From a virus (Duplodnaviria; Caudoviricetes), in the IMG/VR virus record IMGVR_UViG_3300035156_000156, positions 508-64,507 of that record: DNA of 64,000 bases; one strand, 5' to 3'. The notes under the pieces were generated by a model. The model saw only the letters and a list, made by a program, of their open reading frames with translations. It did not search any database and had not been told where the DNA came from. The position numbers were made by a program, and so were the translations under genes. This document shows, one piece after another, positions 1-64,000 of the stretch. Positions within the stretch are counted from its first letter, which is position 1; every line of letters begins with the position of its first letter.

Positions 1-1
1 C

Positions 2-490
2 CAGCACCCCCGCTTCGTGCCGCTGACCGCGCCGGTGCGGGTGTCGTGCGAGTGCATCTTCGAAGTGCCGAAAAGCTGGCCCCGCAAGTTCCACGAAGCC
101 GCCCGAGCCGGCACGCTGTGGCACACCAGCAAGCCCGACGAAGACAACCTCGGCAAGCTGGTCAAGGATGCGCTGAACACTCACGCCTATGTCGATGACG
201 GCCAGATCAGCATGGGGCCGGTGATGAAACGCTATGGCAGCCCCGAACGCACCGTGGTCACGATCGAGGCGCTGGAACAGCCCGGAAATATCGTCACCCC
301 GGCGCAGAAGGAACTACAGGCAAGGGTTGCGGCTGCTGCACAAGCAACGCCGCCAAAGCCCCGGAAATCCACCCCACTTAAAGCGGGTAAAAATAAGCGG
401 CCCGACAAGCTACAGGCGGCCATCGATCGCGCACTGGCGCGGGATGCCAAGCCTGCCGCGGTCGCGCCCACCCTGTTCGGTGATCTGTGA
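2..490 (+). CDS. rusA: RusA-family Holliday junction resolvase (5' end truncated by window)
   Basis: KPDEDNLGKLVKDAL...YVDDGQI matches the RusA KPDxDN..K...DAL...DD motif; frame is open from the window edge. Confidence 0.88.
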   Translation, partial: QHPRFVPLTAPVRVSCECIFEVPKSWPRKFHEAARAGTLWHTSKPDEDNLGKLVKDALNTHAYVDDGQISMGPVMKRYGSPERTVVTIEALEQPGNIVTPAQKELQARVAAAAQATPPKPRKSTPLKAGKNKRPDKLQAAIDRALARDAKPAAVAPTLFGDL

Positions 491-750
491 TGGCTGACGA
501 CTGGCGCGAGCCTTACCGCACCATGGACGCCAGCGGCACGCCCGACAGCGCCGGGCAGGTTGGGCACGCTTGGCTGATCGACATCGCCATGGCCGAGCAT
601 CGCCGCAGCCCGGCCGGGTTGGAGATAGACACCCCGACGCGAAAGCATCACGCCGCGCTGTACCGCGATTGCAAGCTGATCGCCGCCTATGTGGTGATCC
701 GCGACCCCATGAACTTCGCGGTGCTGATCCGCTGGAAGGCCCCCGACTGA
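487..750 (+). CDS. Hypothetical protein
   Basis: ORF overlapping the rusA stop and the next start. Confidence 0.65.
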   Translation: MMADDWREPYRTMDASGTPDSAGQVGHAWLIDIAMAEHRRSPAGLEIDTPTRKHHAALYRDCKLIAAYVVIRDPMNFAVLIRWKAPD

Positions 751-1715
751 TGGCCCACGGCAGACCTTGGTACAAGCGCAACGGCAGCGACTTCCTGTTC
801 GCCGCGATGTCGATGCCCGACGCCGAACACAAATGGGCGTACAGCGCCATCATCGACATGCTGAACGATCGCGACCGGGCCATCCCCGACGACGCCGCGT
901 TCATCTGCGGATTCACTGGCCTGTCGCGCAAGAAGTGGGCGGCGGTGCGGGCGTGGCTACTTGCCCACCGCAACGCCGATGGCGAACCCGACAAGCTGCT
1001 GCTGAACGACGCGGGCGACATCACCAACCCGCGCTTCGAACGCGAACGCCTTGAGCGCATCGCCGAGCGCGACGCAGCCGCCGCCAACGGTCGCAAGGGC
1101 GGCAAGAAGTCGGCCGCAATGCGCGCCCAACCTGACCTGCCGCTGACACCATCGGCCGATGATCGACCCGTTTATCGGGCCGATAAACACCCCGATAGTA
1201 CCCCCGATAGTCCCCCTATAACCCCCACGATAGTTGATGCCACACCGGCCAATATCAACGACTTAGCGCAAGCCCCCCCTCAAGCATCGCGCGCGCGCAA
1301 AGAGGCTAGAGGCGAGAGTCTAGAAGAAGAAGATAGGGAAAGCGCAGCACTCCGAACCCCTGTGGAGGCGCTGCTTTTGCGCCTTCCCGAGTTGACCCGT
1401 TCGTTCGCCAATGCCGCAGGCGTCGCGGCAGGGCCGCACCGTCCCAAGGGCTGGGCCGACGCCATGGACGAGGCACGGGTATGGCTGAACCTCGGGCTGG
1501 ACCCCGACACCGAAATCATCCCCGCACTACAGGACGACGCGACCCGATCAGGCGGCGCACGCGGCAGCCTGCGATACTTCACCCGACGCTTCACCGAAAT
1601 GGCAGCACGAAAGGCCAAGCCCAATGGATCAGCAGCTAACGATCGCCCAGCCGAACCGCGTAGTGCTTTGGCAAGGGCCGTCCTCCGACAGCAGGGTCGC
1701 GGCGCTGATCGATGA
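750..1715 (+). CDS. Phage replication initiator (DUF1376/YdaU-like)
   Basis: N-terminus PWYKRNGSDFL...AYSAIIDML..RDRAIPDD is typical of DUF1376; iteron-like repeats inside the gene; followed by a loader-like gene. ATG at 750 overlaps the previous stop. Confidence 0.8.
   Translation: MAHGRPWYKRNGSDFLFAAMSMPDAEHKWAYSAIIDMLNDRDRAIPDDAAFICGFTGLSRKKWAAVRAWLLAHRNADGEPDKLLLNDAGDITNPRFERERLERIAERDAAAANGRKGGKKSAAMRAQPDLPLTPSADDRPVYRADKHPDSTPDSPPITPTIVDATPANINDLAQAPPQASRARKEARGESLEEEDRESAALRTPVEALLLRLPELTRSFANAAGVAAGPHRPKGWADAMDEARVWLNLGLDPDTEIIPALQDDATRSGGARGSLRYFTRRFTEMAARKAKPNGSAANDRPAEPRSALARAVLRQQGRGADR
1170..1234. repeat. Putative replication origin iterons
   Basis: Palindrome GTTTATCGG-G-CCGATAAAC (1170-1188), then CGATA/CTATA cores at 1181, 1193, 1205, 1216 and 1228 (11-12 bp period; CCCCGATAGT twice). 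Confidence 0.65.
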
Positions 1716-2112
1716 TTCTGCAATGTACCCGGCATACTCGCACGTCTGCACCGCTGATCAGGCCGCATGCCTCGATCACTGGATTGCCGAAACCGAACGC
1801 GCACTGGTGCCGGCAACGCCCGAAATGATCACCAGCTTCGTCGGCAACCTCGCGATCGGCCTCAAGGCCCCCAAGGTCAGCGACGAGGAAGCCGACGTGC
1901 AACTGACGCAGTACGTGCAAGGGCTGGCCGACATTCCACGTGATGTCCTCGCCCACGCCTATCTGGCGATCCTGAACAACGAAACATTCATGCCCACAGT
2001 CGCCGAGGTGCGGAAGCGGTGCCACCCCAACGCCGTTCGCCAGTGGCAGCTTGGGCGCATGAAGATGCTGCGGCGAACATACGATCGGGCACACCCGACG
2101 AAGGCTGATTGA
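1624..2112 (+). CDS. Putative helicase loader / replisome protein
   Basis: Follows the initiator; YVQGLADIP...FMPTVAEVRKRC resembles the F.P...E motif of phage loader-like proteins. Confidence 0.6.
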   Translation: MDQQLTIAQPNRVVLWQGPSSDSRVAALIDDSAMYPAYSHVCTADQAACLDHWIAETERALVPATPEMITSFVGNLAIGLKAPKVSDEEADVQLTQYVQGLADIPRDVLAHAYLAILNNETFMPTVAEVRKRCHPNAVRQWQLGRMKMLRRTYDRAHPTKAD

Positions 2113-2142
2113 CCATACATTCCACCCACGAAAGGCAATTCC

Positions 2143-3627
2143 ATGAGCGAGCATAATAACCCGAGCGACGCCTTTGCGGCCCTGCGCAGCCCTGCCGTGC
2201 AGGCCCAGATCAAGGCTATGGCTGACCGCATCAGCTCATCCGGCAGCGCCATCGGCGAGGCCATGCGCAGGGCAATGGACCGTGTACTGGCCGAGCCGGC
2301 CCAGCCCGCCCCGGCCCTCGATTGGTCGCTGCCAATCGAGACGGACGAAGCCGAGCCGCGGTTCGCGCAAGTGGTCGATGCCAAGCCCGATGGCGTACAG
2401 GTCTATATTATGGACTCGGCGGGCAATGGTGCACGCGCTTGGTACTATCGAACGGGCGTGCCCGTGTACGATCGCGACCCCGGCGTGCGGAATGTTCCGA
2501 CCCCGCCCGCGCTCGATTGGGATGCGCCGCTGGAAACCGACGAGGCCCGGCCGCGAAAGGTGATCAGGCCGACTTGGCAGCCGCCGGGGTCGATCGTCTG
2601 GGCACGCGAGGCGCGGCTAGGATCGCCGACGTGGCACTATGCCCCGGACGGCACGCCGATCGGTGATTCGCCCCGCCTGCGCAACGTGACCCAGCCCAAG
2701 CCGGGGGTGCGAGACGCGGAACGGGTGTGCAGTGTCACGCCGACCGCGGCGCGCCCCGAAACCTTCACGTTCCATTCGATGACCGAGGCGCAGAAGCGCA
2801 ACGGGTCCGAGGGCAGCACGTACGACAAGCTGCTGCGCGAGGCGTTCGCGCGGCACGCCTCGATCGCGGGCGGCAGGACGCGCCCGGCGTCGTGGCCGGG
2901 CTACCCCACCGACCCCGCGGTGATCGAGCGGCGCAAGCGGGTGTTCGATCAGGTGACGAAGGGCGCAACGATGACCCCGACTGAGGGAACCGCAGTGCCA
3001 GCCGCTGATGTGTCAATCGCTTGGGACTATGACCGCGGCGTAGTGCGCTACACCTCCACCGCCACGGCAGAACAGCCCAAAACGATCCGCGATTTCGTGG
3101 CGCGTGAGGCGCGCGGCGATCAGCCCAGCGACGAAGTGATCGCGCAGGCCGTCAACCGACTCGATGAAATCGCCGATCTGTTGATGGGGCACAGGCGCGA
3201 AGCTGATTGGACAGGCAAAGCCGCGTTCGATCTGCGGGGCCTTGCTGGCATGCTGGGCAGCTTGACCACGGGCATCGTTGTGCGCCGGTTTGGCCAATCC
3301 GGCGGCCAGATCGCAGAGGCGCTGACGCCGCAGGCCAACAGCTTCGACACTGGCGACCCCGGCTTCGATCCCAACAAGCAGGTGACGATCAACGGTTATC
3401 TGTTCTGGCCCGATCGGGTGCAGATCGCCGCAGCGACCACCATGGGCCACCAGCGCGAGGAACTCGGCAAGCTGCACGCCCGAGTCGGTACGGTGTCCGA
3501 ACAGCGGGACGCGGCGAAGAACTCAAGCGAGGGCCATGCCAAGCGCGCCGCGAACTTGGCCGAGCAACTGGCCATTGCCAACGCCATGATCGAAACGCTG
3601 CGCAAGAAGCCTCTTGCAACCGACTAA
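2143..3627 (+). CDS. Hypothetical protein with tandem 65-aa repeat and C-terminal coiled coil
   Basis: 494-aa ORF with AAAGG RBS; PALDW.P.ETDEA.PR occurs twice. Confidence 0.8.
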   Translation: MSEHNNPSDAFAALRSPAVQAQIKAMADRISSSGSAIGEAMRRAMDRVLAEPAQPAPALDWSLPIETDEAEPRFAQVVDAKPDGVQVYIMDSAGNGARAWYYRTGVPVYDRDPGVRNVPTPPALDWDAPLETDEARPRKVIRPTWQPPGSIVWAREARLGSPTWHYAPDGTPIGDSPRLRNVTQPKPGVRDAERVCSVTPTAARPETFTFHSMTEAQKRNGSEGSTYDKLLREAFARHASIAGGRTRPASWPGYPTDPAVIERRKRVFDQVTKGATMTPTEGTAVPAADVSIAWDYDRGVVRYTSTATAEQPKTIRDFVAREARGDQPSDEVIAQAVNRLDEIADLLMGHRREADWTGKAAFDLRGLAGMLGSLTTGIVVRRFGQSGGQIAEALTPQANSFDTGDPGFDPNKQVTINGYLFWPDRVQIAAATTMGHQREELGKLHARVGTVSEQRDAAKNSSEGHAKRAANLAEQLAIANAMIETLRKKPLATD

Positions 3628-3978
3628 TAATTGGGCGTAACGGGGGTTCCAGAACCGGAATATCGGTCGGAACCACCCAAGAAGGATTGAGCCATGAACA
3701 TGACGATCACAGCACCACGGAACCTGACCCGCAATTCTAGCCGGGCGGTTCGCATCATCGCCGCCCCGGCGCGGTGGGTCTTCCGCGGCCTATTCGGCCA
3801 CCACGCCTCGACCTGCACCTGCGACCATTGCTAAGGCGATGCGCAACCTGAAGGGGTACTGGCGGGCCATTGCCGCCAGCCGCGCCGAGCGTCGCGCCGC
3901 CAAGGCGGCAGAAGCGCGCCGGTGGGCCAAGCGCATCGGCGCGTGCCAGTGCGATGACCCGAATTGTGAGGCCGGGCT

Positions 3979-4566
3979 ATGAGTAACCAGATCAGAGAAG
4001 GCGGGGTAGGGATACCCGCCGGTATGAAGTCGTGGCTTGGCGGCGACGCTGCGCCTGCGGATTGGGATGGCGGCGAAGTTCAGTGGATAGAACGCGCGGG
4101 TCATACCCGTATCGGCATGAAGCAGCCGGAACAGCCGTGGGCTCATGGTGCCGAAAACTGGTTCGACATCATCGCCTACACCCCGACCCCTTCTCCCGAG
4201 ATAGCCGAACAGCCGATGGGGCAACATCGCATCCGCGCCGTCAGGATGGGCGAAACGACCCAGCTATTCATCGCGGGGTTAGGCCACACCATCGGGTTGA
4301 CCGATGATGAAGCACAGAGCCTTGCCGCTGGTCTTGCAGCCGCCACCCCCAAGCCCGCCGATCCTACGTCCGTAGCGGGGGAGCGGAACGATGCGGTCGA
4401 GCGGATTGCGCGCGATCACGTCCAAGCGTTCAGGCAGCAGAGTCGCCTATCCGGTGAGCTGCCAAGCCGAGAAGCGAAATTGCTGACCGACCTGTTTGTT
4501 CAAGCAATGCTCGCAGCCCTCGCCATCAACGCGCCCGATGCCGCCAAGCCGGAGGGCCGGACATGA
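3979..4566 (+). CDS. Hypothetical protein
   Basis: ORF in the overlapping early gene array. Confidence 0.65.
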   Translation: MSNQIREGGVGIPAGMKSWLGGDAAPADWDGGEVQWIERAGHTRIGMKQPEQPWAHGAENWFDIIAYTPTPSPEIAEQPMGQHRIRAVRMGETTQLFIAGLGHTIGLTDDEAQSLAAGLAAATPKPADPTSVAGERNDAVERIARDHVQAFRQQSRLSGELPSREAKLLTDLFVQAMLAALAINAPDAAKPEGRT

Positions 4567-4787
4567 GCGACATGATCGACGACTTCCGCGCGCTGAAAGA
4601 GTTTCGTCGCCTCTATCGATCCGCGTTTGGAAGGCCGTGCCCGCGTTGCGCCATAGAGCAGCCGAAACGCCAGCCGACAATTCTTGAGCCGGGCCACCGC
4701 TGCAAGGCGCATCGCCCACCGTTCGTTGATCCGCGTCCCGAGCCTACGCAGGCTGAAATCGACGCTGCATTGGGAATACCCGCATGA
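4563..4787 (+). CDS. Small CxxC protein
   Basis: ATGA-coupled; CPRC...C..H. Confidence 0.65.
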   Translation: MSDMIDDFRALKEFRRLYRSAFGRPCPRCAIEQPKRQPTILEPGHRCKAHRPPFVDPRPEPTQAEIDAALGIPA

Positions 4788-5392
4788 CCGAAGCCAATGC
4801 CGCAAGCCGTGAAGCGCGGGCGCAGATGATCGACAAGCTCCGCTGTGCCGCGCTTGGACTGTACGCGCAGCGAGTTGAAGCCGTCGAGCGCTACCCCGAG
4901 CATGTCGATCTGCTGATGAAGGCGGGCGCCGATTGGTTTAATTTGCTGACTGGTGCGGCTGACATGCTCGCCCTCGCCGACGAAGCCGCCAGCCAGCCGC
5001 GGGAGGGGGTGGAGGCGCTATGCGAGCGCGTCTATCGCGCCGGGTTAAATGACGGGTGGCGCTGCAATCAGCAGGGCAAGAAATCCGCGCCGATCGCCTT
5101 TGACGAGGAATGGCATTTCTACGTGAAGAACGGCGCGCTCGCTAAGTCGATCGAGGCGACCCTCCACGACACAGCCCCGACCGATCAGGCGCAGGGAGGC
5201 GGGGCCGACCTCGCCAAGCGGGTTTTCCTCGCCGCCAGCCGAGGCGATCACGTCATCGGCCACGACGTTGCGTTCCAGCCCGATACCGACAGCTTCACCC
5301 CCGCCGAGGTGGCCATGATGCAGGGCTGGTGGACCGCATGGTGGGCGGCCGAAAACGCCGAAGCGGCACCGGATCAGGAAGGGCAGGGCTGA
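4784..5392 (+). CDS. Hypothetical protein
   Basis: ATGA-coupled ORF. Confidence 0.65.
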   Translation: MTEANAASREARAQMIDKLRCAALGLYAQRVEAVERYPEHVDLLMKAGADWFNLLTGAADMLALADEAASQPREGVEALCERVYRAGLNDGWRCNQQGKKSAPIAFDEEWHFYVKNGALAKSIEATLHDTAPTDQAQGGGADLAKRVFLAASRGDHVIGHDVAFQPDTDSFTPAEVAMMQGWWTAWWAAENAEAAPDQEGQG

Positions 5393-5883
5393 TGGAACTG
5401 CTGGCCAACGGCAGCGTGGCGATGACCCGGCGCGAGTTCGAAGCCCTGCCCAACTATTCGGGCAGCCTGCCCACAGGCACCACGCCGGGCAAGTCGTGGC
5501 GGCGCGCGGTGCGCTACGGCTACCAGCGGCCGACCGATCAATGGCGGCGCGGCACGTACGGCAAGCCCTACCCGGAAGGGCACCCGCACGCCGGGCAAAT
5601 CCCGATCATCTGGCAAGACATCGTGATCAAGGATCAGGGCCGCGTCTTTCCGCGCAACGTCAACGTACCTGTGCCGGTGAAGCGGGGCCGCATGTTCGCT
5701 GCCCCGGTCGGCACCGACGAAGGCGAACTGTGCATGCGCGACAACTGCTTGGGCGTGATCGAGTACATGCCCGACAGCAGTATGGACGGCTGCGGCTGTC
5801 GGAACATGCCCATGCCGCCGTGCAGCTACTGCACCAGCACCATGCCGGAATGCCCGCGCTGCGGGTGGAGGGAGGAAGACTGA
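5392..5883 (+). CDS. Hypothetical protein with Cys-rich C-terminus
   Basis: TGATG coupling; CGC..MPPCSYC...CPRCGW. Confidence 0.7.
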   Translation: MELLANGSVAMTRREFEALPNYSGSLPTGTTPGKSWRRAVRYGYQRPTDQWRRGTYGKPYPEGHPHAGQIPIIWQDIVIKDQGRVFPRNVNVPVPVKRGRMFAAPVGTDEGELCMRDNCLGVIEYMPDSSMDGCGCRNMPMPPCSYCTSTMPECPRCGWREED

Positions 5884-6089
5884 TGGCCCACTTCGTGTTC
5901 GCAATCGACGGGGGTGGCTATGTCGGCACCCGCAAGAACAACGGCAAGCTGTACGAAAGCCGGCCCAGCGCGGCGGCCGACATCACGGAAGCCCGCGTGT
6001 TCAATACCAAGGCCGCCGCCTCGCGTGCTGGTGGATCACTCGGTCAGCAGGGCAAAGCCTTGGCCGTTTCGCTGACGGTGTGCCGATGA
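5883..6089 (+). CDS. Hypothetical protein
   Basis: TGATG coupling. Confidence 0.6.
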   Translation: MAHFVFAIDGGGYVGTRKNNGKLYESRPSAAADITEARVFNTKAAASRAGGSLGQQGKALAVSLTVCR

Positions 6090-6373
6090 CCCCCCGCGAA
6101 GCATGGGTGCAGACCAGCGGCCAGTTGAACAAGGGCGACCGGCGCGACCTGCGCGGCGGCTCGGTGTTGCACCGGCGGTTGACCGATGTGCCCGAGCAGG
6201 GTGCAAGCAACCCGTTCAGCCAAGCACTGACGTGCAAGGCCAGCCACATCGATTGCGAGTTCATGCTCGATCGCATCGACCCGGAAACGTACCAGCTTCT
6301 CGGACGCATCGCGCCGGGCGATTGGGTGCAGGTCGAAGGCCCTTGGCGCGTCGGCACGGGGCCGTTCCGATGA
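6086..6373 (+). CDS. Hypothetical protein
   Basis: ATGA coupling. Confidence 0.6.
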   Translation: MTPREAWVQTSGQLNKGDRRDLRGGSVLHRRLTDVPEQGASNPFSQALTCKASHIDCEFMLDRIDPETYQLLGRIAPGDWVQVEGPWRVGTGPFR

Positions 6374-6597
6374 GCGGCCCACAGCCCGACCCGGTGCCCA
6401 GCACACCCGATCAGATCGCCAAGGCCAAGGTGACTGCGGCCCGCCTTGCGACCAACCGCCCCGTGGCCGAACGTCTGGCCGGCGAATGGCTGCTGTCGTA
6501 CACGATCGCCGGCAAGAACCGGTATCGACTGGACGATCTGACCTATACCGCCGCCGATATGCGCGTCGCGTTCCTCGCCGGGCGGGCCAGCCGATGA
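6370..6597 (+). CDS. Hypothetical protein
   Basis: ATGA coupling (MSGPQPD...). Confidence 0.55.
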   Translation: MSGPQPDPVPSTPDQIAKAKVTAARLATNRPVAERLAGEWLLSYTIAGKNRYRLDDLTYTAADMRVAFLAGRASR

Positions 6598-6725
6598 CCG
6601 ATCCGACACCCAACCGCCGCCCGCCCCGCTTGCCCGGCTGCTGGGCCGCCGTGATGGTCGCGGTATTCGGTGCCGTGGTCGGCTCGGCCGTGTCGGAACT
6701 GCTGTGGTGGTGGCTGCGGCCATGA
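6594..6725 (+). CDS. Small membrane protein
   Basis: ATGA coupling; one hydrophobic segment (WAAVMVAVFGAVVG...WWW). Confidence 0.5.
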   Translation: MTDPTPNRRPPRLPGCWAAVMVAVFGAVVGSAVSELLWWWLRP

Positions 6726-6904
6726 TCGCCCCGGCCGACCTTGAAGCCATGCTGCGCGCGTTCGCCCAAGGCCGTCGCGCCGAAATCGACGGCAAGCCCG
6801 AGTCCGACAATCCGTGGCGGCCATGCTCGGACGCCGCCCTGTATGACGCTTGGCGGTGCGGCTGGCACGAAAGCGACGGCCCAGCGTACAAGGTGGCGGG
6901 ATGA
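6722..6904 (+). CDS. Small protein with Rmf/CrpP-like motif
   Basis: AFAQGRRA...NPW...AWRCGW pattern. Confidence 0.5.
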   Translation: MIAPADLEAMLRAFAQGRRAEIDGKPESDNPWRPCSDAALYDAWRCGWHESDGPAYKVAG

Positions 6905-7107
6905 TCCCGCCGCCCCGCCCCGGCCACCGCCTCGTCGGCTACCACCCCGCGCCGCAGGGCAAGGGCCAGCCGTTCAAGCTGGTGGGCCAGTACGAACCGA
7001 CCAAGCAGCCGCGCGCCGCAGCGGCCACGCTGACGCACGATCCTGATGGGCTGTACGAACAGGCCGGGGCGACCCCGCGCGCCGCCAAGCGGGGCCTGCT
7101 GCTGTAG
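6901..7107 (+). CDS. Hypothetical protein
   Basis: ATGA coupling; last gene before an intergenic gap. Confidence 0.5.
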   Translation: MIPPPRPGHRLVGYHPAPQGKGQPFKLVGQYEPTKQPRAAAATLTHDPDGLYEQAGATPRAAKRGLLL

Positions 7108-7183
7108 GGTTCCAAATAGGGCTACCCAATTCGGGAATAGGGGCGTAGGGGCGAGTCGAGTCCAACAAAGGAACGCCCACCCG

Positions 7184-7564
7184 ATGCCCCACGATACCCA
7201 CAACCCGCCCGCATACCCCGGCCCCCGGAACGACGAAGCCGGGGTGTTCGTCGGCATTCACGAAGGCCAGACGCTTCGCGATCACTTCGCCGGGCAGGCC
7301 CTCAATGGCATCTGCGCCAATCGCGATCTGGCCGCACAAGGCCATTTCTACAACGTCTCGATTGACGCCTATCGGTTTGCTGACGCGATGCTGATCGAGC
7401 GCGCCAAGCTGATCGCGAGCAACGGCAATCGTGATCAGTTGGTGCTTGCCGCCGCACAGCTTCGGCAGAATCAACGCCAGATCGATGCCGACGGCGCGCA
7501 GGTTGGCGTGTCGCGCCAAGCACTGGACGAAGTGCTGGCGTGGGCCAAGGAAATGGGGCTGTGA
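7184..7564 (+). CDS. Conserved phage protein (TLRD.FA..A family)
   Basis: TLRDHFAGQAL...AYRFADAMLIER motif; AAAGGA RBS. Confidence 0.75.
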   Translation: MPHDTHNPPAYPGPRNDEAGVFVGIHEGQTLRDHFAGQALNGICANRDLAAQGHFYNVSIDAYRFADAMLIERAKLIASNGNRDQLVLAAAQLRQNQRQIDADGAQVGVSRQALDEVLAWAKEMGL

Positions 7565-8223
7565 TTACACGGGTCACATGGACTGCAGAGATTGCGGGGC
7601 ACGGGGAGGCGGACGCCGAGTCCTATCGGGCTGCGCATCGAGCAGAAACCCAGATCAATGTTGCTGGGCGCACGTGCCTTGTCACCCGCTTTGCTTCTCT
7701 GGCACGAGGCCCGCAAGGCCCGGAGTCGGCGTTCGATGCCACTGTTGAGGAAGTGGCCAACGCCGAACTGCTGACGGTCAACTGCGCGCAGCTTCCGTGG
7801 CGGTGCTTCCACTGCGATCAGATACTGTTCACCGAGGACGGTGCCCGCAAGCACTTCGGCCCAGACGAGGGCAGCCGCCCAGCTTGCCAGATCAAGGGCA
7901 GTGAAGGCGGGCTGATCGAGGCGTTGCGCCAAGCCGAGTCCGAAGTCCTGCGGCTGCAATTTACGCTGCACACCGAGGGCGGCGAGACGCTGACCGGCTG
8001 GCGCGCTGCTGATGGCCGCCACGATCGCGCAGTGCGATCGGCCGAGGAAACGGGATACGAACGCGGCTTGGCCGACGCTCGCCTGATCGAACCCGCGGTT
8101 GCCGAGGCCGTGGCCGGTCTGCGCACCCGCACAAGCGGCGGCCATGCAGGCACAGGTTTGACGATCGTTGACACCCACCAGCTTGACACGGTGCTGGGCC
8201 ATTTCTCGGACCCTGCGCAATGA
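7561..8223 (+). CDS. Hypothetical protein with C2H-type zinc motif
   Basis: WRCFHCDQILF...ARKHFG...PACQI; GTGA coupling. Confidence 0.65.
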   Translation: MITRVTWTAEIAGHGEADAESYRAAHRAETQINVAGRTCLVTRFASLARGPQGPESAFDATVEEVANAELLTVNCAQLPWRCFHCDQILFTEDGARKHFGPDEGSRPACQIKGSEGGLIEALRQAESEVLRLQFTLHTEGGETLTGWRAADGRHDRAVRSAEETGYERGLADARLIEPAVAEAVAGLRTRTSGGHAGTGLTIVDTHQLDTVLGHFSDPAQ

Positions 8224-8429
8224 GCGCGCGCCATGCCCAGCAGCGCGCCAACCGCCGGGAACTCAAGGCCGACGCCGTGGTGCTGCTCGATCGCATCATG
8301 GCCCGTTACCCCGACGTGCTGTGGGCAGCGACCAAGGTTGAAATTGCGGAAATGCGCATGCGCCTCGCGCCCCCGCCCGGCATCAAGGCCCCGGTGATCC
8401 GCACCGGCTACACAAGGAAAAAACGATGA
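8220..8429 (+). CDS. Hypothetical protein
   Basis: ATGA coupling. Confidence 0.55.
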   Translation: MSARHAQQRANRRELKADAVVLLDRIMARYPDVLWAATKVEIAEMRMRLAPPPGIKAPVIRTGYTRKKR

Positions 8430-8626
8430 CGATTGACGACGTGCGCACCGAGGTGATGCGCCAGTGCGGTGCCACCAGCCAAGCGAAGGTTGCGCGCAAG
8501 GCCGGCATCGCACCGGGCCACCTGTCCGAGTTCATCGCCGGCAAGCGCACCCCATCGGAGAAGTTCCTTGCCGGGCTGGGCTTCCGCTGGACGATCGAGC
8601 GCATCGAAGTGGAGCCGGCGACGTGA
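8426..8626 (+). CDS. XRE-type helix-turn-helix protein
   Basis: SQAKVARKAGIAPGHLSEFIAGKRTPS. Confidence 0.8.
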   Translation: MTIDDVRTEVMRQCGATSQAKVARKAGIAPGHLSEFIAGKRTPSEKFLAGLGFRWTIERIEVEPAT

Positions 8627-8931
8627 TCGCCGACAGCGCCACGCTGCGCGAACGCCTGATCGGCGCACTAACCGCGGACCTCGGCGACAGCTACGATTGC
8701 ATCCGCGTGTGGTCGGCATGGGGTGTCGGCACGATGACCGAGGACGACTTTGCGCCCGTCACCAATCGCGTCGATGACATCGTGGACAGTCTGCTGCGGG
8801 TCATCACGGCCGAGCCGGCCGCCGACACGATCAATGGCCAGCCCTTCCACCACGAACTTTCGCCGAGTGCCGCCGCCGCATTCAAGACGTGGATGGCCGA
8901 CGAACTGGGAAGGCGCGACGATCATGGATGA
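8623..8931 (+). CDS. Hypothetical phage protein
   Basis: GTGA coupling; YDCIRVWSAWGVGTMTEDDF motif. Confidence 0.65.
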   Translation: MIADSATLRERLIGALTADLGDSYDCIRVWSAWGVGTMTEDDFAPVTNRVDDIVDSLLRVITAEPAADTINGQPFHHELSPSAAAAFKTWMADELGRRDDHG

Positions 8932-9015
8932 CTTCGATCGCGAGGTGGCACGCATCCACCGCCGTCGCATGGTGCCCAGCCTGCTGTTCAGCCGCGACAC
9001 GCTGGTGGCGCTGGC

Positions 9016-9288
9016 GTGAAGGCGGGCCTGTTTTGCGCCGGCTATCTCGTGTTCCTGTACCTGTTCAGCGACGATTGGCTGATGGATGCCTTCGCCATGG
9101 GGCAGGGCTTCATCATGGGCGCGCTGGGCATGCTGTTCTATTATGCCATGCGCGCCGCAATCGATGCGTGGCGCGAAGATCGCGAGGCGGCGCGCCGGGT
9201 GCGTGCCCGCCGCATACCCGGCCCGATGCCCATCAACTGTCGGTGCGTGATCGTGCCGACGATCGACACAAGGAGCCGCCACCCATGA
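9016..9288 (+). CDS. Small two-TM membrane protein
   Basis: Two hydrophobic segments; ends with PINCRCVIVP. Confidence 0.6.
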   Translation: MKAGLFCAGYLVFLYLFSDDWLMDAFAMGQGFIMGALGMLFYYAMRAAIDAWREDREAARRVRARRIPGPMPINCRCVIVPTIDTRSRHP

Positions 9289-9503
9289 ACCGAGGATTTG
9301 GATACGCCCGGAACGCCGCCGGCCAGCCCGTGGTGCGCGAAACGCTGCGCGAAGTGCCGCGCGAAACGATCGCGACCGTGACCTTCGCCAACCCCGACTG
9401 CGACTGCGAACTAGCACGCAAGGCCGGTGGCGTGATGATGTGCATGTGGTGCAGCCGGGGGCAGCCCATCACCCGCTACGACCACAGCAGCGCAGACCTG
9501 TAG
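9285..9503 (+). CDS. Hypothetical Cys-containing protein
   Basis: ATGA coupling; CDC...CMWC. Confidence 0.5.
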   Translation: MNRGFGYARNAAGQPVVRETLREVPRETIATVTFANPDCDCELARKAGGVMMCMWCSRGQPITRYDHSSADL

Positions 9504-9512
9504 GAACCACCC

Positions 9513-9941
9513 ATGAAGGAAATGATCTTGGCCGAACCCGCCCTCACCCCGAACACCGAGCGCGATGCCATGGTGGCCCGAGCGCGCGACTTTATGATCG
9601 CCAACCGCGCCCAGCCGATCCCCGAACTGGTGCTGATGCTGATCGGCTTCGCCGAGTCCGAACGGTTGCAGGAATCGCGCTACCGCGAAGACCCCACCCG
9701 CCAGCTGACCGTCCTCAAGATGAGCAGCCCGCCGGGCAAGCCGATCCCCGACGTGATCACCGTTGACGGGATCGAGTACCGCCCGCACCGCAAGACTGGC
9801 ACGCTGCTGGAACGCTACATGCGCGTCGTCTACGATCGCGGCAGCACCAGTGTCGCCGCCGCCCAGCTATCGCCGCTGTTCACCCCGGCCGAAAAGGTCG
9901 AATTGCAGGTGATCGAAAACAAGGTAGTGGGGCGTGGCTGA
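9513..9941 (+). CDS. Hypothetical protein
   Basis: AGGA RBS. Confidence 0.7.
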   Translation: MKEMILAEPALTPNTERDAMVARARDFMIANRAQPIPELVLMLIGFAESERLQESRYREDPTRQLTVLKMSSPPGKPIPDVITVDGIEYRPHRKTGTLLERYMRVVYDRGSTSVAAAQLSPLFTPAEKVELQVIENKVVGRG

Positions 9942-10149
9942 CGCCCCACCCAAACGCCTGTTCTCGGTGCGCGGCCTGCCATGGGATCGCGTGCCGATGT
10001 CGGCTCGGTGGCTGGTCGATGCGATCGACGGCATGATGGTGCTGGGCGTGTCGCAGAAGGCCGGCGAGCCGATGCAGACCACGTGGGCGCTGTACCGCGG
10101 CGGGGTCGGGGTCGGCATGGTGACAGTAGAAGGAGATTGGGAACCGTGA
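9934..10149 (+). CDS. Hypothetical protein
   Basis: Overlapping ORF in the array. Confidence 0.5.
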   Translation: MADAPPKRLFSVRGLPWDRVPMSARWLVDAIDGMMVLGVSQKAGEPMQTTWALYRGGVGVGMVTVEGDWEP

Positions 10150-10337
10150 GAATAACAAATCACACCGGCATCGGCAGCGACACCAAGGTGTATGATGACG
10201 ACGGCGAGGACATCACCAAAACGCTGCGGATCACAGCCGTGCGCGTAATGACGATCAGGGCCGGCGAGCCGGTGCGGGCGATCTTGGTGTGCGAAAGGGT
10301 TGAACTGGACATCGTTGCACCGGATGCCGAGGCGTGA
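10146..10337 (+). CDS. Hypothetical protein
   Basis: AGGAG RBS; GTGA coupling. Confidence 0.6.
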   Translation: MRITNHTGIGSDTKVYDDDGEDITKTLRITAVRVMTIRAGEPVRAILVCERVELDIVAPDAEA

Positions 10338-10585
10338 GTCACCTGTCCGATCACATGCTGGCGGCCCAGCTACTGGCCGCGGCGCTGGACGATCAGGCCA
10401 AAAACGCTGCCCCGGCGACGGCTGATTTGCTGCTGCGCATGGCCGCGGCGCACCGTTCGGTCGCGATGCACATGCGCAACGCGATCGACGCTGCGCGGGT
10501 CGATCACCGATGCACGCTTGACCACACCGCAAAAGCGGGCAAATGCCCGGCTTGTGGCGACCCGACAGGACCGAAGGCGCGATGA
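10334..10585 (+). CDS. Hypothetical zinc-ribbon protein
   Basis: HRCTLDH...KCPACG. Confidence 0.55.
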   Translation: MSHLSDHMLAAQLLAAALDDQAKNAAPATADLLLRMAAAHRSVAMHMRNAIDAARVDHRCTLDHTAKAGKCPACGDPTGPKAR

Positions 10586-10869
10586 CGCTAAAACCGATCG
10601 AGAAGCGGGTGCTTTCCTATCTCGATCAGCACGGCCCGACGCACCGGCAATCTGTGGTGCATGATCTGGCATCGCCCGACAGCCGAGCCGCGCACGGCTA
10701 CAGCAACGGGTCGAATGGTGCGGTGCCGCTGATCATGGGCGCTTGGTGCAAGCGACTGATCACAGCCGGCATGGTGCAAAGCATCACCGATCGCGCCGGC
10801 TTCTACGATCACCACCGCATCACCGCCGCCGGGCAAGACGCCTTGCGCAAAGAGGCCCCGCAAGCATGA
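10582..10869 (+). CDS. Winged-helix-like protein
   Basis: KRLITAGMV...HRITAAGQDAL is a wHTH-type ending. Confidence 0.6.
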   Translation: MTLKPIEKRVLSYLDQHGPTHRQSVVHDLASPDSRAAHGYSNGSNGAVPLIMGAWCKRLITAGMVQSITDRAGFYDHHRITAAGQDALRKEAPQA

Positions 10870-11069
10870 CATCAGCCCGGCAACGCGCTCGCAACCTGTA
10901 CGCCGACGCGCTGGCGGCGCAGGGGCCGGCATGGGGCAACGCCGCCGCAAGCGTCCGCGCCGGTTATGACAATAGCTGGATTCTGGCCGGATTGACGGCA
11001 GTTGAGGCCCTGCTACGCCTCGTCGCAGATGACGACGACGAGGAAGCCCCGGAAGTCCAGCGCGCCTAA
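10866..11069 (+). CDS. Hypothetical protein
   Basis: ATGA coupling. Confidence 0.55.
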   Translation: MTSARQRARNLYADALAAQGPAWGNAAASVRAGYDNSWILAGLTAVEALLRLVADDDDEEAPEVQRA

Positions 11070-11392
11070 GCCGCGCACGATCGCAAAGCGGCCGATCAGA
11101 ACTTGCGACAAGGGCCACCCACAGCCACGCGCCACCAAGGTGGCCGACCCCTGCTTGGTGTGCAAATACAGCCCCGAGGCAATCGCCGCCGCAGCAGCAC
11201 AGGAGCGCGCCGCATGGACAGCTACTCAAGGCCGCACCCCGAACAGCCTGTCCATCTACATCGTCAGCACCGGCCGCCGCATCACGTACGCCGTGCCGCG
11301 CTGGCGTGGCAGGCGATCCCGTGGTGCCCGTGGGGCCAGCGCGCGATGATGCTGGTGGCGCGCCGCTGGCGGTGGGTGTACCGACGCCGGCC

Positions 11393-11626
11393 ATGACTGA
11401 CACGCCGCTGACGCTGATTACCGCCGAGCCGCCCAACGAAACCGTGGTGCGCACGCTTGAAGCCACGCTTGAACAGGCCCGCCGCGGCGAATTGTCCTCG
11501 GTCGCCATCGCCTACGTCGAACGCGACGGCAGCAGCGGGTCGAACTACTCGGAAGCGCCCGGCTATGTCGCCCTGATCGGGGCCACTGCCGTCATGCAGA
11601 CGATCCTAACCCGCGAACTGATCTAG
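11393..11626 (+). CDS. Hypothetical phage protein
   Basis: LEQARRGELSSVAIAYV...ALIGA motif. Confidence 0.65.
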   Translation: MTDTPLTLITAEPPNETVVRTLEATLEQARRGELSSVAIAYVERDGSSGSNYSEAPGYVALIGATAVMQTILTRELI

Positions 11627-11649
11627 TCCGCACACCCCCGGAGCCGCCA

Positions 11650-13239
11650 ATGACCGCCACGCCCACGATCGCCTTGCGCCAGCTTGCCGACCTGACACCG
11701 GACCCGGACAACGCCCGCACGCACAGCGATGATCAAGTGGCGCAGATCGCGGCCAGCATCCGCCGGTTCGGCTGGACCAACCCCATGCTGGTGGACGACG
11801 TGATCAGGGCCGGCAACGGCCGGTACGCAGCGGCCCGGCTGATGTACGACGCCGGGGAGCGCATCTATCTCGCGCCGGGCGAAGACCGCGGTGGCGACGT
11901 GCTGCCGATCGGCACGGTGCCCGTGATCGATTGCACCGGGTGGGACGAGGACGAACGCCGCGCCTATGCGCTGGGCGACAATCAGATCGCGCTCAATGCC
12001 GGCTGGGACGAAGCCACGCTGATCGCCAGCCTGCAATCGCTGACGGACACCGACTTCGACTTGGGCGCGATCGGTTTCGATGACGGTGCGCTTGAAGCCA
12101 TGATCGCCGCGGCCCAGCCCAAGGAACCAAGCCGCGCCGGCAACATGACCGCCGAGTTCCTGATTGCCCCGTTTACCGTGCTGAATGCGCGCGAGGGCTG
12201 GTGGCAGGATCGCAAGCGCGCTTGGCTGGCGCTGGGCATTCAATCGGAGTTGGGGCGGGGTGAAGGGGCGGTGCCCGACCCGCTTGGCCAAGGCGGGCTG
12301 ACGGACAACATGGCGGCGCGGGCCGACGGCAAGAAAACCCGACTGACACCCGGCGGGGCTGGCGGCGGCATGTGGCTCGGGGGTCCAGACGAACCGGCGT
12401 TTGCGGGTGATCGCAAGAAGGCCAAGGCCACCAGCTTCGACAGCCAAGCAACGCTGAACGCAATCATGGGACAGGGCAACAACAGCGAGGGCGCTTCGCC
12501 CACCGGCACCAGCATCTTCGACCCCGTGCTGTGCGAACTGGCCTATCGGTGGTTCAGCCCGGTGGGTGGCACGGTGCTGGACCCGTTCGCGGGCGGCTCG
12601 GTGCGGGGCATCGTGGCCGCTGCGCTGGGCCGCCGGTACGTCGGCGTCGATCTACGCGGCGAGCAGATCGAGGCCAACCGGGTGCAATGGCCCGTGGTCG
12701 CGCTGGCGCTGGGCAGCGACGCGGAGGCACCCCGGTGGGAAACCGGCGACAGCTTGGCCGTAGTGCCGACGCTGGGCGTGGAGGCCGACTTTGTGATGAC
12801 GTGCCCGCCCTATGGCGATCTGGAAGTGTACAGTGACGACCCAGCCGACATCAGCGCAATGAGTGCCGCGGCCTTTGACGATGCGTACCGCGCGATCATT
12901 GCCGCCTCGGTGGCTGCCCTCAAGCCCGATCGATTCGCGTGCTGCGTGGTGGGCGACTATCGCGACAAGCGCGGCATCTATCGCAACTTCGTGTCGGCGA
13001 CGATCGATGCGTTCCAAGCTGCCGGGGCCATGCTGTACAACGAAGCGATCTTGATCACCTCGGTCGGTTCGCTACCGATCCGGGCCGGCAAGCAGTTCAA
13101 GGCTGCGCGCAAGCTGGGCAAGACCCATCAGAACGTGCTGGTGTTCGTAAAGGGCGACCCCAAGCGGGCCACCAAGGCGTGCGGCGATGTCGATGTGTCG
13201 GGCGCGCTTGCGGCAGTCACGCCCGACGAAGACGACTAG
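11650..13239 (+). CDS. ParB-like N-terminal domain fused to an N6-adenine/N4-cytosine DNA methyltransferase
   Basis: PDPDNARTHSDDQVAQIAASIRRFGWTNP (ParB_N); VLDPFAGGSVRG (SAM-binding motif I); TCPPY (motif IV). Confidence 0.88.
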   Translation: MTATPTIALRQLADLTPDPDNARTHSDDQVAQIAASIRRFGWTNPMLVDDVIRAGNGRYAAARLMYDAGERIYLAPGEDRGGDVLPIGTVPVIDCTGWDEDERRAYALGDNQIALNAGWDEATLIASLQSLTDTDFDLGAIGFDDGALEAMIAAAQPKEPSRAGNMTAEFLIAPFTVLNAREGWWQDRKRAWLALGIQSELGRGEGAVPDPLGQGGLTDNMAARADGKKTRLTPGGAGGGMWLGGPDEPAFAGDRKKAKATSFDSQATLNAIMGQGNNSEGASPTGTSIFDPVLCELAYRWFSPVGGTVLDPFAGGSVRGIVAAALGRRYVGVDLRGEQIEANRVQWPVVALALGSDAEAPRWETGDSLAVVPTLGVEADFVMTCPPYGDLEVYSDDPADISAMSAAAFDDAYRAIIAASVAALKPDRFACCVVGDYRDKRGIYRNFVSATIDAFQAAGAMLYNEAILITSVGSLPIRAGKQFKAARKLGKTHQNVLVFVKGDPKRATKACGDVDVSGALAAVTPDEDD

Positions 13240-13511
13240 GCCGACAGGCCGGCCAGCGCGGCCAGCTTGGGCGACACGTCCAGCGTGTAGCCGCGCTTGC
13301 TGATCGCATAGACGATCGCCTTGCGGCCGAACTGTGACTTGGTGTTCAACTCGGCCGCGGCTGCCATGGCGGCGGCATAGTCGGGCAGGCCGCGCACGGT
13401 GTGCCGCTGGCCGGGGCCAAGGTGCAAGCAGGCCGTGAACTCGGTGGCCGTCTTGATGTCCTCGGCGATCATCAGGTCTTCGGGGTGCGGTGCTTTTGGG
13501 GCCTTGGCCAT
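13236..13511 (-). CDS. Hypothetical protein (lone antisense gene)
   Basis: AAGGA RBS; convergent stop overlap with the MTase; operator-like site upstream. Confidence 0.7.
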   Translation of the reverse strand: MAKAPKAPHPEDLMIAEDIKTATEFTACLHLGPGQRHTVRGLPDYAAAMAAAAELNTKSQFGRKAIVYAISKRGYTLDVSPKLAALAGLSA

Positions 13512-13596
13512 GGTGCAGATCCTTGCGTCGGGTGGTGGGTGGCCTTTGGCCTTGGGCATCAGATAGCAAAGGGCGCGGCGCGGTGGGAGTGCTATG

Positions 13597-13609
13597 TGCG
13601 GGCACCGCA
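13597..13609. promoter_or_regulatory. Operator-like palindrome TGCGG-N3-CCGCA
   Basis: TGCGGGCACCGCA, identical to 50468-50480. Confidence 0.6.
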
Positions 13610-13903
13610 AAATAATTCAGCCGCTATCGGCGCGACGGGGCGGCGAGTAATGTGCAGGCGCGGTCGCGCGAATCAACCGTCGTCGTTCCCCGGTGGGTTG
13701 CCCCCCCCTTACGCCCGCCGGGGGCGGCGTACCCGAATGGCTGATTGCCGAAATAAGCCCGGACAAGGCCCCGCGGTCACCGATCGGGCCGGGTGGCCGC
13801 GCCGTGGGGCCTGCCGCGGCGTACGGCCCGCGCTCAATACCCACCTAAAGCGGGTTATCAGCCCGGACTCGACCAGCGCCGCGGGCGGGTATAAGGCCCC
13901 GCC

Positions 13904-14473
13904 ATGCCCGACGATCAGCCACGCAGCAAAGGCGGCGCGATACCCAAGACCCGCCCCGACGACGCCCGCGGCGCGCCCCCCGGTGCCGGCACGGTACTGC
14001 CGCCCCACGGTGGCCGCATCGGCAACCCGCCCTTCGTGGCCACCGACGAACAACGCACACAGGTCAAGACGCTGACCAAGGTGTGCAGCCACGATATGAT
14101 CGCCGACCTGCTGAACATCAGCGTGGCCACGCTCAAGCGGCACTTCGTGGATGAACTGAAACAGGGCAAGGCGCAGGCCGTCGCAGCGGTTGGCGGCAAG
14201 CTGCTGCAAAAGGCGATGGCCGGCCACCCGGCGTCGATGATCTTTTACCTGCGCACACAGGCCAAGTGGAACGTCCGGGTAGAGCATAGCGGGCTTGACG
14301 GCGGGCCGATCCGCACCGTTGATGTGTCGTCGCAAATCGGCAACATGACGGATGAACAGCTTGCAGTCCTTGAACCCCTCCTTGGCGCAATCCTTACCGA
14401 TGGCGGCGCTGGCATCGACGGCGGCGATTCGCTCGGCGCTGGAACAGGTGAAGGCGGAACGGGCGAGGCGTGA
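13904..14473 (+). CDS. terS: Terminase small subunit
   Basis: HTH (IADLLNISVATLKRHF) and IFYLRTQAKW motif; immediately upstream of terL. Confidence 0.85.
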   Translation: MPDDQPRSKGGAIPKTRPDDARGAPPGAGTVLPPHGGRIGNPPFVATDEQRTQVKTLTKVCSHDMIADLLNISVATLKRHFVDELKQGKAQAVAAVGGKLLQKAMAGHPASMIFYLRTQAKWNVRVEHSGLDGGPIRTVDVSSQIGNMTDEQLAVLEPLLGAILTDGGAGIDGGDSLGAGTGEGGTGEA

Positions 14474-15956
14474 ACTAGAACGGGTCCGCGCCAACGCCGA
14501 CGAAATCAGGGCCAAGTGCAAGAGCCTAGCCGCCTTCGTGCAGGAGGCGTGGCGGGTGCTGGAACCCGAAACGCCCTACATTCACAACTGGCACGTGGAC
14601 GCGATCTGCGAACACCTTGAGGCGATCACGTGGGGCCGGATGAAGCCCCGCCTGATCGTCAACATTTCGCCGGGTTCGTCCAAGTCGCTGATCATATCCG
14701 TGATGTGGCAGGCATGGATGTGGGGGCCGTGCGGCTTCGCCTCGCGCCGCTTCCTGTCCACGTCGTTCGCGCAGGATAACGTCACGCGCGACACCCGGAA
14801 AACGCGCGATCTGATCCAATCCGATTGGTTTCAGGCCCTGTGGCCCATGCCGCTGGTGCGAGCCGGCGAAACCAGCTTCGCCAACGAACAGACCGGCAGC
14901 CGCGAAGGTGTGTCGTTCGCGTCGCTGATGGGTAAGCGCGGCGACGTGCTGACGATCGATGACCCCCATTCGCTGGACGGCGCAGAGTCCGAGGCCGATC
15001 GAACCAAGGCCGTGCGGCGCTTCCTTGAAGGCGGCAAGTCGCGCGTCAACGATCGGCAGAAGTCGGCCATCGTGATCGTGATGCAGCGCATTCACACCGA
15101 CGATCTGACCGGCGCGGTACTGGCCGAGGACATCGGTTACGAACACCTGCTGATCCCGATGGAATACGAAGCGGCGGCCACCAAGGTCACGTCGATCGGC
15201 TGGCGCGACCCGCGCACGATCGAGGGCGAGTTGATGGACCCCAAGCGGTTCACCGCCAGCGACGCCGACGACGAGAAGAAGCAAGCCTATTCGTGGAACG
15301 GCCAGTACCAGCAGCGCCCGGCCCCGCGCGAAGGCAACCTGTTCATGGTCGATCGCATCAAGACGATTGCCGCGTCGCCGGGCGGCGGCACCGTGGTACG
15401 CGGTTGGGATTTGGCCGGCACGAAGCGCAAGAAGTCGGCCTACACCGTCGGCCTAAAGCTGCGCCGGGTGCCGGGCATGCTGGTGATCGAGGACGTGAAG
15501 CGGCTGCGCGGCACGCCCATGGAAGTGAAGCAAGCCGTGCTTGATTGCGCGATCGATGACGGCATGGCGTGCAAGCAGTCGCTGCCGAAAGACCCCGGAC
15601 AGGCCGGCGTTGCGCAGAAGGACGATTACGCCGAATTCCTTGCCGGCCACAACTTCCGGTTCAGCGCGGAAACCGGCGACAAGGAGACTCGAGCGCAGGG
15701 CATCGCCAGCCAAGTCGAAGCCGAAGTCGTGGTGATGGTTAAGGCATCGTGGAACGCCGCCCTTATCGATGAAATGCGCACCTTCCCCAACAGCATGTTC
15801 AAGGATCAGGTGGACGCTCTATCGCGCGCCTATGGCGAACTGATCGTGAAGAAGTCGGCCGACGAAAACGCCGCGCCCGAGATTGTCGAAGTGGACGCAC
15901 CGCTGCGCGCGCAGGCTGTGATCGATCAGGATGGCGATCCTTGGTCTGGGCTGTGA
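14352..15956 (+). CDS. terL: Terminase large subunit
   Basis: NISPGSSKS Walker A variant, LTIDDPH Walker B, GWDLAG nuclease motif, DQVDALS; start may be 14400. Confidence 0.95.
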   Translation: MNSLQSLNPSLAQSLPMAALASTAAIRSALEQVKAERARRELERVRANADEIRAKCKSLAAFVQEAWRVLEPETPYIHNWHVDAICEHLEAITWGRMKPRLIVNISPGSSKSLIISVMWQAWMWGPCGFASRRFLSTSFAQDNVTRDTRKTRDLIQSDWFQALWPMPLVRAGETSFANEQTGSREGVSFASLMGKRGDVLTIDDPHSLDGAESEADRTKAVRRFLEGGKSRVNDRQKSAIVIVMQRIHTDDLTGAVLAEDIGYEHLLIPMEYEAAATKVTSIGWRDPRTIEGELMDPKRFTASDADDEKKQAYSWNGQYQQRPAPREGNLFMVDRIKTIAASPGGGTVVRGWDLAGTKRKKSAYTVGLKLRRVPGMLVIEDVKRLRGTPMEVKQAVLDCAIDDGMACKQSLPKDPGQAGVAQKDDYAEFLAGHNFRFSAETGDKETRAQGIASQVEAEVVVMVKASWNAALIDEMRTFPNSMFKDQVDALSRAYGELIVKKSADENAAPEIVEVDAPLRAQAVIDQDGDPWSGL

Positions 15957-16060
15957 TCTGCGCGCGCGATCACAGCTAACGATAAACCTCGATCAGTCAG
16001 CTATTCCCGAACCGGCCACTTCCCGTTATGCAGGCGGCTCCACACCAAGGGGTGCCACCT

Positions 16061-16228
16061 ATGAAATCGACCGTTGGGCTAGTCTTCGCTCTTGCCGTAT
16101 CCGTTGGCGTCATCGCCTGCACCGAGGATCGCCCAGCGCCGGGCAGCACGCCGCCGTCGGAACAGCCGACTACGGGCGGTCCTTGCGGCGACGGCTCCTA
16201 CCCCCGCGGCGACGAGAAGTGCCGCTGA
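16061..16228 (+). CDS. Small lipoprotein
   Basis: Signal peptide with lipobox VIA-C; Pro-rich mature part with two further Cys. Confidence 0.6.
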   Translation: MKSTVGLVFALAVSVGVIACTEDRPAPGSTPPSEQPTTGGPCGDGSYPRGDEKCR

Positions 16229-16231
16229 CGA

Positions 16232-16260
16232 TTGACCGCCGCATGGGCCTGCGGCACACC
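16232..16260 (+). promoter_or_regulatory. Putative sigma70-type promoter for the tRNA
   Basis: TTGACC-N17-CACACC ending 5 nt before the tRNA; -10 resembles the CAYRCA boxes of the early cassettes. Confidence 0.45.
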
Positions 16261-16265
16261 CCGAT

Positions 16266-16339
16266 CGCGCGGTAGATCAGTCGGGTAGATCGTTCGGTTC
16301 ATCGCCGAAAGGCCATCGGTTCAAATCCGATCTGCGCAA
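16266..16339 (+). tRNA. tRNA-Met(CAT), initiator (fMet)-like, no encoded CCA
   Basis: Cloverleaf: CGCGCGG/CTGCGCA acceptor with C1:A72 mismatch, GATC/GATC D-stem (A11:U24), TTCGG/CCGAA anticodon stem with CAT at 16300-16302, ATCGG-TTCAAAT-CCGAT T-arm. Confidence 0.88.
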
Positions 16340-16397
16340 CGAAATACCAAGAGGGCGACCCGCCCTAGCCGTGAACGATAGTAGCGGCGGAAGGGTA

Positions 16398-16431
16398 GGC
16401 GGGCGGCATTCCTCACGGGGTGCCGCCCGCC
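16398..16431 (+). terminator. Strong GC hairpin after the tRNA (terminator or processing stem)
   Basis: GGCGGGCGGCATTCC-TCAC-GGGGTGCCGCCCGCC; weak U-tract. Confidence 0.5.
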
Positions 16432-16494
16432 GTCTATCCCGTCGAACCGTTCCGCAGTATGCAGGGCCAAACCTTGCCAGCATCGGAGCGCGTC

Positions 16495-19400
16495 ATGGCC
16501 ACGAAAACCGACATCAAATCCTTTTGGTTCTACCCGCCCACCCGTTGGTCGGCAGTCGATGCCATGTTCCGCCAGTTGCTGACCGCGGCCGGCCTGATGG
16601 GCGAATACCGCCGAGTCGATCAGTTCTTCTTTTCAGGCCCCGCCCGCTGGGCCGCCGTTGACGATATGCTGCTGGCGCTGTTCGCCCACCCCACCGCGCC
16701 GAACGATGGCTACCGCAGCATTCGTGCGCCGCAGATTCCCGCATCGACCCGCTGGCCGATGTTCGACACCATGATGGACACGCTTTACACGGCTTTCGAA
16801 CCCGACGGCGATGTGCCGCCGCGGTGGGTGTCACTTCCACGCATCGGCGGCAGGCCCGTGGTCGGTTTTGCGCCGCAACTTGTCGATGGTGTCGTAGAAG
16901 ACGGCACGATCACGAACCGCGCCCTGTTGCTTGCCGGAACCGCGGTCGCGCTGAACTACGTGCCGCAGCCGGCTGATGAAGGGTCCTATCTTCAATACCG
17001 CAACACCGCGGCCAGCCCCGGCGGCAAGGTGACAACGCGCACCAGCGCCAAGGATTACATCGAGCGAGCCACAGGCACGCCCACGCCTTCGCCAACGCCC
17101 GTTCCGACAATCATTCTGACCACGCTGTCACTGTCCGGTGCGTTGCAGATCGGGGTAGCCACATCGGGCACGATCATCGGGGCGACCGCTGGATCGATTA
17201 TCACCGGCAACATTCCGGGCATCACGATCAACACCCTGAACCGTACCTATTCGGGCACCCCGACCGGCACCGAAGCAACGATCACCGACGGTCTAAGGGA
17301 AACGCTGCTAGGCGCGTCCAACTCGGGCCGACTTTCGACTATAGTTGTGGCCGCGGCTGCTGTTGTTGCCCCGACGTTGAACGCGCTGTCTCTGTCCAGC
17401 ACCTCGGGCATTGTCGGAACGGCCAAGACCATCACCATTCTGGGCGCAACCGGCGGTTCGGTTATCTCGGGCACGGTGCCCGATGGCATGACACTGAACA
17501 GCGGCGCGCGCACGATCACCGGCACGCCGACGCAGGATGGAACATTCAGCTTCAACCTTATTGAGACGCTGGCCGGCGCTACCAACTCGGGGCGCAGCAG
17601 CACCGTGTCGGTTGTCATTGATGCCGCTTCCGTGCCGGGACAGGTCGCAAGCAGCACCTTCACCGGCAAGAGCTTCGCGCCGTTCAACACGACCAGCATC
17701 GTGCAGTCGTTCGAATGGGACCACAACACCAACAACGGCAACACGTTCGTCGTCATGCTCCTGCGGACTGACAACGCCCAACTGTATCCGCCAGCCGGGA
17801 ACGCGATCCAATTGCGGATCGGCGTTACTAGCTTCACGCTCGGAAAGTACACCGACGGCGTTGCTGGCACGACCAACATCGGATCGGTCACATACTCCCC
17901 CGTTGTGGCAAACGGCGACCACTTGATTGCCAAGATAAACGCCGACCGCACGCTTACCATTACTCGGGTCAGCGACAGCGCAGTCATCGCCACCGTCAAC
18001 ACCGAAAACATGGACCTTTATTTCTCCGCGCAGTTTGCTTCGGCGGGCAAGTATGTGTCGATGCACGGCGATGTCAGCGGCACGGCACTGAACGTCGGCC
18101 TGACCAATATGCGCGCTAAGGGCTACGTGCCGATTGCGACGATCGCCGACGTGCCCGTTGGCGCGTCGAGCGACGTTCGCAGTGGCAAGGTGTTCGACGC
18201 TTACCCAACCGGCAGTGCGGCGCAGTCGTTCGACTTCAATTGGAATAGCGGGGGTACGTTCCGCGTATTCTTCAATCGAACCGATACTAGCACCGCCTAC
18301 CCCCCGACCGATGGCATTTGCGCTCTGATCAGGCCGGCATCGCTATCGATCGGCACGTGGGTCAACGGGGCGGAAACTACGCGAATCAGCAATCGCGCAT
18401 ATCTCGCCGCCCCGCCTGCTGGCACGGCCTGCAACATTTCCCGAAATGCAGACGGTTCGATCGTTCTTGTTCGCAAGGACACCGGGGCCGATGTAGTGCG
18501 CATCCCGGCGTCCGAGACGGCAAGTTTCGTTCTTCCATACACCGGGCAGTATTTGTCGATGTACGGCAACGGCGGGGCCAGTACCTACCTCGACAGCCCG
18601 CTCGCGAACATGAAAGCTGGCCCGATCGCGGTGCCGGTGACTGTGAACAGCATCATTTTGGACAGCGCCTATCGCCCAACCATCGACATCAATTACACCG
18701 GCGTCGGCATTACCGGCTACAATGTGCAGCTAATGAACGGGACCGCCGACGTCGGGCCTAAGCAACCGGCGACCGTCACGGTAGCGGGCGCGGCTCATCT
18801 GGTTCTTACCCCATCGACCACGTTCACGGCGGCGCAGTTTGCGGCCAATGTGAAGGCTCGAATCTATCCGGTGATCAACGGGACCGAGAGCCAGCAATAT
18901 CAAGACACGCCGTTGGTCACGATGCCGGCAGGACCGCTTGCCCCCCCGATCGCGGGCCTAAACCGCGCAGCCTATTCTAGCTCGTATTTCAATGAGCTTA
19001 TCCTGTCGCGTGACCGTGGAATGCAGGCGGCGGTTAGGACACCTGCCCTCGCCAACTATATTCCTCCGTCAAGCCTTAGCCCGACTGCATCGAACAATGT
19101 AAACAGTGGGCCGATCATCGCCTCGGACAGCGGCATGACCCAAGACGGTTCGTTTACCACCATTGTTGGCGGCAGCAGCTTCCTTGTTCAGATGCCGTGG
19201 CGCTGGGATACCGGCACGTACCAGCTAGGCAACAAAGACGCCGCGTGGCCGAGCGGCTTGACCGTTTCGATGAACAATTCCGCGGGGGCGTCTTTCGATG
19301 GAACAACGAAGCAGTTGACCATTACGCAGGAATCGCCGGCGGTTGGTATCACCTTCACCGTCGGCGGAACAATGCCTGCGGGCGGCTTCCGGTTGAGTTG

Positions 19401-20796
19401 CAAGAAGGTCGGTGATCCCACGCCGAACCTCAAATATGCGGACATTGCCAAGACAACAATGGCTTGGCTTGGCGCTAAGGTTGTCCGCTACATGGACCAG
19501 CAGAACACCAACGGGGAGTTCGCAATCCGCAATAGCATTTCGGATTTCTACACCGGGCCAACTGGCATGGGTCCGGTTAGCTTCGATACCATCATTGACG
19601 AAAGCAACGGGTTCGGCACCGATCCTTGGGTCTGCATCGGCTGGAATTGGTCTGTGGCCGCCATCAAGGCCGTGGTCGCGAAGTTTTACGGCGCAGGCGG
19701 GCTTGCCGCGGGGCGGCGCGCATACTTCGAACTGTCCAACGAGGTATGGAATAACGCCTTTTGGATCGCCGCTTGGGCCGCAATGGAAGGCGTCGCCAAG
19801 GGGTATCGCTCGAATGGTGTAAATGCCCTCGCTCCGCTGCAAGTCGCGGCGATCACCGGCCTGACCGATGAAAGCGGGAACATCGACGGGTTCACAGGCA
19901 TCCCATCGGTCTCATACGCGCAGGGCAAATACGTTTACATCAAGAGCCTAAACGGCGTCGGCATGCTGGTGTTGCAGGCCAATCGCGCGATCACGGCAAA
20001 CTCGTCAGCCGACGCAGTCGCGGGAACGACGAACGCTGCATGGACGGTTATCGCGAACAACTTTGATTGCAACGAAGCAAAGAAGTTCGTTTTTTCCGAC
20101 AGGGCAAAGCAGACGATTGTGGCCATCAATGAACAGATGGATGAAATGGGCATTGCCCGCGATCGGGCTGTGCGTGTTGTGGCGTGGTCCACCGGCTCTG
20201 GCATTTCGTCCTATCAGCAAATCCTTAGCTGGGGAGGGTTGGGTGCATTGCACGATGCCTTTGCCACCGCACCCTACTTTGGTGGCGGTCAAGCCGGATA
20301 CGATCTTGGGTCATATAGCGACAACCGTACAGGTTGGGGTGCTGCGCAGAAGAACCTTGTCGCTACGGATGTTCCAGCATTCAAAGCCGCGTATCTTGCT
20401 ATCGCTACCGAAGCTATCGACGCAATCATTGACCAAAGCGCCGCCAGCAAAGCGGCAATGGATATTTGGATGCAGGCCACCTTTGCCCGCCGCCCCCGGT
20501 GGATATGCTACGAAGCGGGCCATCATTGGGTCCAGCGTGGCTCTTGGCCTGCCGCGATCACCACGACCTTCTTCCCGCTTATCTACAAGAGCGCCGAACA
20601 CGGGGCGCTTTATGAATACTACATCAACCGCTGGAATACTAAGTGCGGCGATCTGATGTGCATGTACGATCAGGGCGGTATCAAAGTCGCGAACGACAAT
20701 AACAACTGGACGATCATGGATCACGACAAGGACTATACTCGCCCGAACGCGCTGGCGTTGCACAACGTCAACGGCGGATCGAACGTCACGGGATAG
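16495..20796 (+). CDS. Large Ig-repeat protein with C-terminal clan GH-A-like glycoside hydrolase domain (putative virion-associated depolymerase)
   Basis: GGAG RBS before ATG 16495; two Ig-like repeats (..SGTPT/..TGTPT..F.F); RYMDQQNTN, YFELSNEVWN and CYEAGHH motifs. Confidence 0.75.
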   Translation: MATKTDIKSFWFYPPTRWSAVDAMFRQLLTAAGLMGEYRRVDQFFFSGPARWAAVDDMLLALFAHPTAPNDGYRSIRAPQIPASTRWPMFDTMMDTLYTAFEPDGDVPPRWVSLPRIGGRPVVGFAPQLVDGVVEDGTITNRALLLAGTAVALNYVPQPADEGSYLQYRNTAASPGGKVTTRTSAKDYIERATGTPTPSPTPVPTIILTTLSLSGALQIGVATSGTIIGATAGSIITGNIPGITINTLNRTYSGTPTGTEATITDGLRETLLGASNSGRLSTIVVAAAAVVAPTLNALSLSSTSGIVGTAKTITILGATGGSVISGTVPDGMTLNSGARTITGTPTQDGTFSFNLIETLAGATNSGRSSTVSVVIDAASVPGQVASSTFTGKSFAPFNTTSIVQSFEWDHNTNNGNTFVVMLLRTDNAQLYPPAGNAIQLRIGVTSFTLGKYTDGVAGTTNIGSVTYSPVVANGDHLIAKINADRTLTITRVSDSAVIATVNTENMDLYFSAQFASAGKYVSMHGDVSGTALNVGLTNMRAKGYVPIATIADVPVGASSDVRSGKVFDAYPTGSAAQSFDFNWNSGGTFRVFFNRTDTSTAYPPTDGICALIRPASLSIGTWVNGAETTRISNRAYLAAPPAGTACNISRNADGSIVLVRKDTGADVVRIPASETASFVLPYTGQYLSMYGNGGASTYLDSPLANMKAGPIAVPVTVNSIILDSAYRPTIDINYTGVGITGYNVQLMNGTADVGPKQPATVTVAGAAHLVLTPSTTFTAAQFAANVKARIYPVINGTESQQYQDTPLVTMPAGPLAPPIAGLNRAAYSSSYFNELILSRDRGMQAAVRTPALANYIPPSSLSPTASNNVNSGPIIASDSGMTQDGSFTTIVGGSSFLVQMPWRWDTGTYQLGNKDAAWPSGLTVSMNNSAGASFDGTTKQLTITQESPAVGITFTVGGTMPAGGFRLSCKKVGDPTPNLKYADIAKTTMAWLGAKVVRYMDQQNTNGEFAIRNSISDFYTGPTGMGPVSFDTIIDESNGFGTDPWVCIGWNWSVAAIKAVVAKFYGAGGLAAGRRAYFELSNEVWNNAFWIAAWAAMEGVAKGYRSNGVNALAPLQVAAITGLTDESGNIDGFTGIPSVSYAQGKYVYIKSLNGVGMLVLQANRAITANSSADAVAGTTNAAWTVIANNFDCNEAKKFVFSDRAKQTIVAINEQMDEMGIARDRAVRVVAWSTGSGISSYQQILSWGGLGALHDAFATAPYFGGGQAGYDLGSYSDNRTGWGAAQKNLVATDVPAFKAAYLAIATEAIDAIIDQSAASKAAMDIWMQATFARRPRWICYEAGHHWVQRGSWPAAITTTFFPLIYKSAEHGALYEYYINRWNTKCGDLMCMYDQGGIKVANDNNNWTIMDHDKDYTRPNALALHNVNGGSNVTG

Positions 20797-20861
20797 TCGG
20801 GGCCACATAGACCGGAGCCGCCAGCCGTGCGATATGCCCTGCATCGGATAGGGAGCGCGCG

Positions 20862-22406
20862 GTGGCCAGTCGGTTTGGGCAAATGTTCAGCAGCGTGCTG
20901 GGCAGCAACGGTGGGGGCGAGGTCGCAAAGGCCGTCGCCCCCACTGCCACGTTGGGCAGCAGCGCCGGCCCGGTCGATGGTATCGGGCAGACGTTCGGCG
21001 GCGAGGATAGCCCATTCGTCAACCTGATGGGGCCAGAACGCTATGCGGTGTTCGAAACCAACGTGCGCGACTTCTCGATCATCGCGGCCGGGGTGCGCCG
21101 CTTCCTCAATCTGATCGCATCGGCCGAGTGGACCGTGAACCCGCCGGATGGCCTGAACGCCAACGAAGCGCCGATCGCGCAAGGCTACGCCGACGCCGCC
21201 TATGATATGCTGTTCGGCATGACCACCAGTTGGTCCACCGTGGTGCGCAAGGCGGCGCTGTTCCGCTTCGTCGGCTTCGTCATCATGGAATGGACCGCCA
21301 AGCGGCTGCCGGATGGCACGATCGGCCTAAAAGACATCGAAATGCGCCCACAGCGTTCGATCGTCCGGTGGGTGCGCGATGGCGGCGGCACGGTCGAAGC
21401 CGTGGTGCAGCAGGTGCCGGGTCGCGCCGAGGTGACGATACCGATAGGGAAGTGCGTCTACGCGGTGGACAACACCCTGACCGAACACCCGGAAGGGCAG
21501 GGCCTGTTTCACCATCTGGCCAAGTCGGCGCACCGGCTGCAACAGTTCCTCGATCTGGAAAAGATTGGATTCGAGACTGACCTAAAGGGCATTCCGGTCG
21601 CGCGCGGCCCGCTGGGCGAGTTGCAGGCTGCGGTCAATGCCAAGCCGGAAGGCCCGGAACGGGTGGAGGCCGAGGCCAAGCGGCTGCGCATGATCCAACC
21701 GCTGCGCGACTTCGTTGAAAAGCACGTGCGGTCGAAGAAGTCGGGCATGCTGCTACCGTCCGACACGTTCAAGGAGGTGGACGCCGACGGCAAGACCAAG
21801 CCGTCGTCGGTGCCGAAGTGGGCCGTGGAACTGCTGACGGGCGACGCTAGCAGCTTCGCCGAAATGGCCGCCGCGATCACCCGCATGAACCACGATATGG
21901 CGCGCGTGTTGGGCCAAGAGGATCTGATGCTGGGCGAGAACGGCGGCGGATCGCTGGCGCTGGGCAAGTCGAAAACCGGCACGTTCTATGTCACCGTCAC
22001 GTCCACGCTGTCGGAACTGGTGGAAGTGTTCGACCGCGACATCATGGCCCCGATCGCCGAGTTGAACGGGTGGCCTGATGAGTTGCGCCCACAGCTTGCC
22101 GTCAGCCGCGTCGGTGATCAGGACATCGCCGAACTGACGCAGGCCCTGAACGATATGGCGTCGGCCGGCGCTGTGCTGGCCCTGGACGATCCCGCCATCA
22201 ACGAGGTGCGCGATATGCTCGGGCTTTCGCACGCGCCGGAAATGGACCCCGCCGATGCGTCGCTGAACGCGCGTCGCAAGGAACCCGACGTGATCGATGA
22301 TGAGGTGCCAGACCCGGAAGCCGACGAGCCGCTGGCGGGCGGGGCCACGGTCAACAAGTCGCGGTGGACCAAGTCGCGCCGGGCGCGCCGTCGGAGGGCC
22401 AAGTAA
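20862..22406 (+). CDS. Portal protein
   Basis: 514 aa; opens the head module; GGGSLALGKSK and IGFETDLKGIPVAR motifs. Confidence 0.85.
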   Translation: MASRFGQMFSSVLGSNGGGEVAKAVAPTATLGSSAGPVDGIGQTFGGEDSPFVNLMGPERYAVFETNVRDFSIIAAGVRRFLNLIASAEWTVNPPDGLNANEAPIAQGYADAAYDMLFGMTTSWSTVVRKAALFRFVGFVIMEWTAKRLPDGTIGLKDIEMRPQRSIVRWVRDGGGTVEAVVQQVPGRAEVTIPIGKCVYAVDNTLTEHPEGQGLFHHLAKSAHRLQQFLDLEKIGFETDLKGIPVARGPLGELQAAVNAKPEGPERVEAEAKRLRMIQPLRDFVEKHVRSKKSGMLLPSDTFKEVDADGKTKPSSVPKWAVELLTGDASSFAEMAAAITRMNHDMARVLGQEDLMLGENGGGSLALGKSKTGTFYVTVTSTLSELVEVFDRDIMAPIAELNGWPDELRPQLAVSRVGDQDIAELTQALNDMASAGAVLALDDPAINEVRDMLGLSHAPEMDPADASLNARRKEPDVIDDEVPDPEADEPLAGGATVNKSRWTKSRRARRRRAK

Positions 22407-22954
22407 TGGTGATGATCGCAATCGGGGATTACTCCTTCCCGGCGTACGCCGACGTTGCGTTCGCCGATCAGGTGATGGCCGGCGACGTGCTGCGCGCCGC
22501 GCCGTGGGCGACCCGCAACGAAGAAGCCAAGGCGCGCGGCCTCGTCAGCGCGGCGCGCATCATGCGCGTGCTGCCGTGGTGCAACGGCCTTCCGTCCACC
22601 ACCGAAAACATCGACCCGATCGTGGCCGAGGTGAACGCGCTGCTGGCCGCTGACGTGCTGACCCGGCCCAGCCTCGTCGCGCCCACGCCCTCGGTCGGCG
22701 GCATCAAATCGGCCAAGGCCGGCAGCGCCGAGGTGGAGTTCTTCGAAACCGGCAAGGTGGTCGCGACCGTGCTGCCGATTCCGCAGCCGCTGTGGGACTA
22801 TCTGCTGGCCGTCGGCCTGCTGTGCCCCGGCACGGTCCTCAAGCCCGGCGAGGACACCAACGCCGAGCCGTACGTCAGCGGCATCAACGCCGGGTGCGAG
22901 TTCCGCCCGCTGGGCGGCCGGTTCGAATGCGACCCGTGGACGGACTTCGACTGA
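22406..22954 (+). CDS. Head-tail adaptor (DnaT-like-domain family)
   Basis: YADVAFADQ...KARGLVSA...IKSAKAGSAEVEFF. Confidence 0.7.
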   Translation: MVMIAIGDYSFPAYADVAFADQVMAGDVLRAAPWATRNEEAKARGLVSAARIMRVLPWCNGLPSTTENIDPIVAEVNALLAADVLTRPSLVAPTPSVGGIKSAKAGSAEVEFFETGKVVATVLPIPQPLWDYLLAVGLLCPGTVLKPGEDTNAEPYVSGINAGCEFRPLGGRFECDPWTDFD

Positions 22955-23346
22955 TGGGCAACGTGCTATTCGGCGTGGACATCGCCGCGATCATCGCCGG
23001 GGCCATGGGCGACAGCCTGATGGACGTGCTGATCACCAAGAAGGTGCGCGGCGAGCGCGTGCCGGGCAACCTGTCGGCCGGGCGGCCCGTCAGCGATGTG
23101 CCATTCGCCTGCGCAGGGTTCTGGGACGATAACGCCGACGTGCCGGTGGGCGTCGAACTGGCGATCACCGATCGCATCGCCACCCTGATCGGTGACACGA
23201 TCCCGGCCGGCGGCATCCCGGTGCAGGGCGATAGCATCACGATCGAGGGAATCACCGCCACCGTTACCCGCCCAATCGGCCGCGATCCTGCTGCTGCGGT
23301 CTACACGTATCTGTGCAGCGACAGCACCGGCCCCGATGGGGTCTAG
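22954..23346 (+). CDS. Head closure / head-tail joining protein
   Basis: TGATG coupling; GDSITIEG...RDPAAAVY motif. Confidence 0.65.
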   Translation: MGNVLFGVDIAAIIAGAMGDSLMDVLITKKVRGERVPGNLSAGRPVSDVPFACAGFWDDNADVPVGVELAITDRIATLIGDTIPAGGIPVQGDSITIEGITATVTRPIGRDPAAAVYTYLCSDSTGPDGV

Positions 23347-23349
23347 GGC

Positions 23350-24654
23350 GTGATCACGCGCCTTGATCAATTGCTGTCGGCGTACGGTGCGGCCGAAGTC
23401 TTGGTGCGCGCCGTCATCGACCTGCTGGTGGCTCGCAACGGGATCAATCAGGGCGCGCTTGCCGACCTGATCGAAGCGGGCGATTTGGCCGGCGGCCTCG
23501 ATACGATCGCGACCGCAGCCAACGGGTCGGCGCTGCCGATCAGCGTGGACGCCGCCACACTGGCCGAACAGGCGGGCCTTGCCCCGCGCGTCGCGCCCAC
23601 ACCCGCCCGGCCAGCCGACCCCCTGCCGCCCCGCAATGCCACAGCCACCAAGCTGGGCGCGCGTGCGGCGCGCGAGGCTGGGCCGACTCGAGCCGTGGAA
23701 GACCCCGCCATCAGGCTGGCCCGGCTGATCGATCAGCAGGAAGAACGGATCGCGGGTATATTCAACACCGCGGTCGCCGCGATGAAGGACAGCCTTGATC
23801 TGGACGAACTGGCCGATCTGCTGGCGCGCGGACGACCCGATGAAGCGATCGAGAAGCTGATGCGCGTTGCCGACGATCTGGGCGCGGCTTCCAATTTCGC
23901 CTTCATCACCTCGGGCCAATCTACGGCCGACTTCATCGCCGGGGCTGGCGTCGGGCGCGCCGTCTTCGATCACGTCAACACCAACGCGGTGGCGGCGATG
24001 CAGGCCAACCGCCTGTCGATGATCGCCGAGTTCACCGCCGAGCAACGCCGGGCCACCAGCGCCGCCCTGATCAGCGGCGTGGAGCGCGGCGCGAACCCGC
24101 GCGAACAGGCGCGCGACTTCCGCGACAGCGTGGGCCTGACCGAGAAGCAATGGGAGCATGTGGCCAACTATCGGGCCAAGCTGGAACGGGTGGGAACCGG
24201 GTCGAGGTCGCAGCTTGCCGCGCTGGACAATGCCCTGCGGAACAAGGGCAGCGACAGCGTGATCAGGCGCGCCGTCAAGCAGGGCAGGCCGCTGGACCCC
24301 GAGCGCATCGACAAGATGGCGACGGCCTACGCCAATCGGTACATCAAATACCGGGCCGAGGTGATCGGCCGCACCGAGGCCATGCGTGCGGTCAACGAAG
24401 GCAACGAAGAAGGGTGGCGGCAGGCCATTGCCGATGGCGTGGTCGAAGCGCGCGACCTGACCCGCAAGTGGGTGACACGGCTGGACGGGCGCGAGCGCAG
24501 CACGCACCTGCTGCTGAACGGCCAAACCCGCGATTGGGGCGAGCCTTGGCAGACCAAGCACGGGCCGATCCGCTATCCCGGCGACCCGGATGCACCCGCA
24601 TCAGAAGTCGTCCAGTGTCGATGCCATCTAACCACCCGGATTCGGCGCAAATAA
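23350..24654 (+). CDS. Head morphogenesis (Mu gpF / SPP1 gp7-like) minor head protein
   Basis: RAEVIGRTE...KWVTRLDGRERSTH..LNGQ...YPGDP...QCRC; alternative GTG start near 23695. Confidence 0.85.
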   Translation: MITRLDQLLSAYGAAEVLVRAVIDLLVARNGINQGALADLIEAGDLAGGLDTIATAANGSALPISVDAATLAEQAGLAPRVAPTPARPADPLPPRNATATKLGARAAREAGPTRAVEDPAIRLARLIDQQEERIAGIFNTAVAAMKDSLDLDELADLLARGRPDEAIEKLMRVADDLGAASNFAFITSGQSTADFIAGAGVGRAVFDHVNTNAVAAMQANRLSMIAEFTAEQRRATSAALISGVERGANPREQARDFRDSVGLTEKQWEHVANYRAKLERVGTGSRSQLAALDNALRNKGSDSVIRRAVKQGRPLDPERIDKMATAYANRYIKYRAEVIGRTEAMRAVNEGNEEGWRQAIADGVVEARDLTRKWVTRLDGRERSTHLLLNGQTRDWGEPWQTKHGPIRYPGDPDAPASEVVQCRCHLTTRIRRK

Positions 24655-24780
24655 CGCGAGGGCTATGCGCCAAGCAGGAGTCGGGATAAGAAGCGGCTAG
24701 TGGGAACCGACGCTGAAAAGGCGCACCCCGCTACCGCCACCCAAGCGAAGCTGCCGAACCCGCGCCGTGGGAGGCATCTT

Positions 24781-25224
24781 TTGACGACCATTGCCAAGAC
24801 CTTGAGCAGCAGCACGGCCACCATAATGAAGGTGGACGATGAGAAGCGGCACGTGTTCGGCATCTTCTCGGTCGCCAAGATCGGCGACGCAATGGTCATT
24901 GACGACGAGGACGACAAGGTGTGCCCCGACGCACTGGAAGCCGCGGCCTATGGCCACGTGCTGGAAGCGCGGATCGCGGGCGAAAACCACGTCCGCAAGG
25001 GCGTCGGCGACCTGATCGAAAGCATGTTCTTCACCCCCGAAAAATGCGCCGCCATGACGAAGGCGTTCGCCGATTCCGGCATTGAAGTGACGATCGACAT
25101 TCCCGCGGTGGCGTGGTGGGGCGGCTATCACGTCCACGACGATACTGTGTGGAAGGGCGTTAAGGACGGCACTTACGTGTCGTTCAGCATCGGCGGCAGC
25201 GCCGATCGCGGGGAGGACTCCTGA
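24781..25224 (+). CDS. XkdF-like putative prohead protease
   Basis: GGAGG RBS with TTG start; ENH, WWGGYHV.D..VWKGVKDG.Y.SFSIGG. Confidence 0.8.
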   Translation: MTTIAKTLSSSTATIMKVDDEKRHVFGIFSVAKIGDAMVIDDEDDKVCPDALEAAAYGHVLEARIAGENHVRKGVGDLIESMFFTPEKCAAMTKAFADSGIEVTIDIPAVAWWGGYHVHDDTVWKGVKDGTYVSFSIGGSADRGEDS

Positions 25225-26486
25225 TGTCTACGCTGCGCAATATCCACGTCGCCGAAGTGTCGTTCTGCCGCAAGGGCATGAACCCCCACGCCAAGGTTGC
25301 GCTGTTCAAGTCGGCCGACACCACGCCGCTCGGGCTAGCCAAGGCCACGTTCGAAGAAGCCCTCGGTGCACAGTTGGTCAGTCAGCGCGTGTCGAACGCC
25401 TTTTACGGCGCATTCGACAATCTGTGGTCGCGTAACGATGCGTTCCGCACTGCGATGACCGATGAAATTGAGGCGGGCGGCGACGGCAGCGAAGCGGCTG
25501 ACGCATGGCTGGCATCGGTCAAGCAACTTGCTGACGACGCGATCGCAGCGGCGCGCGAAAACGGCGGCAAGCCCACCGACGAAGAACTGGCCGGCGCGGT
25601 TGCCAAGGCCGTGGACACTTACCTTTCGAAGCAGGAGACCAACGAAATGTCGATCACCAATAAGGCGGCCCTGCTGGCCGCTGTCGCGAAGTTCAACCCG
25701 GCCACTGACACCGTGGCGCACGCCGCGATGATCACCAAGGCTGCCACCGATCTGGGCGCGGAAGACGCGCTGCCGATCGAAGGCCCGTTGGCCAAGGCGA
25801 AGCCCGACACCGACAATGCCGCGCTGGTGCGCAAGGTCGCCGAACTGTCAATGACCGCCGACGTGCGCAAGCACTACGACACGCTGGCCGAGGACGCCAA
25901 GGTGGCCTTCCTCGCCAAGTCGGACGACGAGCGCACCACGATCGTGTCGAAGGCCAACGAAGGCGACCCGGTGCTGTACACCACCACCGACGGCATCGAC
26001 ATTCGTAAGTCGGCTGGCGACACCACGCTGGCACTGGCGAAGTCGAACGACGCGCTGCGCGCACAGGTCGCTGACCTGTCGAAGTCGTCCACCACGGTCA
26101 CGCTGGAAAAGCGCGCCACCGAGTACCCCAACGTTGCGAAGGCAACCGCGATCAGCATCCTGAAAACGGCCGACGCAATGCCGGCCGGTTCGCCCGAGCG
26201 CGCCGACGTGATCAAGGGGCTGGACGCGCTGAACAAGGCGCAGGCCACCGCCTTCTCGCGCTTCGGCGATACGCAGACCGCCCCGGTGCAGACCGCCGGG
26301 CTGGCCAAGGCCAAGGGCGACTTCGACGCCAAGGTGGCCGAGGTCAAGAAGCGCGACAACATCGGCACCGCTGATGCGATGTCGAAGGCGCGCCAAGAGG
26401 CTCCCGACCTGTTCGCCGCGGCGCACCCGGCGATGGCCGAACAGGAAGCCGAGTCCGAGGCACATGCCGAGGCCGCAGCAGCCTAA
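25224..26486 (+). CDS. Capsid scaffolding protein
   Basis: EVSFCRKGMNPHAKVALFK N-terminus; helical; lies between protease and capsid. Confidence 0.7.
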   Translation: MSTLRNIHVAEVSFCRKGMNPHAKVALFKSADTTPLGLAKATFEEALGAQLVSQRVSNAFYGAFDNLWSRNDAFRTAMTDEIEAGGDGSEAADAWLASVKQLADDAIAAARENGGKPTDEELAGAVAKAVDTYLSKQETNEMSITNKAALLAAVAKFNPATDTVAHAAMITKAATDLGAEDALPIEGPLAKAKPDTDNAALVRKVAELSMTADVRKHYDTLAEDAKVAFLAKSDDERTTIVSKANEGDPVLYTTTDGIDIRKSAGDTTLALAKSNDALRAQVADLSKSSTTVTLEKRATEYPNVAKATAISILKTADAMPAGSPERADVIKGLDALNKAQATAFSRFGDTQTAPVQTAGLAKAKGDFDAKVAEVKKRDNIGTADAMSKARQEAPDLFAAAHPAMAEQEAESEAHAEAAAA

Positions 26487-26529
26487 CCCGGCCGCATCGA
26501 AAACCCCGCAGTAGAGAAGGATCAGCACA

Positions 26530-26886
26530 ATGACCGTTCAGCGCCAAGTAGGCTCGCAGACCGATTGCCAAGAGTCGGCGACCGATCTGCGCGGCAAGGA
26601 AAACCGCTTCGCCAAGCGCGTCGCGGGTCCGAAGTTTGCCGTGGCTGGTGCGGGCGAGAAGGTCGCCGGCATCATTTCGGAAGGCAAGAATGTCGGCCTG
26701 CACACCTCGATCAACACCGGCAATCAGCTTCGCGTCGTCGCGGGCGCTGCACTGGCGGTCGGCGATGTCGTGCAGTCGGACGCCGAGGGCCGGGCCATCG
26801 TGGGCACCACCAACCCGGCCGGCACGGTGATCTTCCCGGCATCGGCCGCGGGCGTCCTCGCCGAAATCGAACTCGATCGCGTCTAA
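26530..26886 (+). CDS. Capsid decoration/cement protein
   Basis: VVAGAALAVGDVVQSDAEGRA motif; upstream of the MCP. Confidence 0.75.
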   Translation: MTVQRQVGSQTDCQESATDLRGKENRFAKRVAGPKFAVAGAGEKVAGIISEGKNVGLHTSINTGNQLRVVAGAALAVGDVVQSDAEGRAIVGTTNPAGTVIFPASAAGVLAEIELDRV

Positions 26887-26888
26887 CA

Positions 26889-26912
26889 CGACCCGGCCAG
26901 CCGGCCGGGTCG
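26889..26912 (+). promoter_or_regulatory. Hairpin upstream of the MCP (mRNA stabiliser or processing site)
   Basis: CGACCCGGCC-AGCC-GGCCGGGTCG, perfect 10-bp stem, no U-tract. Confidence 0.45.
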
Positions 26913-26962
26913 CCCCCACCACCAACCGCAAAAGGCGTTGGCCTTAATCGGAGGAATCTAAA

Positions 26963-27982
26963 ATGCGTAAGGTCAACGACATCGCGGGTATTCAGAACCC
27001 GAACGAATACCTGACGAACTACAGCTACGCGCTGCAAACTGACTCGGCCATCTTCGTCGCCGGTGTCGCTTCTTCGACCGTTCCCGTGGTCAACGAAGCC
27101 GGCAAGTATAACGTCTTTCCGGTCGGCTACTTCTGGCGCGACGAAGCGCAGGTGCGCCCGCTCGGTGGTCGCCCGGTGCAGGTCGGCTATGCGATCGAGG
27201 AAGGCAGCTACAGCGCCGAGGAATGGGCGCTCGAACACACCGTTGACGATCGCCAGCGCCGCAACGCTCGCAATCAGGTCAACCTTGACGAGAACGCCAC
27301 GCGCCTGCTGACCAATAAGCAGATGATCCGCGCCGATCGCCTGTGGGTGCAGAAGTTCTTTAACGATGCGGCGTGGGGCATGAAGGTGTCGGGCGTCGCG
27401 GCCGACCCGGACGCCGGGGCCGACCAGTTCCTTCAATGGGGCGATGGCGCATCCACGCCGTTGCAGGACATCGAAGACTGGAAGGAGCGCATTCGCATGG
27501 CGACCGGCATGGAGCCGAACACGCTGGTGCTGGGGTCGAACGTTCGAAAGGCGCTCAAGAACCACCCCGAAATCGTGGACCGGATCAAGTACACCTCGTC
27601 GGCCGCGATCACGAACGACACGATGGCGTCGATGTTCGAAGTGGACAACGTGCGCGTCGCGCGCGCGCTGTACAACGCCGCCGAGGAACGCATGCCCAAC
27701 GATCAGCGCGGCGGTGTGAACCTTCAGTACATCGCCGATCCGAACGCGGCGCTGCTGGCGTACATCGACCCGAACCCCACGATCGACAGCCCGACGGCCA
27801 TCGCGAACTTCACGTGGACCGGGCTGGTGCCGGGGCAGACCAGCGATATGGGCGGCGTGATGTCGCGCGGTCGCGACGATCGCGCCTACACCGATTACTT
27901 CCACAATCGGCAGGCGTACGCGCTGGCCAAGGTCAGCGATGATCTGGCGGTGTTCGTGAAGGGCGCGTACAGCGCGGGCTAA
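26963..27982 (+). CDS. Major capsid protein
   Basis: GGAGG RBS; 339 aa; LTNYS..Y, TGMEPNTLVLG, ALKNHPEIVDRIKY. Confidence 0.9.
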   Translation: MRKVNDIAGIQNPNEYLTNYSYALQTDSAIFVAGVASSTVPVVNEAGKYNVFPVGYFWRDEAQVRPLGGRPVQVGYAIEEGSYSAEEWALEHTVDDRQRRNARNQVNLDENATRLLTNKQMIRADRLWVQKFFNDAAWGMKVSGVAADPDAGADQFLQWGDGASTPLQDIEDWKERIRMATGMEPNTLVLGSNVRKALKNHPEIVDRIKYTSSAAITNDTMASMFEVDNVRVARALYNAAEERMPNDQRGGVNLQYIADPNAALLAYIDPNPTIDSPTAIANFTWTGLVPGQTSDMGGVMSRGRDDRAYTDYFHNRQAYALAKVSDDLAVFVKGAYSAG

Positions 27983-28015
27983 CAGGCCCTCGCTCAACTG
28001 ATGAAGGATACGACT

Positions 28016-28537
28016 ATGGCGGTGCGTGAAAAGTTCGACCCAACCCGGCCTTTCACCGCCGCCAAGTCGTATCTGTACGGCGGGGTCCAGTACGTGAAGG
28101 GCCAGCCCTTCAACAAGCTGGGCATCCCCGATCGCAAGCTGGGCCTGCTGTATCAGGCCCGCACGATCAACATGGAACCGGCCGAGGCCGCGACCGATGA
28201 CCCCACCGAACTGGTGCGGGTGATCACGCCCAAGAAGGGCAGCTATTACATGGTGACGGCCCCGTGGCTGGCCGAACCGCTCAAGGTGAAGGGCAAGGTC
28301 AACGCCGAGGCCGCAGCGCAGAAGCTGCGCGACGATGGCCCGCCCGAGGACGAACCGGCCGACCCCGTGCAGGTCTCGGCCGGTGCCGACGAAGGCACGT
28401 GGATCGTGACCGCCGAGTGGCTGGCCGACCCCGAGGACTTCACCGACGAAGAAGCCGCCAACGCCCGCGCCGACGAACTGCGCGCCGAAGGGCCACCCGA
28501 AGCCGAGAAGCCCGAGGGCGACCCGCCCACCGAATAA
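28016..28537 (+). CDS. Hypothetical (head-associated) protein
   Basis: AAGGA RBS; internal repeat Y/W.VTA.WLA.P. Confidence 0.75.
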   Translation: MAVREKFDPTRPFTAAKSYLYGGVQYVKGQPFNKLGIPDRKLGLLYQARTINMEPAEAATDDPTELVRVITPKKGSYYMVTAPWLAEPLKVKGKVNAEAAAQKLRDDGPPEDEPADPVQVSAGADEGTWIVTAEWLADPEDFTDEEAANARADELRAEGPPEAEKPEGDPPTE

Positions 28538-28557
28538 ACAGTCGTCTCCTGCGACCG

Positions 28558-28587
28558 CGGCGCGTCCTCTATCCCGAGGGCGCGCCG
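28558..28587 (+). terminator. Putative terminator hairpin after the head genes
   Basis: CGGCGCGTCCTC-TATCCC-GAGGGCGCGCCG followed by TTGGTGT. Confidence 0.5.
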
Positions 28588-28627
28588 TTGGTGTATGTGA
28601 CGCAGGAACAGCGAAAGGATCGACACC

Positions 28628-29095
28628 ATGACCACCGCGACGCGCGACGCCACGAAGCCCTTGGCCATGGCCAAGTTCAAGAAGGTGGCGGGCCACCCGC
28701 TGAACGCCGGCACGCCGATCACGGTGACGGACAGCCCCGCCGCAGCCGGCGAGGTGGACGCCGAAACCGCCGATCGCCTGTTCGCTGCCGGGCTGGCGAT
28801 CTATGCCGACAAGGCCAGCGCCACCCCGGTGGAAACGCACCGCGCCGCCGCCGAACGGTTGACCGAAATTGACGATCTGGGCGGCGGCAGCTTCTTGGTG
28901 CGCGGCCCCGGCATCAATCAGAGGTTCCGTGGCCGGGCCAAGGCCGAGGCGGCCCGCGACAAGGCGATCGAGGACGCCGACGCACTGGCCGACACCCCGA
29001 CGACCGCCGACATTGACGACGCCGATCTGCGCGAAGGTGAAGGCGAAGCGGGCACAGGCGCGCCGGGCGGCACCGGCGACACCAAGACCGACTAA
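28628..29095 (+). CDS. Hypothetical structural-module protein
   Basis: AAGGA RBS; acidic C-terminus. Confidence 0.7.
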   Translation: MTTATRDATKPLAMAKFKKVAGHPLNAGTPITVTDSPAAAGEVDAETADRLFAAGLAIYADKASATPVETHRAAAERLTEIDDLGGGSFLVRGPGINQRFRGRAKAEAARDKAIEDADALADTPTTADIDDADLREGEGEAGTGAPGGTGDTKTD

Positions 29096-29098
29096 GCC

Positions 29099-29584
29099 AT
29101 GGCAGAGCCGGATCAGGTGTCGGTCATCATCGCCGACCTGCACCTGTATACGGCACGGGAGGTTGTGCGGCTGGCGACCAACGTGGACGCCGAACTGCGC
29201 GAAAGCCCACCGGCCGGCACCCCGGTCGATACCGGGTGGGCAGCGGCCAGTTGGATGCCGACGATCGGCGAGCCGTCCAGCGTGGACGGTCGCCAGCCCA
29301 ACGGCAAAGCGACGGCGGCGCAGGTGAACGCCCGCGCCGCCTTGGCCCGCCAAGGGCTGAACGACGTGCTTGGGTGGAAGGTGGGCGCGGGCACCATCTT
29401 CGTCACCAGCAACGTGCCCTACATCGTGCGGCTGAACGAAGGCTATTCGGGCCAAGCGCCGGCCGGCTTCGTGCAGAACGCGATCGAGCGCGCAGTACGC
29501 GACACCGCTGCCGCCGCGCCGCGCCGCGCCGCCTTTCAACGTCGCGCCGGTGCTGCGCGCCAGACCAAACCGAGGCCGCTATGA
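29099..29584 (+). CDS. Tail completion / neck protein (HK97 gp10-like)
   Basis: TPVDTGWAAASW...NVPYIVRLNEGYSGQAPAGFV. Confidence 0.85.
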   Translation: MAEPDQVSVIIADLHLYTAREVVRLATNVDAELRESPPAGTPVDTGWAAASWMPTIGEPSSVDGRQPNGKATAAQVNARAALARQGLNDVLGWKVGAGTIFVTSNVPYIVRLNEGYSGQAPAGFVQNAIERAVRDTAAAAPRRAAFQRRAGAARQTKPRPL

Positions 29585-29997
29585 CGACAGACGAACAGGT
29601 GCACGAAACCCTGACCGAGCGGTTCCTGACCGCGTGGAACGATCGCACCCCGGTGGCCATCGCCGACGAGCCGCTTGACCCGCCGCATGGCCGGTGGGTG
29701 CGCTTCTCGATCCTGTCGGCACCGTCGCAGCAGGAATCACTTGGCAGCCCCGGCAACCGCCGGTTCGCGCGCGCCGGGCGGGTGTTCATGCAGGTGCACC
29801 AATTGGCCGGACAGGGCGGCGATGGCCCGCTGGTGGCACTGGCGGGCGCGGCGCGCGACGTGTTCGAAGGGTGCCGGTTCCAGCCGAACGATATTCGCTT
29901 CGCCGCCGTGGACATCGGCGAGGCCGTCAACATGGACGGCGGCCGGTGGCGGGGGATAGCGGTTCAGGGCCGCTACGAGTATGAAGATTTGAAATAA
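29581..29997 (+). CDS. Tail terminator protein
   Basis: WVRFSI...G.VFMQV; directly upstream of the tail tube gene. Confidence 0.75.
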   Translation: MTTDEQVHETLTERFLTAWNDRTPVAIADEPLDPPHGRWVRFSILSAPSQQESLGSPGNRRFARAGRVFMQVHQLAGQGGDGPLVALAGAARDVFEGCRFQPNDIRFAAVDIGEAVNMDGGRWRGIAVQGRYEYEDLK

Positions 29998-30028
29998 GCA
30001 CACCATCACCAGCACAGGAGCCACGACC

Positions 30029-31564
30029 ATGGGCCGCGTAGTAACTAATGGAATGTCGCTCTCCTTTGCGCGTGAGGCGACGTTGAACACCCTGCCGGCA
30101 GACCCGCAGTGGTTCGAACTGGAACCGAACACGATCAATTCGTTCGGCACCACCATCGCCAAGACCAGCCGTTCACCGATCAGCAAGGCGCGCGTGCGCC
30201 GCAAGCAGGTTGTGACCGATCTGGATAGCGCGGTCGAAATCGAAGCCGATCTGACGCTGGCCCATCTGCGCCGCTTGGCGGAATCGTTCGTGTTTGCGCG
30301 CTCGGTCGGCGGCGACGCCTACCTGACCAGCGCGGCCACCGGCGGCGGCTTCACGGTGCCGGCCCTGTCGGCGGCGCAGGCTGGCCGGCTGATCTACACC
30401 GGGGGCGGTGCCAAGACGCTGATCAAGGCCCACGGCTTCACCAACGAGGAAAACAACGTGCTGTTCGCGCTGTCGGCAGCGCCTGCACCCGGTGCCGTGC
30501 TGATCCCGGTTGTCGGCACGATCGCCGAGGTGCCCGCCGCGTCGGCCATGGTCGAAGTGTCGATCGCCGGCATCCGTGGCGCGCCGGGCGATCTGCGCAT
30601 CGACGCCGACGGCAACCTGATCAGCACGGCGCTGAACTTCACCACCACGGGCATCACCACCAATCAGGTGATCTACATCGGCGGCGACGATCTGGCGCAC
30701 CAGTTCTTCGCAGACGTGAACACCGGCTTTGCGCGGGTGCAGATCGTGGCCCCGAACAAGCTGACGCTGGCCAAGCGCGACTTCGACTTCGTGACTGACG
30801 ACGGCACCGCAAACGGGGCGGGCGGGTCGCCGCTGTCGATCGACATTCTGTTCGGCCAGTTCATTCGCAACGTGAACACGCAGCACCCCGACTATTTGGA
30901 GGTGTCCAATCAGTTCGAATTGGGCAGCCCCAACCTGATGCCGGGCGGGGCCACCGGCTTCGAATATGCGCTCGGCAACTACGCCGATGCGATGTCCATT
31001 GCGATCCCGCTGACGGGCAAGGCCACGATCACCTTCGGCTTCGTCGGCACCGACGTGTTGAAGCCGAGTGCGGCGCGCGCGCTGAACGCGGCCAACGCCA
31101 AGGTGGGCGGCCAGACCGCGGCCTTCGGCACGTCGTCGGACATCGCCCGGCTGCGCGCGCAGGACGTGGACGAAGCCGGCCTGACCACCGACTTCAAGAG
31201 CGCGACCTTCACGCTGACCAATAACGTGTCGGCCGAAAAGGTGCTGGGCAAGCTGGGCGCGCGCTACCTGAACATCGGCGATTTCGAATGCGACGTGGAG
31301 AGTCAGTTGATCTTCACGAACCCGGATATGATCGAGCGTATCCGGTGCAACAAGACGATCGGCTATGATTGGGTGCTGCGCAACGGTGACGGCGGCGTGG
31401 CGTTCGATCTGCCAAGCGGCACCTTGAGCGGCGGCGGGCGCGAGTACCCGGCGAACCAATCGGTGCTGCTTAACGGGGCGTTTGCGGCGCATCAGGAAGA
31501 CGAATATGGGTTCACGCTCGGGCTGTCGTTCTTCCCGTTCCTGCCCGTTCAACCCTGCGACTAA
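30029..31564 (+). CDS. Major tail (tube) protein
   Basis: AGGAG RBS; 511 aa; position before chaperone and tape measure. Confidence 0.8.
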   Translation: MGRVVTNGMSLSFAREATLNTLPADPQWFELEPNTINSFGTTIAKTSRSPISKARVRRKQVVTDLDSAVEIEADLTLAHLRRLAESFVFARSVGGDAYLTSAATGGGFTVPALSAAQAGRLIYTGGGAKTLIKAHGFTNEENNVLFALSAAPAPGAVLIPVVGTIAEVPAASAMVEVSIAGIRGAPGDLRIDADGNLISTALNFTTTGITTNQVIYIGGDDLAHQFFADVNTGFARVQIVAPNKLTLAKRDFDFVTDDGTANGAGGSPLSIDILFGQFIRNVNTQHPDYLEVSNQFELGSPNLMPGGATGFEYALGNYADAMSIAIPLTGKATITFGFVGTDVLKPSAARALNAANAKVGGQTAAFGTSSDIARLRAQDVDEAGLTTDFKSATFTLTNNVSAEKVLGKLGARYLNIGDFECDVESQLIFTNPDMIERIRCNKTIGYDWVLRNGDGGVAFDLPSGTLSGGGREYPANQSVLLNGAFAAHQEDEYGFTLGLSFFPFLPVQPCD

Positions 31565-31577
31565 GGACTGATGCCAG

Positions 31578-32048
31578 ATGACCGACTTCTCGCAATTCGA
31601 GGCCCTACAGGTGCCGAGCGATGTCACCGCCAATTATACGTTCGATGACTTGCCCGGCGCGCCCATGATCACCCTGTCGCCTATGACAGATGACAACATG
31701 GACTATCTGACGGAGCGTGTGCGGGAGTCGGTTCGTCGGGCAGAAGCCTCGGCGCTTCCCGTGTTGGCCGAGGACGACGAAGAAGGCCGGATCAAGCGCA
31801 TGGTGGAAGCCCTGCTGGCCGACGAGGAACGTGACCGGCACTTGCTGGCCAAGTGCTGCATCCGTAGCTGGACCGTCACCGACGCCAAGGGCAAGGAAGT
31901 GCCGGTCAGCGAACCCGTCGCGCTGGCCTTCCTCAAGGCGATCCCGCTGAATGAGTTTCGCGGCTTCCGCAATTGGTCGCAGAACATCGCCAACTTCCGC
32001 GGCCGGCCGGTGATCACCGCCCAGCAGGGCGAAAAGCTGGGAAACTAA
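31578..32048 (+). CDS. Tail assembly chaperone (gpG-like)
   Basis: Between tube and tape measure; ends G-GGA-AAC-TAA. Confidence 0.8.
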   Translation: MTDFSQFEALQVPSDVTANYTFDDLPGAPMITLSPMTDDNMDYLTERVRESVRRAEASALPVLAEDDEEGRIKRMVEALLADEERDRHLLAKCCIRSWTVTDAKGKEVPVSEPVALAFLKAIPLNEFRGFRNWSQNIANFRGRPVITAQQGEKLGN

Positions 32049-32383
32049 TAGCCGAGCGGCTGACGTGGGAACTTCGGTTCGACCGCGATGGCTACTCGGT
32101 GAAATCTGCCCGTAAGAAGAAGCGACCCCTGCCGGCTTGGTATCTGGCGCAGCCGCCCGAGGTGCGCGGGGTCGCGTTCTTCAACGAAGCCTACCGTGAC
32201 CTGACCACCTGCCGGCTGGTCGATATGGGGCCGATCCCGTGGACGGCGGCCAGAACCTATGCGCGCGACAAGCACCTGCCGCGCGATGTGGCCGATGTGC
32301 TGTGGGCTGTGGTACAGCGCATGGACAACGCCGAGCGCGCATGGCGTCTGGAACAGCTAAAGCAGGAGTCCGGCGGTGTCTGA
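32039..32383 (+). CDS. Tail assembly chaperone gpGT extension reached by -1 frameshift
   Basis: Slippery heptamer GGGAAAC at 32039-32045; -1 frame open to 32383 (..DLTTCR...GPIPWTA...MDNA). Confidence 0.8.
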   Translation, partial: GKLIAERLTWELRFDRDGYSVKSARKKKRPLPAWYLAQPPEVRGVAFFNEAYRDLTTCRLVDMGPIPWTAARTYARDKHLPRDVADVLWAVVQRMDNAERAWRLEQLKQESGGV

Positions 32384-35300
32384 ATATCGCATCGTAGTGC
32401 CGATCGACGCACAGACCGGCCCCGGCTCGCAAAAGGTCAAGCAAGACCTGCGCGGCATCGCCACCGAGGCGAAGAACACCAAGGCCGCGATCAACAGCGC
32501 GTTCGATCAGGCCGCCTTCGATCGCACCGTGGGCGGCCTGACTGCCCGGCTGGACGGCCTCGACAAGACGCTGGGCAGCGTTGCGGCACAGTCGGCCACG
32601 GTCGGCAAGTCGCAGGACGCCTTGGCCACCTCGCTCGATCGGCTGAACGGGTCGGTTGATAAGGTCGGCAAGGGCATGGCCAACGTCGGCAAGGGGGCCG
32701 GCGATGCTGCCAAGGGGCAAACCGCCTTGGAAGCATCCACCCGCCGCGTGTTGGCCGCGGTCGATACCGAGGCTGCCGAACTGGCGCGCCTGAACAACCT
32801 GCTGGGCGACGCCAAGCGCGCGCTGGACGCCGGCACCATTTCGCAGGAGCAATTCGCGCGGGTCCAGAAGCTGGCCACCGACGGCGTGCGCACGAACACG
32901 CAATCGGTTGGCCAGCAGCGCGCCGGCTATCAGCAACTCGGGTTTCAGGTGCAGGACATCACCAGCACGCTGGCGATGGGCATCAGCCCGCTGACGGTGC
33001 TGGCGCAGCAGGGCGGTCAGACCGCATCGGCGTTGACGCTGGCGCTGGGCGACAAGGGCGCGCTGGGCAAGGCCGCGGGCTTCATCGCTGGGCCGTTCGG
33101 CTCGATCGTGCTGGCGGCCGGCGTCGTGCTGGGCGGGCTGGCGGTTCGGTTCTTCAACACCGGCTCGGCGATTGACGAGGCGGTCAAGAAGCTGCGCGAG
33201 GATGCCAAGGAAACCGAGGCCAACCGCGTCGCCAAGGATCGCTTCAAGCTGACGCAGGAAGGTGTCACCGCTGCGATCCGCGACGGCACGGACGCCACGC
33301 GCAAGTCGGTGGAGGCCACGCGATCGTCGGCCGAACAGGCCAACATCGAAGCCAAGATCAACCTGCAACGCATCGTCAGCATTCGGAACGTCACCAAGGC
33401 ACTGCTGGAACAGGAAGCTGCGCGCACCGAGTTCAACGGCGCGACGAACACCGGCTCGGGCAACGCCGGGCTGGCGGCGCAGGGCGGGTTGCAGCGGTCG
33501 AACGACCTGCAAGAGCGGATCAAGAAGCAGGACGCCGCGATCCGTGAAGCCGAAACGCGCGTCCAGCAGACCCGCATCGATCTGGCCGTAGAAGTCGGCG
33601 CGCAGCAGGCCACTGCGGTCGGGCGCGTGACGCGCGAGTACGACAAGCAGATCAGCGCGCTGGAACTGGCCGCGCGCAAGCAGGTCAACGCCGGCAAGGC
33701 GGTGGACGCATCGCTGACGGCGCAGATCGCACGGCTGCAACAGCGCAAGTCTGCCGCGATCGAGGCGACGCAGGCGGCTGAACGGCTGGACAAGGCAAGC
33801 GGCGGCGACACAACGCGGTTCATATCGCCGGTGTCGGGTGGCCGGGTGTCGTCCGGGTTCGGCCCGCGCGCCGCCCCCACGGCCGGCGCTTCGACATTCC
33901 ACAAAGGCATCGACATCGCCGCGCCGCTGGGCACCCCGGTCAAGGCCGCAGCCGGCGGCGTGGTCATCTATGCCGGCAAACTGGGCGGGCTGGGCAACGC
34001 GATCATCGTTGACCACGGCGGCGGCACGATCACCGAATACGGCCACCTGTCGTCGGTGCTGACGAACAAGGGTGCCAAGGTCGGGCAGGGCCAGCAGATC
34101 GGCGCTGTGGGCAGTACCGGCGTGTCCACCGGCAATCACCTAGACTACCGGGTCAAGGTTGGCGGGCGGTACGTGGACCCGCGTGGCGGGCGCTACCGCA
34201 CCGACGAGACGCAGGCCGACGTGCGCGCCGCGACGGCGCAGGAACAGGCCGAGGCGCGCCGCAAGACTGCCGAGGAAGCGGCAGCCCGCAAGCGCGAACA
34301 GGAAAGCGACTTCGTGCAGGGCGTGGTCGATGAAGCGGCCAGCCGCGGCTTCGACGGCCAGACCGAAACGCTACAGGCCAAGATCGACCGCACGCTGGCC
34401 GACTTCAATCGACGCTTCGATCGCGCCGCCACCGAGGGCGAGCGCGGCAAGATCAGCGCGGCACTGACGGACGCCGATTCGCGCGAGACGGCCCGCCACT
34501 TCGATCAGGCGTATGTCGAACCGTTGAACCGACTGCGCGCGTTGCAGGGCGTGGTGGGGCAGGATCGCGCCGTGCTGAACGCGCAGCTTGACGAGTCCAC
34601 CCGGCTGGGCCGCGATCTGACCCCGGTGCAGGCGCAGCAGATCGCCGACTCCATCAAGATCGGCGACGCACTACAGCGGCAGTCGGATATTCTCGGCGCA
34701 GTGCGTCAGCCGATCGAGGACTATCGCGCCCAGCTTGCCGCGCTGAATGCGCTGCTAGCGCAGGGCGCGATCAGCCAAACGACGTTCAGTGCCCGCGTCG
34801 GTGAACTCGGGCAGTCGGCGCGCGACTTCAAGGGCGGGCTGCCCGGCAACGCCTCGCTGGGCGGCACCTTCTCGGACAACGCCCAGCGCGAGGACGCGAA
34901 CGCCGAGCGCGATGCCGACCTTGAAAAGCTGCGCGCCAACTTGGAAGCCGGCACCATTCTCGAGTCCGAGTGCTACGGCATTCGCGAGGCTATCGCGCGC
35001 AAGCACAGCGACCGCATGCGCCAGATCGATGATGCGCGCCGCGACGCCGCGATCGGTTCGGCGGCGTCGATCGCCGACAGCCTGTTGAGCATCGCCACCG
35101 ATAGCGTCGGCAAGCAGAGCGCGGTGTACAAGGGCCTGTTCCTGATCAGTAAGGGCTTCGCCATCGCGGAGTCGGTGATCAAGATTCAGCAGGGCATCGC
35201 GAACGCCTTGTCACTACCGTTCCCGGCCAACATCGGCGCGGCTGCGGTGGTCGCTGCCAACGCCGCCAGCATCGTGTCCACGATCCAATCGGCCAAGCTG

Positions 35301-35705
35301 AACTTTGCAGATGGCGGCAAGATTCGCGGGCCGGGCGGGCCACGCGACGACAGCGTGCCGATCAACGCCAGCAACGGCGAGTTCGTGGTGAACGCTGCTG
35401 CGGTGGCGCGGCCCGGCAACGAAGCACTGTTGCAAGCGATGAACTCGGGCAACCTGACCGCCGGCACGCGCCGCGCCAGCAATGACAACGCGGCGGCGGC
35501 GGTGGTCGGCGGCGGCGCGGGGGATAGCTGGTCGCTGTCGTTCGGCGACATCAACGTGCAGACCACGGGCGACGCCGCCAGTGCGCAGGATCAGGCGCGC
35601 GAAATCAAGGCGCAGTTCGTGACGATCGTGCGCGCCGAGATTGCCAACGCCAAGCGATCGGGCGGGGCATTGACGAAGACCGCCCCTAGCGTGATGAGCG
35701 GGTGA
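32376..35705 (+). CDS. Tape measure protein with internal M23 peptidase domain
   Basis: QQLGFQVQDI...VLAQQGGQ (TMP_2-type); HKGIDIAAP...YGHLS...STGNHL; FADGG.I.GPGGPRDDSVP C-terminus. Confidence 0.92.
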   Translation: MSEYRIVVPIDAQTGPGSQKVKQDLRGIATEAKNTKAAINSAFDQAAFDRTVGGLTARLDGLDKTLGSVAAQSATVGKSQDALATSLDRLNGSVDKVGKGMANVGKGAGDAAKGQTALEASTRRVLAAVDTEAAELARLNNLLGDAKRALDAGTISQEQFARVQKLATDGVRTNTQSVGQQRAGYQQLGFQVQDITSTLAMGISPLTVLAQQGGQTASALTLALGDKGALGKAAGFIAGPFGSIVLAAGVVLGGLAVRFFNTGSAIDEAVKKLREDAKETEANRVAKDRFKLTQEGVTAAIRDGTDATRKSVEATRSSAEQANIEAKINLQRIVSIRNVTKALLEQEAARTEFNGATNTGSGNAGLAAQGGLQRSNDLQERIKKQDAAIREAETRVQQTRIDLAVEVGAQQATAVGRVTREYDKQISALELAARKQVNAGKAVDASLTAQIARLQQRKSAAIEATQAAERLDKASGGDTTRFISPVSGGRVSSGFGPRAAPTAGASTFHKGIDIAAPLGTPVKAAAGGVVIYAGKLGGLGNAIIVDHGGGTITEYGHLSSVLTNKGAKVGQGQQIGAVGSTGVSTGNHLDYRVKVGGRYVDPRGGRYRTDETQADVRAATAQEQAEARRKTAEEAAARKREQESDFVQGVVDEAASRGFDGQTETLQAKIDRTLADFNRRFDRAATEGERGKISAALTDADSRETARHFDQAYVEPLNRLRALQGVVGQDRAVLNAQLDESTRLGRDLTPVQAQQIADSIKIGDALQRQSDILGAVRQPIEDYRAQLAALNALLAQGAISQTTFSARVGELGQSARDFKGGLPGNASLGGTFSDNAQREDANAERDADLEKLRANLEAGTILESECYGIREAIARKHSDRMRQIDDARRDAAIGSAASIADSLLSIATDSVGKQSAVYKGLFLISKGFAIAESVIKIQQGIANALSLPFPANIGAAAVVAANAASIVSTIQSAKLNFADGGKIRGPGGPRDDSVPINASNGEFVVNAAAVARPGNEALLQAMNSGNLTAGTRRASNDNAAAAVVGGGAGDSWSLSFGDINVQTTGDAASAQDQAREIKAQFVTIVRAEIANAKRSGGALTKTAPSVMSG

Positions 35706-36067
35706 TGGCCGAGATACCGAAAATCAATTCGACGGACGACGCCGTGGCCCTGTCCTACGGCACGGCGGGCGCGCAGAACTATAACCGCAACCGCGTGCAG
35801 TTCGGCGATGGCCAATCGCAGCGCAAGGCGAGGGGCATAAATAACGCGCCGCAGCGGTGGCAGTTGGTGTGGACTCGGATCAGCGACGAGGACGCCGAAA
35901 CCCTGCGGCTGTTCTTCGAAGATTTGGCGGGTGTCGGCGTGGTCGATTGGAAGCCGTACGCGCAGCCGGCGATGCTGAAATGGACCGCCACCGGATGGCA
36001 GAACAAGCCGAGCGGCTTTCAGGTGCAGGACTGTTCGATCAACCTTGAACAAGAGTTCGACCTGTGA
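35705..36067 (+). CDS. Distal tail protein (lambda gpM-like)
   Basis: VQFGDGQSQR..RGIN...FF....G...DWKP. Confidence 0.85.
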   Translation: MAEIPKINSTDDAVALSYGTAGAQNYNRNRVQFGDGQSQRKARGINNAPQRWQLVWTRISDEDAETLRLFFEDLAGVGVVDWKPYAQPAMLKWTATGWQNKPSGFQVQDCSINLEQEFDL

Positions 36068-36765
36068 CGATCCGAGGGCTGGTGCAGGCGTCGGACCTCG
36101 GCGCGGAGGTGACGCTCTACGAACTGGACTTGTCGATGTTCGGCATGGGCATCGTGCGGCTGACGCCGGGCCATACCGGCAGCGGCCTGATCAGCTTCCA
36201 AGGCGAGCAATATGCGCCGCACCCGATCGAGGCCGACGGGTTCGAACTGACCACCACCGGCACGCTGCCCCGGCCCGACTTCCTCGTATCGAACGTCGAA
36301 AACACCTTCACCGCGCTGGTGGAACAGCACGACGATCTGCAAGGCGCGATCCTGACCCGGCTGCGCACCTATGAGACCTATCTGGACGACGGCGCTACGC
36401 CGGGGCCGGATATGCTGCCGCCCGACGTGTACCTGCTGTCGCAGAAGGCCAAGCACACCGACACCGAAATCCAGTGGGTATGCGTCGCCCAGATGGATCA
36501 GGAGGGCGTTGCCCTGCCGGCGCGCCAGATCGTGCGCGATTGGTGCGGGCATGACACCCGCGTGTGGGACGGCACCGGGTTCGATTACACCAATGTGACG
36601 TGCCCCTACACCGGGCCGCCCAAGGATGAAGCCGGGCTGCCGTCCGATCCGTGGGCCGAAGTCTTTTCCAAGCGCCTCGGCACCTGCTGCAAGGCGCGGT
36701 TCGGCGCAAAGTCCGTGCTGCCCACGCGGGCCTTTCCGGGGGTCGCCAGACTGCGAAGCCGATAA
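36064..36765 (+). CDS. Minor tail protein (lambda gpL-like)
   Basis: YELDL...PIEADGFE...LPRP; C-terminal Cys cluster; CKARFG...FPG. Confidence 0.9.
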   Translation: MTIRGLVQASDLGAEVTLYELDLSMFGMGIVRLTPGHTGSGLISFQGEQYAPHPIEADGFELTTTGTLPRPDFLVSNVENTFTALVEQHDDLQGAILTRLRTYETYLDDGATPGPDMLPPDVYLLSQKAKHTDTEIQWVCVAQMDQEGVALPARQIVRDWCGHDTRVWDGTGFDYTNVTCPYTGPPKDEAGLPSDPWAEVFSKRLGTCCKARFGAKSVLPTRAFPGVARLRSR

Positions 36766-37547
36766 TGCGGGCAGTGATGGCCCGCATGCTCGATGGCACG
36801 CCCCTGACCACCCCTGCGGCGGCCCTTGCCCTACGCCAGCACGCCATCGCCGAGTTTCCGCGCGAGTGCATCGGCATGATCGATGCGGCCGGGGCGTATC
36901 TGCCGCTGACGAACCACGCCGCGGGCGACGCCGCTGAGCGTCACGCGCTGGCCGATCGCCGCGTGGTGGCGCAGCAGATGGCCATCGGCAACCTGCGCGC
37001 GCTGTGCCACAGCCACCCCGGTGGCCCCGACTGCCCGAGCGAAACCGATATGATTTCGCAGATGGAAATGGAGGTGCCGTTTGTCATAGTCAGCACCAAC
37101 GGCACCGCGACCACCGAACCGTTCGCGTGGGGCGATCAGCTTATCGATGACGAACCGCTGATCGGCCGCCCGTTTCAGCACGGGGTGACGGACTGTTACG
37201 CCATGATCCGGGCCTATTATCGCACCGAACGCGGCGTGCTGCTGCCCGACTTTGCACGCAATTGGGAGTGGTGGCAGGACGAAACCCCCGGCGAAAAGGA
37301 TCTCTACAGCAGGCACTTCGCCGACGCAGGGTTCGCACAGATCAACCGCGCCGCGGTGCTGCCGGGTGATGTGTGGCTGGCCGCGATCAGGTCGGAAGTG
37401 CCGAACCATGCTGGCGTGCTGCTTGACGGGGGCCTCTCCCTGCATCACCCGTCATCGGGTCTGCCGCACGATCCCGGCCGGCTGTCGAAGCGTGACCCGA
37501 TCGCCCGGTGGACGCCTCACATAACGCACTGGCTGCGGAGGGCCTGA
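36765..37547 (+). CDS. Tail assembly protein K (JAB/MPN + NlpC/P60)
   Basis: PRECIG, HSHP..P..PSETD (JAB); GRPFQHGVTDCY and NHAGV..LHH (NlpC). Confidence 0.92.
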   Translation: MRAVMARMLDGTPLTTPAAALALRQHAIAEFPRECIGMIDAAGAYLPLTNHAAGDAAERHALADRRVVAQQMAIGNLRALCHSHPGGPDCPSETDMISQMEMEVPFVIVSTNGTATTEPFAWGDQLIDDEPLIGRPFQHGVTDCYAMIRAYYRTERGVLLPDFARNWEWWQDETPGEKDLYSRHFADAGFAQINRAAVLPGDVWLAAIRSEVPNHAGVLLDGGLSLHHPSSGLPHDPGRLSKRDPIARWTPHITHWLRRA

Positions 37548-37548
37548 A

Positions 37549-40500
37549 ATGCGCACCATCCATCTGCACGGCCGGCTAGGAACCAAGTTCGGCCGGAAGC
37601 ACAGCCTTGCCGTGTCGTCACCGGCCGAGGCGATGCGCGCCCTGTCGCACCTGCTGCCGGGCTTCTCGGCCTACGTCCGGGCGCGCAAGTACGCCGTGGC
37701 CGTTGGCGATGGCACGGTGATCGGCGAGCGACAGCTACGCATGCAACTGGCTGCTGGGCGCGACGTGCATATCGTGCCGGCCGGCGCGGCGTCGGGCATC
37801 GAAACGATCCTGTTGGGCGCGACCCTGCTGCTGACCGCAGTGGCGGCGGTGTCGGTGCTGTCGATGCCCAAGGCGGTAGCAGCATCGGCGCGCGAGGACG
37901 CGACCAAGACCGCCAGCTTCATTTTCGACGGCGCACAGAACAACAGCGAACAGGGCCACCCGGTGCCGCTGGTCTATGGCCAGATGCGCGTCGGCTCGAT
38001 CGTGGTCAGCGCAGGCATCAACACGTCAGACGCCAACGCGATGTCGCTCGGCACCAATCCGGCGAACCCGTACCTGTCGGGCACGTACAAGGATCGGGTG
38101 GGCATCACCGCCGGCTTCCTTAGCGGCAACAGCCGCGAATGGGTGGCGTTTGAAAAGGGCGGCAAGGGCGGCGGCGGGGGCACGACGCGAAGCGCGCAGG
38201 AAGACCCCAATTCGCTGCAATCGCAGGCCACGGCCAAGATCGTTGACCTTGTGTCGGAAGGCGAAATCGTCGGCTTGGTCAACGGCATGCAGTCGATCTA
38301 TTTCGACGGCACGCCACTGGCCAACCCGGACGGCACGTTCAACTTCGCCGGGGTCGCGGTCGAACAGCGGCTCGGACTGCCCGATCAGGAATTCATGCCG
38401 GGCTTTGCCGATACGGAGTTGACGCGACAGATCGGCACTGACGTGACGGCCAACGGCGGCCCGGTGACGCGCTCGATCGAGGACGGCGACGTGACCGTGG
38501 CGCGCGTCACGATCCGCCTGCCGCAACTGTTCCAGCAGGACACCACCAACGGCGACCTGAAACAGAGTTCGGTAGAGGTGGCCATATCGGTGCAGGCCGA
38601 TGGCGGCGGCTTCACCGAGATTGTGCGGTCGCAGTTCGTGGGCAAAACGAACAGCCCCTATCAGCGCAGCTTCGACATTCGTTTGCCCAACGGCACGACG
38701 CGCGACGTGCGCGTGACGCGCATCACGCCCGACAGCGATGTGGCCAGCCTACAGAACGACACCGTTTTCGACCTGCTGACCGAGGTGGTGGAGGCCAAGC
38801 TATCCTACCCGGACAGCGCCCTGTTCGGCCTGACCGTGGACGCCAAGCAGTTCGGGACGAACATTCAGGGCCGGGCCTACGAAATCAAGGGCCTGATCAT
38901 TGAAGTGCCGAGCAACTATAACCCGGTGACGCGGGCCTATAGCGGCATATGGGACGGCACGTTCAAGCGCGCGTGGACTGACAATCCGGCGTGGGTGTTC
39001 CGCGATATTCTCGTCAGCCGTCGATATGGCCTCGGCGCTCGCATCCCTGAAAGCGCGATCGACAAGTGGGGCCTGTACGCAATCGCGCAGTATTGCGACG
39101 GCATGGTGCCCGACGGATTCGGCGGCACGGAACCGCGCTATACGATCAACTGCGCCATCACGAACCCGGCCAGCGCCTACGACCTGCTGGCATCGATCGC
39201 GTCGAACTTCCGTGGCTGGGCCTATTGGGGTTCGGGCACCGTCATGGCGGTGCAGGATCGCCCGGAAGACCCTAGCATCCTTGTGACGCCATCGAACGTG
39301 GTGGACGGCCAGATCAGCTATGGCCGCATCACGCCGCTGGAAAAGCGCCGTTCGGTTGCCGTGGTCTACTGGAACGACCCCGACGACGGCTACAAGCTGG
39401 CCCCCGAAATCTACGAAGAACCCGCGTTGATCCGTCGATTCGGCCGGCGCACCGGCGAGGAAGTCACCGCGTTCGGTGTCACCCGCCGGGGCCATGCGCA
39501 CCGCTTCGCGCGGTGGCTGATCGAGGACGAGTCACAGGCCAGCAACGCAAGCGCCTCCTATCAGGTCGGCGACGATCACGCCTTCGCCGAGCCGGGCCGC
39601 ATCGCGACGATCGCCGACCCGATGTACAGCAGCCTGCGCCGCGGCGGGCGCGTCCGGGTCGCGACCACCACATCGGTGGAACTCGACGCCCCGGTGACGA
39701 TCGCCAACGGGCAGCAATACTTGCTGCGCGTCATGTTGCCCGATGGCACTGTGCAGCGCCGCGCCGTGTTCCCACAGCCGGGGCAATCGGTGGTGATGCC
39801 GATCACCGCGCCGCTGTCGCTCGCGCCGAAGCCGGGCGCTGTCTGGACGCTGGAAACCGACGCGGTGGCCAACCGCCAGTTCCGCATCCGGGCGCTGACC
39901 ACCACCGCCGCGCCGTACAGCGTACAGGGACAGCTATACGATCCGACCAAGTACGAACGGGTTGAACTGGACCGCGACATCAGTTCGCCGAACTATCTGG
40001 GCGTGCCGCAGGGCGGGCTTGGCCTGCCACGCAACCTGTACGCATTCGAGTTCCTGTTCCCCAACGGCACCGCCTCGGTCCCTGCGGTGCAGATGGGGTG
40101 GCAGCATCCCGACGATCCGCGCGTGCTGTACTATCAGGCGCAGGTTCAGCGCCCCGGCGGGCAGTGGGAAGCTGCCGGCGACTCGAGCGACTCCACCCGC
40201 GTCATCCGGCCGGCCGAGCCGGGCAGTTGGGGCTTCCGGGTGCGCTCGCTCGATGCGCTGGGCAACAAAACCGCGTGGGTGCAGATCACCGCGCCGCTTG
40301 ACGGCCAAGTCGATCTGATCCCCAACCCATACGATCTGACGCTGAACGTCAGCGAAGACGCGGGGATTGCGGCGCTCGTGTGGACCCCGCCTATCGACTT
40401 CCGCCCGCTGCGGTTCGAAATCATGTACAACATCGCCGACGATTATGCCGGGGCGGCCTCGCTCGGCATCGTGGACGGTGCCAGCTTCGTGGTTATCGAA

Positions 40501-43395
40501 ACCGGCTTCTATTGGGTGCGGTCAACCTTCCTCGGCTACACGTCAAGCACGCCGCCATCGGCGTCAGTGTCGGCCGCCGACCTCCCCAGCGGCATCTTCG
40601 CCGCGGCGCTCGACGCGATCACGAATGACGCCATTCTGTCGGGCAAAGAGAAGCGCCGGACGAAGGCCGACCGCGATGCGTTGCAGGCCGACGCCAACGC
40701 GCTTTATGTCCAGTATCTGGCACTGGGATCGCCCACCGACATCGCCGACGAAATCGCGGCGCAGGACGCCGCGCTGATCGGCCTCGATAATTATCTGGCG
40801 ACGATCGCGCCAAGCTGGGTGGACTTCACCCAGCCCTCGCCAATCGTGCCTGCGGACTATGCGACGGCGTTCCTGAACGCCCGCGACAAGGTGGCCAAGC
40901 TGAACGCGGCGATCACCGGCCGCCCCGGTGCCAACGGGGCCAGCACGTTCACGCTGACGCCGATCAATGCGACGGCGGTGGGCGTCGATAGCGTGCGCCC
41001 GCTTAACCCGGCGAATGATGAATGGTCGGGCAAAGCCCAAACGGTGCAAGGCTACAAACAGGCCGCGGTTTCGGGATACATGACCGTCAACGCGGGTTTC
41101 GGCCTCACGACGGACCCGCTCGCAAATACTAGCTTCGACACCGTCGATTATTGGTTCCACCGATCGGCAAATGGCAGCTTGAATGTTTACCGCAACGGCG
41201 CATTTATTCTGTCACTCCCTGACGATGAAGCCGGCACGCCAGACACTCCATCGGGACCGTTTCAGGTGGTCGCCGACGGTAAGACGGTGCGGTATCTATA
41301 CAAGGGCGTTGAACGCTACAGCCATGAGGTAAATCCCGGCGACGGCCCCCTGTTCGGCGTCTTCAATTTTGCCAACATGATCAGCCGCCCACAAGTGCGC
41401 ATTGATCGCGTCACCTTCGCATCGGCGGGGCAAGCCGGCAGCAGCGCGTTCAACCTGATCGCATATGGCGGCGGCAGGCTCTTGAGCAGCAACAGCGTGG
41501 CCAAGCAAAGCGGCGTGCAAGGCGTATCGGACTCCGGTGCTTACTCCTTGGAAGGCTGGCGCGGCGGTTGCCAATTGTCGTTTGTCACGATGCCGGGCTG
41601 GTACACCGCAGGCGGGTTGAACGACTCGCCCGGCGCATCGACCAACTTAGAAGACATCGACTTCGCTTGGCATTGCGTGCCCAACGGCAACGCTAACGAC
41701 CTTCAAATCTTCGAAAACGGTCAGTATATCGGCAGTTATGGCTTCGTTGGTGGCCCCGTGCGGCTTGCCATCATCTATAACAACAAGACCGTGCGCTACC
41801 TGCTTGACGGTGCAACGGTACGCGAGGTTCCGACGACTGCCGATCGGCTGTTCTATTTTGACAGCAGCATCTGGACGCTGGGTTCGCGGCTGGATCAGAT
41901 CGCATTTGCCTCGGCCGGTGCCGCTGGTGCCAGCGCGATCGTGGCGCAGCTTACCAACGGCACGCACACCCTGCCGGCCAATTACTATGGCATGGTCAGC
42001 AGCTATGCCGGCGCATCGACCGATGTGGTGGTGTTCGACGGCGCGCAGGACGTGTCGGCCGATTACGTGCTGTCCACCGCACCGGGCGGCAATCCGCAGT
42101 CGCTGTTCGTCAGCTACTCGGGCCGCACTGCCACCGTCACAGGCGGCTTTGACGCTTCTGAGGACGTGGCATCGCTGACGATCCGCGCCACCGGCACCGG
42201 GCTGCATGCCGGGCAGCCGCCAATTGATCGCGTGTTCAGCCTGTCGAAGTCGAAGGGCGGGCTGGATGGGTCGCAAGGTGCCCTGATCAGCCTTTCTGCC
42301 AGCGCGATCACCGCGCGCTACAATGCTGATGACCAGTATGTCGGCAGCGGCATCACTTTTGTGGCTAACAGGCAGAACACCAACTCGCCGACCGCGTGGC
42401 GGCTGTTCAGCAATGCGGGCGACTCCATATTCGGCTACGCTCAAGCCGCCGATTTCGTCGCGGCTGAACCTACGTATTGGAGTTCTACCGGAAACGACAA
42501 TCTGACGCTGACGCCTGTCGGGGTCGATTTTCACATGGATACTTATGGCAACGGCATCTCGCTTGCTGCGGCGATTTCCGGCACCTCTATCATCGACACG
42601 GCTTCAATTTCAAAGGTCAAGGATGGCACCAACGGCGAAAACGGTCTGCCCGGTGCCGACGGCTTCATTGTGGACACCGAGACGGTGGCCTTCGTGCAGC
42701 CGGTGTTTTCGAGCGGTGCCAACAAGCCTTCGTGGACCGGGGGTTCGGGCACCATCCGGCTGACCAAGGGAAAGTCGCGCATCACCAGCGGCGTGACCTA
42801 TGCCGTGCTGACCATCGTCAACATCGCCAGCCTGTCGCTGGCTGGCGACACGTTCAGCTTCGCCGGCACGAACTCGGACAAGGGCAGCTTCACGATCCGC
42901 GCGATGTACGACGGCGTTGCCTACGATCGCACTGTGACCGTCACCAAGGTGGCCGACGGCGAAGCCGCGTTCCGGGGTTCGACGGTGCTGGGCGTGCAGA
43001 GTGTCGGCGCTGGCGTGGTATCGATGGGCAACGCGACCACGACGGTGCCGGGCGGTCGCGGCTGCACCCTGTCGGCGGTGGTCAACTATGACTTCACCAC
43101 CAATCAGACGAGCGATTATGTCGGCCGGCTGCACCTATATTGGCGAAATGCCACCGACAACGGACCGCTGAACTACCTTGGCTTTCAGGACGGCTCGGCA
43201 GCGGGTGTCTTCAACGCGGGCACGGTTGAAGAACCGCAATATGTGCGCACGCCGGGCACGGTCAGCGCCAGCTTTGCTTTCCAATCGCCGACCGCAGATA
43301 AGGCGATTTACTTCGAGGCGAGGATTGAGCGCATAGCCGGCGGCGGCGGCAATGCTCGGGCATCGGGGTCGATGAAGTTGGAGGTGTCGTCGTGA
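37549..43395 (+). CDS. Fusion of tail assembly protein I and central tail fibre / host-specificity protein J
   Basis: MRTIHLHGRLG.KFG...QGHPVPLVYG (gpI); KGGKGGGG, DLVSEGEIVGL, WDGTFKRAWTDNPAW (gpJ); FN3-like and repeat domains. Confidence 0.92.
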   Translation: MRTIHLHGRLGTKFGRKHSLAVSSPAEAMRALSHLLPGFSAYVRARKYAVAVGDGTVIGERQLRMQLAAGRDVHIVPAGAASGIETILLGATLLLTAVAAVSVLSMPKAVAASAREDATKTASFIFDGAQNNSEQGHPVPLVYGQMRVGSIVVSAGINTSDANAMSLGTNPANPYLSGTYKDRVGITAGFLSGNSREWVAFEKGGKGGGGGTTRSAQEDPNSLQSQATAKIVDLVSEGEIVGLVNGMQSIYFDGTPLANPDGTFNFAGVAVEQRLGLPDQEFMPGFADTELTRQIGTDVTANGGPVTRSIEDGDVTVARVTIRLPQLFQQDTTNGDLKQSSVEVAISVQADGGGFTEIVRSQFVGKTNSPYQRSFDIRLPNGTTRDVRVTRITPDSDVASLQNDTVFDLLTEVVEAKLSYPDSALFGLTVDAKQFGTNIQGRAYEIKGLIIEVPSNYNPVTRAYSGIWDGTFKRAWTDNPAWVFRDILVSRRYGLGARIPESAIDKWGLYAIAQYCDGMVPDGFGGTEPRYTINCAITNPASAYDLLASIASNFRGWAYWGSGTVMAVQDRPEDPSILVTPSNVVDGQISYGRITPLEKRRSVAVVYWNDPDDGYKLAPEIYEEPALIRRFGRRTGEEVTAFGVTRRGHAHRFARWLIEDESQASNASASYQVGDDHAFAEPGRIATIADPMYSSLRRGGRVRVATTTSVELDAPVTIANGQQYLLRVMLPDGTVQRRAVFPQPGQSVVMPITAPLSLAPKPGAVWTLETDAVANRQFRIRALTTTAAPYSVQGQLYDPTKYERVELDRDISSPNYLGVPQGGLGLPRNLYAFEFLFPNGTASVPAVQMGWQHPDDPRVLYYQAQVQRPGGQWEAAGDSSDSTRVIRPAEPGSWGFRVRSLDALGNKTAWVQITAPLDGQVDLIPNPYDLTLNVSEDAGIAALVWTPPIDFRPLRFEIMYNIADDYAGAASLGIVDGASFVVIETGFYWVRSTFLGYTSSTPPSASVSAADLPSGIFAAALDAITNDAILSGKEKRRTKADRDALQADANALYVQYLALGSPTDIADEIAAQDAALIGLDNYLATIAPSWVDFTQPSPIVPADYATAFLNARDKVAKLNAAITGRPGANGASTFTLTPINATAVGVDSVRPLNPANDEWSGKAQTVQGYKQAAVSGYMTVNAGFGLTTDPLANTSFDTVDYWFHRSANGSLNVYRNGAFILSLPDDEAGTPDTPSGPFQVVADGKTVRYLYKGVERYSHEVNPGDGPLFGVFNFANMISRPQVRIDRVTFASAGQAGSSAFNLIAYGGGRLLSSNSVAKQSGVQGVSDSGAYSLEGWRGGCQLSFVTMPGWYTAGGLNDSPGASTNLEDIDFAWHCVPNGNANDLQIFENGQYIGSYGFVGGPVRLAIIYNNKTVRYLLDGATVREVPTTADRLFYFDSSIWTLGSRLDQIAFASAGAAGASAIVAQLTNGTHTLPANYYGMVSSYAGASTDVVVFDGAQDVSADYVLSTAPGGNPQSLFVSYSGRTATVTGGFDASEDVASLTIRATGTGLHAGQPPIDRVFSLSKSKGGLDGSQGALISLSASAITARYNADDQYVGSGITFVANRQNTNSPTAWRLFSNAGDSIFGYAQAADFVAAEPTYWSSTGNDNLTLTPVGVDFHMDTYGNGISLAAAISGTSIIDTASISKVKDGTNGENGLPGADGFIVDTETVAFVQPVFSSGANKPSWTGGSGTIRLTKGKSRITSGVTYAVLTIVNIASLSLAGDTFSFAGTNSDKGSFTIRAMYDGVAYDRTVTVTKVADGEAAFRGSTVLGVQSVGAGVVSMGNATTTVPGGRGCTLSAVVNYDFTTNQTSDYVGRLHLYWRNATDNGPLNYLGFQDGSAAGVFNAGTVEEPQYVRTPGTVSASFAFQSPTADKAIYFEARIERIAGGGGNARASGSMKLEVSS

Positions 43396-43934
43396 TCGAT
43401 CCGGTGGCGGTATTTCGGCAGGACAACGGCAAGCTGGTGCATATCTGCGGCTTGCACCTTGCGCCTGCCGACGACAATTCCGAGTTCGGTCACTCGCCGG
43501 TGCCCGATGATTACAGCGACGAAACGCACGATTGGGACGCGGAAGCGCGGCAGTTCAAGGTCAGCATCGACCGCCTGCGCATCCGGCAGTGGGAAGCGGT
43601 CAAGGCGCGCAAAACACTGGCCGAGGACAGCGGCGTCACCACCGATCAGGGCCGCGTGCAGACGGACCCGGACAGCCGCGGCAAGATTACAGGAATGGTG
43701 GTCATGGCCATGTTAGCGCAGTCTACTGGTGCCCCGTTCGAACAGAACTTCCTGATGGAGAACGATAGGCCAGTGCTGGTCGATGCGGGGGGCATGATCG
43801 GCATCGGCCTCGCCGCCGGGCTGCACGTCGTAAACTGTCACGCGGTCGCGCAGGCCAAGCGTGCGCAAATCTGGGCAGCTACGGACGCCGCGGCGATCGA
43901 GGCGGTGGGCGTTGACGACGGGTGGCCAGAATGA
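43392..43934 (+). CDS. DUF4376-like tail-associated protein
   Basis: VQTDPDSRGKITG...HV..CH...KR.QI.AA. Confidence 0.7.
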   Translation: MIDPVAVFRQDNGKLVHICGLHLAPADDNSEFGHSPVPDDYSDETHDWDAEARQFKVSIDRLRIRQWEAVKARKTLAEDSGVTTDQGRVQTDPDSRGKITGMVVMAMLAQSTGAPFEQNFLMENDRPVLVDAGGMIGIGLAAGLHVVNCHAVAQAKRAQIWAATDAAAIEAVGVDDGWPE

Positions 43935-44212
43935 AGCGGCTCGGCGAATGGTTGGTGCAGGTCGGCATCGCGATCGACCAGCTTGTCTATGTGCTGGTAG
44001 CGGGTCCGTTCTATTGGCTGCTGCGCCGCGGCATCTGCCCGTCGGCCGACGAGACGATCAGTTCGCGCGTCGGGCGCGCCGCGCAGGAGGGCAAGCGGTG
44101 GGGCATCGTGCTGGAATGGGTGATCGACCATTCGTTCATGCTGTTCGGCAGTAAGCCCGGCCATTGCCAACGCGCGATCGAAACCGCCTTCTTAGGGATG
44201 GCCCCCAAATAA
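43931..44212 (+). CDS. Conserved phage protein (DETISSR family)
   Basis: IAIDQL...DETISSRVGR...HC..A motif. Confidence 0.75.
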   Translation: MKRLGEWLVQVGIAIDQLVYVLVAGPFYWLLRRGICPSADETISSRVGRAAQEGKRWGIVLEWVIDHSFMLFGSKPGHCQRAIETAFLGMAPK

Positions 44213-44305
44213 GGGCGCGCGCGCGCAACGGCTTTCCCGCCCGCCCCTTTTCATCTACTTGGGCGTTGGGCAGCAGGGACGTGAAATGCAAAGGGCTACA
44301 GCACG

Positions 44306-44893
44306 ATGCTGACCATACTGAACATGATGTCAGTGGCCCCGGTGGTCATCAACACGGCTGCAAGCCCGTTCCCGCCTAGCTTCGATAACAATCCAATGGT
44401 GTTCGCTTGGGCGCTGTTCGCGCGCATGCTGGTGTTCAGCTTGGCGTCGGCCACAGTCGTCAAGATCATGGCCCGCAACGCCGCCGAGAGGTTGCCGACA
44501 AACCACCCGGTTTATTATCATCGCTTGGTCATGATGTGCTTCCTGTGGACCGCCATCATGGGGTCCAGCAGCGACGTGATGACTTATCTGTTCTGGGGTG
44601 AAGCGTCGGTGGAAACCACCAGTTTCATCTTGCTGCTATGCCGCGTGATCGACGCCTGCACCATGGCTCCGTTCGTGATGGCCTTGTTCGTTCCGGTGTG
44701 GATGCGGTGGCTGCGCAATGCCGGTTGGGTACGATTCCAGCCGACGATCGTTCTAAATGGCGTCATCAATGACGTTCGGGTCACGTGGACTTCGGCCACC
44801 ATACCCCTTCAACTTCTAACCTACAGCTTGATCGCCAGCGGCATGGTGACGGTCGGCAAGTATCTGCTGTGGGTAGAGCATGCACTTAGATAG
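44306..44893 (+). CDS. Multi-pass membrane protein in the lysis region
   Basis: About four hydrophobic helices. Confidence 0.7.
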   Translation: MLTILNMMSVAPVVINTAASPFPPSFDNNPMVFAWALFARMLVFSLASATVVKIMARNAAERLPTNHPVYYHRLVMMCFLWTAIMGSSSDVMTYLFWGEASVETTSFILLLCRVIDACTMAPFVMALFVPVWMRWLRNAGWVRFQPTIVLNGVINDVRVTWTSATIPLQLLTYSLIASGMVTVGKYLLWVEHALR

Positions 44894-45260
44894 CCTCGGC
44901 CGGATCGCCGCAAACGCCGCCACTGTTGCCCTGCCCGCGATAGTCCCGGCCACGATCCCTGCATGGGGTCCACCTGCCATCGAACTGTTCGGCGTCAACA
45001 TTCCGATCGCCAGCATGGCCCTGTCTATGATCGGGCTGATGATGGCGCGCGGGGTCAGCGCAGCGCGCGAGGGGCCATCACCGGGCGGTCGCTACCTGAC
45101 CGGCACGCTAATGCTGATCGTGTTCGCGCTGGTGGTCGAACGCCAGCCCGGCCCCGGCGTAGCAATCGCGTGGGGCGTCGGCGTCGGGGCCTCGGGCATC
45201 CTGCTGTTCGATCTGTTGAAGGATCGGGTGCTGATGCTGTTCGGCAAGTGGAAGGACTGA
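44880..45260 (+). CDS. Putative holin
   Basis: Three hydrophobic segments and a charged C-terminus; directly before the endolysin. Confidence 0.6.
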   Translation: MHLDSLGRIAANAATVALPAIVPATIPAWGPPAIELFGVNIPIASMALSMIGLMMARGVSAAREGPSPGGRYLTGTLMLIVFALVVERQPGPGVAIAWGVGVGASGILLFDLLKDRVLMLFGKWKD

Positions 45261-45308
45261 CACGCCCAGCCGGGTGTGCTACGCCGCGCGCCTGAAAAGG
45301 GGCGGGCC

Positions 45309-46028
45309 ATGAAGCTGAAAGAGTGGCAGAAGTATCTAAAGGACACCGGCCGCTATAGCGGGCGCGTCGATGACATACCCGGCATGTTGACCGATGCGGC
45401 CACCCTGCTGGCGCTGACCGATGGCCCGGACACCGCGCTGAAACTGGACGACTTTGCCGCGGCGGGTCGCGAATTGAAGGTCGCCCCGCCTGCCATTCGC
45501 GCGTTCTGGAAGGTCGAAGCGAACGGCGCGGGGTTCCAGAACGGCCTTCCGAAAATCCTTCCCGAGCCGCACAGGTTCAGCCGCAACACCGCCCGGCTGT
45601 TCGACAACAGCAACCCGGTGCTGTCCTATCCGGTGTGGGGCACCCGGCCCTACCCGGCTGCGCAGGACGATCGCTACCGCATGCTGCTGGCGTGGATCAG
45701 GTTGCTGCACAGCCGAGGCATGGACATTGACGCGGCGTTCGCCTCGGCCAGCTACGGCGCGCCGCAGATCATGGGCGAGAACTTCAAGGCGTGCGACTAT
45801 CCTAGCGCGCCGATGTTCGCGGTGGCCATGGCTCGCGACGAGAAGACGCAACTGGATGCGTTCATGGCGTTCGTGGAAAGCGCGGGCATCCTGCCGCACC
45901 TGCGCCGGGTCGATCGCACGCCGAAATCGTGGGAGCCGGTGGCGTCGCGGTACAACGGCACGGGGTTTCGGATCAATTCGTACCATACGAAGATGGCCAC
46001 GGCGTACGTGTCGTACGGCGGCAAGTAG
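45309..46028 (+). CDS. Endolysin, N-acetylmuramidase (DUF3380) with N-terminal PG-binding segment
   Basis: WQKYL...Y.G.VD..PG.LT; KVEANGAGF, KILPEPHRF, SASYGAPQIMGEN, YNG. Confidence 0.9.
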   Translation: MKLKEWQKYLKDTGRYSGRVDDIPGMLTDAATLLALTDGPDTALKLDDFAAAGRELKVAPPAIRAFWKVEANGAGFQNGLPKILPEPHRFSRNTARLFDNSNPVLSYPVWGTRPYPAAQDDRYRMLLAWIRLLHSRGMDIDAAFASASYGAPQIMGENFKACDYPSAPMFAVAMARDEKTQLDAFMAFVESAGILPHLRRVDRTPKSWEPVASRYNGTGFRINSYHTKMATAYVSYGGK

Positions 46029-46036
46029 GAGGCAAC

Positions 46037-46351
46037 ATGGACCCGTTTACCCTGATTCCAATGGTGGCCGATCAGCTTGGCATCCCGCCCAGCAGCTTGG
46101 TGTTCTACCTGTTCGTGCTTTCCGGCTTGGCCAACGTGACGGCCCGGCTGATCCCCGACGACGCCACCGGCTGGAAAGCCACGGTGCGCAAGGTCGCCTC
46201 GATCGTGGGCGTGTACGTCAGCAGCCGCGTCACCAGCGGCGTGACGGTCAACGATGTGGCAAAGGCCGCGCTGGAAACCCCGCCGATTCCGCAACGGGTC
46301 GCGGCCGACACCGACCAACCCGTTGCCGCCGTGCAACCGAACAAGGAGTGA
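46037..46351 (+). CDS. Membrane protein (second holin or i-spanin candidate)
   Basis: AGGAGG RBS; hydrophobic segments. Confidence 0.65.
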   Translation: MDPFTLIPMVADQLGIPPSSLVFYLFVLSGLANVTARLIPDDATGWKATVRKVASIVGVYVSSRVTSGVTVNDVAKAALETPPIPQRVAADTDQPVAAVQPNKE

Positions 46352-46356
46352 CCACC

Positions 46357-46770
46357 ATGTACCGACGCTTATTGATCGCCGCCTGCGCCCTGTCGCTCGC
46401 GTCGTGCGGCGACCGCCTGCCGCTGGGCAGCGCGGGCAGTGCCGCAGCCGTGGCGGCCGACGCCGCCGGTGTGCCGCCGCCCGTCACCGTCGCCGATCGC
46501 ACGCTGCTTGACGAGAAGGTCGCGACCACCGCCACCGTTTCCTACAGCGCAGCGTCGCGGCTCGGCGCGCGGCTGGCGAAGGCCGGCTTGATCGACAAGG
46601 CCCGCTTCAAGGCGCTGGACAATCAGGGCTTCGAAGCCGTGCTTGCGCTGGAAAAGGCGTATCGCGCTGCCAACGCCGCCAGCTTCCGCGCCGCGCTCGA
46701 TCAGATCAATGCCGCTGTCGCCAGCATCAACGGGCTGCTTGGCCCGGTGATCACCCCCGCCCCCAAGTAG
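46357..46770 (+). CDS. Lipoprotein (spanin candidate)
   Basis: MYRRLLIAACALSLASC lipobox; AAGGAG RBS. Confidence 0.75.
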   Translation: MYRRLLIAACALSLASCGDRLPLGSAGSAAAVAADAAGVPPPVTVADRTLLDEKVATTATVSYSAASRLGARLAKAGLIDKARFKALDNQGFEAVLALEKAYRAANAASFRAALDQINAAVASINGLLGPVITPAPK

Positions 46771-46780
46771 GAGAAGCCCC

Positions 46781-46960
46781 TTGCTGACTGCCCTTCTGAA
46801 CACCGTGCTGCTGGTCGGTTCCGACCTGCCGGCGTACAAGGCCCTGTTCGATCAAGTCGTGGATATGCTGTCCGAGGACGATCAGGCCACCGCCAAGGAA
46901 GCCTACGAAAAGGCATTGGCTGACGCGCACACGGCACATCGCGACGCGCAGGCGATTTAA
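46781..46960 (+). CDS. Small helical protein (below the ORF-track threshold)
   Basis: AGGAG RBS, TTG start, 59 aa (LTALLNTVLLVGSDLPAYKALF...). Confidence 0.55.
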   Translation: MLTALLNTVLLVGSDLPAYKALFDQVVDMLSEDDQATAKEAYEKALADAHTAHRDAQAI

Positions 46961-46978
46961 GCCGCAGCAAACGCCATT

Positions 46979-47013
46979 GGGGGCGGTTCCGCATCATCGG
47001 GGCCGCCCCTTAT
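46979..47013 (+). terminator. Terminator at the end of the late operon
   Basis: GGGGCGGTTCCG-CATCAT-CGGGGCCGCCCC followed by TTAT. Confidence 0.6.
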
Positions 47014-47208
47014 GCTGTCTGGCGTGGCGAGCCTTATCTAATACCCGCTTTATGCGCATATCGAACCGGGGCTTGCGGGACCTGACGGGGCCGCGGCGGG
47101 GCCTGTGCCCCATAAAAATGGCCGCCGGGTCGCCCCGACGGCCAGTTGATGCAATCCCACCCAAGGGCTGCGCAAGCGCGATATAGCGGGGCACCCGCCC
47201 ATTGTCAC

Positions 47209-47604
47209 CTATGGCTCGGTGTCCCACCCGAACAGCTTGTCGATCGCGGCAACATCGATTCGGCCTTCGTCGGCACCGCGCCGGGCGCGCGTCACCATGG
47301 CAGCCCAGAACCTGTCGAAGCGCAGCAGCAGCGCGTCGTCCCAACCGTGCCGCTTGGCCTGCCGGAAAAACCGATGATAGGCGCGCCGGGCCGCAGATCG
47401 CGGCGGCACGTGGGCGCGCCAGTGGGTCGCGCACAGCCATTGATCGTCGGCCAGTGCACCGCCCGGCGCGGCGGTGGTGCGGGTGCAGCCCTCGATCGCA
47501 CACGGGTTGCGCTTGGTGTGCGCCACGCACCGCGCGCTGTCGCGCTCGCCATAGCCCTGCCCTGCCCCACAGCATCGGCATGCAAAGGGCTGTCCGGTAA
47601 TCAC
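47209..47604 (-). CDS. Cys-rich hypothetical protein
   Basis: CRCC, CAIEGC, LCATHWR motifs; GTGA coupling. Confidence 0.65.
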   Translation of the reverse strand: MITGQPFACRCCGAGQGYGERDSARCVAHTKRNPCAIEGCTRTTAAPGGALADDQWLCATHWRAHVPPRSAARRAYHRFFRQAKRHGWDDALLLRFDRFWAAMVTRARRGADEGRIDVAAIDKLFGWDTEP

Positions 47605-47906
47605 GCCGCCGCCTTGTCCATCGCCTTGCGGATACGCTTGCACAGCGCGGCGTATCGCTTGTCGTTCGCGCGCATATCACCAGCGCGGCGCACGGCATTT
47701 ATGATCGTGGTGTGATCGCGCTTACCGACAGCTTCGGCGATTTCGGACAGCGATACCTTGGCGGATTCGCGTATCGCCAAAATGATCGCAAACCGGCCGT
47801 GCGCCAAACGAGGATAGCGCGACCGACTAATCACGTCGTCATATGTCATGCCCGCAGCGCGTGCGCCGGCCGCGATGACCTCGGGCCGCAACGCCGCCCG
47901 GCTCAC
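47601..47906 (-). CDS. DnaA C-terminal (domain IV) HTH protein
   Basis: DVISRSR..RLAHGR...SLSEIAEAVGKRDHTTIINAVRR matches the DnaA signature SL.EIG..FG.RDHTTV. Confidence 0.85.
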   Translation of the reverse strand: MSRAALRPEVIAAGARAAGMTYDDVISRSRYPRLAHGRFAIILAIRESAKVSLSEIAEAVGKRDHTTIINAVRRAGDMRANDKRYAALCKRIRKAMDKAAA

Positions 47907-48106
47907 TTCTTCGGCCGCCAGCCATTAGCGAACTGGCGCAACACCATCTGCGCCAAGGTGCCGGCCCGTATCTTGCCCTCAAGCCAATCGTAGAACGTTC
48001 GCTTGCCGACCGATCCTTGCAGCAGCGTCAGCACTTCGGCCACGGTCTTAGACTTGGTGGACTCCACGGCGGCCTTGGCCAGCGCGGCGGTTTCGGGATG
48101 CTTCAT
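47903..48106 (-). CDS. Small putative DNA-binding protein
   Basis: SVGKRTFYDWLEGK is HTH-like. Confidence 0.55.
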   Translation of the reverse strand: MKHPETAALAKAAVESTKSKTVAEVLTLLQGSVGKRTFYDWLEGKIRAGTLAQMVLRQFANGWRPKK

Positions 48107-48345
48107 CGTACCAATACCTCGGATTGGGGGTGTGCAAATATGCCCTCGCGCTTGCCGCGGTACGGGCCGTCGATCACGTCCACCACCACGATCCACGCCA
48201 CGGCTTCGCGACGGGACTCGGGGTGGACGATGGGGGTGCTGTGGCTGGGCCGGTTGCTGGCGACCACGCCCAAGCAGTTGTGCGACAGCGATACGCGATC
48301 ACCTGCCGCCAGATCGCGCACCAGCACCCGGCGCGGCATCAGCAA
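48103..48345 (-). CDS. Hypothetical protein
   Basis: Coupled ORF. Confidence 0.55.
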   Translation of the reverse strand: MLMPRRVLVRDLAAGDRVSLSHNCLGVVASNRPSHSTPIVHPESRREAVAWIVVVDVIDGPYRGKREGIFAHPQSEVLVR

Positions 48346-48358
48346 CGCCCCCGCATTG

Positions 48359-48553
48359 TCACAGTACGAAGATCGTAAAGCCGATCAGCACCGCGAACAA
48401 CGCGGTGTAGCGCAATCCATCGGTGATTTCCTCGGGCGCTACGCCGAACAGGTCGCCAAGGCTTTCGCGCATGCGGTAAGCCTGAACGCCGAACGTGATC
48501 AGCAGAGCGATCACCAGCATGGCGGAAACAATGGTGGCGGCTTGTTCGGTCAT
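48359..48553 (-). CDS. Small two-TM membrane protein
   Basis: AGGAGG RBS; two hydrophobic segments. Confidence 0.6.
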   Translation of the reverse strand: MTEQAATIVSAMLVIALLITFGVQAYRMRESLGDLFGVAPEEITDGLRYTALFAVLIGFTIFVL

Positions 48554-48744
48554 TTCAGTACCTCCTTGGCTAGTGGCCGACCTTGCGCGGTCAGCCGATA
48601 GCCGAGTGCTTCTTCGTCGTCGTCGGCGGGGTGTTCCGTGGCCAGACCAAGCGCCCACAGGGCTTGAAGCGGGGCGCTGTCGAACCGCACCCTGATCACA
48701 CCGCAGTCGCGCAACTGGCGCAGGGCGGCGAGCTGGTCAGACAT
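48550..48744 (-). CDS. Small wHTH-like protein
   Basis: LWALGLA...YRLTAQGR. Confidence 0.55.
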   Translation of the reverse strand: MSDQLAALRQLRDCGVIRVRFDSAPLQALWALGLATEHPADDDEEALGYRLTAQGRPLAKEVLK

Positions 48745-48946
48745 CGACCGAGACGCGATCCGGCAGGCCATCCGGCACGGGTATGGCGACCGAGCCAAGG
48801 CCGCCGAACGAATTGGAGTTCGCCACCTCGGCGTCGGCGCGCTCTTTGGTGTAGCGGCCCGCCTCCACGATGCGCATCGTGTAGCCGCGGGCGTAAGGCC
48901 GCCACCAAGCGCCATGCTTCTCGGACCAGATCAGATATTCGCCCAT
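48737..48946 (-). CDS. Conserved small phage protein
   Basis: YLIWSEKHGAWWRP..RGYT..I.EAGRY...A motif. Confidence 0.7.
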   Translation of the reverse strand: MGEYLIWSEKHGAWWRPYARGYTMRIVEAGRYTKERADAEVANSNSFGGLGSVAIPVPDGLPDRVSVDV

Positions 48947-49194
48947 CAGTTCACCCCTTCTTCACGGCCGAGCCGCGGCATCGTGATGCCGCCGTTGCGA
49001 TGCTTGGCCCCGCACTTCCTGTTGATGCACACCTTGCCGCCGCCGCACAGCGACCACACGAATGCCCGGCTGACTGTGCCGCAGAACGGGCACTCGATGT
49101 CTTCGTATCGCTTGCCTAGCCCGGTGTAGCCGCCCGTCGCGATCACCTTGTGCCTGCGCATGGCGTTTTCGCTGCGGTTGTAAGGATCGGCCAT
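48946..49194 (-). CDS. Zinc-finger protein
   Basis: ECPFCG...WSLCGGGKVC...CGA. Confidence 0.7.
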   Translation of the reverse strand: MADPYNRSENAMRRHKVIATGGYTGLGKRYEDIECPFCGTVSRAFVWSLCGGGKVCINRKCGAKHRNGGITMPRLGREEGVN

Positions 49195-49254
49195 CGTTGC
49201 TTCCTATGTGCTGGTGCCAGTGGGCGGGTCGCTCGCGCGGCCCGCCGGTTGGTA

Positions 49255-49797
49255 TCAGGCGCGGTTCACTGCGATGCCCAAGGCGTGCAACTCGTCGTCG
49301 TCAGCCCCGGAGACAAGGGCTTGCAACAGGTCGGCATGATCTGACGCGTTGTCGGCCAGCACCTGATCGGCGTGCGCCTGTAGGGCGGCCCGGACGCGAG
49401 CCGCATAGGCGGTACGCTCGGCCAGTTCCTTGGCGGCTTCTTCCTCGCGATGGGCTTGCTGGCCAAGTTCGAATAGGCCATGCGCCTCGGCTTCGTTCAA
49501 CGCGAGCGCAACGGTGTCGCGGTTGGCCTTGGCGTCGGCGTCGGCGTCGCGATAAGTGGTGTTGCCGCCAATCTTGGTGGCGGTGCCAATCGGCGGGTTC
49601 ACGTAAATCGTGCGGCGCTTGGTCGCGCTGCCGATGCGGCTTTCGTGCTTGACCCGATACGGCTTCACGGGTTGGCCGTCCTGCACTTCAAGCCACACGT
49701 GGAAGCGAGCCGATCCATCGGCGGCATCCCACGAAACCGAAATCATCGAATGCGATCCGCTCATCCGCAGACCGGGGGTGGTCGGGCCGCCCTTCAT
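49255..49797 (-). CDS. Hypothetical protein
   Basis: ATGA-coupled 180-aa ORF. Confidence 0.65.
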   Translation of the reverse strand: MKGGPTTPGLRMSGSHSMISVSWDAADGSARFHVWLEVQDGQPVKPYRVKHESRIGSATKRRTIYVNPPIGTATKIGGNTTYRDADADAKANRDTVALALNEAEAHGLFELGQQAHREEEAAKELAERTAYAARVRAALQAHADQVLADNASDHADLLQALVSGADDDELHALGIAVNRA

Positions 49798-49913
49798 GCT
49801 GCACCCATCAGGCGCAGGGCGCGACGGCAGCGCGAGGCGCAGCGGGTGTCACCGGCCAGTTCGGCCGCGTGCATTGTGTATTCCAGCCGGATGATCTTCG
49901 ATTCGGTCGCCAT
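49794..49913 (-). CDS. 39-aa early protein
   Basis: AAGGAGG RBS directly behind a promoter cassette. Confidence 0.6.
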   Translation of the reverse strand: MATESKIIRLEYTMHAAELAGDTRCASRCRRALRLMGAA

Positions 49914-49955
49914 GATGGCCTCCTTGGGTGGCGTCGCTCGGTTGCCGAGTCGACG

Positions 49956-50012
49956 TGATCTGTATGGCCCCGCTGTGCGGTGGCCGCAATAGATATTTAT
50001 GCGGCGGCCGCA
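49956..50012 (-). promoter_or_regulatory. Early promoter cassette 1 with two TGCGG-N3-CCGCA sites
   Basis: Minus strand TTGCGG-N17-CATACAGATCA; palindromes at 49976-49988 and 50000-50012. Confidence 0.7.
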
Positions 50013-50404
50013 ATGCGGCGGCGGTCGCAGTAGTTCGTACCTTCGACCAAAATCTTGGCGGCCATCAGGTCAGCGCGCGGGCGGGCGGCTTCGCGGTCCT
50101 CGGCGTTGAAGGTGTCCAGAATGTTGCACATCTGCTGAAACGAAGCCTGCGCGATTTCGCCTGACCCCCTCGCGCCACGCCACGCCTGCGCGAACTCGAT
50201 CAGGGCAGCGCCACGGGTCAGCCGGCGATTGTTGCGAGCCTGCTTGCACGCTGGGGTGCAGAACGTGGGCATCGGCCCCTTGGCGCTCTTGCGCACCACC
50301 GCGCCCCCGCACTCCGGGCACACGCGCTCGGCGGCGCGCTGGGCGATCGTCGGCTTGACGGCCTTGGCGGGCTTGGCGGCGGCGGGTGCGGTGGCGGTGG
50401 TCAT
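49997..50404 (-). CDS. Zinc-finger hypothetical protein
   Basis: CPECG...FCTPACK; AAGGAG RBS. Confidence 0.75.
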   Translation of the reverse strand: MTTATAPAAAKPAKAVKPTIAQRAAERVCPECGGAVVRKSAKGPMPTFCTPACKQARNNRRLTRGAALIEFAQAWRGARGSGEIAQASFQQMCNILDTFNAEDREAARPRADLMAAKILVEGTNYCDRRRIAAAA

Positions 50405-50447
50405 GGGGTAGGCTCCTTGGGTGGCCGACTCGCTTTGCGATGTCGCC

Positions 50448-50502
50448 TGATCTGCATGCCCTATCTGTGCGGGCACCGCAAAGCCTTTCCGCATAAAGCG
50501 GG
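50448..50502 (-). promoter_or_regulatory. Early promoter cassette 2
   Basis: Minus strand TTGCGG-N17-CATGCAGATCA; palindrome 50468-50480; upstream CCCGCTTTATGCGG. Confidence 0.7.
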
Positions 50503-50536
50503 AAAGAAAACGGCGGACGAAGCCGCCGCAGGTGGG

Positions 50537-50770
50537 TCACTGGTCGGCAGCGCGCAGCATATCGAAACCGCGGTCGCGCAGCGTGGCCTTCAACTCGCCC
50601 AGCAAGACGCTGGACAGTGCGGCGTCGTCGCTGTCCGTCACGCGCCACACGCCAGCGACCTTGGCGACGTGCAGGCGCTGGTCGCCGCGAATCGCGACAT
50701 ATCTGCCGGGCTGCGGTTTGGGTTGGCGAGGCGTCGAAAAGAAGCCGTTAAGGGTTCGGGATAGGGTCAT
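50537..50770 (-). CDS. Hypothetical early protein
   Basis: GAGGA RBS; upstream hairpin at about 50790-50811. Confidence 0.65.
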   Translation of the reverse strand: MTLSRTLNGFFSTPRQPKPQPGRYVAIRGDQRLHVAKVAGVWRVTDSDDAALSSVLLGELKATLRDRGFDMLRAADQ

Positions 50771-50816
50771 CGGTGGTTCCTCGGTGGTGGGGCGGGGCGT
50801 GCGCCCCGCCCGCGTT

Positions 50817-51059
50817 TTACAGGTCGGCCGCTTCGTTGATCGACATCGCGACGCCGGTGGCATCAGTGATGCGCTTCGCCATAGCGTCGGCAGCCGCGCG
50901 ATCCGCCAGCGGGAAACGGTAAGCATCCTTGAACCCGGCAGCGGCCAGCCGGGCGCGCTCGTCGGCAGCACGTGCCCGCCGCTGGTCGCGAGGTTCGGCG
51001 TTGATGAACTTGCGCGACACGGACCAATAGGCCGGGGTAGGTTTGCCCATATTGAACAT
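50817..51059 (-). CDS. Hypothetical early protein
   Basis: AAGGAG RBS; upstream hairpins 51081-51102 and 51110-51129 (C-UUCG-G loop on the minus strand). Confidence 0.7.
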   Translation of the reverse strand: MFNMGKPTPAYWSVSRKFINAEPRDQRRARAADERARLAAAGFKDAYRFPLADRAAADAMAKRITDATGVAMSINEAADL

Positions 51060-51135
51060 GCTCGATACTCCTTGGGTGGTGCAGACGGGTCGCCCGGTCT
51101 GCGGTTGGTGGCGGGGCCGAAGCCCCGCCGGGAGA

Positions 51136-51456
51136 TTAGGCGAAAAACAGGCCGTTTTCCTTGTGGAACCGGCCCGAGCGATCGTCGCGGCCGAACCATG
51201 CGGTCTGGCGGGCGGGGCGGCCATTCTCGGCCGGGAAGCAGGTGATCGAAGCGGGCCACACCTTTGCGCCCTGCTCGTACCGGCCACTCAAGCCCGACAC
51301 GTACACGTTGGCGCTGTCTTCGTAAGTGCGCGCCGGGCAACGCTGGGTCTTGCCGCGCAGCGTCACTTCGACGGTTGCCAGCTTGGCGACGCCTGCGCGA
51401 GTCTCTACGATTTCGCCGGTGAAGGTGAGGCTGTCGAGGTTCACGAGGTTGGTCAT
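51136..51456 (-). CDS. Hypothetical early protein
   Basis: AAGGAG RBS behind a promoter cassette. Confidence 0.75.
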   Translation of the reverse strand: MTNLVNLDSLTFTGEIVETRAGVAKLATVEVTLRGKTQRCPARTYEDSANVYVSGLSGRYEQGAKVWPASITCFPAENGRPARQTAWFGRDDRSGRFHKENGLFFA

Positions 51457-51499
51457 GGTAGGCTCCTTCGGGTGGGGCGACTCGGTGTCCGATGCCGCT

Positions 51500-51554
51500 T
51501 GATCTGTGTGCCCGAAGTGTGCGGTGCCCGCAACACCTTTCCGCATAAAGCGGG
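51500..51554 (-). promoter_or_regulatory. Early promoter cassette 3
   Basis: Minus strand TTGCGG-N17-CACACAGATCA; palindrome 51520-51532; upstream CCCGCTTTATGCGG. Confidence 0.7.
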
Positions 51555-51715
51555 TATTATTTCAGCCCCGGACAAGCGAGCCGGGCGTGCGGGGGCCGCA
51601 CCGTGCCGATCCACTCGCCGCAGCGGCTGTTGGGCCGGAAATCGCGATCGGGATGCGCGAGCGTTTCGGCCGTGCTATGCGCAGGCATCGCCAACGCCAC
51701 GCAACGGGGTGTCCC

Positions 51716-52957
51716 ATGATCCGCAACTATCTCGCCGCCGCCCTTCTGCTTGTCGGGGCCACCCCCGCCAGCGCGCAGATCACCACATACATCGGCCCCG
51801 ATCGCAAGCCGCAGACGGTGGACGCCGCCCACCCGCTGCCCGTCACCTCGGCCAGTGGTGGCGGCACCGCGGGCGGCGCGACCGCCGCCAATCAGACCAC
51901 GCAGATCACCGCCGAGCAGGACACGCGCGATCGGCTTGGTGCCACCAGCGCCCCGGCTGCGGGCACCGTCAACGCGCAGCTTGGTGCGATCCGCACCGCG
52001 CTCGGCACCCCGGCACAGGCTGGCGGTCCGGTCAGCATCACCGGGGCCGTTCCATTGCCCACGGGCGCGGCTACCGCGGCGCGACAGGACGCAATGCTGA
52101 CGGCCCTTGGCACTCCGTTGCAGGCTGGCGGTTCGGTGAGTGTCGCGGGGACAGTTGCAACGGCGCTTGACGGCATCACGGACGGCGCAGCGACTCCCTT
52201 TAGCGTCGCGGCTCCGGTGACGGCGGGCGGCAACGTCGTCGCGTCCACCAACGTGACCGGCTATTCGTCGCTGTTCCTCTACCTGACCAGCATTCAGACC
52301 AGCGGTGCAACGCTAACGCTTCAGCAGAGCTACGATAACACCAACTGGATTTCTGTTTTCGGGCAGAACCCGAACACGAATAACAGCTTGGGTTCCACCC
52401 AGACGGTCGGCACCTTCGCGCCTTATTTCTACCAAATCCAAGCGCCTTACATTCGGATCATTCAAAACGGCACGGGCACGGCGGGCACGACTACGGGCAC
52501 GATTGTCCTCAAGCGCCAAGCCTATGCGCCGCAGACGTACGGGCAGACCACGGCGATCATCACGGCGGCGGGCGCAAACATCAAAATGGACGCCACCGCC
52601 GGGACCGGCTTTCCGGCTTCGACCGCGTTCCAATTGCTGTCGGCCGCGACCACCAATGCGACTGTGGTGAAGGCATCCGCCGGGAAGCTGGTCTATGGCT
52701 CGATCGCGAACCTGTCGGCCGCGGTGAAGTTCGTGCGGTTCTACGCCACGGCAGCCGTGCCGGTGCCCGGAACCACGGCGCAAGTCCGCGTCGTCGCAGT
52801 GCCACCGAACACGACGATCGGTATTCCGTCGGTGCTGGGCGCGTTCGGCATGTACTTTTCGACCGGCATCGCGATCTCGATCACGGGCGGCGCGGCCACG
52901 GCCGACACCACCCCGGTCGCCGCTGGCGATGTGCTGGTGGACCTCGGCTACCTGTAA
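51716..52957 (+). CDS. Signal-peptide-bearing, Thr/Ala/Gly-rich beta-structured protein
   Basis: MIRNYLAAALLLVGATPASA-Q signal; ALGTP.QAGG repeats; TNATVVKASAGKL domain. Confidence 0.8.
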   Translation: MIRNYLAAALLLVGATPASAQITTYIGPDRKPQTVDAAHPLPVTSASGGGTAGGATAANQTTQITAEQDTRDRLGATSAPAAGTVNAQLGAIRTALGTPAQAGGPVSITGAVPLPTGAATAARQDAMLTALGTPLQAGGSVSVAGTVATALDGITDGAATPFSVAAPVTAGGNVVASTNVTGYSSLFLYLTSIQTSGATLTLQQSYDNTNWISVFGQNPNTNNSLGSTQTVGTFAPYFYQIQAPYIRIIQNGTGTAGTTTGTIVLKRQAYAPQTYGQTTAIITAAGANIKMDATAGTGFPASTAFQLLSAATTNATVVKASAGKLVYGSIANLSAAVKFVRFYATAAVPVPGTTAQVRVVAVPPNTTIGIPSVLGAFGMYFSTGIAISITGGAATADTTPVAAGDVLVDLGYL

Positions 52958-52998
52958 CGCGATCGGGTCGGGGTACGTGCTGCCCCGGCCCTCTTTGA

Positions 52999-53793
52999 TC
53001 ACAACCCGGCTTGCGGGCGATGCGGCGGGTGTTGATTGGCCCGCTTCCAGAACAGGTGTTCGTCAGCCCGCATCAGCGCGAGGTGCGCGATCACGTCATC
53101 GGTGGGGCACATCGCGCCGGCCCAACTGTCGGCGTAGTAGGCGATCGGGTGCATGCACAGCGCGCACAGCATGCGCATGCCCTGATCCCGCTTGCCGGCC
53201 GCCAGCGCGAGCGTCGGCCGCAGCTTGCGGAATATGTACGTGACGCCCGAGCGCGGCGACGTTTCGATGAACATGCCGGTTAGCAAGTACTGTTTGAAGG
53301 CGACGTGCCGCAGCATCGTGCCCAGCAGTTGCACCGCCCGGCCTTCCTGTTCGATGCCCCACGCCGACGAACAACCCAGCGTGCGCAGATCGTGTTCGAT
53401 GTGATTGTGCCCCGGCACCTTTCCCCAACTGATCACGCCGTCGCGTTCCATGATCAAAATGTCGCAGCGGTGGCGGCGCGAGTACCATTGATTCCGCAGC
53501 CGCCATCCGTCGTCGTCATCGTCTGGGCCAGCCTTGCGGGCGAAGGCCGCCGCGAACGGGTAGGACGGTTCTACGATCAGGTGTTCGCCCTCAAGCGGCA
53601 TCGGGATGCCGGCCCATTCGGCTTTGTCGCCAGCCACTTCGAACAGCTTGGATCGCAGATCATGCAGCGGGTCGCAGGCCCTAACCGCCCGCCGTCCTCG
53701 CGACTGCGACGGCATCGGTGCTGCTTGCTGCGACACGGATTTGCGCCGCTCTTTGCTTGCGGCGGCGCGGCGGGATTGGCGGCTCTTGGTCAT
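52999..53793 (-). CDS. Unknown protein with Cys/His/Asp motifs; partner of the -GG protein
   Basis: GAGGA RBS; LCMHPIAYY...AMCPTDDVIAHL..MRADEHLFWKRANQH. Confidence 0.8.
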   Translation of the reverse strand: MTKSRQSRRAAASKERRKSVSQQAAPMPSQSRGRRAVRACDPLHDLRSKLFEVAGDKAEWAGIPMPLEGEHLIVEPSYPFAAAFARKAGPDDDDDGWRLRNQWYSRRHRCDILIMERDGVISWGKVPGHNHIEHDLRTLGCSSAWGIEQEGRAVQLLGTMLRHVAFKQYLLTGMFIETSPRSGVTYIFRKLRPTLALAAGKRDQGMRMLCALCMHPIAYYADSWAGAMCPTDDVIAHLALMRADEHLFWKRANQHPPHRPQAGL

Positions 53794-54040
53794 GGGCGGA
53801 GTCCTCGGGCATGGGGTCGCCGGCAATAATATATTCGGCGGTGTTTTCATCGAACGACAGGGCGCGGCGATAGACCGGCCCCTTCTCGTCTTTGCCGACC
53901 TCGATCAGCAGCACGAAGCCGCGCCGGATCATATCGGTGACGGTCTTTGCCGCCTTGGCCACATCGGCCGGCTTGGTGTTATCGAAGACCAGCTTGGTGT
54001 CGCCGGCTCCTACGTTCAGAATCCCTATCGAACCGGGCAT
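53681..54040 (-). CDS. 119-aa protein ending in a C-terminal diglycine (putative ubiquitin-like)
   Basis: AAGGAG RBS; ends AVAVARTAGG-stop; CDS call is firm, ubiquitin-like call is inference. Confidence 0.75.
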   Translation of the reverse strand: MPGSIGILNVGAGDTKLVFDNTKPADVAKAAKTVTDMIRRGFVLLIEVGKDEKGPVYRRALSFDENTAEYIIAGDPMPEDSAHDQEPPIPPRRRKQRAAQIRVAASSTDAVAVARTAGG

Positions 54041-54213
54041 CGTCGTGGCTCCTTGGTAGTGATCGTGTGCGGCTGGCCGGCAGCAGCCGCCACGGCGGCA
54101 TCGGTGGCGGCCTGCGCCGACGGGTGCGGCAGGTTGCCCCAATGGCCCGCCAGCGACAGCGTGACGCCGCCCTGTCGGCGGTTGGGGGTGATGATGAAGT
54201 CCATCTTGGTCAC
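54025..54213 (-). CDS. Hypothetical protein
   Basis: GTGA coupling to the HNH-like gene. Confidence 0.5.
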   Translation of the reverse strand: MTKMDFIITPNRRQGGVTLSLAGHWGNLPHPSAQAATDAAVAAAAGQPHTITTKEPRRCPVR

Positions 54214-54587
54214 AGCGTCACCGCCCGGCCCGTGGCACATTCCAGTTCGAAGGCCAGTTGCCCGGCTTTGGCCAAGATGCGCTTACGCCTCGATTCGGCG
54301 TGGTGCGCGGCGTCATAGGCCAAGTGACACTTGTTGCAGGCGGCCATCAGATTATCGTCGTCGCTATGCTCGGGCACGTGATCAAGGTGGGCCGTGGTCA
54401 ACACCACCACCGACCCGGTTTCCGGGTGCGCGCACCCGTGGCGGGCTTCGCATCGCCCGCCAGCGTGCACCTGACCGCACCGCCCATCGCACTCGCACCG
54501 GCCCTGTGCCCGCTGGAACCGGATGCGCAGGCTGATCGCCTTCCAATCCTTGGGATAACGCTTGGCGTTGTCGGGATGGATCGGCAC
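54210..54587 (-). CDS. HNH-like zinc-binding phage protein
   Basis: RYPKDW..IS..IR..RA..RCEC...VVLTTAHLDH.PE....NL.A.C.KCHL.YD. Confidence 0.8.
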   Translation of the reverse strand: MPIHPDNAKRYPKDWKAISLRIRFQRAQGRCECDGRCGQVHAGGRCEARHGCAHPETGSVVVLTTAHLDHVPEHSDDDNLMAACNKCHLAYDAAHHAESRRKRILAKAGQLAFELECATGRAVTL

Positions 54588-54590
54588 GGA

Positions 54591-55226
54591 TCAGGCCCCC
54601 GTCAGCACGCTGTGCAGCCGCAGAAATCGGTGCGCCGCGTCGTCAGGGTGGGCGTAGGGAATGATCCGCGCTTCGAACGGTTCGTACCCCTCGGTTGATG
54701 TCTGCCCGCTGCCGCCATTGTCCCACACTTCGTTCGCGTGCCCGGCCAGCAGATCACGGCGTTCCGTCACCAGCATGCGAATGTCGAACCGCTTGATCAG
54801 CGCCGGGTCCGGGCACACCACGCCGAACCGCGCGTCGATCGCAGCGCCGCACCGCTTGATCACAGCCCGGAAGCTGTCACCCATCAGCGGCTTGACCGGC
54901 CCCGGCACGTCGCCGAACGGCACTTCGTCGGATTCGTGCATCAGGAACGCCAGCGCGTGCGGCTTGCCGTAGCCCTCGCGCAGCAGGTGTTCCGCACCCC
55001 GCACGCAATGTTCGCCGACGCCGTAGAACATGCGTTTGCCGTCGCTGCGAGCCTGCCCGCGCCAGCGCACGGTGTACGCCAGCGCAAAGGCATAGTCCTC
55101 GATCGTCATCGTGGTGGATTCGGGCGCTTCGAAATCGAAGTAATTGCCCCCGCCCCATGCGATCGTCGCGCCGCGAATGTGCTTGCGCGCTTCCGCGCCC
55201 ACCTCGGCTGTCACTGCACCACCCAT
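54591..55226 (-). CDS. HD-family phosphohydrolase (YfdR-like nucleotidase)
   Basis: FYGVGEHC...LMHESDE..FGDVPGPVK...D.RML.TERRDL. Confidence 0.8.
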   Translation of the reverse strand: MGGAVTAEVGAEARKHIRGATIAWGGGNYFDFEAPESTTMTIEDYAFALAYTVRWRGQARSDGKRMFYGVGEHCVRGAEHLLREGYGKPHALAFLMHESDEVPFGDVPGPVKPLMGDSFRAVIKRCGAAIDARFGVVCPDPALIKRFDIRMLVTERRDLLAGHANEVWDNGGSGQTSTEGYEPFEARIIPYAHPDDAAHRFLRLHSVLTGA

Positions 55227-55546
55227 CACTTCGCCCCTTCCGCGTCGAGCATATCGGCCAGCCGCATGAACGATGCGCCGAACGTGCGCGCCGCTGCTGC
55301 ATCGAGTTGGGCCACCAGCCCCTTGCCCATGGCCCCGGCGGCAGGATCGGGCGCAGTGTAGATCAGCACCACCACCCGGCTGTCCTTTGGGTCCGGGCGC
55401 TTGCCCAGCATGGTGGTGAAGCCCGGCGCATCGTTGCACAGCACCGGGCCGCGCACGGTTTCAATGATGCGTTCGCCCATCAACGGCGCGCCGGTTTCGA
55501 TCGACTCCGACGACGCCATCTTGATCGGCTTGAGCGGCTTGGCCAT
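55226..55546 (-). CDS. Hypothetical protein
   Basis: GAGGA RBS; TGATG coupling. Confidence 0.65.
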   Translation of the reverse strand: MAKPLKPIKMASSESIETGAPLMGERIIETVRGPVLCNDAPGFTTMLGKRPDPKDSRVVVLIYTAPDPAAGAMGKGLVAQLDAAAARTFGASFMRLADMLDAEGAK

Positions 55547-56613
55547 CAGCTTTCCTCCCCTGCGAACTTCGCCAGCGCGTTTGTCTCGGCCTTGTCGCAC
55601 TTGTCGAACAGTTCGATGTCCGTGCCCATCAGCTTCTTGAGGCCCTTCGACCCCTTGACCACCAACCGGCGCACTTCGGCGACATCGCGAGCCGCGCCCA
55701 AGTCTTCGATGTACTGCGCCGCCCAGCCCGCCGGGGTGTTGATGTCGTGCCCGCTGGCCGACAGCACGGGTTCGCGGGGTGCATCGGCCTGCTGGCGTTC
55801 CTGCTGCGGCTCCTGCACCTTCTGCTGCGGCGGGGGATCGTCGCGCACCTGCTGGCGCTGGGCACCGGGCAACGCCGGGGCACCGCCCAGCCGGGCGTGC
55901 GTGCCCGAACTGATCACCACCGCCTTGTCCTTTTGGTTCAGCCGACCGAACCATGCCGCATATTCGCCGTCGTCGGCGGCCTGCTGCGCGCCGACCAGCA
56001 ACGATTCCTGCCGATCGTTCAACTGTGCGCCGATCAGCGCGGTGCCGCCGTCATTGTCTTCGCCATCGAAACGCAGATTTAGCGTGGCCTTGGCGGCATA
56101 ACGTTGCAGGTAGCTGGCCGATGATCCGACCGATTGGATGGCACTACGCCCCGGCCCGGTGTCGGGCGGCCCCTTGATCGCGTGGCCGTGCTGAATCCAG
56201 CCGTTGGTGTGCCGAAGCACCGGCACCACCGTGATGTTGTTTCCTTCGTTGCCGATCAGATAATCGAGCGACAAATTGTTCGCCATCAGCACGGGGTCGG
56301 TGACGCGCTGTATGTCTTCGAATCGAGCGTACTTGGTCTTTTGGTGATTGTTTTCCCCGCGCTTAAAGACCGGCGCTATCTCGGCCTTGGCCTTGATCAG
56401 ATCGCGGTTGAACTCGGCCTGCCGGTCGCGATCTTCCAGCTTGAACATCAGGTCGGCCATGGCCACTGCCTTGGCCGGGTCCACGTCCGGGTTGGTCAGC
56501 GCCTCGCGCAGCAGCGACAGGCGCTGTTCGACGGTGATGCCGCCGCCGCTGGGCGCTGTTGCCACCTCCTGCCGGCCGCCGTCATATGCGGCCACGTTGC
56601 GGTTGTCAGTCAT
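55546..56613 (-). CDS. erf: ERF-family ssDNA annealing protein
   Basis: KYARFEDI...LRHTNG...QSVGSSASYLQRY...EDNDG. Confidence 0.88.
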   Translation of the reverse strand: MTDNRNVAAYDGGRQEVATAPSGGGITVEQRLSLLREALTNPDVDPAKAVAMADLMFKLEDRDRQAEFNRDLIKAKAEIAPVFKRGENNHQKTKYARFEDIQRVTDPVLMANNLSLDYLIGNEGNNITVVPVLRHTNGWIQHGHAIKGPPDTGPGRSAIQSVGSSASYLQRYAAKATLNLRFDGEDNDGGTALIGAQLNDRQESLLVGAQQAADDGEYAAWFGRLNQKDKAVVISSGTHARLGGAPALPGAQRQQVRDDPPPQQKVQEPQQERQQADAPREPVLSASGHDINTPAGWAAQYIEDLGAARDVAEVRRLVVKGSKGLKKLMGTDIELFDKCDKAETNALAKFAGEES

Positions 56614-57341
56614 CGTCCACTTCTCCGGTCAAGTTCGATTGCGGCGTTGTATTTCAGGTCTTCTTCCATGGTGGCATTCTGCACCATCCACGACAGGAAC
56701 CCGTGCGGCACGTCGGCCCACGGCTTGCCGCGGTGTTCGCCGATCGGGCAGCGCGGCATCAGCGCCGGTTGGCGCGACCACGCCGATAGCTGTGGCCCGG
56801 TCATTCCGGCGTCGTACAGCGCCTTCAACACCCACGCCGTGGCGTAGGCGTCGGGCAGGGCGCGGTGTGACGGCGTGATGCGCTCGGCGATCGGGGCGAC
56901 CTTGCCCTGATCCTCAAGCCAATACAGCAGGCCGAACACGCTGTGGCTGGGCGCTTCCGGCCATATGCGCAGCGCCGCCTTGTAGCTGCACAACAGTGGT
57001 ATGTTGCCCTCGGCGGCCCGTTGCACCCACTGGCCTTCGAAGTCGGCCTTGTGGGCGACCAGCGCCACCGCCGGGCGGGCCAGCGCAGCCGTCACCAGCT
57101 TCTCGGCATCGAACGCCGGCAGCAGCCCGCCGGTGGCACACCGCAGGTCGCTGGCCCTGATGTGGTGCACCATGCGCGTTTCCGGGGGCACAACCTCGGC
57201 ACCGCACAGGTAGCTGTCGCCGGTCAGCACCTTGCCGGCGGTGCGGTCATAGTCGCAGAACCCCACCTCGATCACCTCGGCAGGCGGGGCCATGCCGGTG
57301 GTTTCGAAGTCGAACACGCGCATGATCAGCGGTTCGGTCAC
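56610..57341 (-). CDS. DEDDh 3'-5' exonuclease (exonuclease X-like)
   Basis: DFETTG, VAHKADFE, HRALPDAY; C-terminal GEHRGKPWADVP..FLSW. Confidence 0.9.
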   Translation of the reverse strand: MTEPLIMRVFDFETTGMAPPAEVIEVGFCDYDRTAGKVLTGDSYLCGAEVVPPETRMVHHIRASDLRCATGGLLPAFDAEKLVTAALARPAVALVAHKADFEGQWVQRAAEGNIPLLCSYKAALRIWPEAPSHSVFGLLYWLEDQGKVAPIAERITPSHRALPDAYATAWVLKALYDAGMTGPQLSAWSRQPALMPRCPIGEHRGKPWADVPHGFLSWMVQNATMEEDLKYNAAIELDRRSGR

Positions 57342-58645
57342 TGTACGCCGTCCAGCCAATAGCCGTTGAAGTCGATGTCGCTGAACGTGCCCTCGGGTTC
57401 GATCGGCTGCCATGGCTGGCCGGGTTCGTACACCTGCGAGTAAAGCACGAACTGCCCCTTGGCGTGTTCGACATCAACCAGCCCGCGCATGAACAGCTTT
57501 GTGCGCTTGCGCGCGCCTTCCTCCACCGCAGCGACCGCGGCGTCATCAGCCCCGGCGTGGCCCAGCTTGGTGTTGAACGGCACTTCGTAGAACTGAACGT
57601 GCCGGCTCCACAGGTTCGGGATGCCGCCCTTTTCTTGGAACACGTAGTGGCAGGCCAGTTCGGACGGCTTGATCTGGATTGCCGCGATCAGCGCGCGTTG
57701 ATCGTCGGTGGCCTCGCCGATGATGCACAGGCCATCGTTGCGCACCGCCTCGATCCCCTCGCGATACGTGACGGCCTGCATGTAGTAGCGCGAATAACGG
57801 AAGGCGTCAGACAGCGCCTGTTCGGTGTTTTTGCCGTTCGGGTTGGCGTACGATTTCAGATCGGTCCACAGGTCGGGTCGCAAGTAGTCCACCCGGCACT
57901 TCATCTTGATGCCGTCTGCATCGGTCCAGAAGATCGACACTTCGGCCGCGCCGCCGGTGAACTTGTCAGCGATCGGGCTGCTGGCCATGCGCTGCATATC
58001 GACCACGATGTCATCCCACACCTCGGCGGGCAGCGGCACCCGGTCGCCGCGCTCGGCCTCCCACGCCGCCAGTTCGGTGTGCCAGACCGTGCCGGGGTAG
58101 CCGGCGTCGGCCAGCCGCTTGGCCTGTTCGGCAACGCTGCCCGACTTCGGCAGATCAAGGTCGCCCAGCGCCTTCGACATATCGGTGCCGGTGAACAGCG
58201 TGCCCTTGGGCATATCGCCCTTGTCCAGCGCGCGCACGTAGCGGTCGGCAAAGGCATCAGGCTCGAGTCTGGCGCAGTGGTAAGCCTTGCCGATCACCTG
58301 CGCCGGGGTGCTGCCGTCGTCCAGCGGTGCGCGATCGGGATCAAGCCACGAACCTGCCCAGAACGTGCCGGGCGACACCGCGATCTTGGCCAGCCCGGAA
58401 GCCGACAGGCGCGGCACGCCGTGGTAAACCTCGTCGGGCAGGTCGAAATAAACGCCGTCAACGATGGCGTCGATCTGCGCCTGTATCTTGGCGATGCGAT
58501 CGGCGGCGCTGGTGTCGTCGGCCGGTTCCGTATCCGTCGGCAGCACGGTGCCGGTTGCAGCCTTGCGCGCCTTGGTCGCCTTGGCGGCCGGCGGGTCGGC
58601 GGGCACTTCGATGCCGTTCAGGGCGTCATCAAACATATTGGCCAT
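57338..58645 (-). CDS. RecE / exonuclease VIII-like PD-(D/E)XK nuclease (DUF3799)
   Basis: YH....LSASGL, GKAYHCARLEP, EVSIFW...KCRVDYL...DLKS, YYMQA..Y. Confidence 0.88.
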   Translation of the reverse strand: MANMFDDALNGIEVPADPPAAKATKARKAATGTVLPTDTEPADDTSAADRIAKIQAQIDAIVDGVYFDLPDEVYHGVPRLSASGLAKIAVSPGTFWAGSWLDPDRAPLDDGSTPAQVIGKAYHCARLEPDAFADRYVRALDKGDMPKGTLFTGTDMSKALGDLDLPKSGSVAEQAKRLADAGYPGTVWHTELAAWEAERGDRVPLPAEVWDDIVVDMQRMASSPIADKFTGGAAEVSIFWTDADGIKMKCRVDYLRPDLWTDLKSYANPNGKNTEQALSDAFRYSRYYMQAVTYREGIEAVRNDGLCIIGEATDDQRALIAAIQIKPSELACHYVFQEKGGIPNLWSRHVQFYEVPFNTKLGHAGADDAAVAAVEEGARKRTKLFMRGLVDVEHAKGQFVLYSQVYEPGQPWQPIEPEGTFSDIDFNGYWLDGVQ

Positions 58646-58666
58646 CGGGTTTCCTTTGTTGGGTGG

Positions 58667-58903
58667 TCAGTAAGGGTTGGGGATGCCGCGCAGGCCGCGT
58701 TCGTGCTGGCCTTGGATGGCCTCGCCGATCGTCTCACCGTAGGCGTTGATCGGCTTGCCGGGGTCCATGCGTTCCAGCGCGTCGGCGATCCGCTTCAAGC
58801 TGACCGCCATGCTGGCACCCCACAGGTCGGCCCCGCCGTACAGGTAGGCCGCCATGGCCGGTTCCTCTAGGACGTGGCGCAGCTTGTCGATTGGTTCGGT
58901 CAT
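58667..58903 (-). CDS. Hypothetical protein
   Basis: ATGA coupling; ASMAVSLKRIADALE motif. Confidence 0.65.
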   Translation of the reverse strand: MTEPIDKLRHVLEEPAMAAYLYGGADLWGASMAVSLKRIADALERMDPGKPINAYGETIGEAIQGQHERGLRGIPNPY

Positions 58904-59103
58904 ACCCGGTTCCACCTGTCTCGGATCAACGAAACGCTGATCAGGATGGCGATCACCACGCTGCTGCCCAAGTCGTTCGCCAGCGCCCACCCGGTTCGGG
59001 TCGCGTCGGTGGTGGTGATCGCCCATGCCCACACTACCAAAACCATCGCCAGCAAGCCGATCCGGTACACCCATCGACACACGGTTTCGACCACACCCCA
59101 CAT
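58900..59103 (-). CDS. Small two-TM membrane protein
   Basis: TAATG coupling; two hydrophobic segments. Confidence 0.6.
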   Translation of the reverse strand: MWGVVETVCRWVYRIGLLAMVLVVWAWAITTTDATRTGWALANDLGSSVVIAILISVSLIRDRWNRV

Positions 59104-60536
59104 TAGAACACCACCGTGGTCTGTGGCACGTCGCCCGCGACGATCGCCTGCACGATCTTCGCCGCGGCGTCTTCGTCCACGCCCCCGGCTTTCATAATCG
59201 CTTTGGTGGCCACGGCCTTCACCCGATCGCGGTGCGCCTGATCCTCGGCCCGCTGGGCCGCCTCGTCGGCGATGCGCTGCAATCGCGCGGCTTCGGCGTC
59301 ACGTGCGATCTGCGCGTCGCGTTCCTTCTGGCGCTCAGCCTCGCGCTGGCGCTCGGCTTCGACCTCCTTGGCGCGCTCGGCCGCGGCGGCGTCGGCGATC
59401 TTCTGCGCTTGCGCACGCTGTTCGGCCAATTCGGCAGCGTGTGCCGCCTCGCGCTGGGCGCGCCGGCCATCAGCCACCGCCCGCAAGCGACGTTCGCGCA
59501 GCCGGGCCACACGCGCCACCCGGTCGCGCTCGGCCTGCGCTTCGGCCGCCGCGATGCGCTGGCGTTCGGCTTCGGCGCGGTCGCGCTCGGCCTGCTGCGC
59601 GCGCCGGCCGTCGGCGACGAGGCGCAAGCGGCGCTGCCGGATCGCGGCCAGCCGGTCGGCGTTATCTCGGCGCGCCCGCTCGGCGGCAGCTTCCTCGGTA
59701 GCCTTGGCGGCTTCCTCCTCCTGCCGCTGACGCTCCTGTGCGCGTAGCTGTTCCAGTTCGGCGCGCTCGGCTTCCACCTGTTCCAGCCGCTTGCACCCGG
59801 CCACCAGCGCACCGATCGCCGACCGCTGCCACTCCACCGCAGTCGCGGCTTCGTCCTCGGTCCACTGCGGCGCTGCGAACGTCATTGCGCCGATCGCATA
59901 GCCCCGGCTGCGCACGGTCGCCGCGGTGTCATCATCGGCGATCACCATATCGCGGCGCATCTGCGCGATCGTCGCGCCGTTGGCGTCGATCCGCACCTGT
60001 TCGGCGGCTTCCCAATCGGTCAGCGGCTTGCGCACCTCCTTGGCCAGCGCGTCAAGTTCGGTGGTGATCAGGTTGCGCGTCGCGTTCACGGCGGTGATCG
60101 TTGCGCGCGCTTCCTCGGTCAGCTTCTTGCCGGCAGCGTCCAGCGATGTCTTCGCCTTCGTCACCTTGAACGCCTCGGTGGCGATGGCCTTGCGGCTGGT
60201 GGGCGTGGACAGGTCGGGCACGAACTTGCCCACTTGTTCCCTGATCTTGGCGGCAAACTCGCTGTACGCCTTGCCGTCGGTAAACACCGTGATCGGGTTG
60301 GCCTGCACGCTGACCACCAGCGCGCCCAGCCCGCCCGCGTCGGCGGCTTCGACCACATCGGCAGACTGATCGGCGGGTTGCTCGATCACCTGTTCGGCGG
60401 CGGGCGGGGGCGTTGCCGCCTTGATCGCGCCCTTGGGCGGCTTGCGCAGCTTCTGGCCGCGGTCGCCCGGCTTAGTGGGCGAACGCATATGCTCGGGCAG
60501 GGCGCTGGCGGGCGGGTCATCGAACAGGCTGGTCAT
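59103..60536 (-). CDS. Long coiled-coil phage protein (often labelled TolA-like)
   Basis: PDLST..SRKAI...A.KVTKAKT.LD..GK.L and VRKPLTDWE motifs; Ala/Glu/Arg-rich; GGAG RBS. Confidence 0.85.
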   Translation of the reverse strand: MTSLFDDPPASALPEHMRSPTKPGDRGQKLRKPPKGAIKAATPPPAAEQVIEQPADQSADVVEAADAGGLGALVVSVQANPITVFTDGKAYSEFAAKIREQVGKFVPDLSTPTSRKAIATEAFKVTKAKTSLDAAGKKLTEEARATITAVNATRNLITTELDALAKEVRKPLTDWEAAEQVRIDANGATIAQMRRDMVIADDDTAATVRSRGYAIGAMTFAAPQWTEDEAATAVEWQRSAIGALVAGCKRLEQVEAERAELEQLRAQERQRQEEEAAKATEEAAAERARRDNADRLAAIRQRRLRLVADGRRAQQAERDRAEAERQRIAAAEAQAERDRVARVARLRERRLRAVADGRRAQREAAHAAELAEQRAQAQKIADAAAAERAKEVEAERQREAERQKERDAQIARDAEAARLQRIADEAAQRAEDQAHRDRVKAVATKAIMKAGGVDEDAAAKIVQAIVAGDVPQTTVVF

Positions 60537-60596
60537 CGTTGCATTCTCCGTGCAGTTGCTATCCTCGCCCCGGCGCATGGCCGGGGTCCGGTAGCA

Positions 60597-60815
60597 TCAG
60601 TCTTCGGTGCCGGTCTCGGTGGTCGCAGCCGGCTCGGTGCCGGCGTCCTCGGCGACCACACCACTGGTCATCAGCTTGACCAACTCGGCCTGCTTGAGCG
60701 GCGGCGACACGGTAAACACCTTCTTCGCGGCGTGACGCAGCGCGGCCGACGGATTATCCGCCTGCACCAGCCGGGGCTTGTCGCTGCCCTGCTGTTCGAT
60801 CTTGTAATAGGCCAT
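60597..60815 (-). CDS. Small phage protein
   Basis: AAGGAG RBS; RLVQA.NPSAALRH motif. Confidence 0.75.
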   Translation of the reverse strand: MAYYKIEQQGSDKPRLVQADNPSAALRHAAKKVFTVSPPLKQAELVKLMTSGVVAEDAGTEPAATTETGTED

Positions 60816-60862
60816 TGGGGTCTTCTCCTTGTGATGCCCGGCAGGATTGCCCGGCGGGGTGA

Positions 60863-61048
60863 TCAGATGGCGCGCAAACGTTCGGCGGCGAGGCGATGCG
60901 CACGACGGCGTGGACGTTCGTGGCGTACCTGCCGGCCGTCCTCGGCCACGATGTACAGGTGCAGATCGGTGCCCAGCACCAAGTGCCCCGGCTTCTTGAC
61001 CGACTGCACAGTGCCGTTGATTGCCTCTTGGTCGGGTATCGTTGCCAT
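60863..61048 (-). CDS. Hypothetical protein
   Basis: AGGAGG RBS. Confidence 0.7.
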   Translation of the reverse strand: MATIPDQEAINGTVQSVKKPGHLVLGTDLHLYIVAEDGRQVRHERPRRRAHRLAAERLRAI

Positions 61049-61064
61049 GCGTTCCTCCTGCGGA

Positions 61065-61415
61065 TCAGTTGTCGTCGCGCGCGGCGGCCATCGCCTCGCG
61101 ACGTGCGGTTGCGATTTCGCCCGGCACCAGCCGGGCCGTGCCCACCTTCTCGCCCTCGTCGCGGCGCACCCGGATATAGATTTCGCTTGCCCGGCCCTTG
61201 AACACAAAGACGACCTTGCAGCCGTAGCCCCACGGCATCACCGCTTCGACCAACACCAGCGCGCGATAATATGCGTGCGCCTCGGCAGTCACCTGCACGA
61301 TGTCGCCCGGAAAGATCGGGGCAGGTTTCGGTTCAACTGGCGCGGCGGTTTCAGGCACTGACGAACTCCGGGTGGGCCGCTCGTTTGTATGAGTCGGGCC
61401 GTTCGTTTGGGCCAT
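61065..61415 (-). CDS. Hypothetical protein (SH3/KOW-like pattern), first leftward gene
   Basis: PGDIVQVT...LVLVEAV..WG. Confidence 0.65.
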   Translation of the reverse strand: MAQTNGPTHTNERPTRSSSVPETAAPVEPKPAPIFPGDIVQVTAEAHAYYRALVLVEAVMPWGYGCKVVFVFKGRASEIYIRVRRDEGEKVGTARLVPGEIATARREAMAAARDDN

Positions 61416-61485
61416 CAGGGCGCGGAAAGCAAACCTAAACTTAACAATTGCTTTGCAAACATGGGTGCGCTTATAGCCGCAACCC
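61416..61485. promoter_or_regulatory. AT-rich divergent promoter region
   Basis: Point of strand switch; inverted repeat AAAGCAA/TTGCTTT (61426-61454) and palindrome TTTGCAAA. Confidence 0.65.
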
Positions 61486-61686
61486 ATGACCAGCGAAGAA
61501 GCCATCCAATCGATCGAGGACCGGGCCTATGCGGCCCGCATCACGATCGCCGCCCTATGCGCCGAAGCCAAGGTGCACCACGCCTCTTGGTCGCGCGCCA
61601 AGGGCAACCGACGCATCGGTGTGCGCCTGTTAAGCCGGCTAGAAGGCGCGCTTGATCAGATCGAGCGCGCCCGGAAGACCGCATAA
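61486..61686 (+). CDS. Cro-like HTH regulator
   Basis: ITIAALCAEAKVHHASWSRAKG; first rightward gene. Confidence 0.7.
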   Translation: MTSEEAIQSIEDRAYAARITIAALCAEAKVHHASWSRAKGNRRIGVRLLSRLEGALDQIERARKTA

Positions 61687-62216
61687 TGGGCAAGCGTTCG
61701 CCGGGCTTCGAACGTCGCCCGCAAGACTTCTATCGCACGCCTTGGGAGGCGGTGCGACCGCTGCTGCCGCACCTGCCCAGCCGGTGCAGCTTCGTAGAGC
61801 CGTGCGCCGGTGACGGCGCGCTGGTCGATCACCTCAAGAGCGTCGGCCATATCTGCGTCGGCGCGTGCGACATCGAACCGAAGCGTGGCGACATCACCCG
61901 CGGCAGCGCCTTCGCGGTTAAGTGGCGCGCCAAAAACGGGCTGTTCATCACGAACCCGCCTTGGACGCGCGAAGTGATGCACCCGATGATCAAGCACCTG
62001 TGTCGGCAGACGCCGGCGTGGTGCCTGTTCGATGCCGATTGGGCGCACACCGTTCAGTCGGCCGCGCTCTATCCGTACCTGCGCAAGATCGTCAGCGTCG
62101 GCCGGGTCCAGTGGATCGAAGGCACCGGAATGAGCGGCAAGGATAACGCCGCTTGGTATCTGTTCGACGGCACCCGCCCGCAGTCGTTTGTCGAGTTTCA
62201 CGGGAGGGTCGGTTGA
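61686..62216 (+). CDS. Small phage DNA methyltransferase (probable N6-adenine)
   Basis: DFYRTP, EPCAGDGAL (motif I), ITNPPW (motif IV). Confidence 0.85.
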   Translation: MGKRSPGFERRPQDFYRTPWEAVRPLLPHLPSRCSFVEPCAGDGALVDHLKSVGHICVGACDIEPKRGDITRGSAFAVKWRAKNGLFITNPPWTREVMHPMIKHLCRQTPAWCLFDADWAHTVQSAALYPYLRKIVSVGRVQWIEGTGMSGKDNAAWYLFDGTRPQSFVEFHGRVG

Positions 62217-63196
62217 CCGTTCAAATCATCGTCGGCGATTGCCGTTCGTCGCTGGCGGATATGGCGTCCGAAAGCGTCAACTGCTGCGTCACTTCGCCAC
62301 CATACTTCGGCCTGCGGGACTATGGCCACGATGGTCAGATGGGCCTCGAAGAAACACCAGACGAGTTCGTTGCCGGAATGGTCGGCGTGTTCCGCGAAGT
62401 GCAGCGCGTGCTGCGAGACGACGGCACGCTATGGCTTAACATCGGTGACAGTTATGCCAGTCAACCGTCATGGGGAAGGGGAGGCGGTTCGACGCTGGAA
62501 GGCCGTAAGCAGGGGTTAGAAGGTGGTCGCAGTACCGACCGCACGAAGCTGCCGGGGTTGAAGCAGAAAGACTTGATCGGCATCCCTTGGATGCTCGCGT
62601 TCGCCCTCCGCGCAGATGGCTGGTATCTTCGGCAGGAGATCATCTGGCACAAGCCCAATCCGATGCCGGAAAGCGTCACTGATCGGTGCACCAAGGCGCA
62701 CGAAAGCCTGTTCCTGCTGACAAAATCGCCGCGGTATTATTTTGATGCACAAGCCATTAGCGAACCGCTCGCAGATGCAAACGCTCAAAGAACCACCGAC
62801 AATTACAACACCAAAGATCGGTATGGCGCAGCCAACGGAGGCAACAGTGGCCTTGACGGTTTGGCGGCTCGGATGCGCGCAGGCGACGTTTCGACCCGCA
62901 ACAAGCGGTCGGTCTGGACTGTCGCCACACAGCCTTTCAGCGGCGCGCATTTCGCCACGTTTCCGCCCGCGCTGATCGAACCGTGCATCCTTGCTGGCAC
63001 AGCGCCGGGAGATACGGTCCTCGATCCATTCGGCGGTGCGGGCACTACCGGACTTGTTGCCGATCGGCTGCAACGTCACGCCACCTTGTTGGAATTGAAC
63101 CCGGAATACGCGGCCCTCGCACGGTCGCGCATCGACACAGACCGCGGCGGTGGTCTGCTGGACGCAATGGAAACCGCCCAAGCACGGAGCATATGA
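62213..63196 (+). CDS. Beta-class N4-cytosine/N6-adenine DNA methyltransferase
   Basis: VTSPPY precedes HFATFP and VLDPFGGAGTTG; GGAGG RBS with TTG start. Confidence 0.92.
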   Translation: MTVQIIVGDCRSSLADMASESVNCCVTSPPYFGLRDYGHDGQMGLEETPDEFVAGMVGVFREVQRVLRDDGTLWLNIGDSYASQPSWGRGGGSTLEGRKQGLEGGRSTDRTKLPGLKQKDLIGIPWMLAFALRADGWYLRQEIIWHKPNPMPESVTDRCTKAHESLFLLTKSPRYYFDAQAISEPLADANAQRTTDNYNTKDRYGAANGGNSGLDGLAARMRAGDVSTRNKRSVWTVATQPFSGAHFATFPPALIEPCILAGTAPGDTVLDPFGGAGTTGLVADRLQRHATLLELNPEYAALARSRIDTDRGGGLLDAMETAQARSI

Positions 63197-63861
63197 TGGC
63201 AGAACAAGATGACCCGTTGGCCGCGACGGCGCGCGCGCTGAACGAAGAACGCAAATCGAGGTCGCGCAAGGGCCCGGTTGATGACGGCGGCGAAGCTGGT
63301 GACGTGGCTGGTGCGGTTGCCGGCCTTGGTGCGGCAGTCGATGCCAATGCCCCGCCCGAGGAAAAAACCGACCACAGCGAAGCCGCCCATGAAAAAGCGA
63401 TCGAACAGATGGAAGCGATAGCCACCGACGCGGTGATCACCGACAAGCATCTGATCGCGTTCGGCCGCGACTTCATGCTCGATCAGATCAAGTCGCGGCC
63501 CAAGGTGTGGGGCCAGACGCCGGAAGATCAGAAGCGCGACGTGGCCGCGGCATGCGAACACGCCAGCACCGAGTTCATCCGCAAGATCGTGGAAGCACTG
63601 GCCACGGGCGGCAAGCAAACCGTCCGGGTGCTGCTTACCAAGGTCACGCTGGGCGACGACATCGTGATCGCGGGCAAGGTCAAGACGTTCGCCGAGGACG
63701 AAGAAGACGCCGCGGTGGTGATGCTGCACGGGGCACGCGGCAAGCACGTCATGCTGACCGTCGCCAGCGCCGACGATTATCGCGGCGGCGATCAGGCCGA
63801 CATCGAACTGGACGAACCGCCGCTCGATTTCGAGCGGTCGCGCGATCCCGACGACGACTGA
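63193..63861 (+). CDS. Hypothetical phage protein
   Basis: GGAG RBS; ATGA coupling. Confidence 0.75.
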   Translation: MMAEQDDPLAATARALNEERKSRSRKGPVDDGGEAGDVAGAVAGLGAAVDANAPPEEKTDHSEAAHEKAIEQMEAIATDAVITDKHLIAFGRDFMLDQIKSRPKVWGQTPEDQKRDVAAACEHASTEFIRKIVEALATGGKQTVRVLLTKVTLGDDIVIAGKVKTFAEDEEDAAVVMLHGARGKHVMLTVASADDYRGGDQADIELDEPPLDFERSRDPDDD

Positions 63862-63935
63862 TGCCACGGGAGGGCGGGGGTGACACGCGCGCCCGCCCCG
63901 ACGACGGCATGAAGCCGAACACAGGAGAACCACCC

Positions 63936-64000
63936 ATGGCAGACGAAAACACCGCAGCACCGACGCGCGCCGAACCGACGGTCGAACACCGCATCAACAC
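63936..64000 (+). CDS. Start of a gene truncated by the window end
   Basis: AGGAG RBS; MADENTAAP... open to the edge. Confidence 0.55.
   Translation, partial: MADENTAAPTRAEPTVEHRIN

What the first reader, a model, noticed from the sequence alone, without database searches (positions are those of the whole stretch)
52999..54040. Candidate phage ubiquitin-like modifier (C-terminal -AGG) coupled to an unknown Cys/His protein
Seen: a 119-aa protein with a strong RBS ends exactly in a hydrophobic strand plus ARTAGG-stop. By eye its pattern is strand (SIGILNV), strand (TKLVFD), helix (PADVAKAAKTVTDMIRRG), strands (FVLLIEV, YRRALSF, EYIIA), a disordered insert, then a final strand (AVAVA) and GG. 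The next gene overlaps its 3' end by 113 nt and carries LCMHP...MCPTDD...H...DE..FW..AN. Known: a beta-grasp fold with exposed C-terminal GG defines Ub/ThiS/MoaD modifiers, and bacterial defences such as Bil and CBASS Cap2 use E1/E2 conjugation, in Bil onto the phage central tail fibre. Inference: this may be a two-gene phage conjugation system with a non-canonical ligase or protease, or a decoy for host E1/E2 defences. No E1 is recognisable in the window.
Basis: partly seen in the sequence, partly recalled or inferred. Interest (0 to 1): 0.8.

Follow-up and report, generated by a model that had tools for sequence, protein, structure and literature searches.

The report
Phage Gly-Gly-tail protein with Cys-His partner
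This phage carries a widespread but undescribed pair of overlapping genes: a small protein that always ends in Ala-Gly-Gly, like ubiquitin and sulfur-carrier proteins, and an enzyme-like partner with a never-changing Cys-x-His site, which may form a minimal protein-tagging or carrier device with no activating enzyme of its own.

Summary
On the minus strand, a 119-aa gene (54040..53681) ends in ...AVAVARTAGG-stop. A 264-aa gene (53793..52999) overlaps it by 113 nt in the +1 frame.

Conservation is strong:
- The terminal GG is present in all 120 listed homologues, 38 of 38 true viral loci and 12 of 12 complete genome loci.
- All synonymous codons are used, so selection acts on the protein.
- The pairing is reciprocal: all 46 full-length partner loci carry the small gene next to it (45 upstream, 1 downstream).
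- The partner has an invariant Cys-x-His-Pro (158 of 158).

No sequence library names either protein. Fold matches are below the noise level: the small protein looks as much like Hfq as like a beta-grasp, and the partner's C-terminal half recurrently matches UBC/RWD folds at Z 4.5 or less. The complete 64.5-kb phage has no E1.

My best reading (0.4) is that the Gly-Gly tail is held and covalently handled at the partner's Cys-His site, as in E2-only CBASS or MoaD/MoaE. Rivals are a non-covalent docking tail, a sulfur carrier and a decoy.

This scan has noted the same module on other DNA (e1-5971383 and others). I found no paper describing it.

The parts
53681..54040 (-). Gene for the 119-aa Gly-Gly-tail protein (P0001), stop codon included
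   Evidence: ORF and translation. 531 homologues at E<=0.01. The start agrees with alignment A1.
54049..54054 (-). Shine-Dalgarno AAGGAG, 8 nt before the ATG of the small gene
   Evidence: Read from the sequence.
53816..54040 (-). Conserved N-terminal alpha/beta domain (residues 1-75) with the invariant loop ILNVGAGDTK
   Evidence: Invariant columns in A1. AlphaFold2 strands and helix with pLDDT 81-84 over residues 21-70.
53744..53815 (-). Variable, basic, low-confidence linker (residues 76-99). Most of it is read in two frames.
   Evidence: Variable length and sequence in A1. pLDDT is below 50 for 76-87 and 93-96. Family lengths run from 106 to about 163 aa.
53684..53743 (-). Conserved C-terminal segment R-V-x-A...AVAVARTAGG (residues 100-119). 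Two modelled strands are followed by the free tail ARTAGG-COOH.
   Evidence: A-G-G is invariant in 39 of 39 sequences, with all four synonymous codons used at each position and all three stop codons. The +1 frame peptide is variable there. Strands 100-104 and 110-113 appear in the model.
52999..53793 (-). Gene for the partner protein (P0002, 264 aa from the ATG at 53793), stop codon included
   Evidence: ORF. 1762 homologues at E<=0.01. 616 representatives at E<=0.001 in the 50%-identity library.
53802..53806 (-). Shine-Dalgarno-like GAGGA, 8 nt before the partner's ATG, inside the small gene
   Evidence: Read. Flagged by the scan (window: ATG at -113 with SD).
53681..53793 (-). 113-nt out-of-frame overlap: partner start in the +1 frame of the small gene's 3' end
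   Evidence: 49 of 51 distinct loci have the partner in the +1 frame. 23 of 51 have no start codon between -40 nt and the conserved WAGIP motif. 31 of 51 have an SD-preceded ATG at -98 to -167. This is also seen in a 30% G+C phage.
53149..53157 (-). Codons for the invariant Cys-Met-His (Cys213 and His215 of the 264-aa form; C187 and H189 in A2 numbering), followed by Pro
   Evidence: Cys 158 of 158, His 158 of 158 and Pro 156 of 158 aligned sequences. In the model the motif sits at the end of strand 180-187.
52999..53400 (-). C-terminal half of the partner (about A2 residues 105-238): helices, a four-stranded sheet, the Cys-x-His-Pro loop and two helices. Weakly UBC/RWD-like. It ends in a conserved RPEAGL.
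   Evidence: Model pLDDT is 77-98 here. Matches: Ubc9 Z 4.5, RWD Z 4.3 and 4.0, UEV 3.7, E2S 3.5; Mad1 RWD 3.4, CENP-O/P 3.0. Conservation.

Best explanation
The two genes form one self-contained, translationally coupled phage module.

The small protein is a carrier- or modifier-type protein. It has a folded alpha/beta domain, a variable basic loop, and a short free tail ending in ...V-A-R-T-A-G-G-COOH.

I propose that the tail threads into a narrow pocket of the partner, beside the invariant Cys-x-His. There the terminal glycine would be handled covalently, as a thioester followed by transfer or hydrolysis. The pair would then work like a ubiquitin-like protein with a stand-alone E2, as in E2-only CBASS. 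In gene layout it resembles MoaD with MoaE.

The phage has no activating enzyme of its own. Activation would have to come from the partner itself or from a host ThiF/MoeB-type enzyme.

Shown: the conserved GG terminus under protein-level selection, the obligate pairing and overlap, the invariant Cys-x-His, and the absence of an E1 in the phage.

Inferred: that the tail binds the partner, that any covalent chemistry occurs, and what the target is.
For: 1. The tail is selected as protein. A-G-G is invariant in 39 of 39 sequences while every synonymous codon and all three stops are used, and the overlapping +1 frame peptide varies. GG also ends 120 of 120 listed homologues, 12 of 12 complete genome loci and 45 of 45 upstream copies down to 33% partner identity. 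The protein ends exactly there. Only 2 of 504 longer candidates matched, neither showing a clear extension of the tail: one looks like a miscalled long ORF cut at its contig end, the other a distant relative of the N-domain with a different C-terminal part.

2. The pairing is obligate. All 46 full-length partner loci carry the small gene next to it, including one with the order swapped. Other neighbours are not conserved: the next most common gene is in 7 of 38 loci.

3. Three of the 150 listed partner representatives are natural fusions. Two join ...AGG directly to the partner's Met. One joins the N-domain straight to the partner core.

4. The partner has an invariant Cys-x-His-Pro plus many invariant Asp, Glu and Arg residues.

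5. The only recurring fold class for the partner's C-terminal half is UBC/RWD/UEV. The His-Pro follows the fourth strand, where (from my recall, not checked in any call) E2s carry HPN and RWD domains carry YP.

6. There are precedents:
- A stand-alone bacterial E2 with Cys plus His holds a C-terminal glycine tail in its pocket. It forms thioester and isopeptide bonds and acts as a cysteine protease without an E1 (10.1101/2022.05.25.493364, passages).
- The GG end of MOCS2A and the start of MOCS2B are read from 77 overlapping bases in two frames (PMC9607355, passages).
- Bacterial E2-like domains with a shifted Cys/His arrangement are described (PMC1779556, passages).
Against: - No sequence library names either protein: Pfam, PHROGs, PADLOC, NCBIfam and PDB sequence profiles.
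- All fold matches are at Z 5.0 or less. The tool's own notes say unmatched models typically reach 7-8.
- The small protein's model matches Hfq (Z 5.0, 63 of 66 residues) at least as well as any beta-grasp.
- The cysteine at the place expected for an E2 active site, downstream of His-Pro, is Val or Thr in 32 of 159 sequences. The invariant Cys lies two residues before the His.
- hhalign gave no signal against Prok-E2_A or Prok-E2_B (probability 0.6% or less), though the positive control was itself weak at 14.5%.
- The complete phage has no ThiF-type E1. 9 of 11 host genomes show no Prok-E2_A or Prok-E2_B hit.
- No nucleotide-binding motif was recognised in the partner by eye or by any library.
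- The three fusions are singletons.
Confidence: 0.4

Rival explanations
1. Non-covalent docking tail. The conserved C-terminus is only a tether, like the C-terminal tip of SSB, that fastens the small protein to the partner or to a host protein. The partner's Cys-x-His and acidic residues act on some other substrate, perhaps DNA or nucleotides in the recombination region.
For: The architecture is a folded domain, a variable disordered linker and a short invariant tip.

One natural fusion (P0268) joins the N-domain directly to the partner core. It drops the linker, the tail and the partner's first 72 residues. This is what one expects if tail and partner N-terminus only serve to hold the two together.

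The module sits among exonuclease, ERF, HD phosphatase and HNH genes here, and near RecT, RecE and integrase genes elsewhere.

No E1 is present.
Against: Known docking tips end in bulky hydrophobic residues (recalled). An invariant Ala-Gly-Gly points to a narrow channel of the kind that E1s, E2s, DUBs and MoaE use.

The neighbours of the pair are not conserved, so a role tied to recombination genes is not indicated.

P0268 is a singleton.
Confidence: 0.3
2. Sulfur carrier. The GG terminus is adenylated and thiocarboxylated by host MoeB/ThiF and a cysteine desulfurase. The partner is a sulfur-transferring synthase for a phage-specific product, with the logic of MoaD/MoaE, ThiS/ThiG or TtuB/TtuA.
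For: In prokaryotes, GG-ended small proteins are mostly sulfur carriers (established knowledge).

Host ThiS and MoaD end in VGGG and VTGG. ThiF-family enzymes are present in 4 of 4 host genomes tested.

Overlapping small-subunit and large-subunit genes are known for MOCS2. ThiS domains fused at an internal GGG to a longer protein occur in 4 relatives of one host.

An atlas feature search gave a weak ThiS lead, score 0.76.
Against: There is no Pfam ThiS or MoaE match. hhalign gave no signal, but that test had no power: the MoaD-versus-ThiS control scored 0.7%. MoaE-like folds are not among the listed matches. No sulfur-related gene travels with the pair.
Confidence: 0.12
3. Counter-defence decoy or deconjugase. 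The tail mimics the glycine end of a host Ubl or CD-NTase, so that Bil-type or type II CBASS E1/E2 enzymes are blocked or diverted. Alternatively, the Cys-His partner strips such conjugates from phage proteins.
For: The module is mobile among unrelated temperate phages and sits in the accessory early region near the integrase, where anti-defence genes tend to lie.

Bil tags the phage central tail fibre. Its authors speculate that phage tail-assembly DUB domains counter it (10.1101/2023.09.04.556158, passages).

2 of 11 host genomes carry a Prok-E2_A or Prok-E2_B hit, against 5 of 301 and 10 of 401 in background samples. By my own rough binomial estimate this is not significant (about p = 0.08).
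Against: 9 of 11 hosts show no such E2 (same calls; many are incomplete MAGs).

No host gene in 401 alphaproteobacterial genomes ends in the pattern A-V-A-R-[TS]-A-G-G-stop. That pattern is very strict.

A decoy would not need an obligate enzyme-like partner.
Confidence: 0.1

Closest known systems
E2-only (type II short) CBASS: stand-alone bacterial E2 with cGAS/CD-NTase (10.1101/2022.05.25.493364, passages seen)
   Same: Both are two-component systems without an E1. A disordered C-terminal tail ending in glycine is inserted into the pocket of a small Cys-plus-His enzyme. That enzyme also cleaves residues after the glycine, which would suit the rare natural GG|Met fusions found here.
   Different: There is no detectable sequence similarity, and the fold match is only Z 4.5 or less. 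Here the invariant Cys lies two residues before the His-Pro, not downstream. The tailed protein is a 75-residue domain, not a nucleotidyltransferase. The module is phage-borne rather than a host defence operon.
MoaD/MoaE molybdopterin synthase, including human MOCS2A/MOCS2B (PMC9607355, passages seen)
   Same: Both have a small subunit with an essential GG end and a larger partner encoded next to it. In MOCS2 the GG end and the partner's start are read from the same 77 bases in two frames, as here with 113 bases. The activating enzyme is encoded elsewhere.
   Different: There is no Pfam ThiS or MoaE match. MoaD is only a Z 3.4-3.5 match for the small protein. The partner has a Cys-x-His site that, from my recall, MoaE lacks. 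The long disordered loop in the small protein is not a MoaD feature.
Bil and related bacterial Ubl/E1/E2/JAB operons (10.1101/2023.09.04.556158; PMC1779556, passages seen)
   Same: Both involve a small protein whose conserved C-terminal glycine is the business end, together with a Cys-bearing E2-like protein. Bacterial E2-like domains with an unusual Cys/His order are on record.
   Different: Those systems carry their own E1 and JAB peptidase and belong to Pfam families (ThiF, Prok-E2, Prok-JAB). Here the phage has no ThiF match. Prok-E2_A and Prok-E2_B also gave no match, but nothing rang in the control genomes either, so that says little. The phage's only JAB hit lies 16 kb away in a lambda K-like tail gene.
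Hfq/Sm fold
   Same: The model's helix plus five strands aligns to nearly the whole Hfq chain: Z 5.0, rmsd 3.4, 63 of 66 residues. The disordered insert falls where Sm proteins have their variable loop.
   Different: The score is below the tool's noise level. There are two extra N-terminal strands. Sm motifs and ring formation were not tested. Nothing in Hfq explains an invariant Ala-Gly-Gly terminus.
SSB C-terminal tip
   Same: Both combine a folded domain, a variable disordered linker and a short invariant tip at the exact C-terminus that docks on partner proteins (recalled). A real SSB ending in DDEIPF turned up as the one false hit.
   Different: The tip here is small and uncharged (AGG), not acidic-hydrophobic. 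The protein is not an OB fold in the model.

Membership tests
Ubiquitin-like beta-grasp modifiers and sulfur carriers (Ub, ThiS, MoaD, SAMP, Urm1) | Free C-terminal Gly-Gly that is conserved | tested here: met
   GG in 120 of 120, 38 of 38, 12 of 12 and 45 of 45 sequences. Synonymous codons vary.
Ubiquitin-like beta-grasp modifiers and sulfur carriers (Ub, ThiS, MoaD, SAMP, Urm1) | Beta-grasp fold | tested here: inconclusive
   The order of elements (strand, strand, helix, three strands) is compatible. However, PB1 4.1, Raf-RBD 4.4, Urm1 3.7 and MoaD 3.5 score no better than Hfq 5.0, and all are below noise. Foldseek found nothing at E<=0.001.
Ubiquitin-like beta-grasp modifiers and sulfur carriers (Ub, ThiS, MoaD, SAMP, Urm1) | Sequence membership (Pfam ThiS PF02597, ubiquitin and relatives) | tested here: not met
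   0 Pfam families at E<=0.1. hhalign against host MoaD and ThiS gave 0.6% or less, but the control also failed. Atlas ThiS lead of only 0.76.
Ubiquitin-like beta-grasp modifiers and sulfur carriers (Ub, ThiS, MoaD, SAMP, Urm1) | Cognate E1-like adenylating enzyme in the same element | tested here: not met
   ThiF PF00899 has 0 matches in the complete 64,507-bp phage record, while the control rang in 12 of 14 genomes. ThiF is present in 4 of 4 host genomes.
Ubiquitin-like beta-grasp modifiers and sulfur carriers (Ub, ThiS, MoaD, SAMP, Urm1) | Covalent adduct or thiocarboxylate at the terminal glycine | not testable with these tools
   Needs mass spectrometry or gels.
E2/UBC superfamily (UQ_con, Prok-E2, RWD, UEV) | UBC-like fold: helix, four-stranded antiparallel sheet, loop with [HY]-P, then helices | tested here: inconclusive
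   The element order fits. Ubc9 4.5, RWD 4.3, 4.0, 3.4 and 3.3, UEV 3.7 and E2S 3.5 lead or recur. Mad1 and CENP-O/P RWD score 3.4 and 3.0. All are below the tool's noise level.
E2/UBC superfamily (UQ_con, Prok-E2, RWD, UEV) | Invariant catalytic Cys downstream of the HPN-type motif | tested here: not met
   The downstream Cys (GAMCP) is C 125, V 22, T 10 of 159. The invariant Cys lies two residues before the His-Pro.
E2/UBC superfamily (UQ_con, Prok-E2, RWD, UEV) | Sequence membership | tested here: not met
   No Pfam hit in any of 63 members at E<=10. PADLOC gave none. hhalign against Prok-E2_A gave 0.6% and against Prok-E2_B 0.2-0.3%, with a weak positive control of 14.5%.
MoaD/MoaE-type two-subunit synthase | GG small subunit encoded next to, overlapping or fused with its partner | tested here: met
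   Adjacent in 46 of 46 loci. Out-of-frame overlap in 49 of 51. 3 fusions among 150 representatives.
MoaD/MoaE-type two-subunit synthase | Partner belongs to the MoaE family | tested here: not met
   No Pfam match. By fold the question stays inconclusive, since MoaE is simply not among the rows listed.
GG-specific cysteine peptidases (C39, DUB-like) | Invariant Cys and His | tested here: met
   Cys 158 of 158 and His 158 of 158. The C-x-H spacing is unlike papain-type enzymes (recalled).
GG-specific cysteine peptidases (C39, DUB-like) | Papain-like or other known peptidase fold, or sequence membership | tested here: inconclusive
   No Pfam match. No peptidase fold appears among the partner's listed matches.
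Hfq/Sm | Helix plus five bent strands | tested here: inconclusive
   Hfq Z 4.2-5.0 with 58-66 residues aligned, below noise. Sm motifs and hexamer formation were not tested.

The most novel reading that the evidence does not exclude
This is a minimal, E1-less protein-tagging system carried by hundreds of temperate phages. The small protein is a new kind of modifier with a ubiquitin-like tail on a fold that may not be a beta-grasp. The partner is a new Cys-His conjugating and processing enzyme descended from, or convergent with, the UBC/RWD fold. It loads the tail on its own cysteine and passes it to host or phage proteins early in infection, for example to disarm ubiquitin-like defences such as Bil or type II CBASS.
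Probability: 0.17. Interest if true: 0.9.

Novelty: new variant of a known kind. Interest (0 to 1): 0.72.

Why it matters
Ubiquitin-like tagging in bacteria has so far been seen from the host's side, in Bil, CBASS Cap2 and Bub. A phage-borne pair with the same logic would show the viral side of that conflict. It has a glycine-ended tail and a cysteine enzyme, but no activating enzyme and no detectable homology to the known systems. It would also offer a very small system for studying how a C-terminal glycine can be handled without an E1.

The family is large: 616 clusters at 50% identity for the partner. It spans phages or prophages in Alpha-, Beta- and Gammaproteobacteria and other phyla. It is absent from 50,697 deposited phage genomes, so it has escaped laboratory work.

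Even if the tail proves to be only a docking peptide, the conserved 100-170-nt dual-coding overlap is a clean example of coupled expression of two subunits.

Tried and rejected
**Artefact of overlapping frames: rejected.** The tail's amino acids are fixed while its codons vary, and the other frame's peptide varies. The overlap also exists in a 30% G+C phage, where open alternative frames are not expected.

**Programmed frameshift making a fusion: not needed.** Most loci have an SD-preceded ATG in the +1 frame. In the AT-rich phage the frame opens just before that ATG.

**The 'MCPTDD' cysteine as active site: rejected**.

**Complex prediction.** No verdict (scores 0.00, 0.60, 0.00). I count it neither for nor against binding.

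**Covariation between tail and partner columns.** I computed mutual information on 41 distinct pairs. Tail pairs did not stand above background, so this was uninformative.

**hhalign tests.** Runs against Prok-E2_A (10 sequences), Prok-E2_B (5), host MoaD (13) and ThiS (15) gave no signal. The positive controls were weak or failed, at 14.5% and 0.7%.

**Libraries and collections with no useful match.**
- Sequence libraries gave nothing: Pfam, PHROGs, PADLOC, NCBIfam and PDB profiles.
- Foldseek against PDB gave nothing at E<=0.001 for either model.
- BFVD gave one unnamed viral protein at E 1.2e-5.
- The ESM Atlas gave only viral 'hypothetical' clusters.
- tblastn found no match in GenBank phages or in plasmids.

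**Host mimicry.** The pattern for A-V-A-R-[TS]-A-G-G-stop matched 0 of 401 alphaproteobacterial genomes. The pattern is so strict that it also missed the prophage copy in G001.

**Host E2 enrichment.** 2 of 11 hosts had a hit, which is not significant.

**Literature.** Searches listed no paper on a phage GG-tail protein with a Cys-His partner. I saw only listings and abstract starts. I read passages of PMC1779556, 10.1101/2023.09.04.556158, PMC9607355 and 10.1101/2022.05.25.493364. Supplements were not opened. The additional files of PMC1779556 and Table S6 of the Bil preprint could list related families that I did not see.

**Not inspected.** Loci L150 and L156 (partial partner matches) were not examined.
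Full report
**What is there.**
The window is almost the whole of a complete 64,507-bp virus record with direct terminal repeats. On the minus strand, a leftward early operon encodes:
- an exonuclease VIII-like protein (58645..57338);
- a DnaQ-like exonuclease (57413..56610);
- an ERF annealing protein (56613..55546);
- an HD-type dNMP phosphatase (55439..54591);
- an HNH endonuclease (54587..54210).

The operon ends with the two genes of the finding. The first (54040..53681) gives 119 residues ending AVAVARTAGG-stop and has AAGGAG 8 nt before its ATG. The second runs to 52999. Its ATG at 53793, preceded by GAGGA, lies 113 nt inside the first gene in the +1 frame. Third-position G+C supports the first frame down to about 53830 and the second from about 53700. 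The two are level in between.

**Conservation of the tail.**
The small protein has 531 relatives at E<=0.01. All 120 listed end in GG: 107 TAGG, 5 VAGG, 5 TSGG, 2 IAGG and 1 ISGG.

A scan of viral contigs gave 39 loci. One was a false SSB-like hit. The other 38 all end in GG and all have the partner next. In those 38 plus the window, Ala-Gly-Gly is invariant, while all four codons are used at each of the three positions and TAG, TGA and TAA all occur. The peptide of the overlapping frame is variable there and is even interrupted in one locus. Selection therefore acts on the small protein's own C-terminus.

Thirteen genome loci were found. Their records name Sphingopyxis, Sphingomonadales, Cypionkella, Rhizobiaceae, Burkholderiales, Nevskia, Rubrivivax, Acetobacteraceae, Stellaceae, Elusimicrobia, Dehalococcoidia and Fibrobacteraceae. 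They give the same picture in all 12 that are complete.

The family has a conserved 75-residue N-domain with an invariant ILNVGAGDTK loop. It has a basic linker of variable length, with proteins ranging from 106 to about 163 aa. It ends in the conserved segment R-[VI]-x-A...AVAVARTAGG.

**The pairing.**
The partner has 1762 relatives at E<=0.01 and 616 representatives at E<=0.001 in the 50%-identity library. I then searched viral contigs from the partner's side and recovered 49 loci:
- 45 carry the small gene upstream, each ending in GG, down to 33% partner identity.
- One (L148) has it immediately downstream instead, ending IGRSAGG.
- Three are partial partner remnants without it. One of these was inspected.

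Other neighbours are not conserved. The next most frequent gene occurs in 7 of 38 loci. Contexts include RecT, RecE and integrase genes. The pair is therefore a mobile, self-contained unit.

**The overlap.**
I examined 51 distinct loci:
- In 49 the partner lies in the +1 frame.
- 23 have no possible start codon between -40 nt and the partner's first conserved motif (WAGIP).
- 31 have an SD-preceded ATG 98 to 167 nt inside the small gene.

The same layout holds in a 30% G+C phage. A few loci have only a 4- or 8-nt overlap, none at all, or an in-frame stop.

Three of the 150 listed partner representatives are fusions. Two read ...AGG directly into the partner's Met. One joins the N-domain to the partner core without linker, tail or the partner's first 72 residues. 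All three are singletons.

**What the proteins look like.**
The small protein's model (pLDDT 70) has strands 3-8 and 16-19, helix 24-39 and strands 43-51, 54-64 and 69-73. A low-confidence stretch covers 76-99. Two further strands (100-104, 110-113) follow, modelled at higher confidence (block mean pLDDT 82 for residues 101-110), and ARTAGG is left free. Structure searches are undecided: Hfq reaches Z 5.0, and PB1, Raf-RBD, DIX, Urm1 and MoaD reach Z 3.4-4.4. All are below the level the tool calls meaningful.

The partner's model (pLDDT 84.6) has two N-terminal helices, a three-stranded meander, helices, a four-stranded sheet, a loop and two helices. Over 159 sequences, Cys-x-His is invariant at the end of the fourth strand and is followed by Pro. 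Trp119, Glu124, Glu151, Ser153, Tyr160, Arg163, Asp207, Arg216, Asp218, Glu219 and Trp223 are also invariant. The Cys of GAMCP is not conserved.

Foldseek finds nothing. The exhaustive aligner puts Ubc9 first (Z 4.5) and lists four RWD domains, a UEV and E2S. The second look adds Mad1 and CENP-O/P RWD domains. This is a recurring theme, but not a significant match. No sequence library and no profile comparison supports membership of any E2 family.

**What is missing.**
The phage has no ThiF-type E1. Its only JAB domain is in a lambda K-like tail-assembly gene 16 kb away. Host genomes do carry ThiF-family genes (4 of 4). Only 2 of 11 have a Prok-E2_A or Prok-E2_B hit.

**Reading.**
An invariant, exactly terminal Ala-Gly-Gly points to a narrow pocket that sees the carboxyl end. 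The obligate enzyme-like partner with one invariant Cys next to a His is the obvious owner of that pocket.

Two known systems share this logic. The E2-only CBASS has a stand-alone Cys-plus-His E2 that grips the glycine tail of cGAS, forms thioester and isopeptide bonds and trims residues after the glycine, all without an E1. MoaD/MoaE, whose human genes overlap out of frame across the GG codons, is the other.

I therefore favour covalent handling of the tail at the partner's Cys-His site (0.4). The rivals are a purely non-covalent docking tail (0.3), a sulfur carrier that uses host MoeB/ThiF (0.12) and a decoy or deconjugase aimed at host ubiquitin-like defences (0.1). None of the chemistry is shown.

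**Novelty.**
No family in Pfam, PHROGs, NCBIfam or PADLOC covers either protein. No deposited phage or plasmid has them. My two literature searches listed no description (listings only).

Earlier notes and follow-up reports of this scan describe the same module on other DNA and reached similar readings. I saw them after forming mine and treat them as agreement between AI readers, not as evidence.

Noticed in passing
window 36651-37547 (+), Prok-JAB match at 36819-37112: A 298-aa protein with a Prok-JAB domain (E 5.1e-10) lies directly before the 1948-aa tail gene (37549-43395). This is the lambda K-like tail-assembly arrangement. The Bil preprint speculates that such DUB domains counter Ubl tagging of the tail fibre.
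   Followed up: partly
P0250 (partner homologue, 413 aa): An HNH_3 endonuclease domain (E 1.1e-9) is inserted in frame in the partner, between LMRGD and the conserved C-terminal QHPP..EAGL. It replaces the invariant Glu, Trp and Arg there.
   Followed up: partly
P0249 (partner homologue, 340 aa): Four tandem copies of a 17-residue unit (VDQKATHHASxLISTLG) are inserted at the His-His...TLG loop of the partner.
   Followed up: no
L148:2797-4136: The gene order is swapped. The partner comes first and the Gly-Gly-tail gene starts at its stop (ATGA overlap). It still ends in SAGG.
   Followed up: yes
L047 and L048, 4992-6002: In a 30% G+C phage the small gene is intact (106 aa, ends ARTAGG). The partner is split into two ORFs (5215-5577 and 5628-6002) in both records. 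This is either a broken gene or an assembly error.
   Followed up: no
L015 / L040 (same contig): The partner lies in the same frame as the small gene, separated only by a TGA after GG. Read-through would give a fusion.
   Followed up: no
window 51506-52957 (+): A 483-aa ORF converges on the partner's stop. It has no Pfam or PHROGs match. Another first-stage note (e1-6206507) reads it as a secreted fibre-like protein.
   Followed up: partly
L099, L100, L102, L107: In relatives of one host, a ThiS domain ending ...VHFIGGG continues in frame into a 325-328-aa protein, so the GGG is internal. The C-terminal part was not identified here.
   Followed up: no
L039:2131-2481: The one false hit of the viral scan is an SSB-like protein ending in the classic DDEIPF tip.
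   Followed up: no
P0243 (224 aa): A distant relative of the N-domain (47% identity) continues into a coiled-coil-like C-terminal part instead of the AGG tail. It comes from contigs of 1.4 kb or less, so it may be a frameshifted assembly.
   Followed up: no
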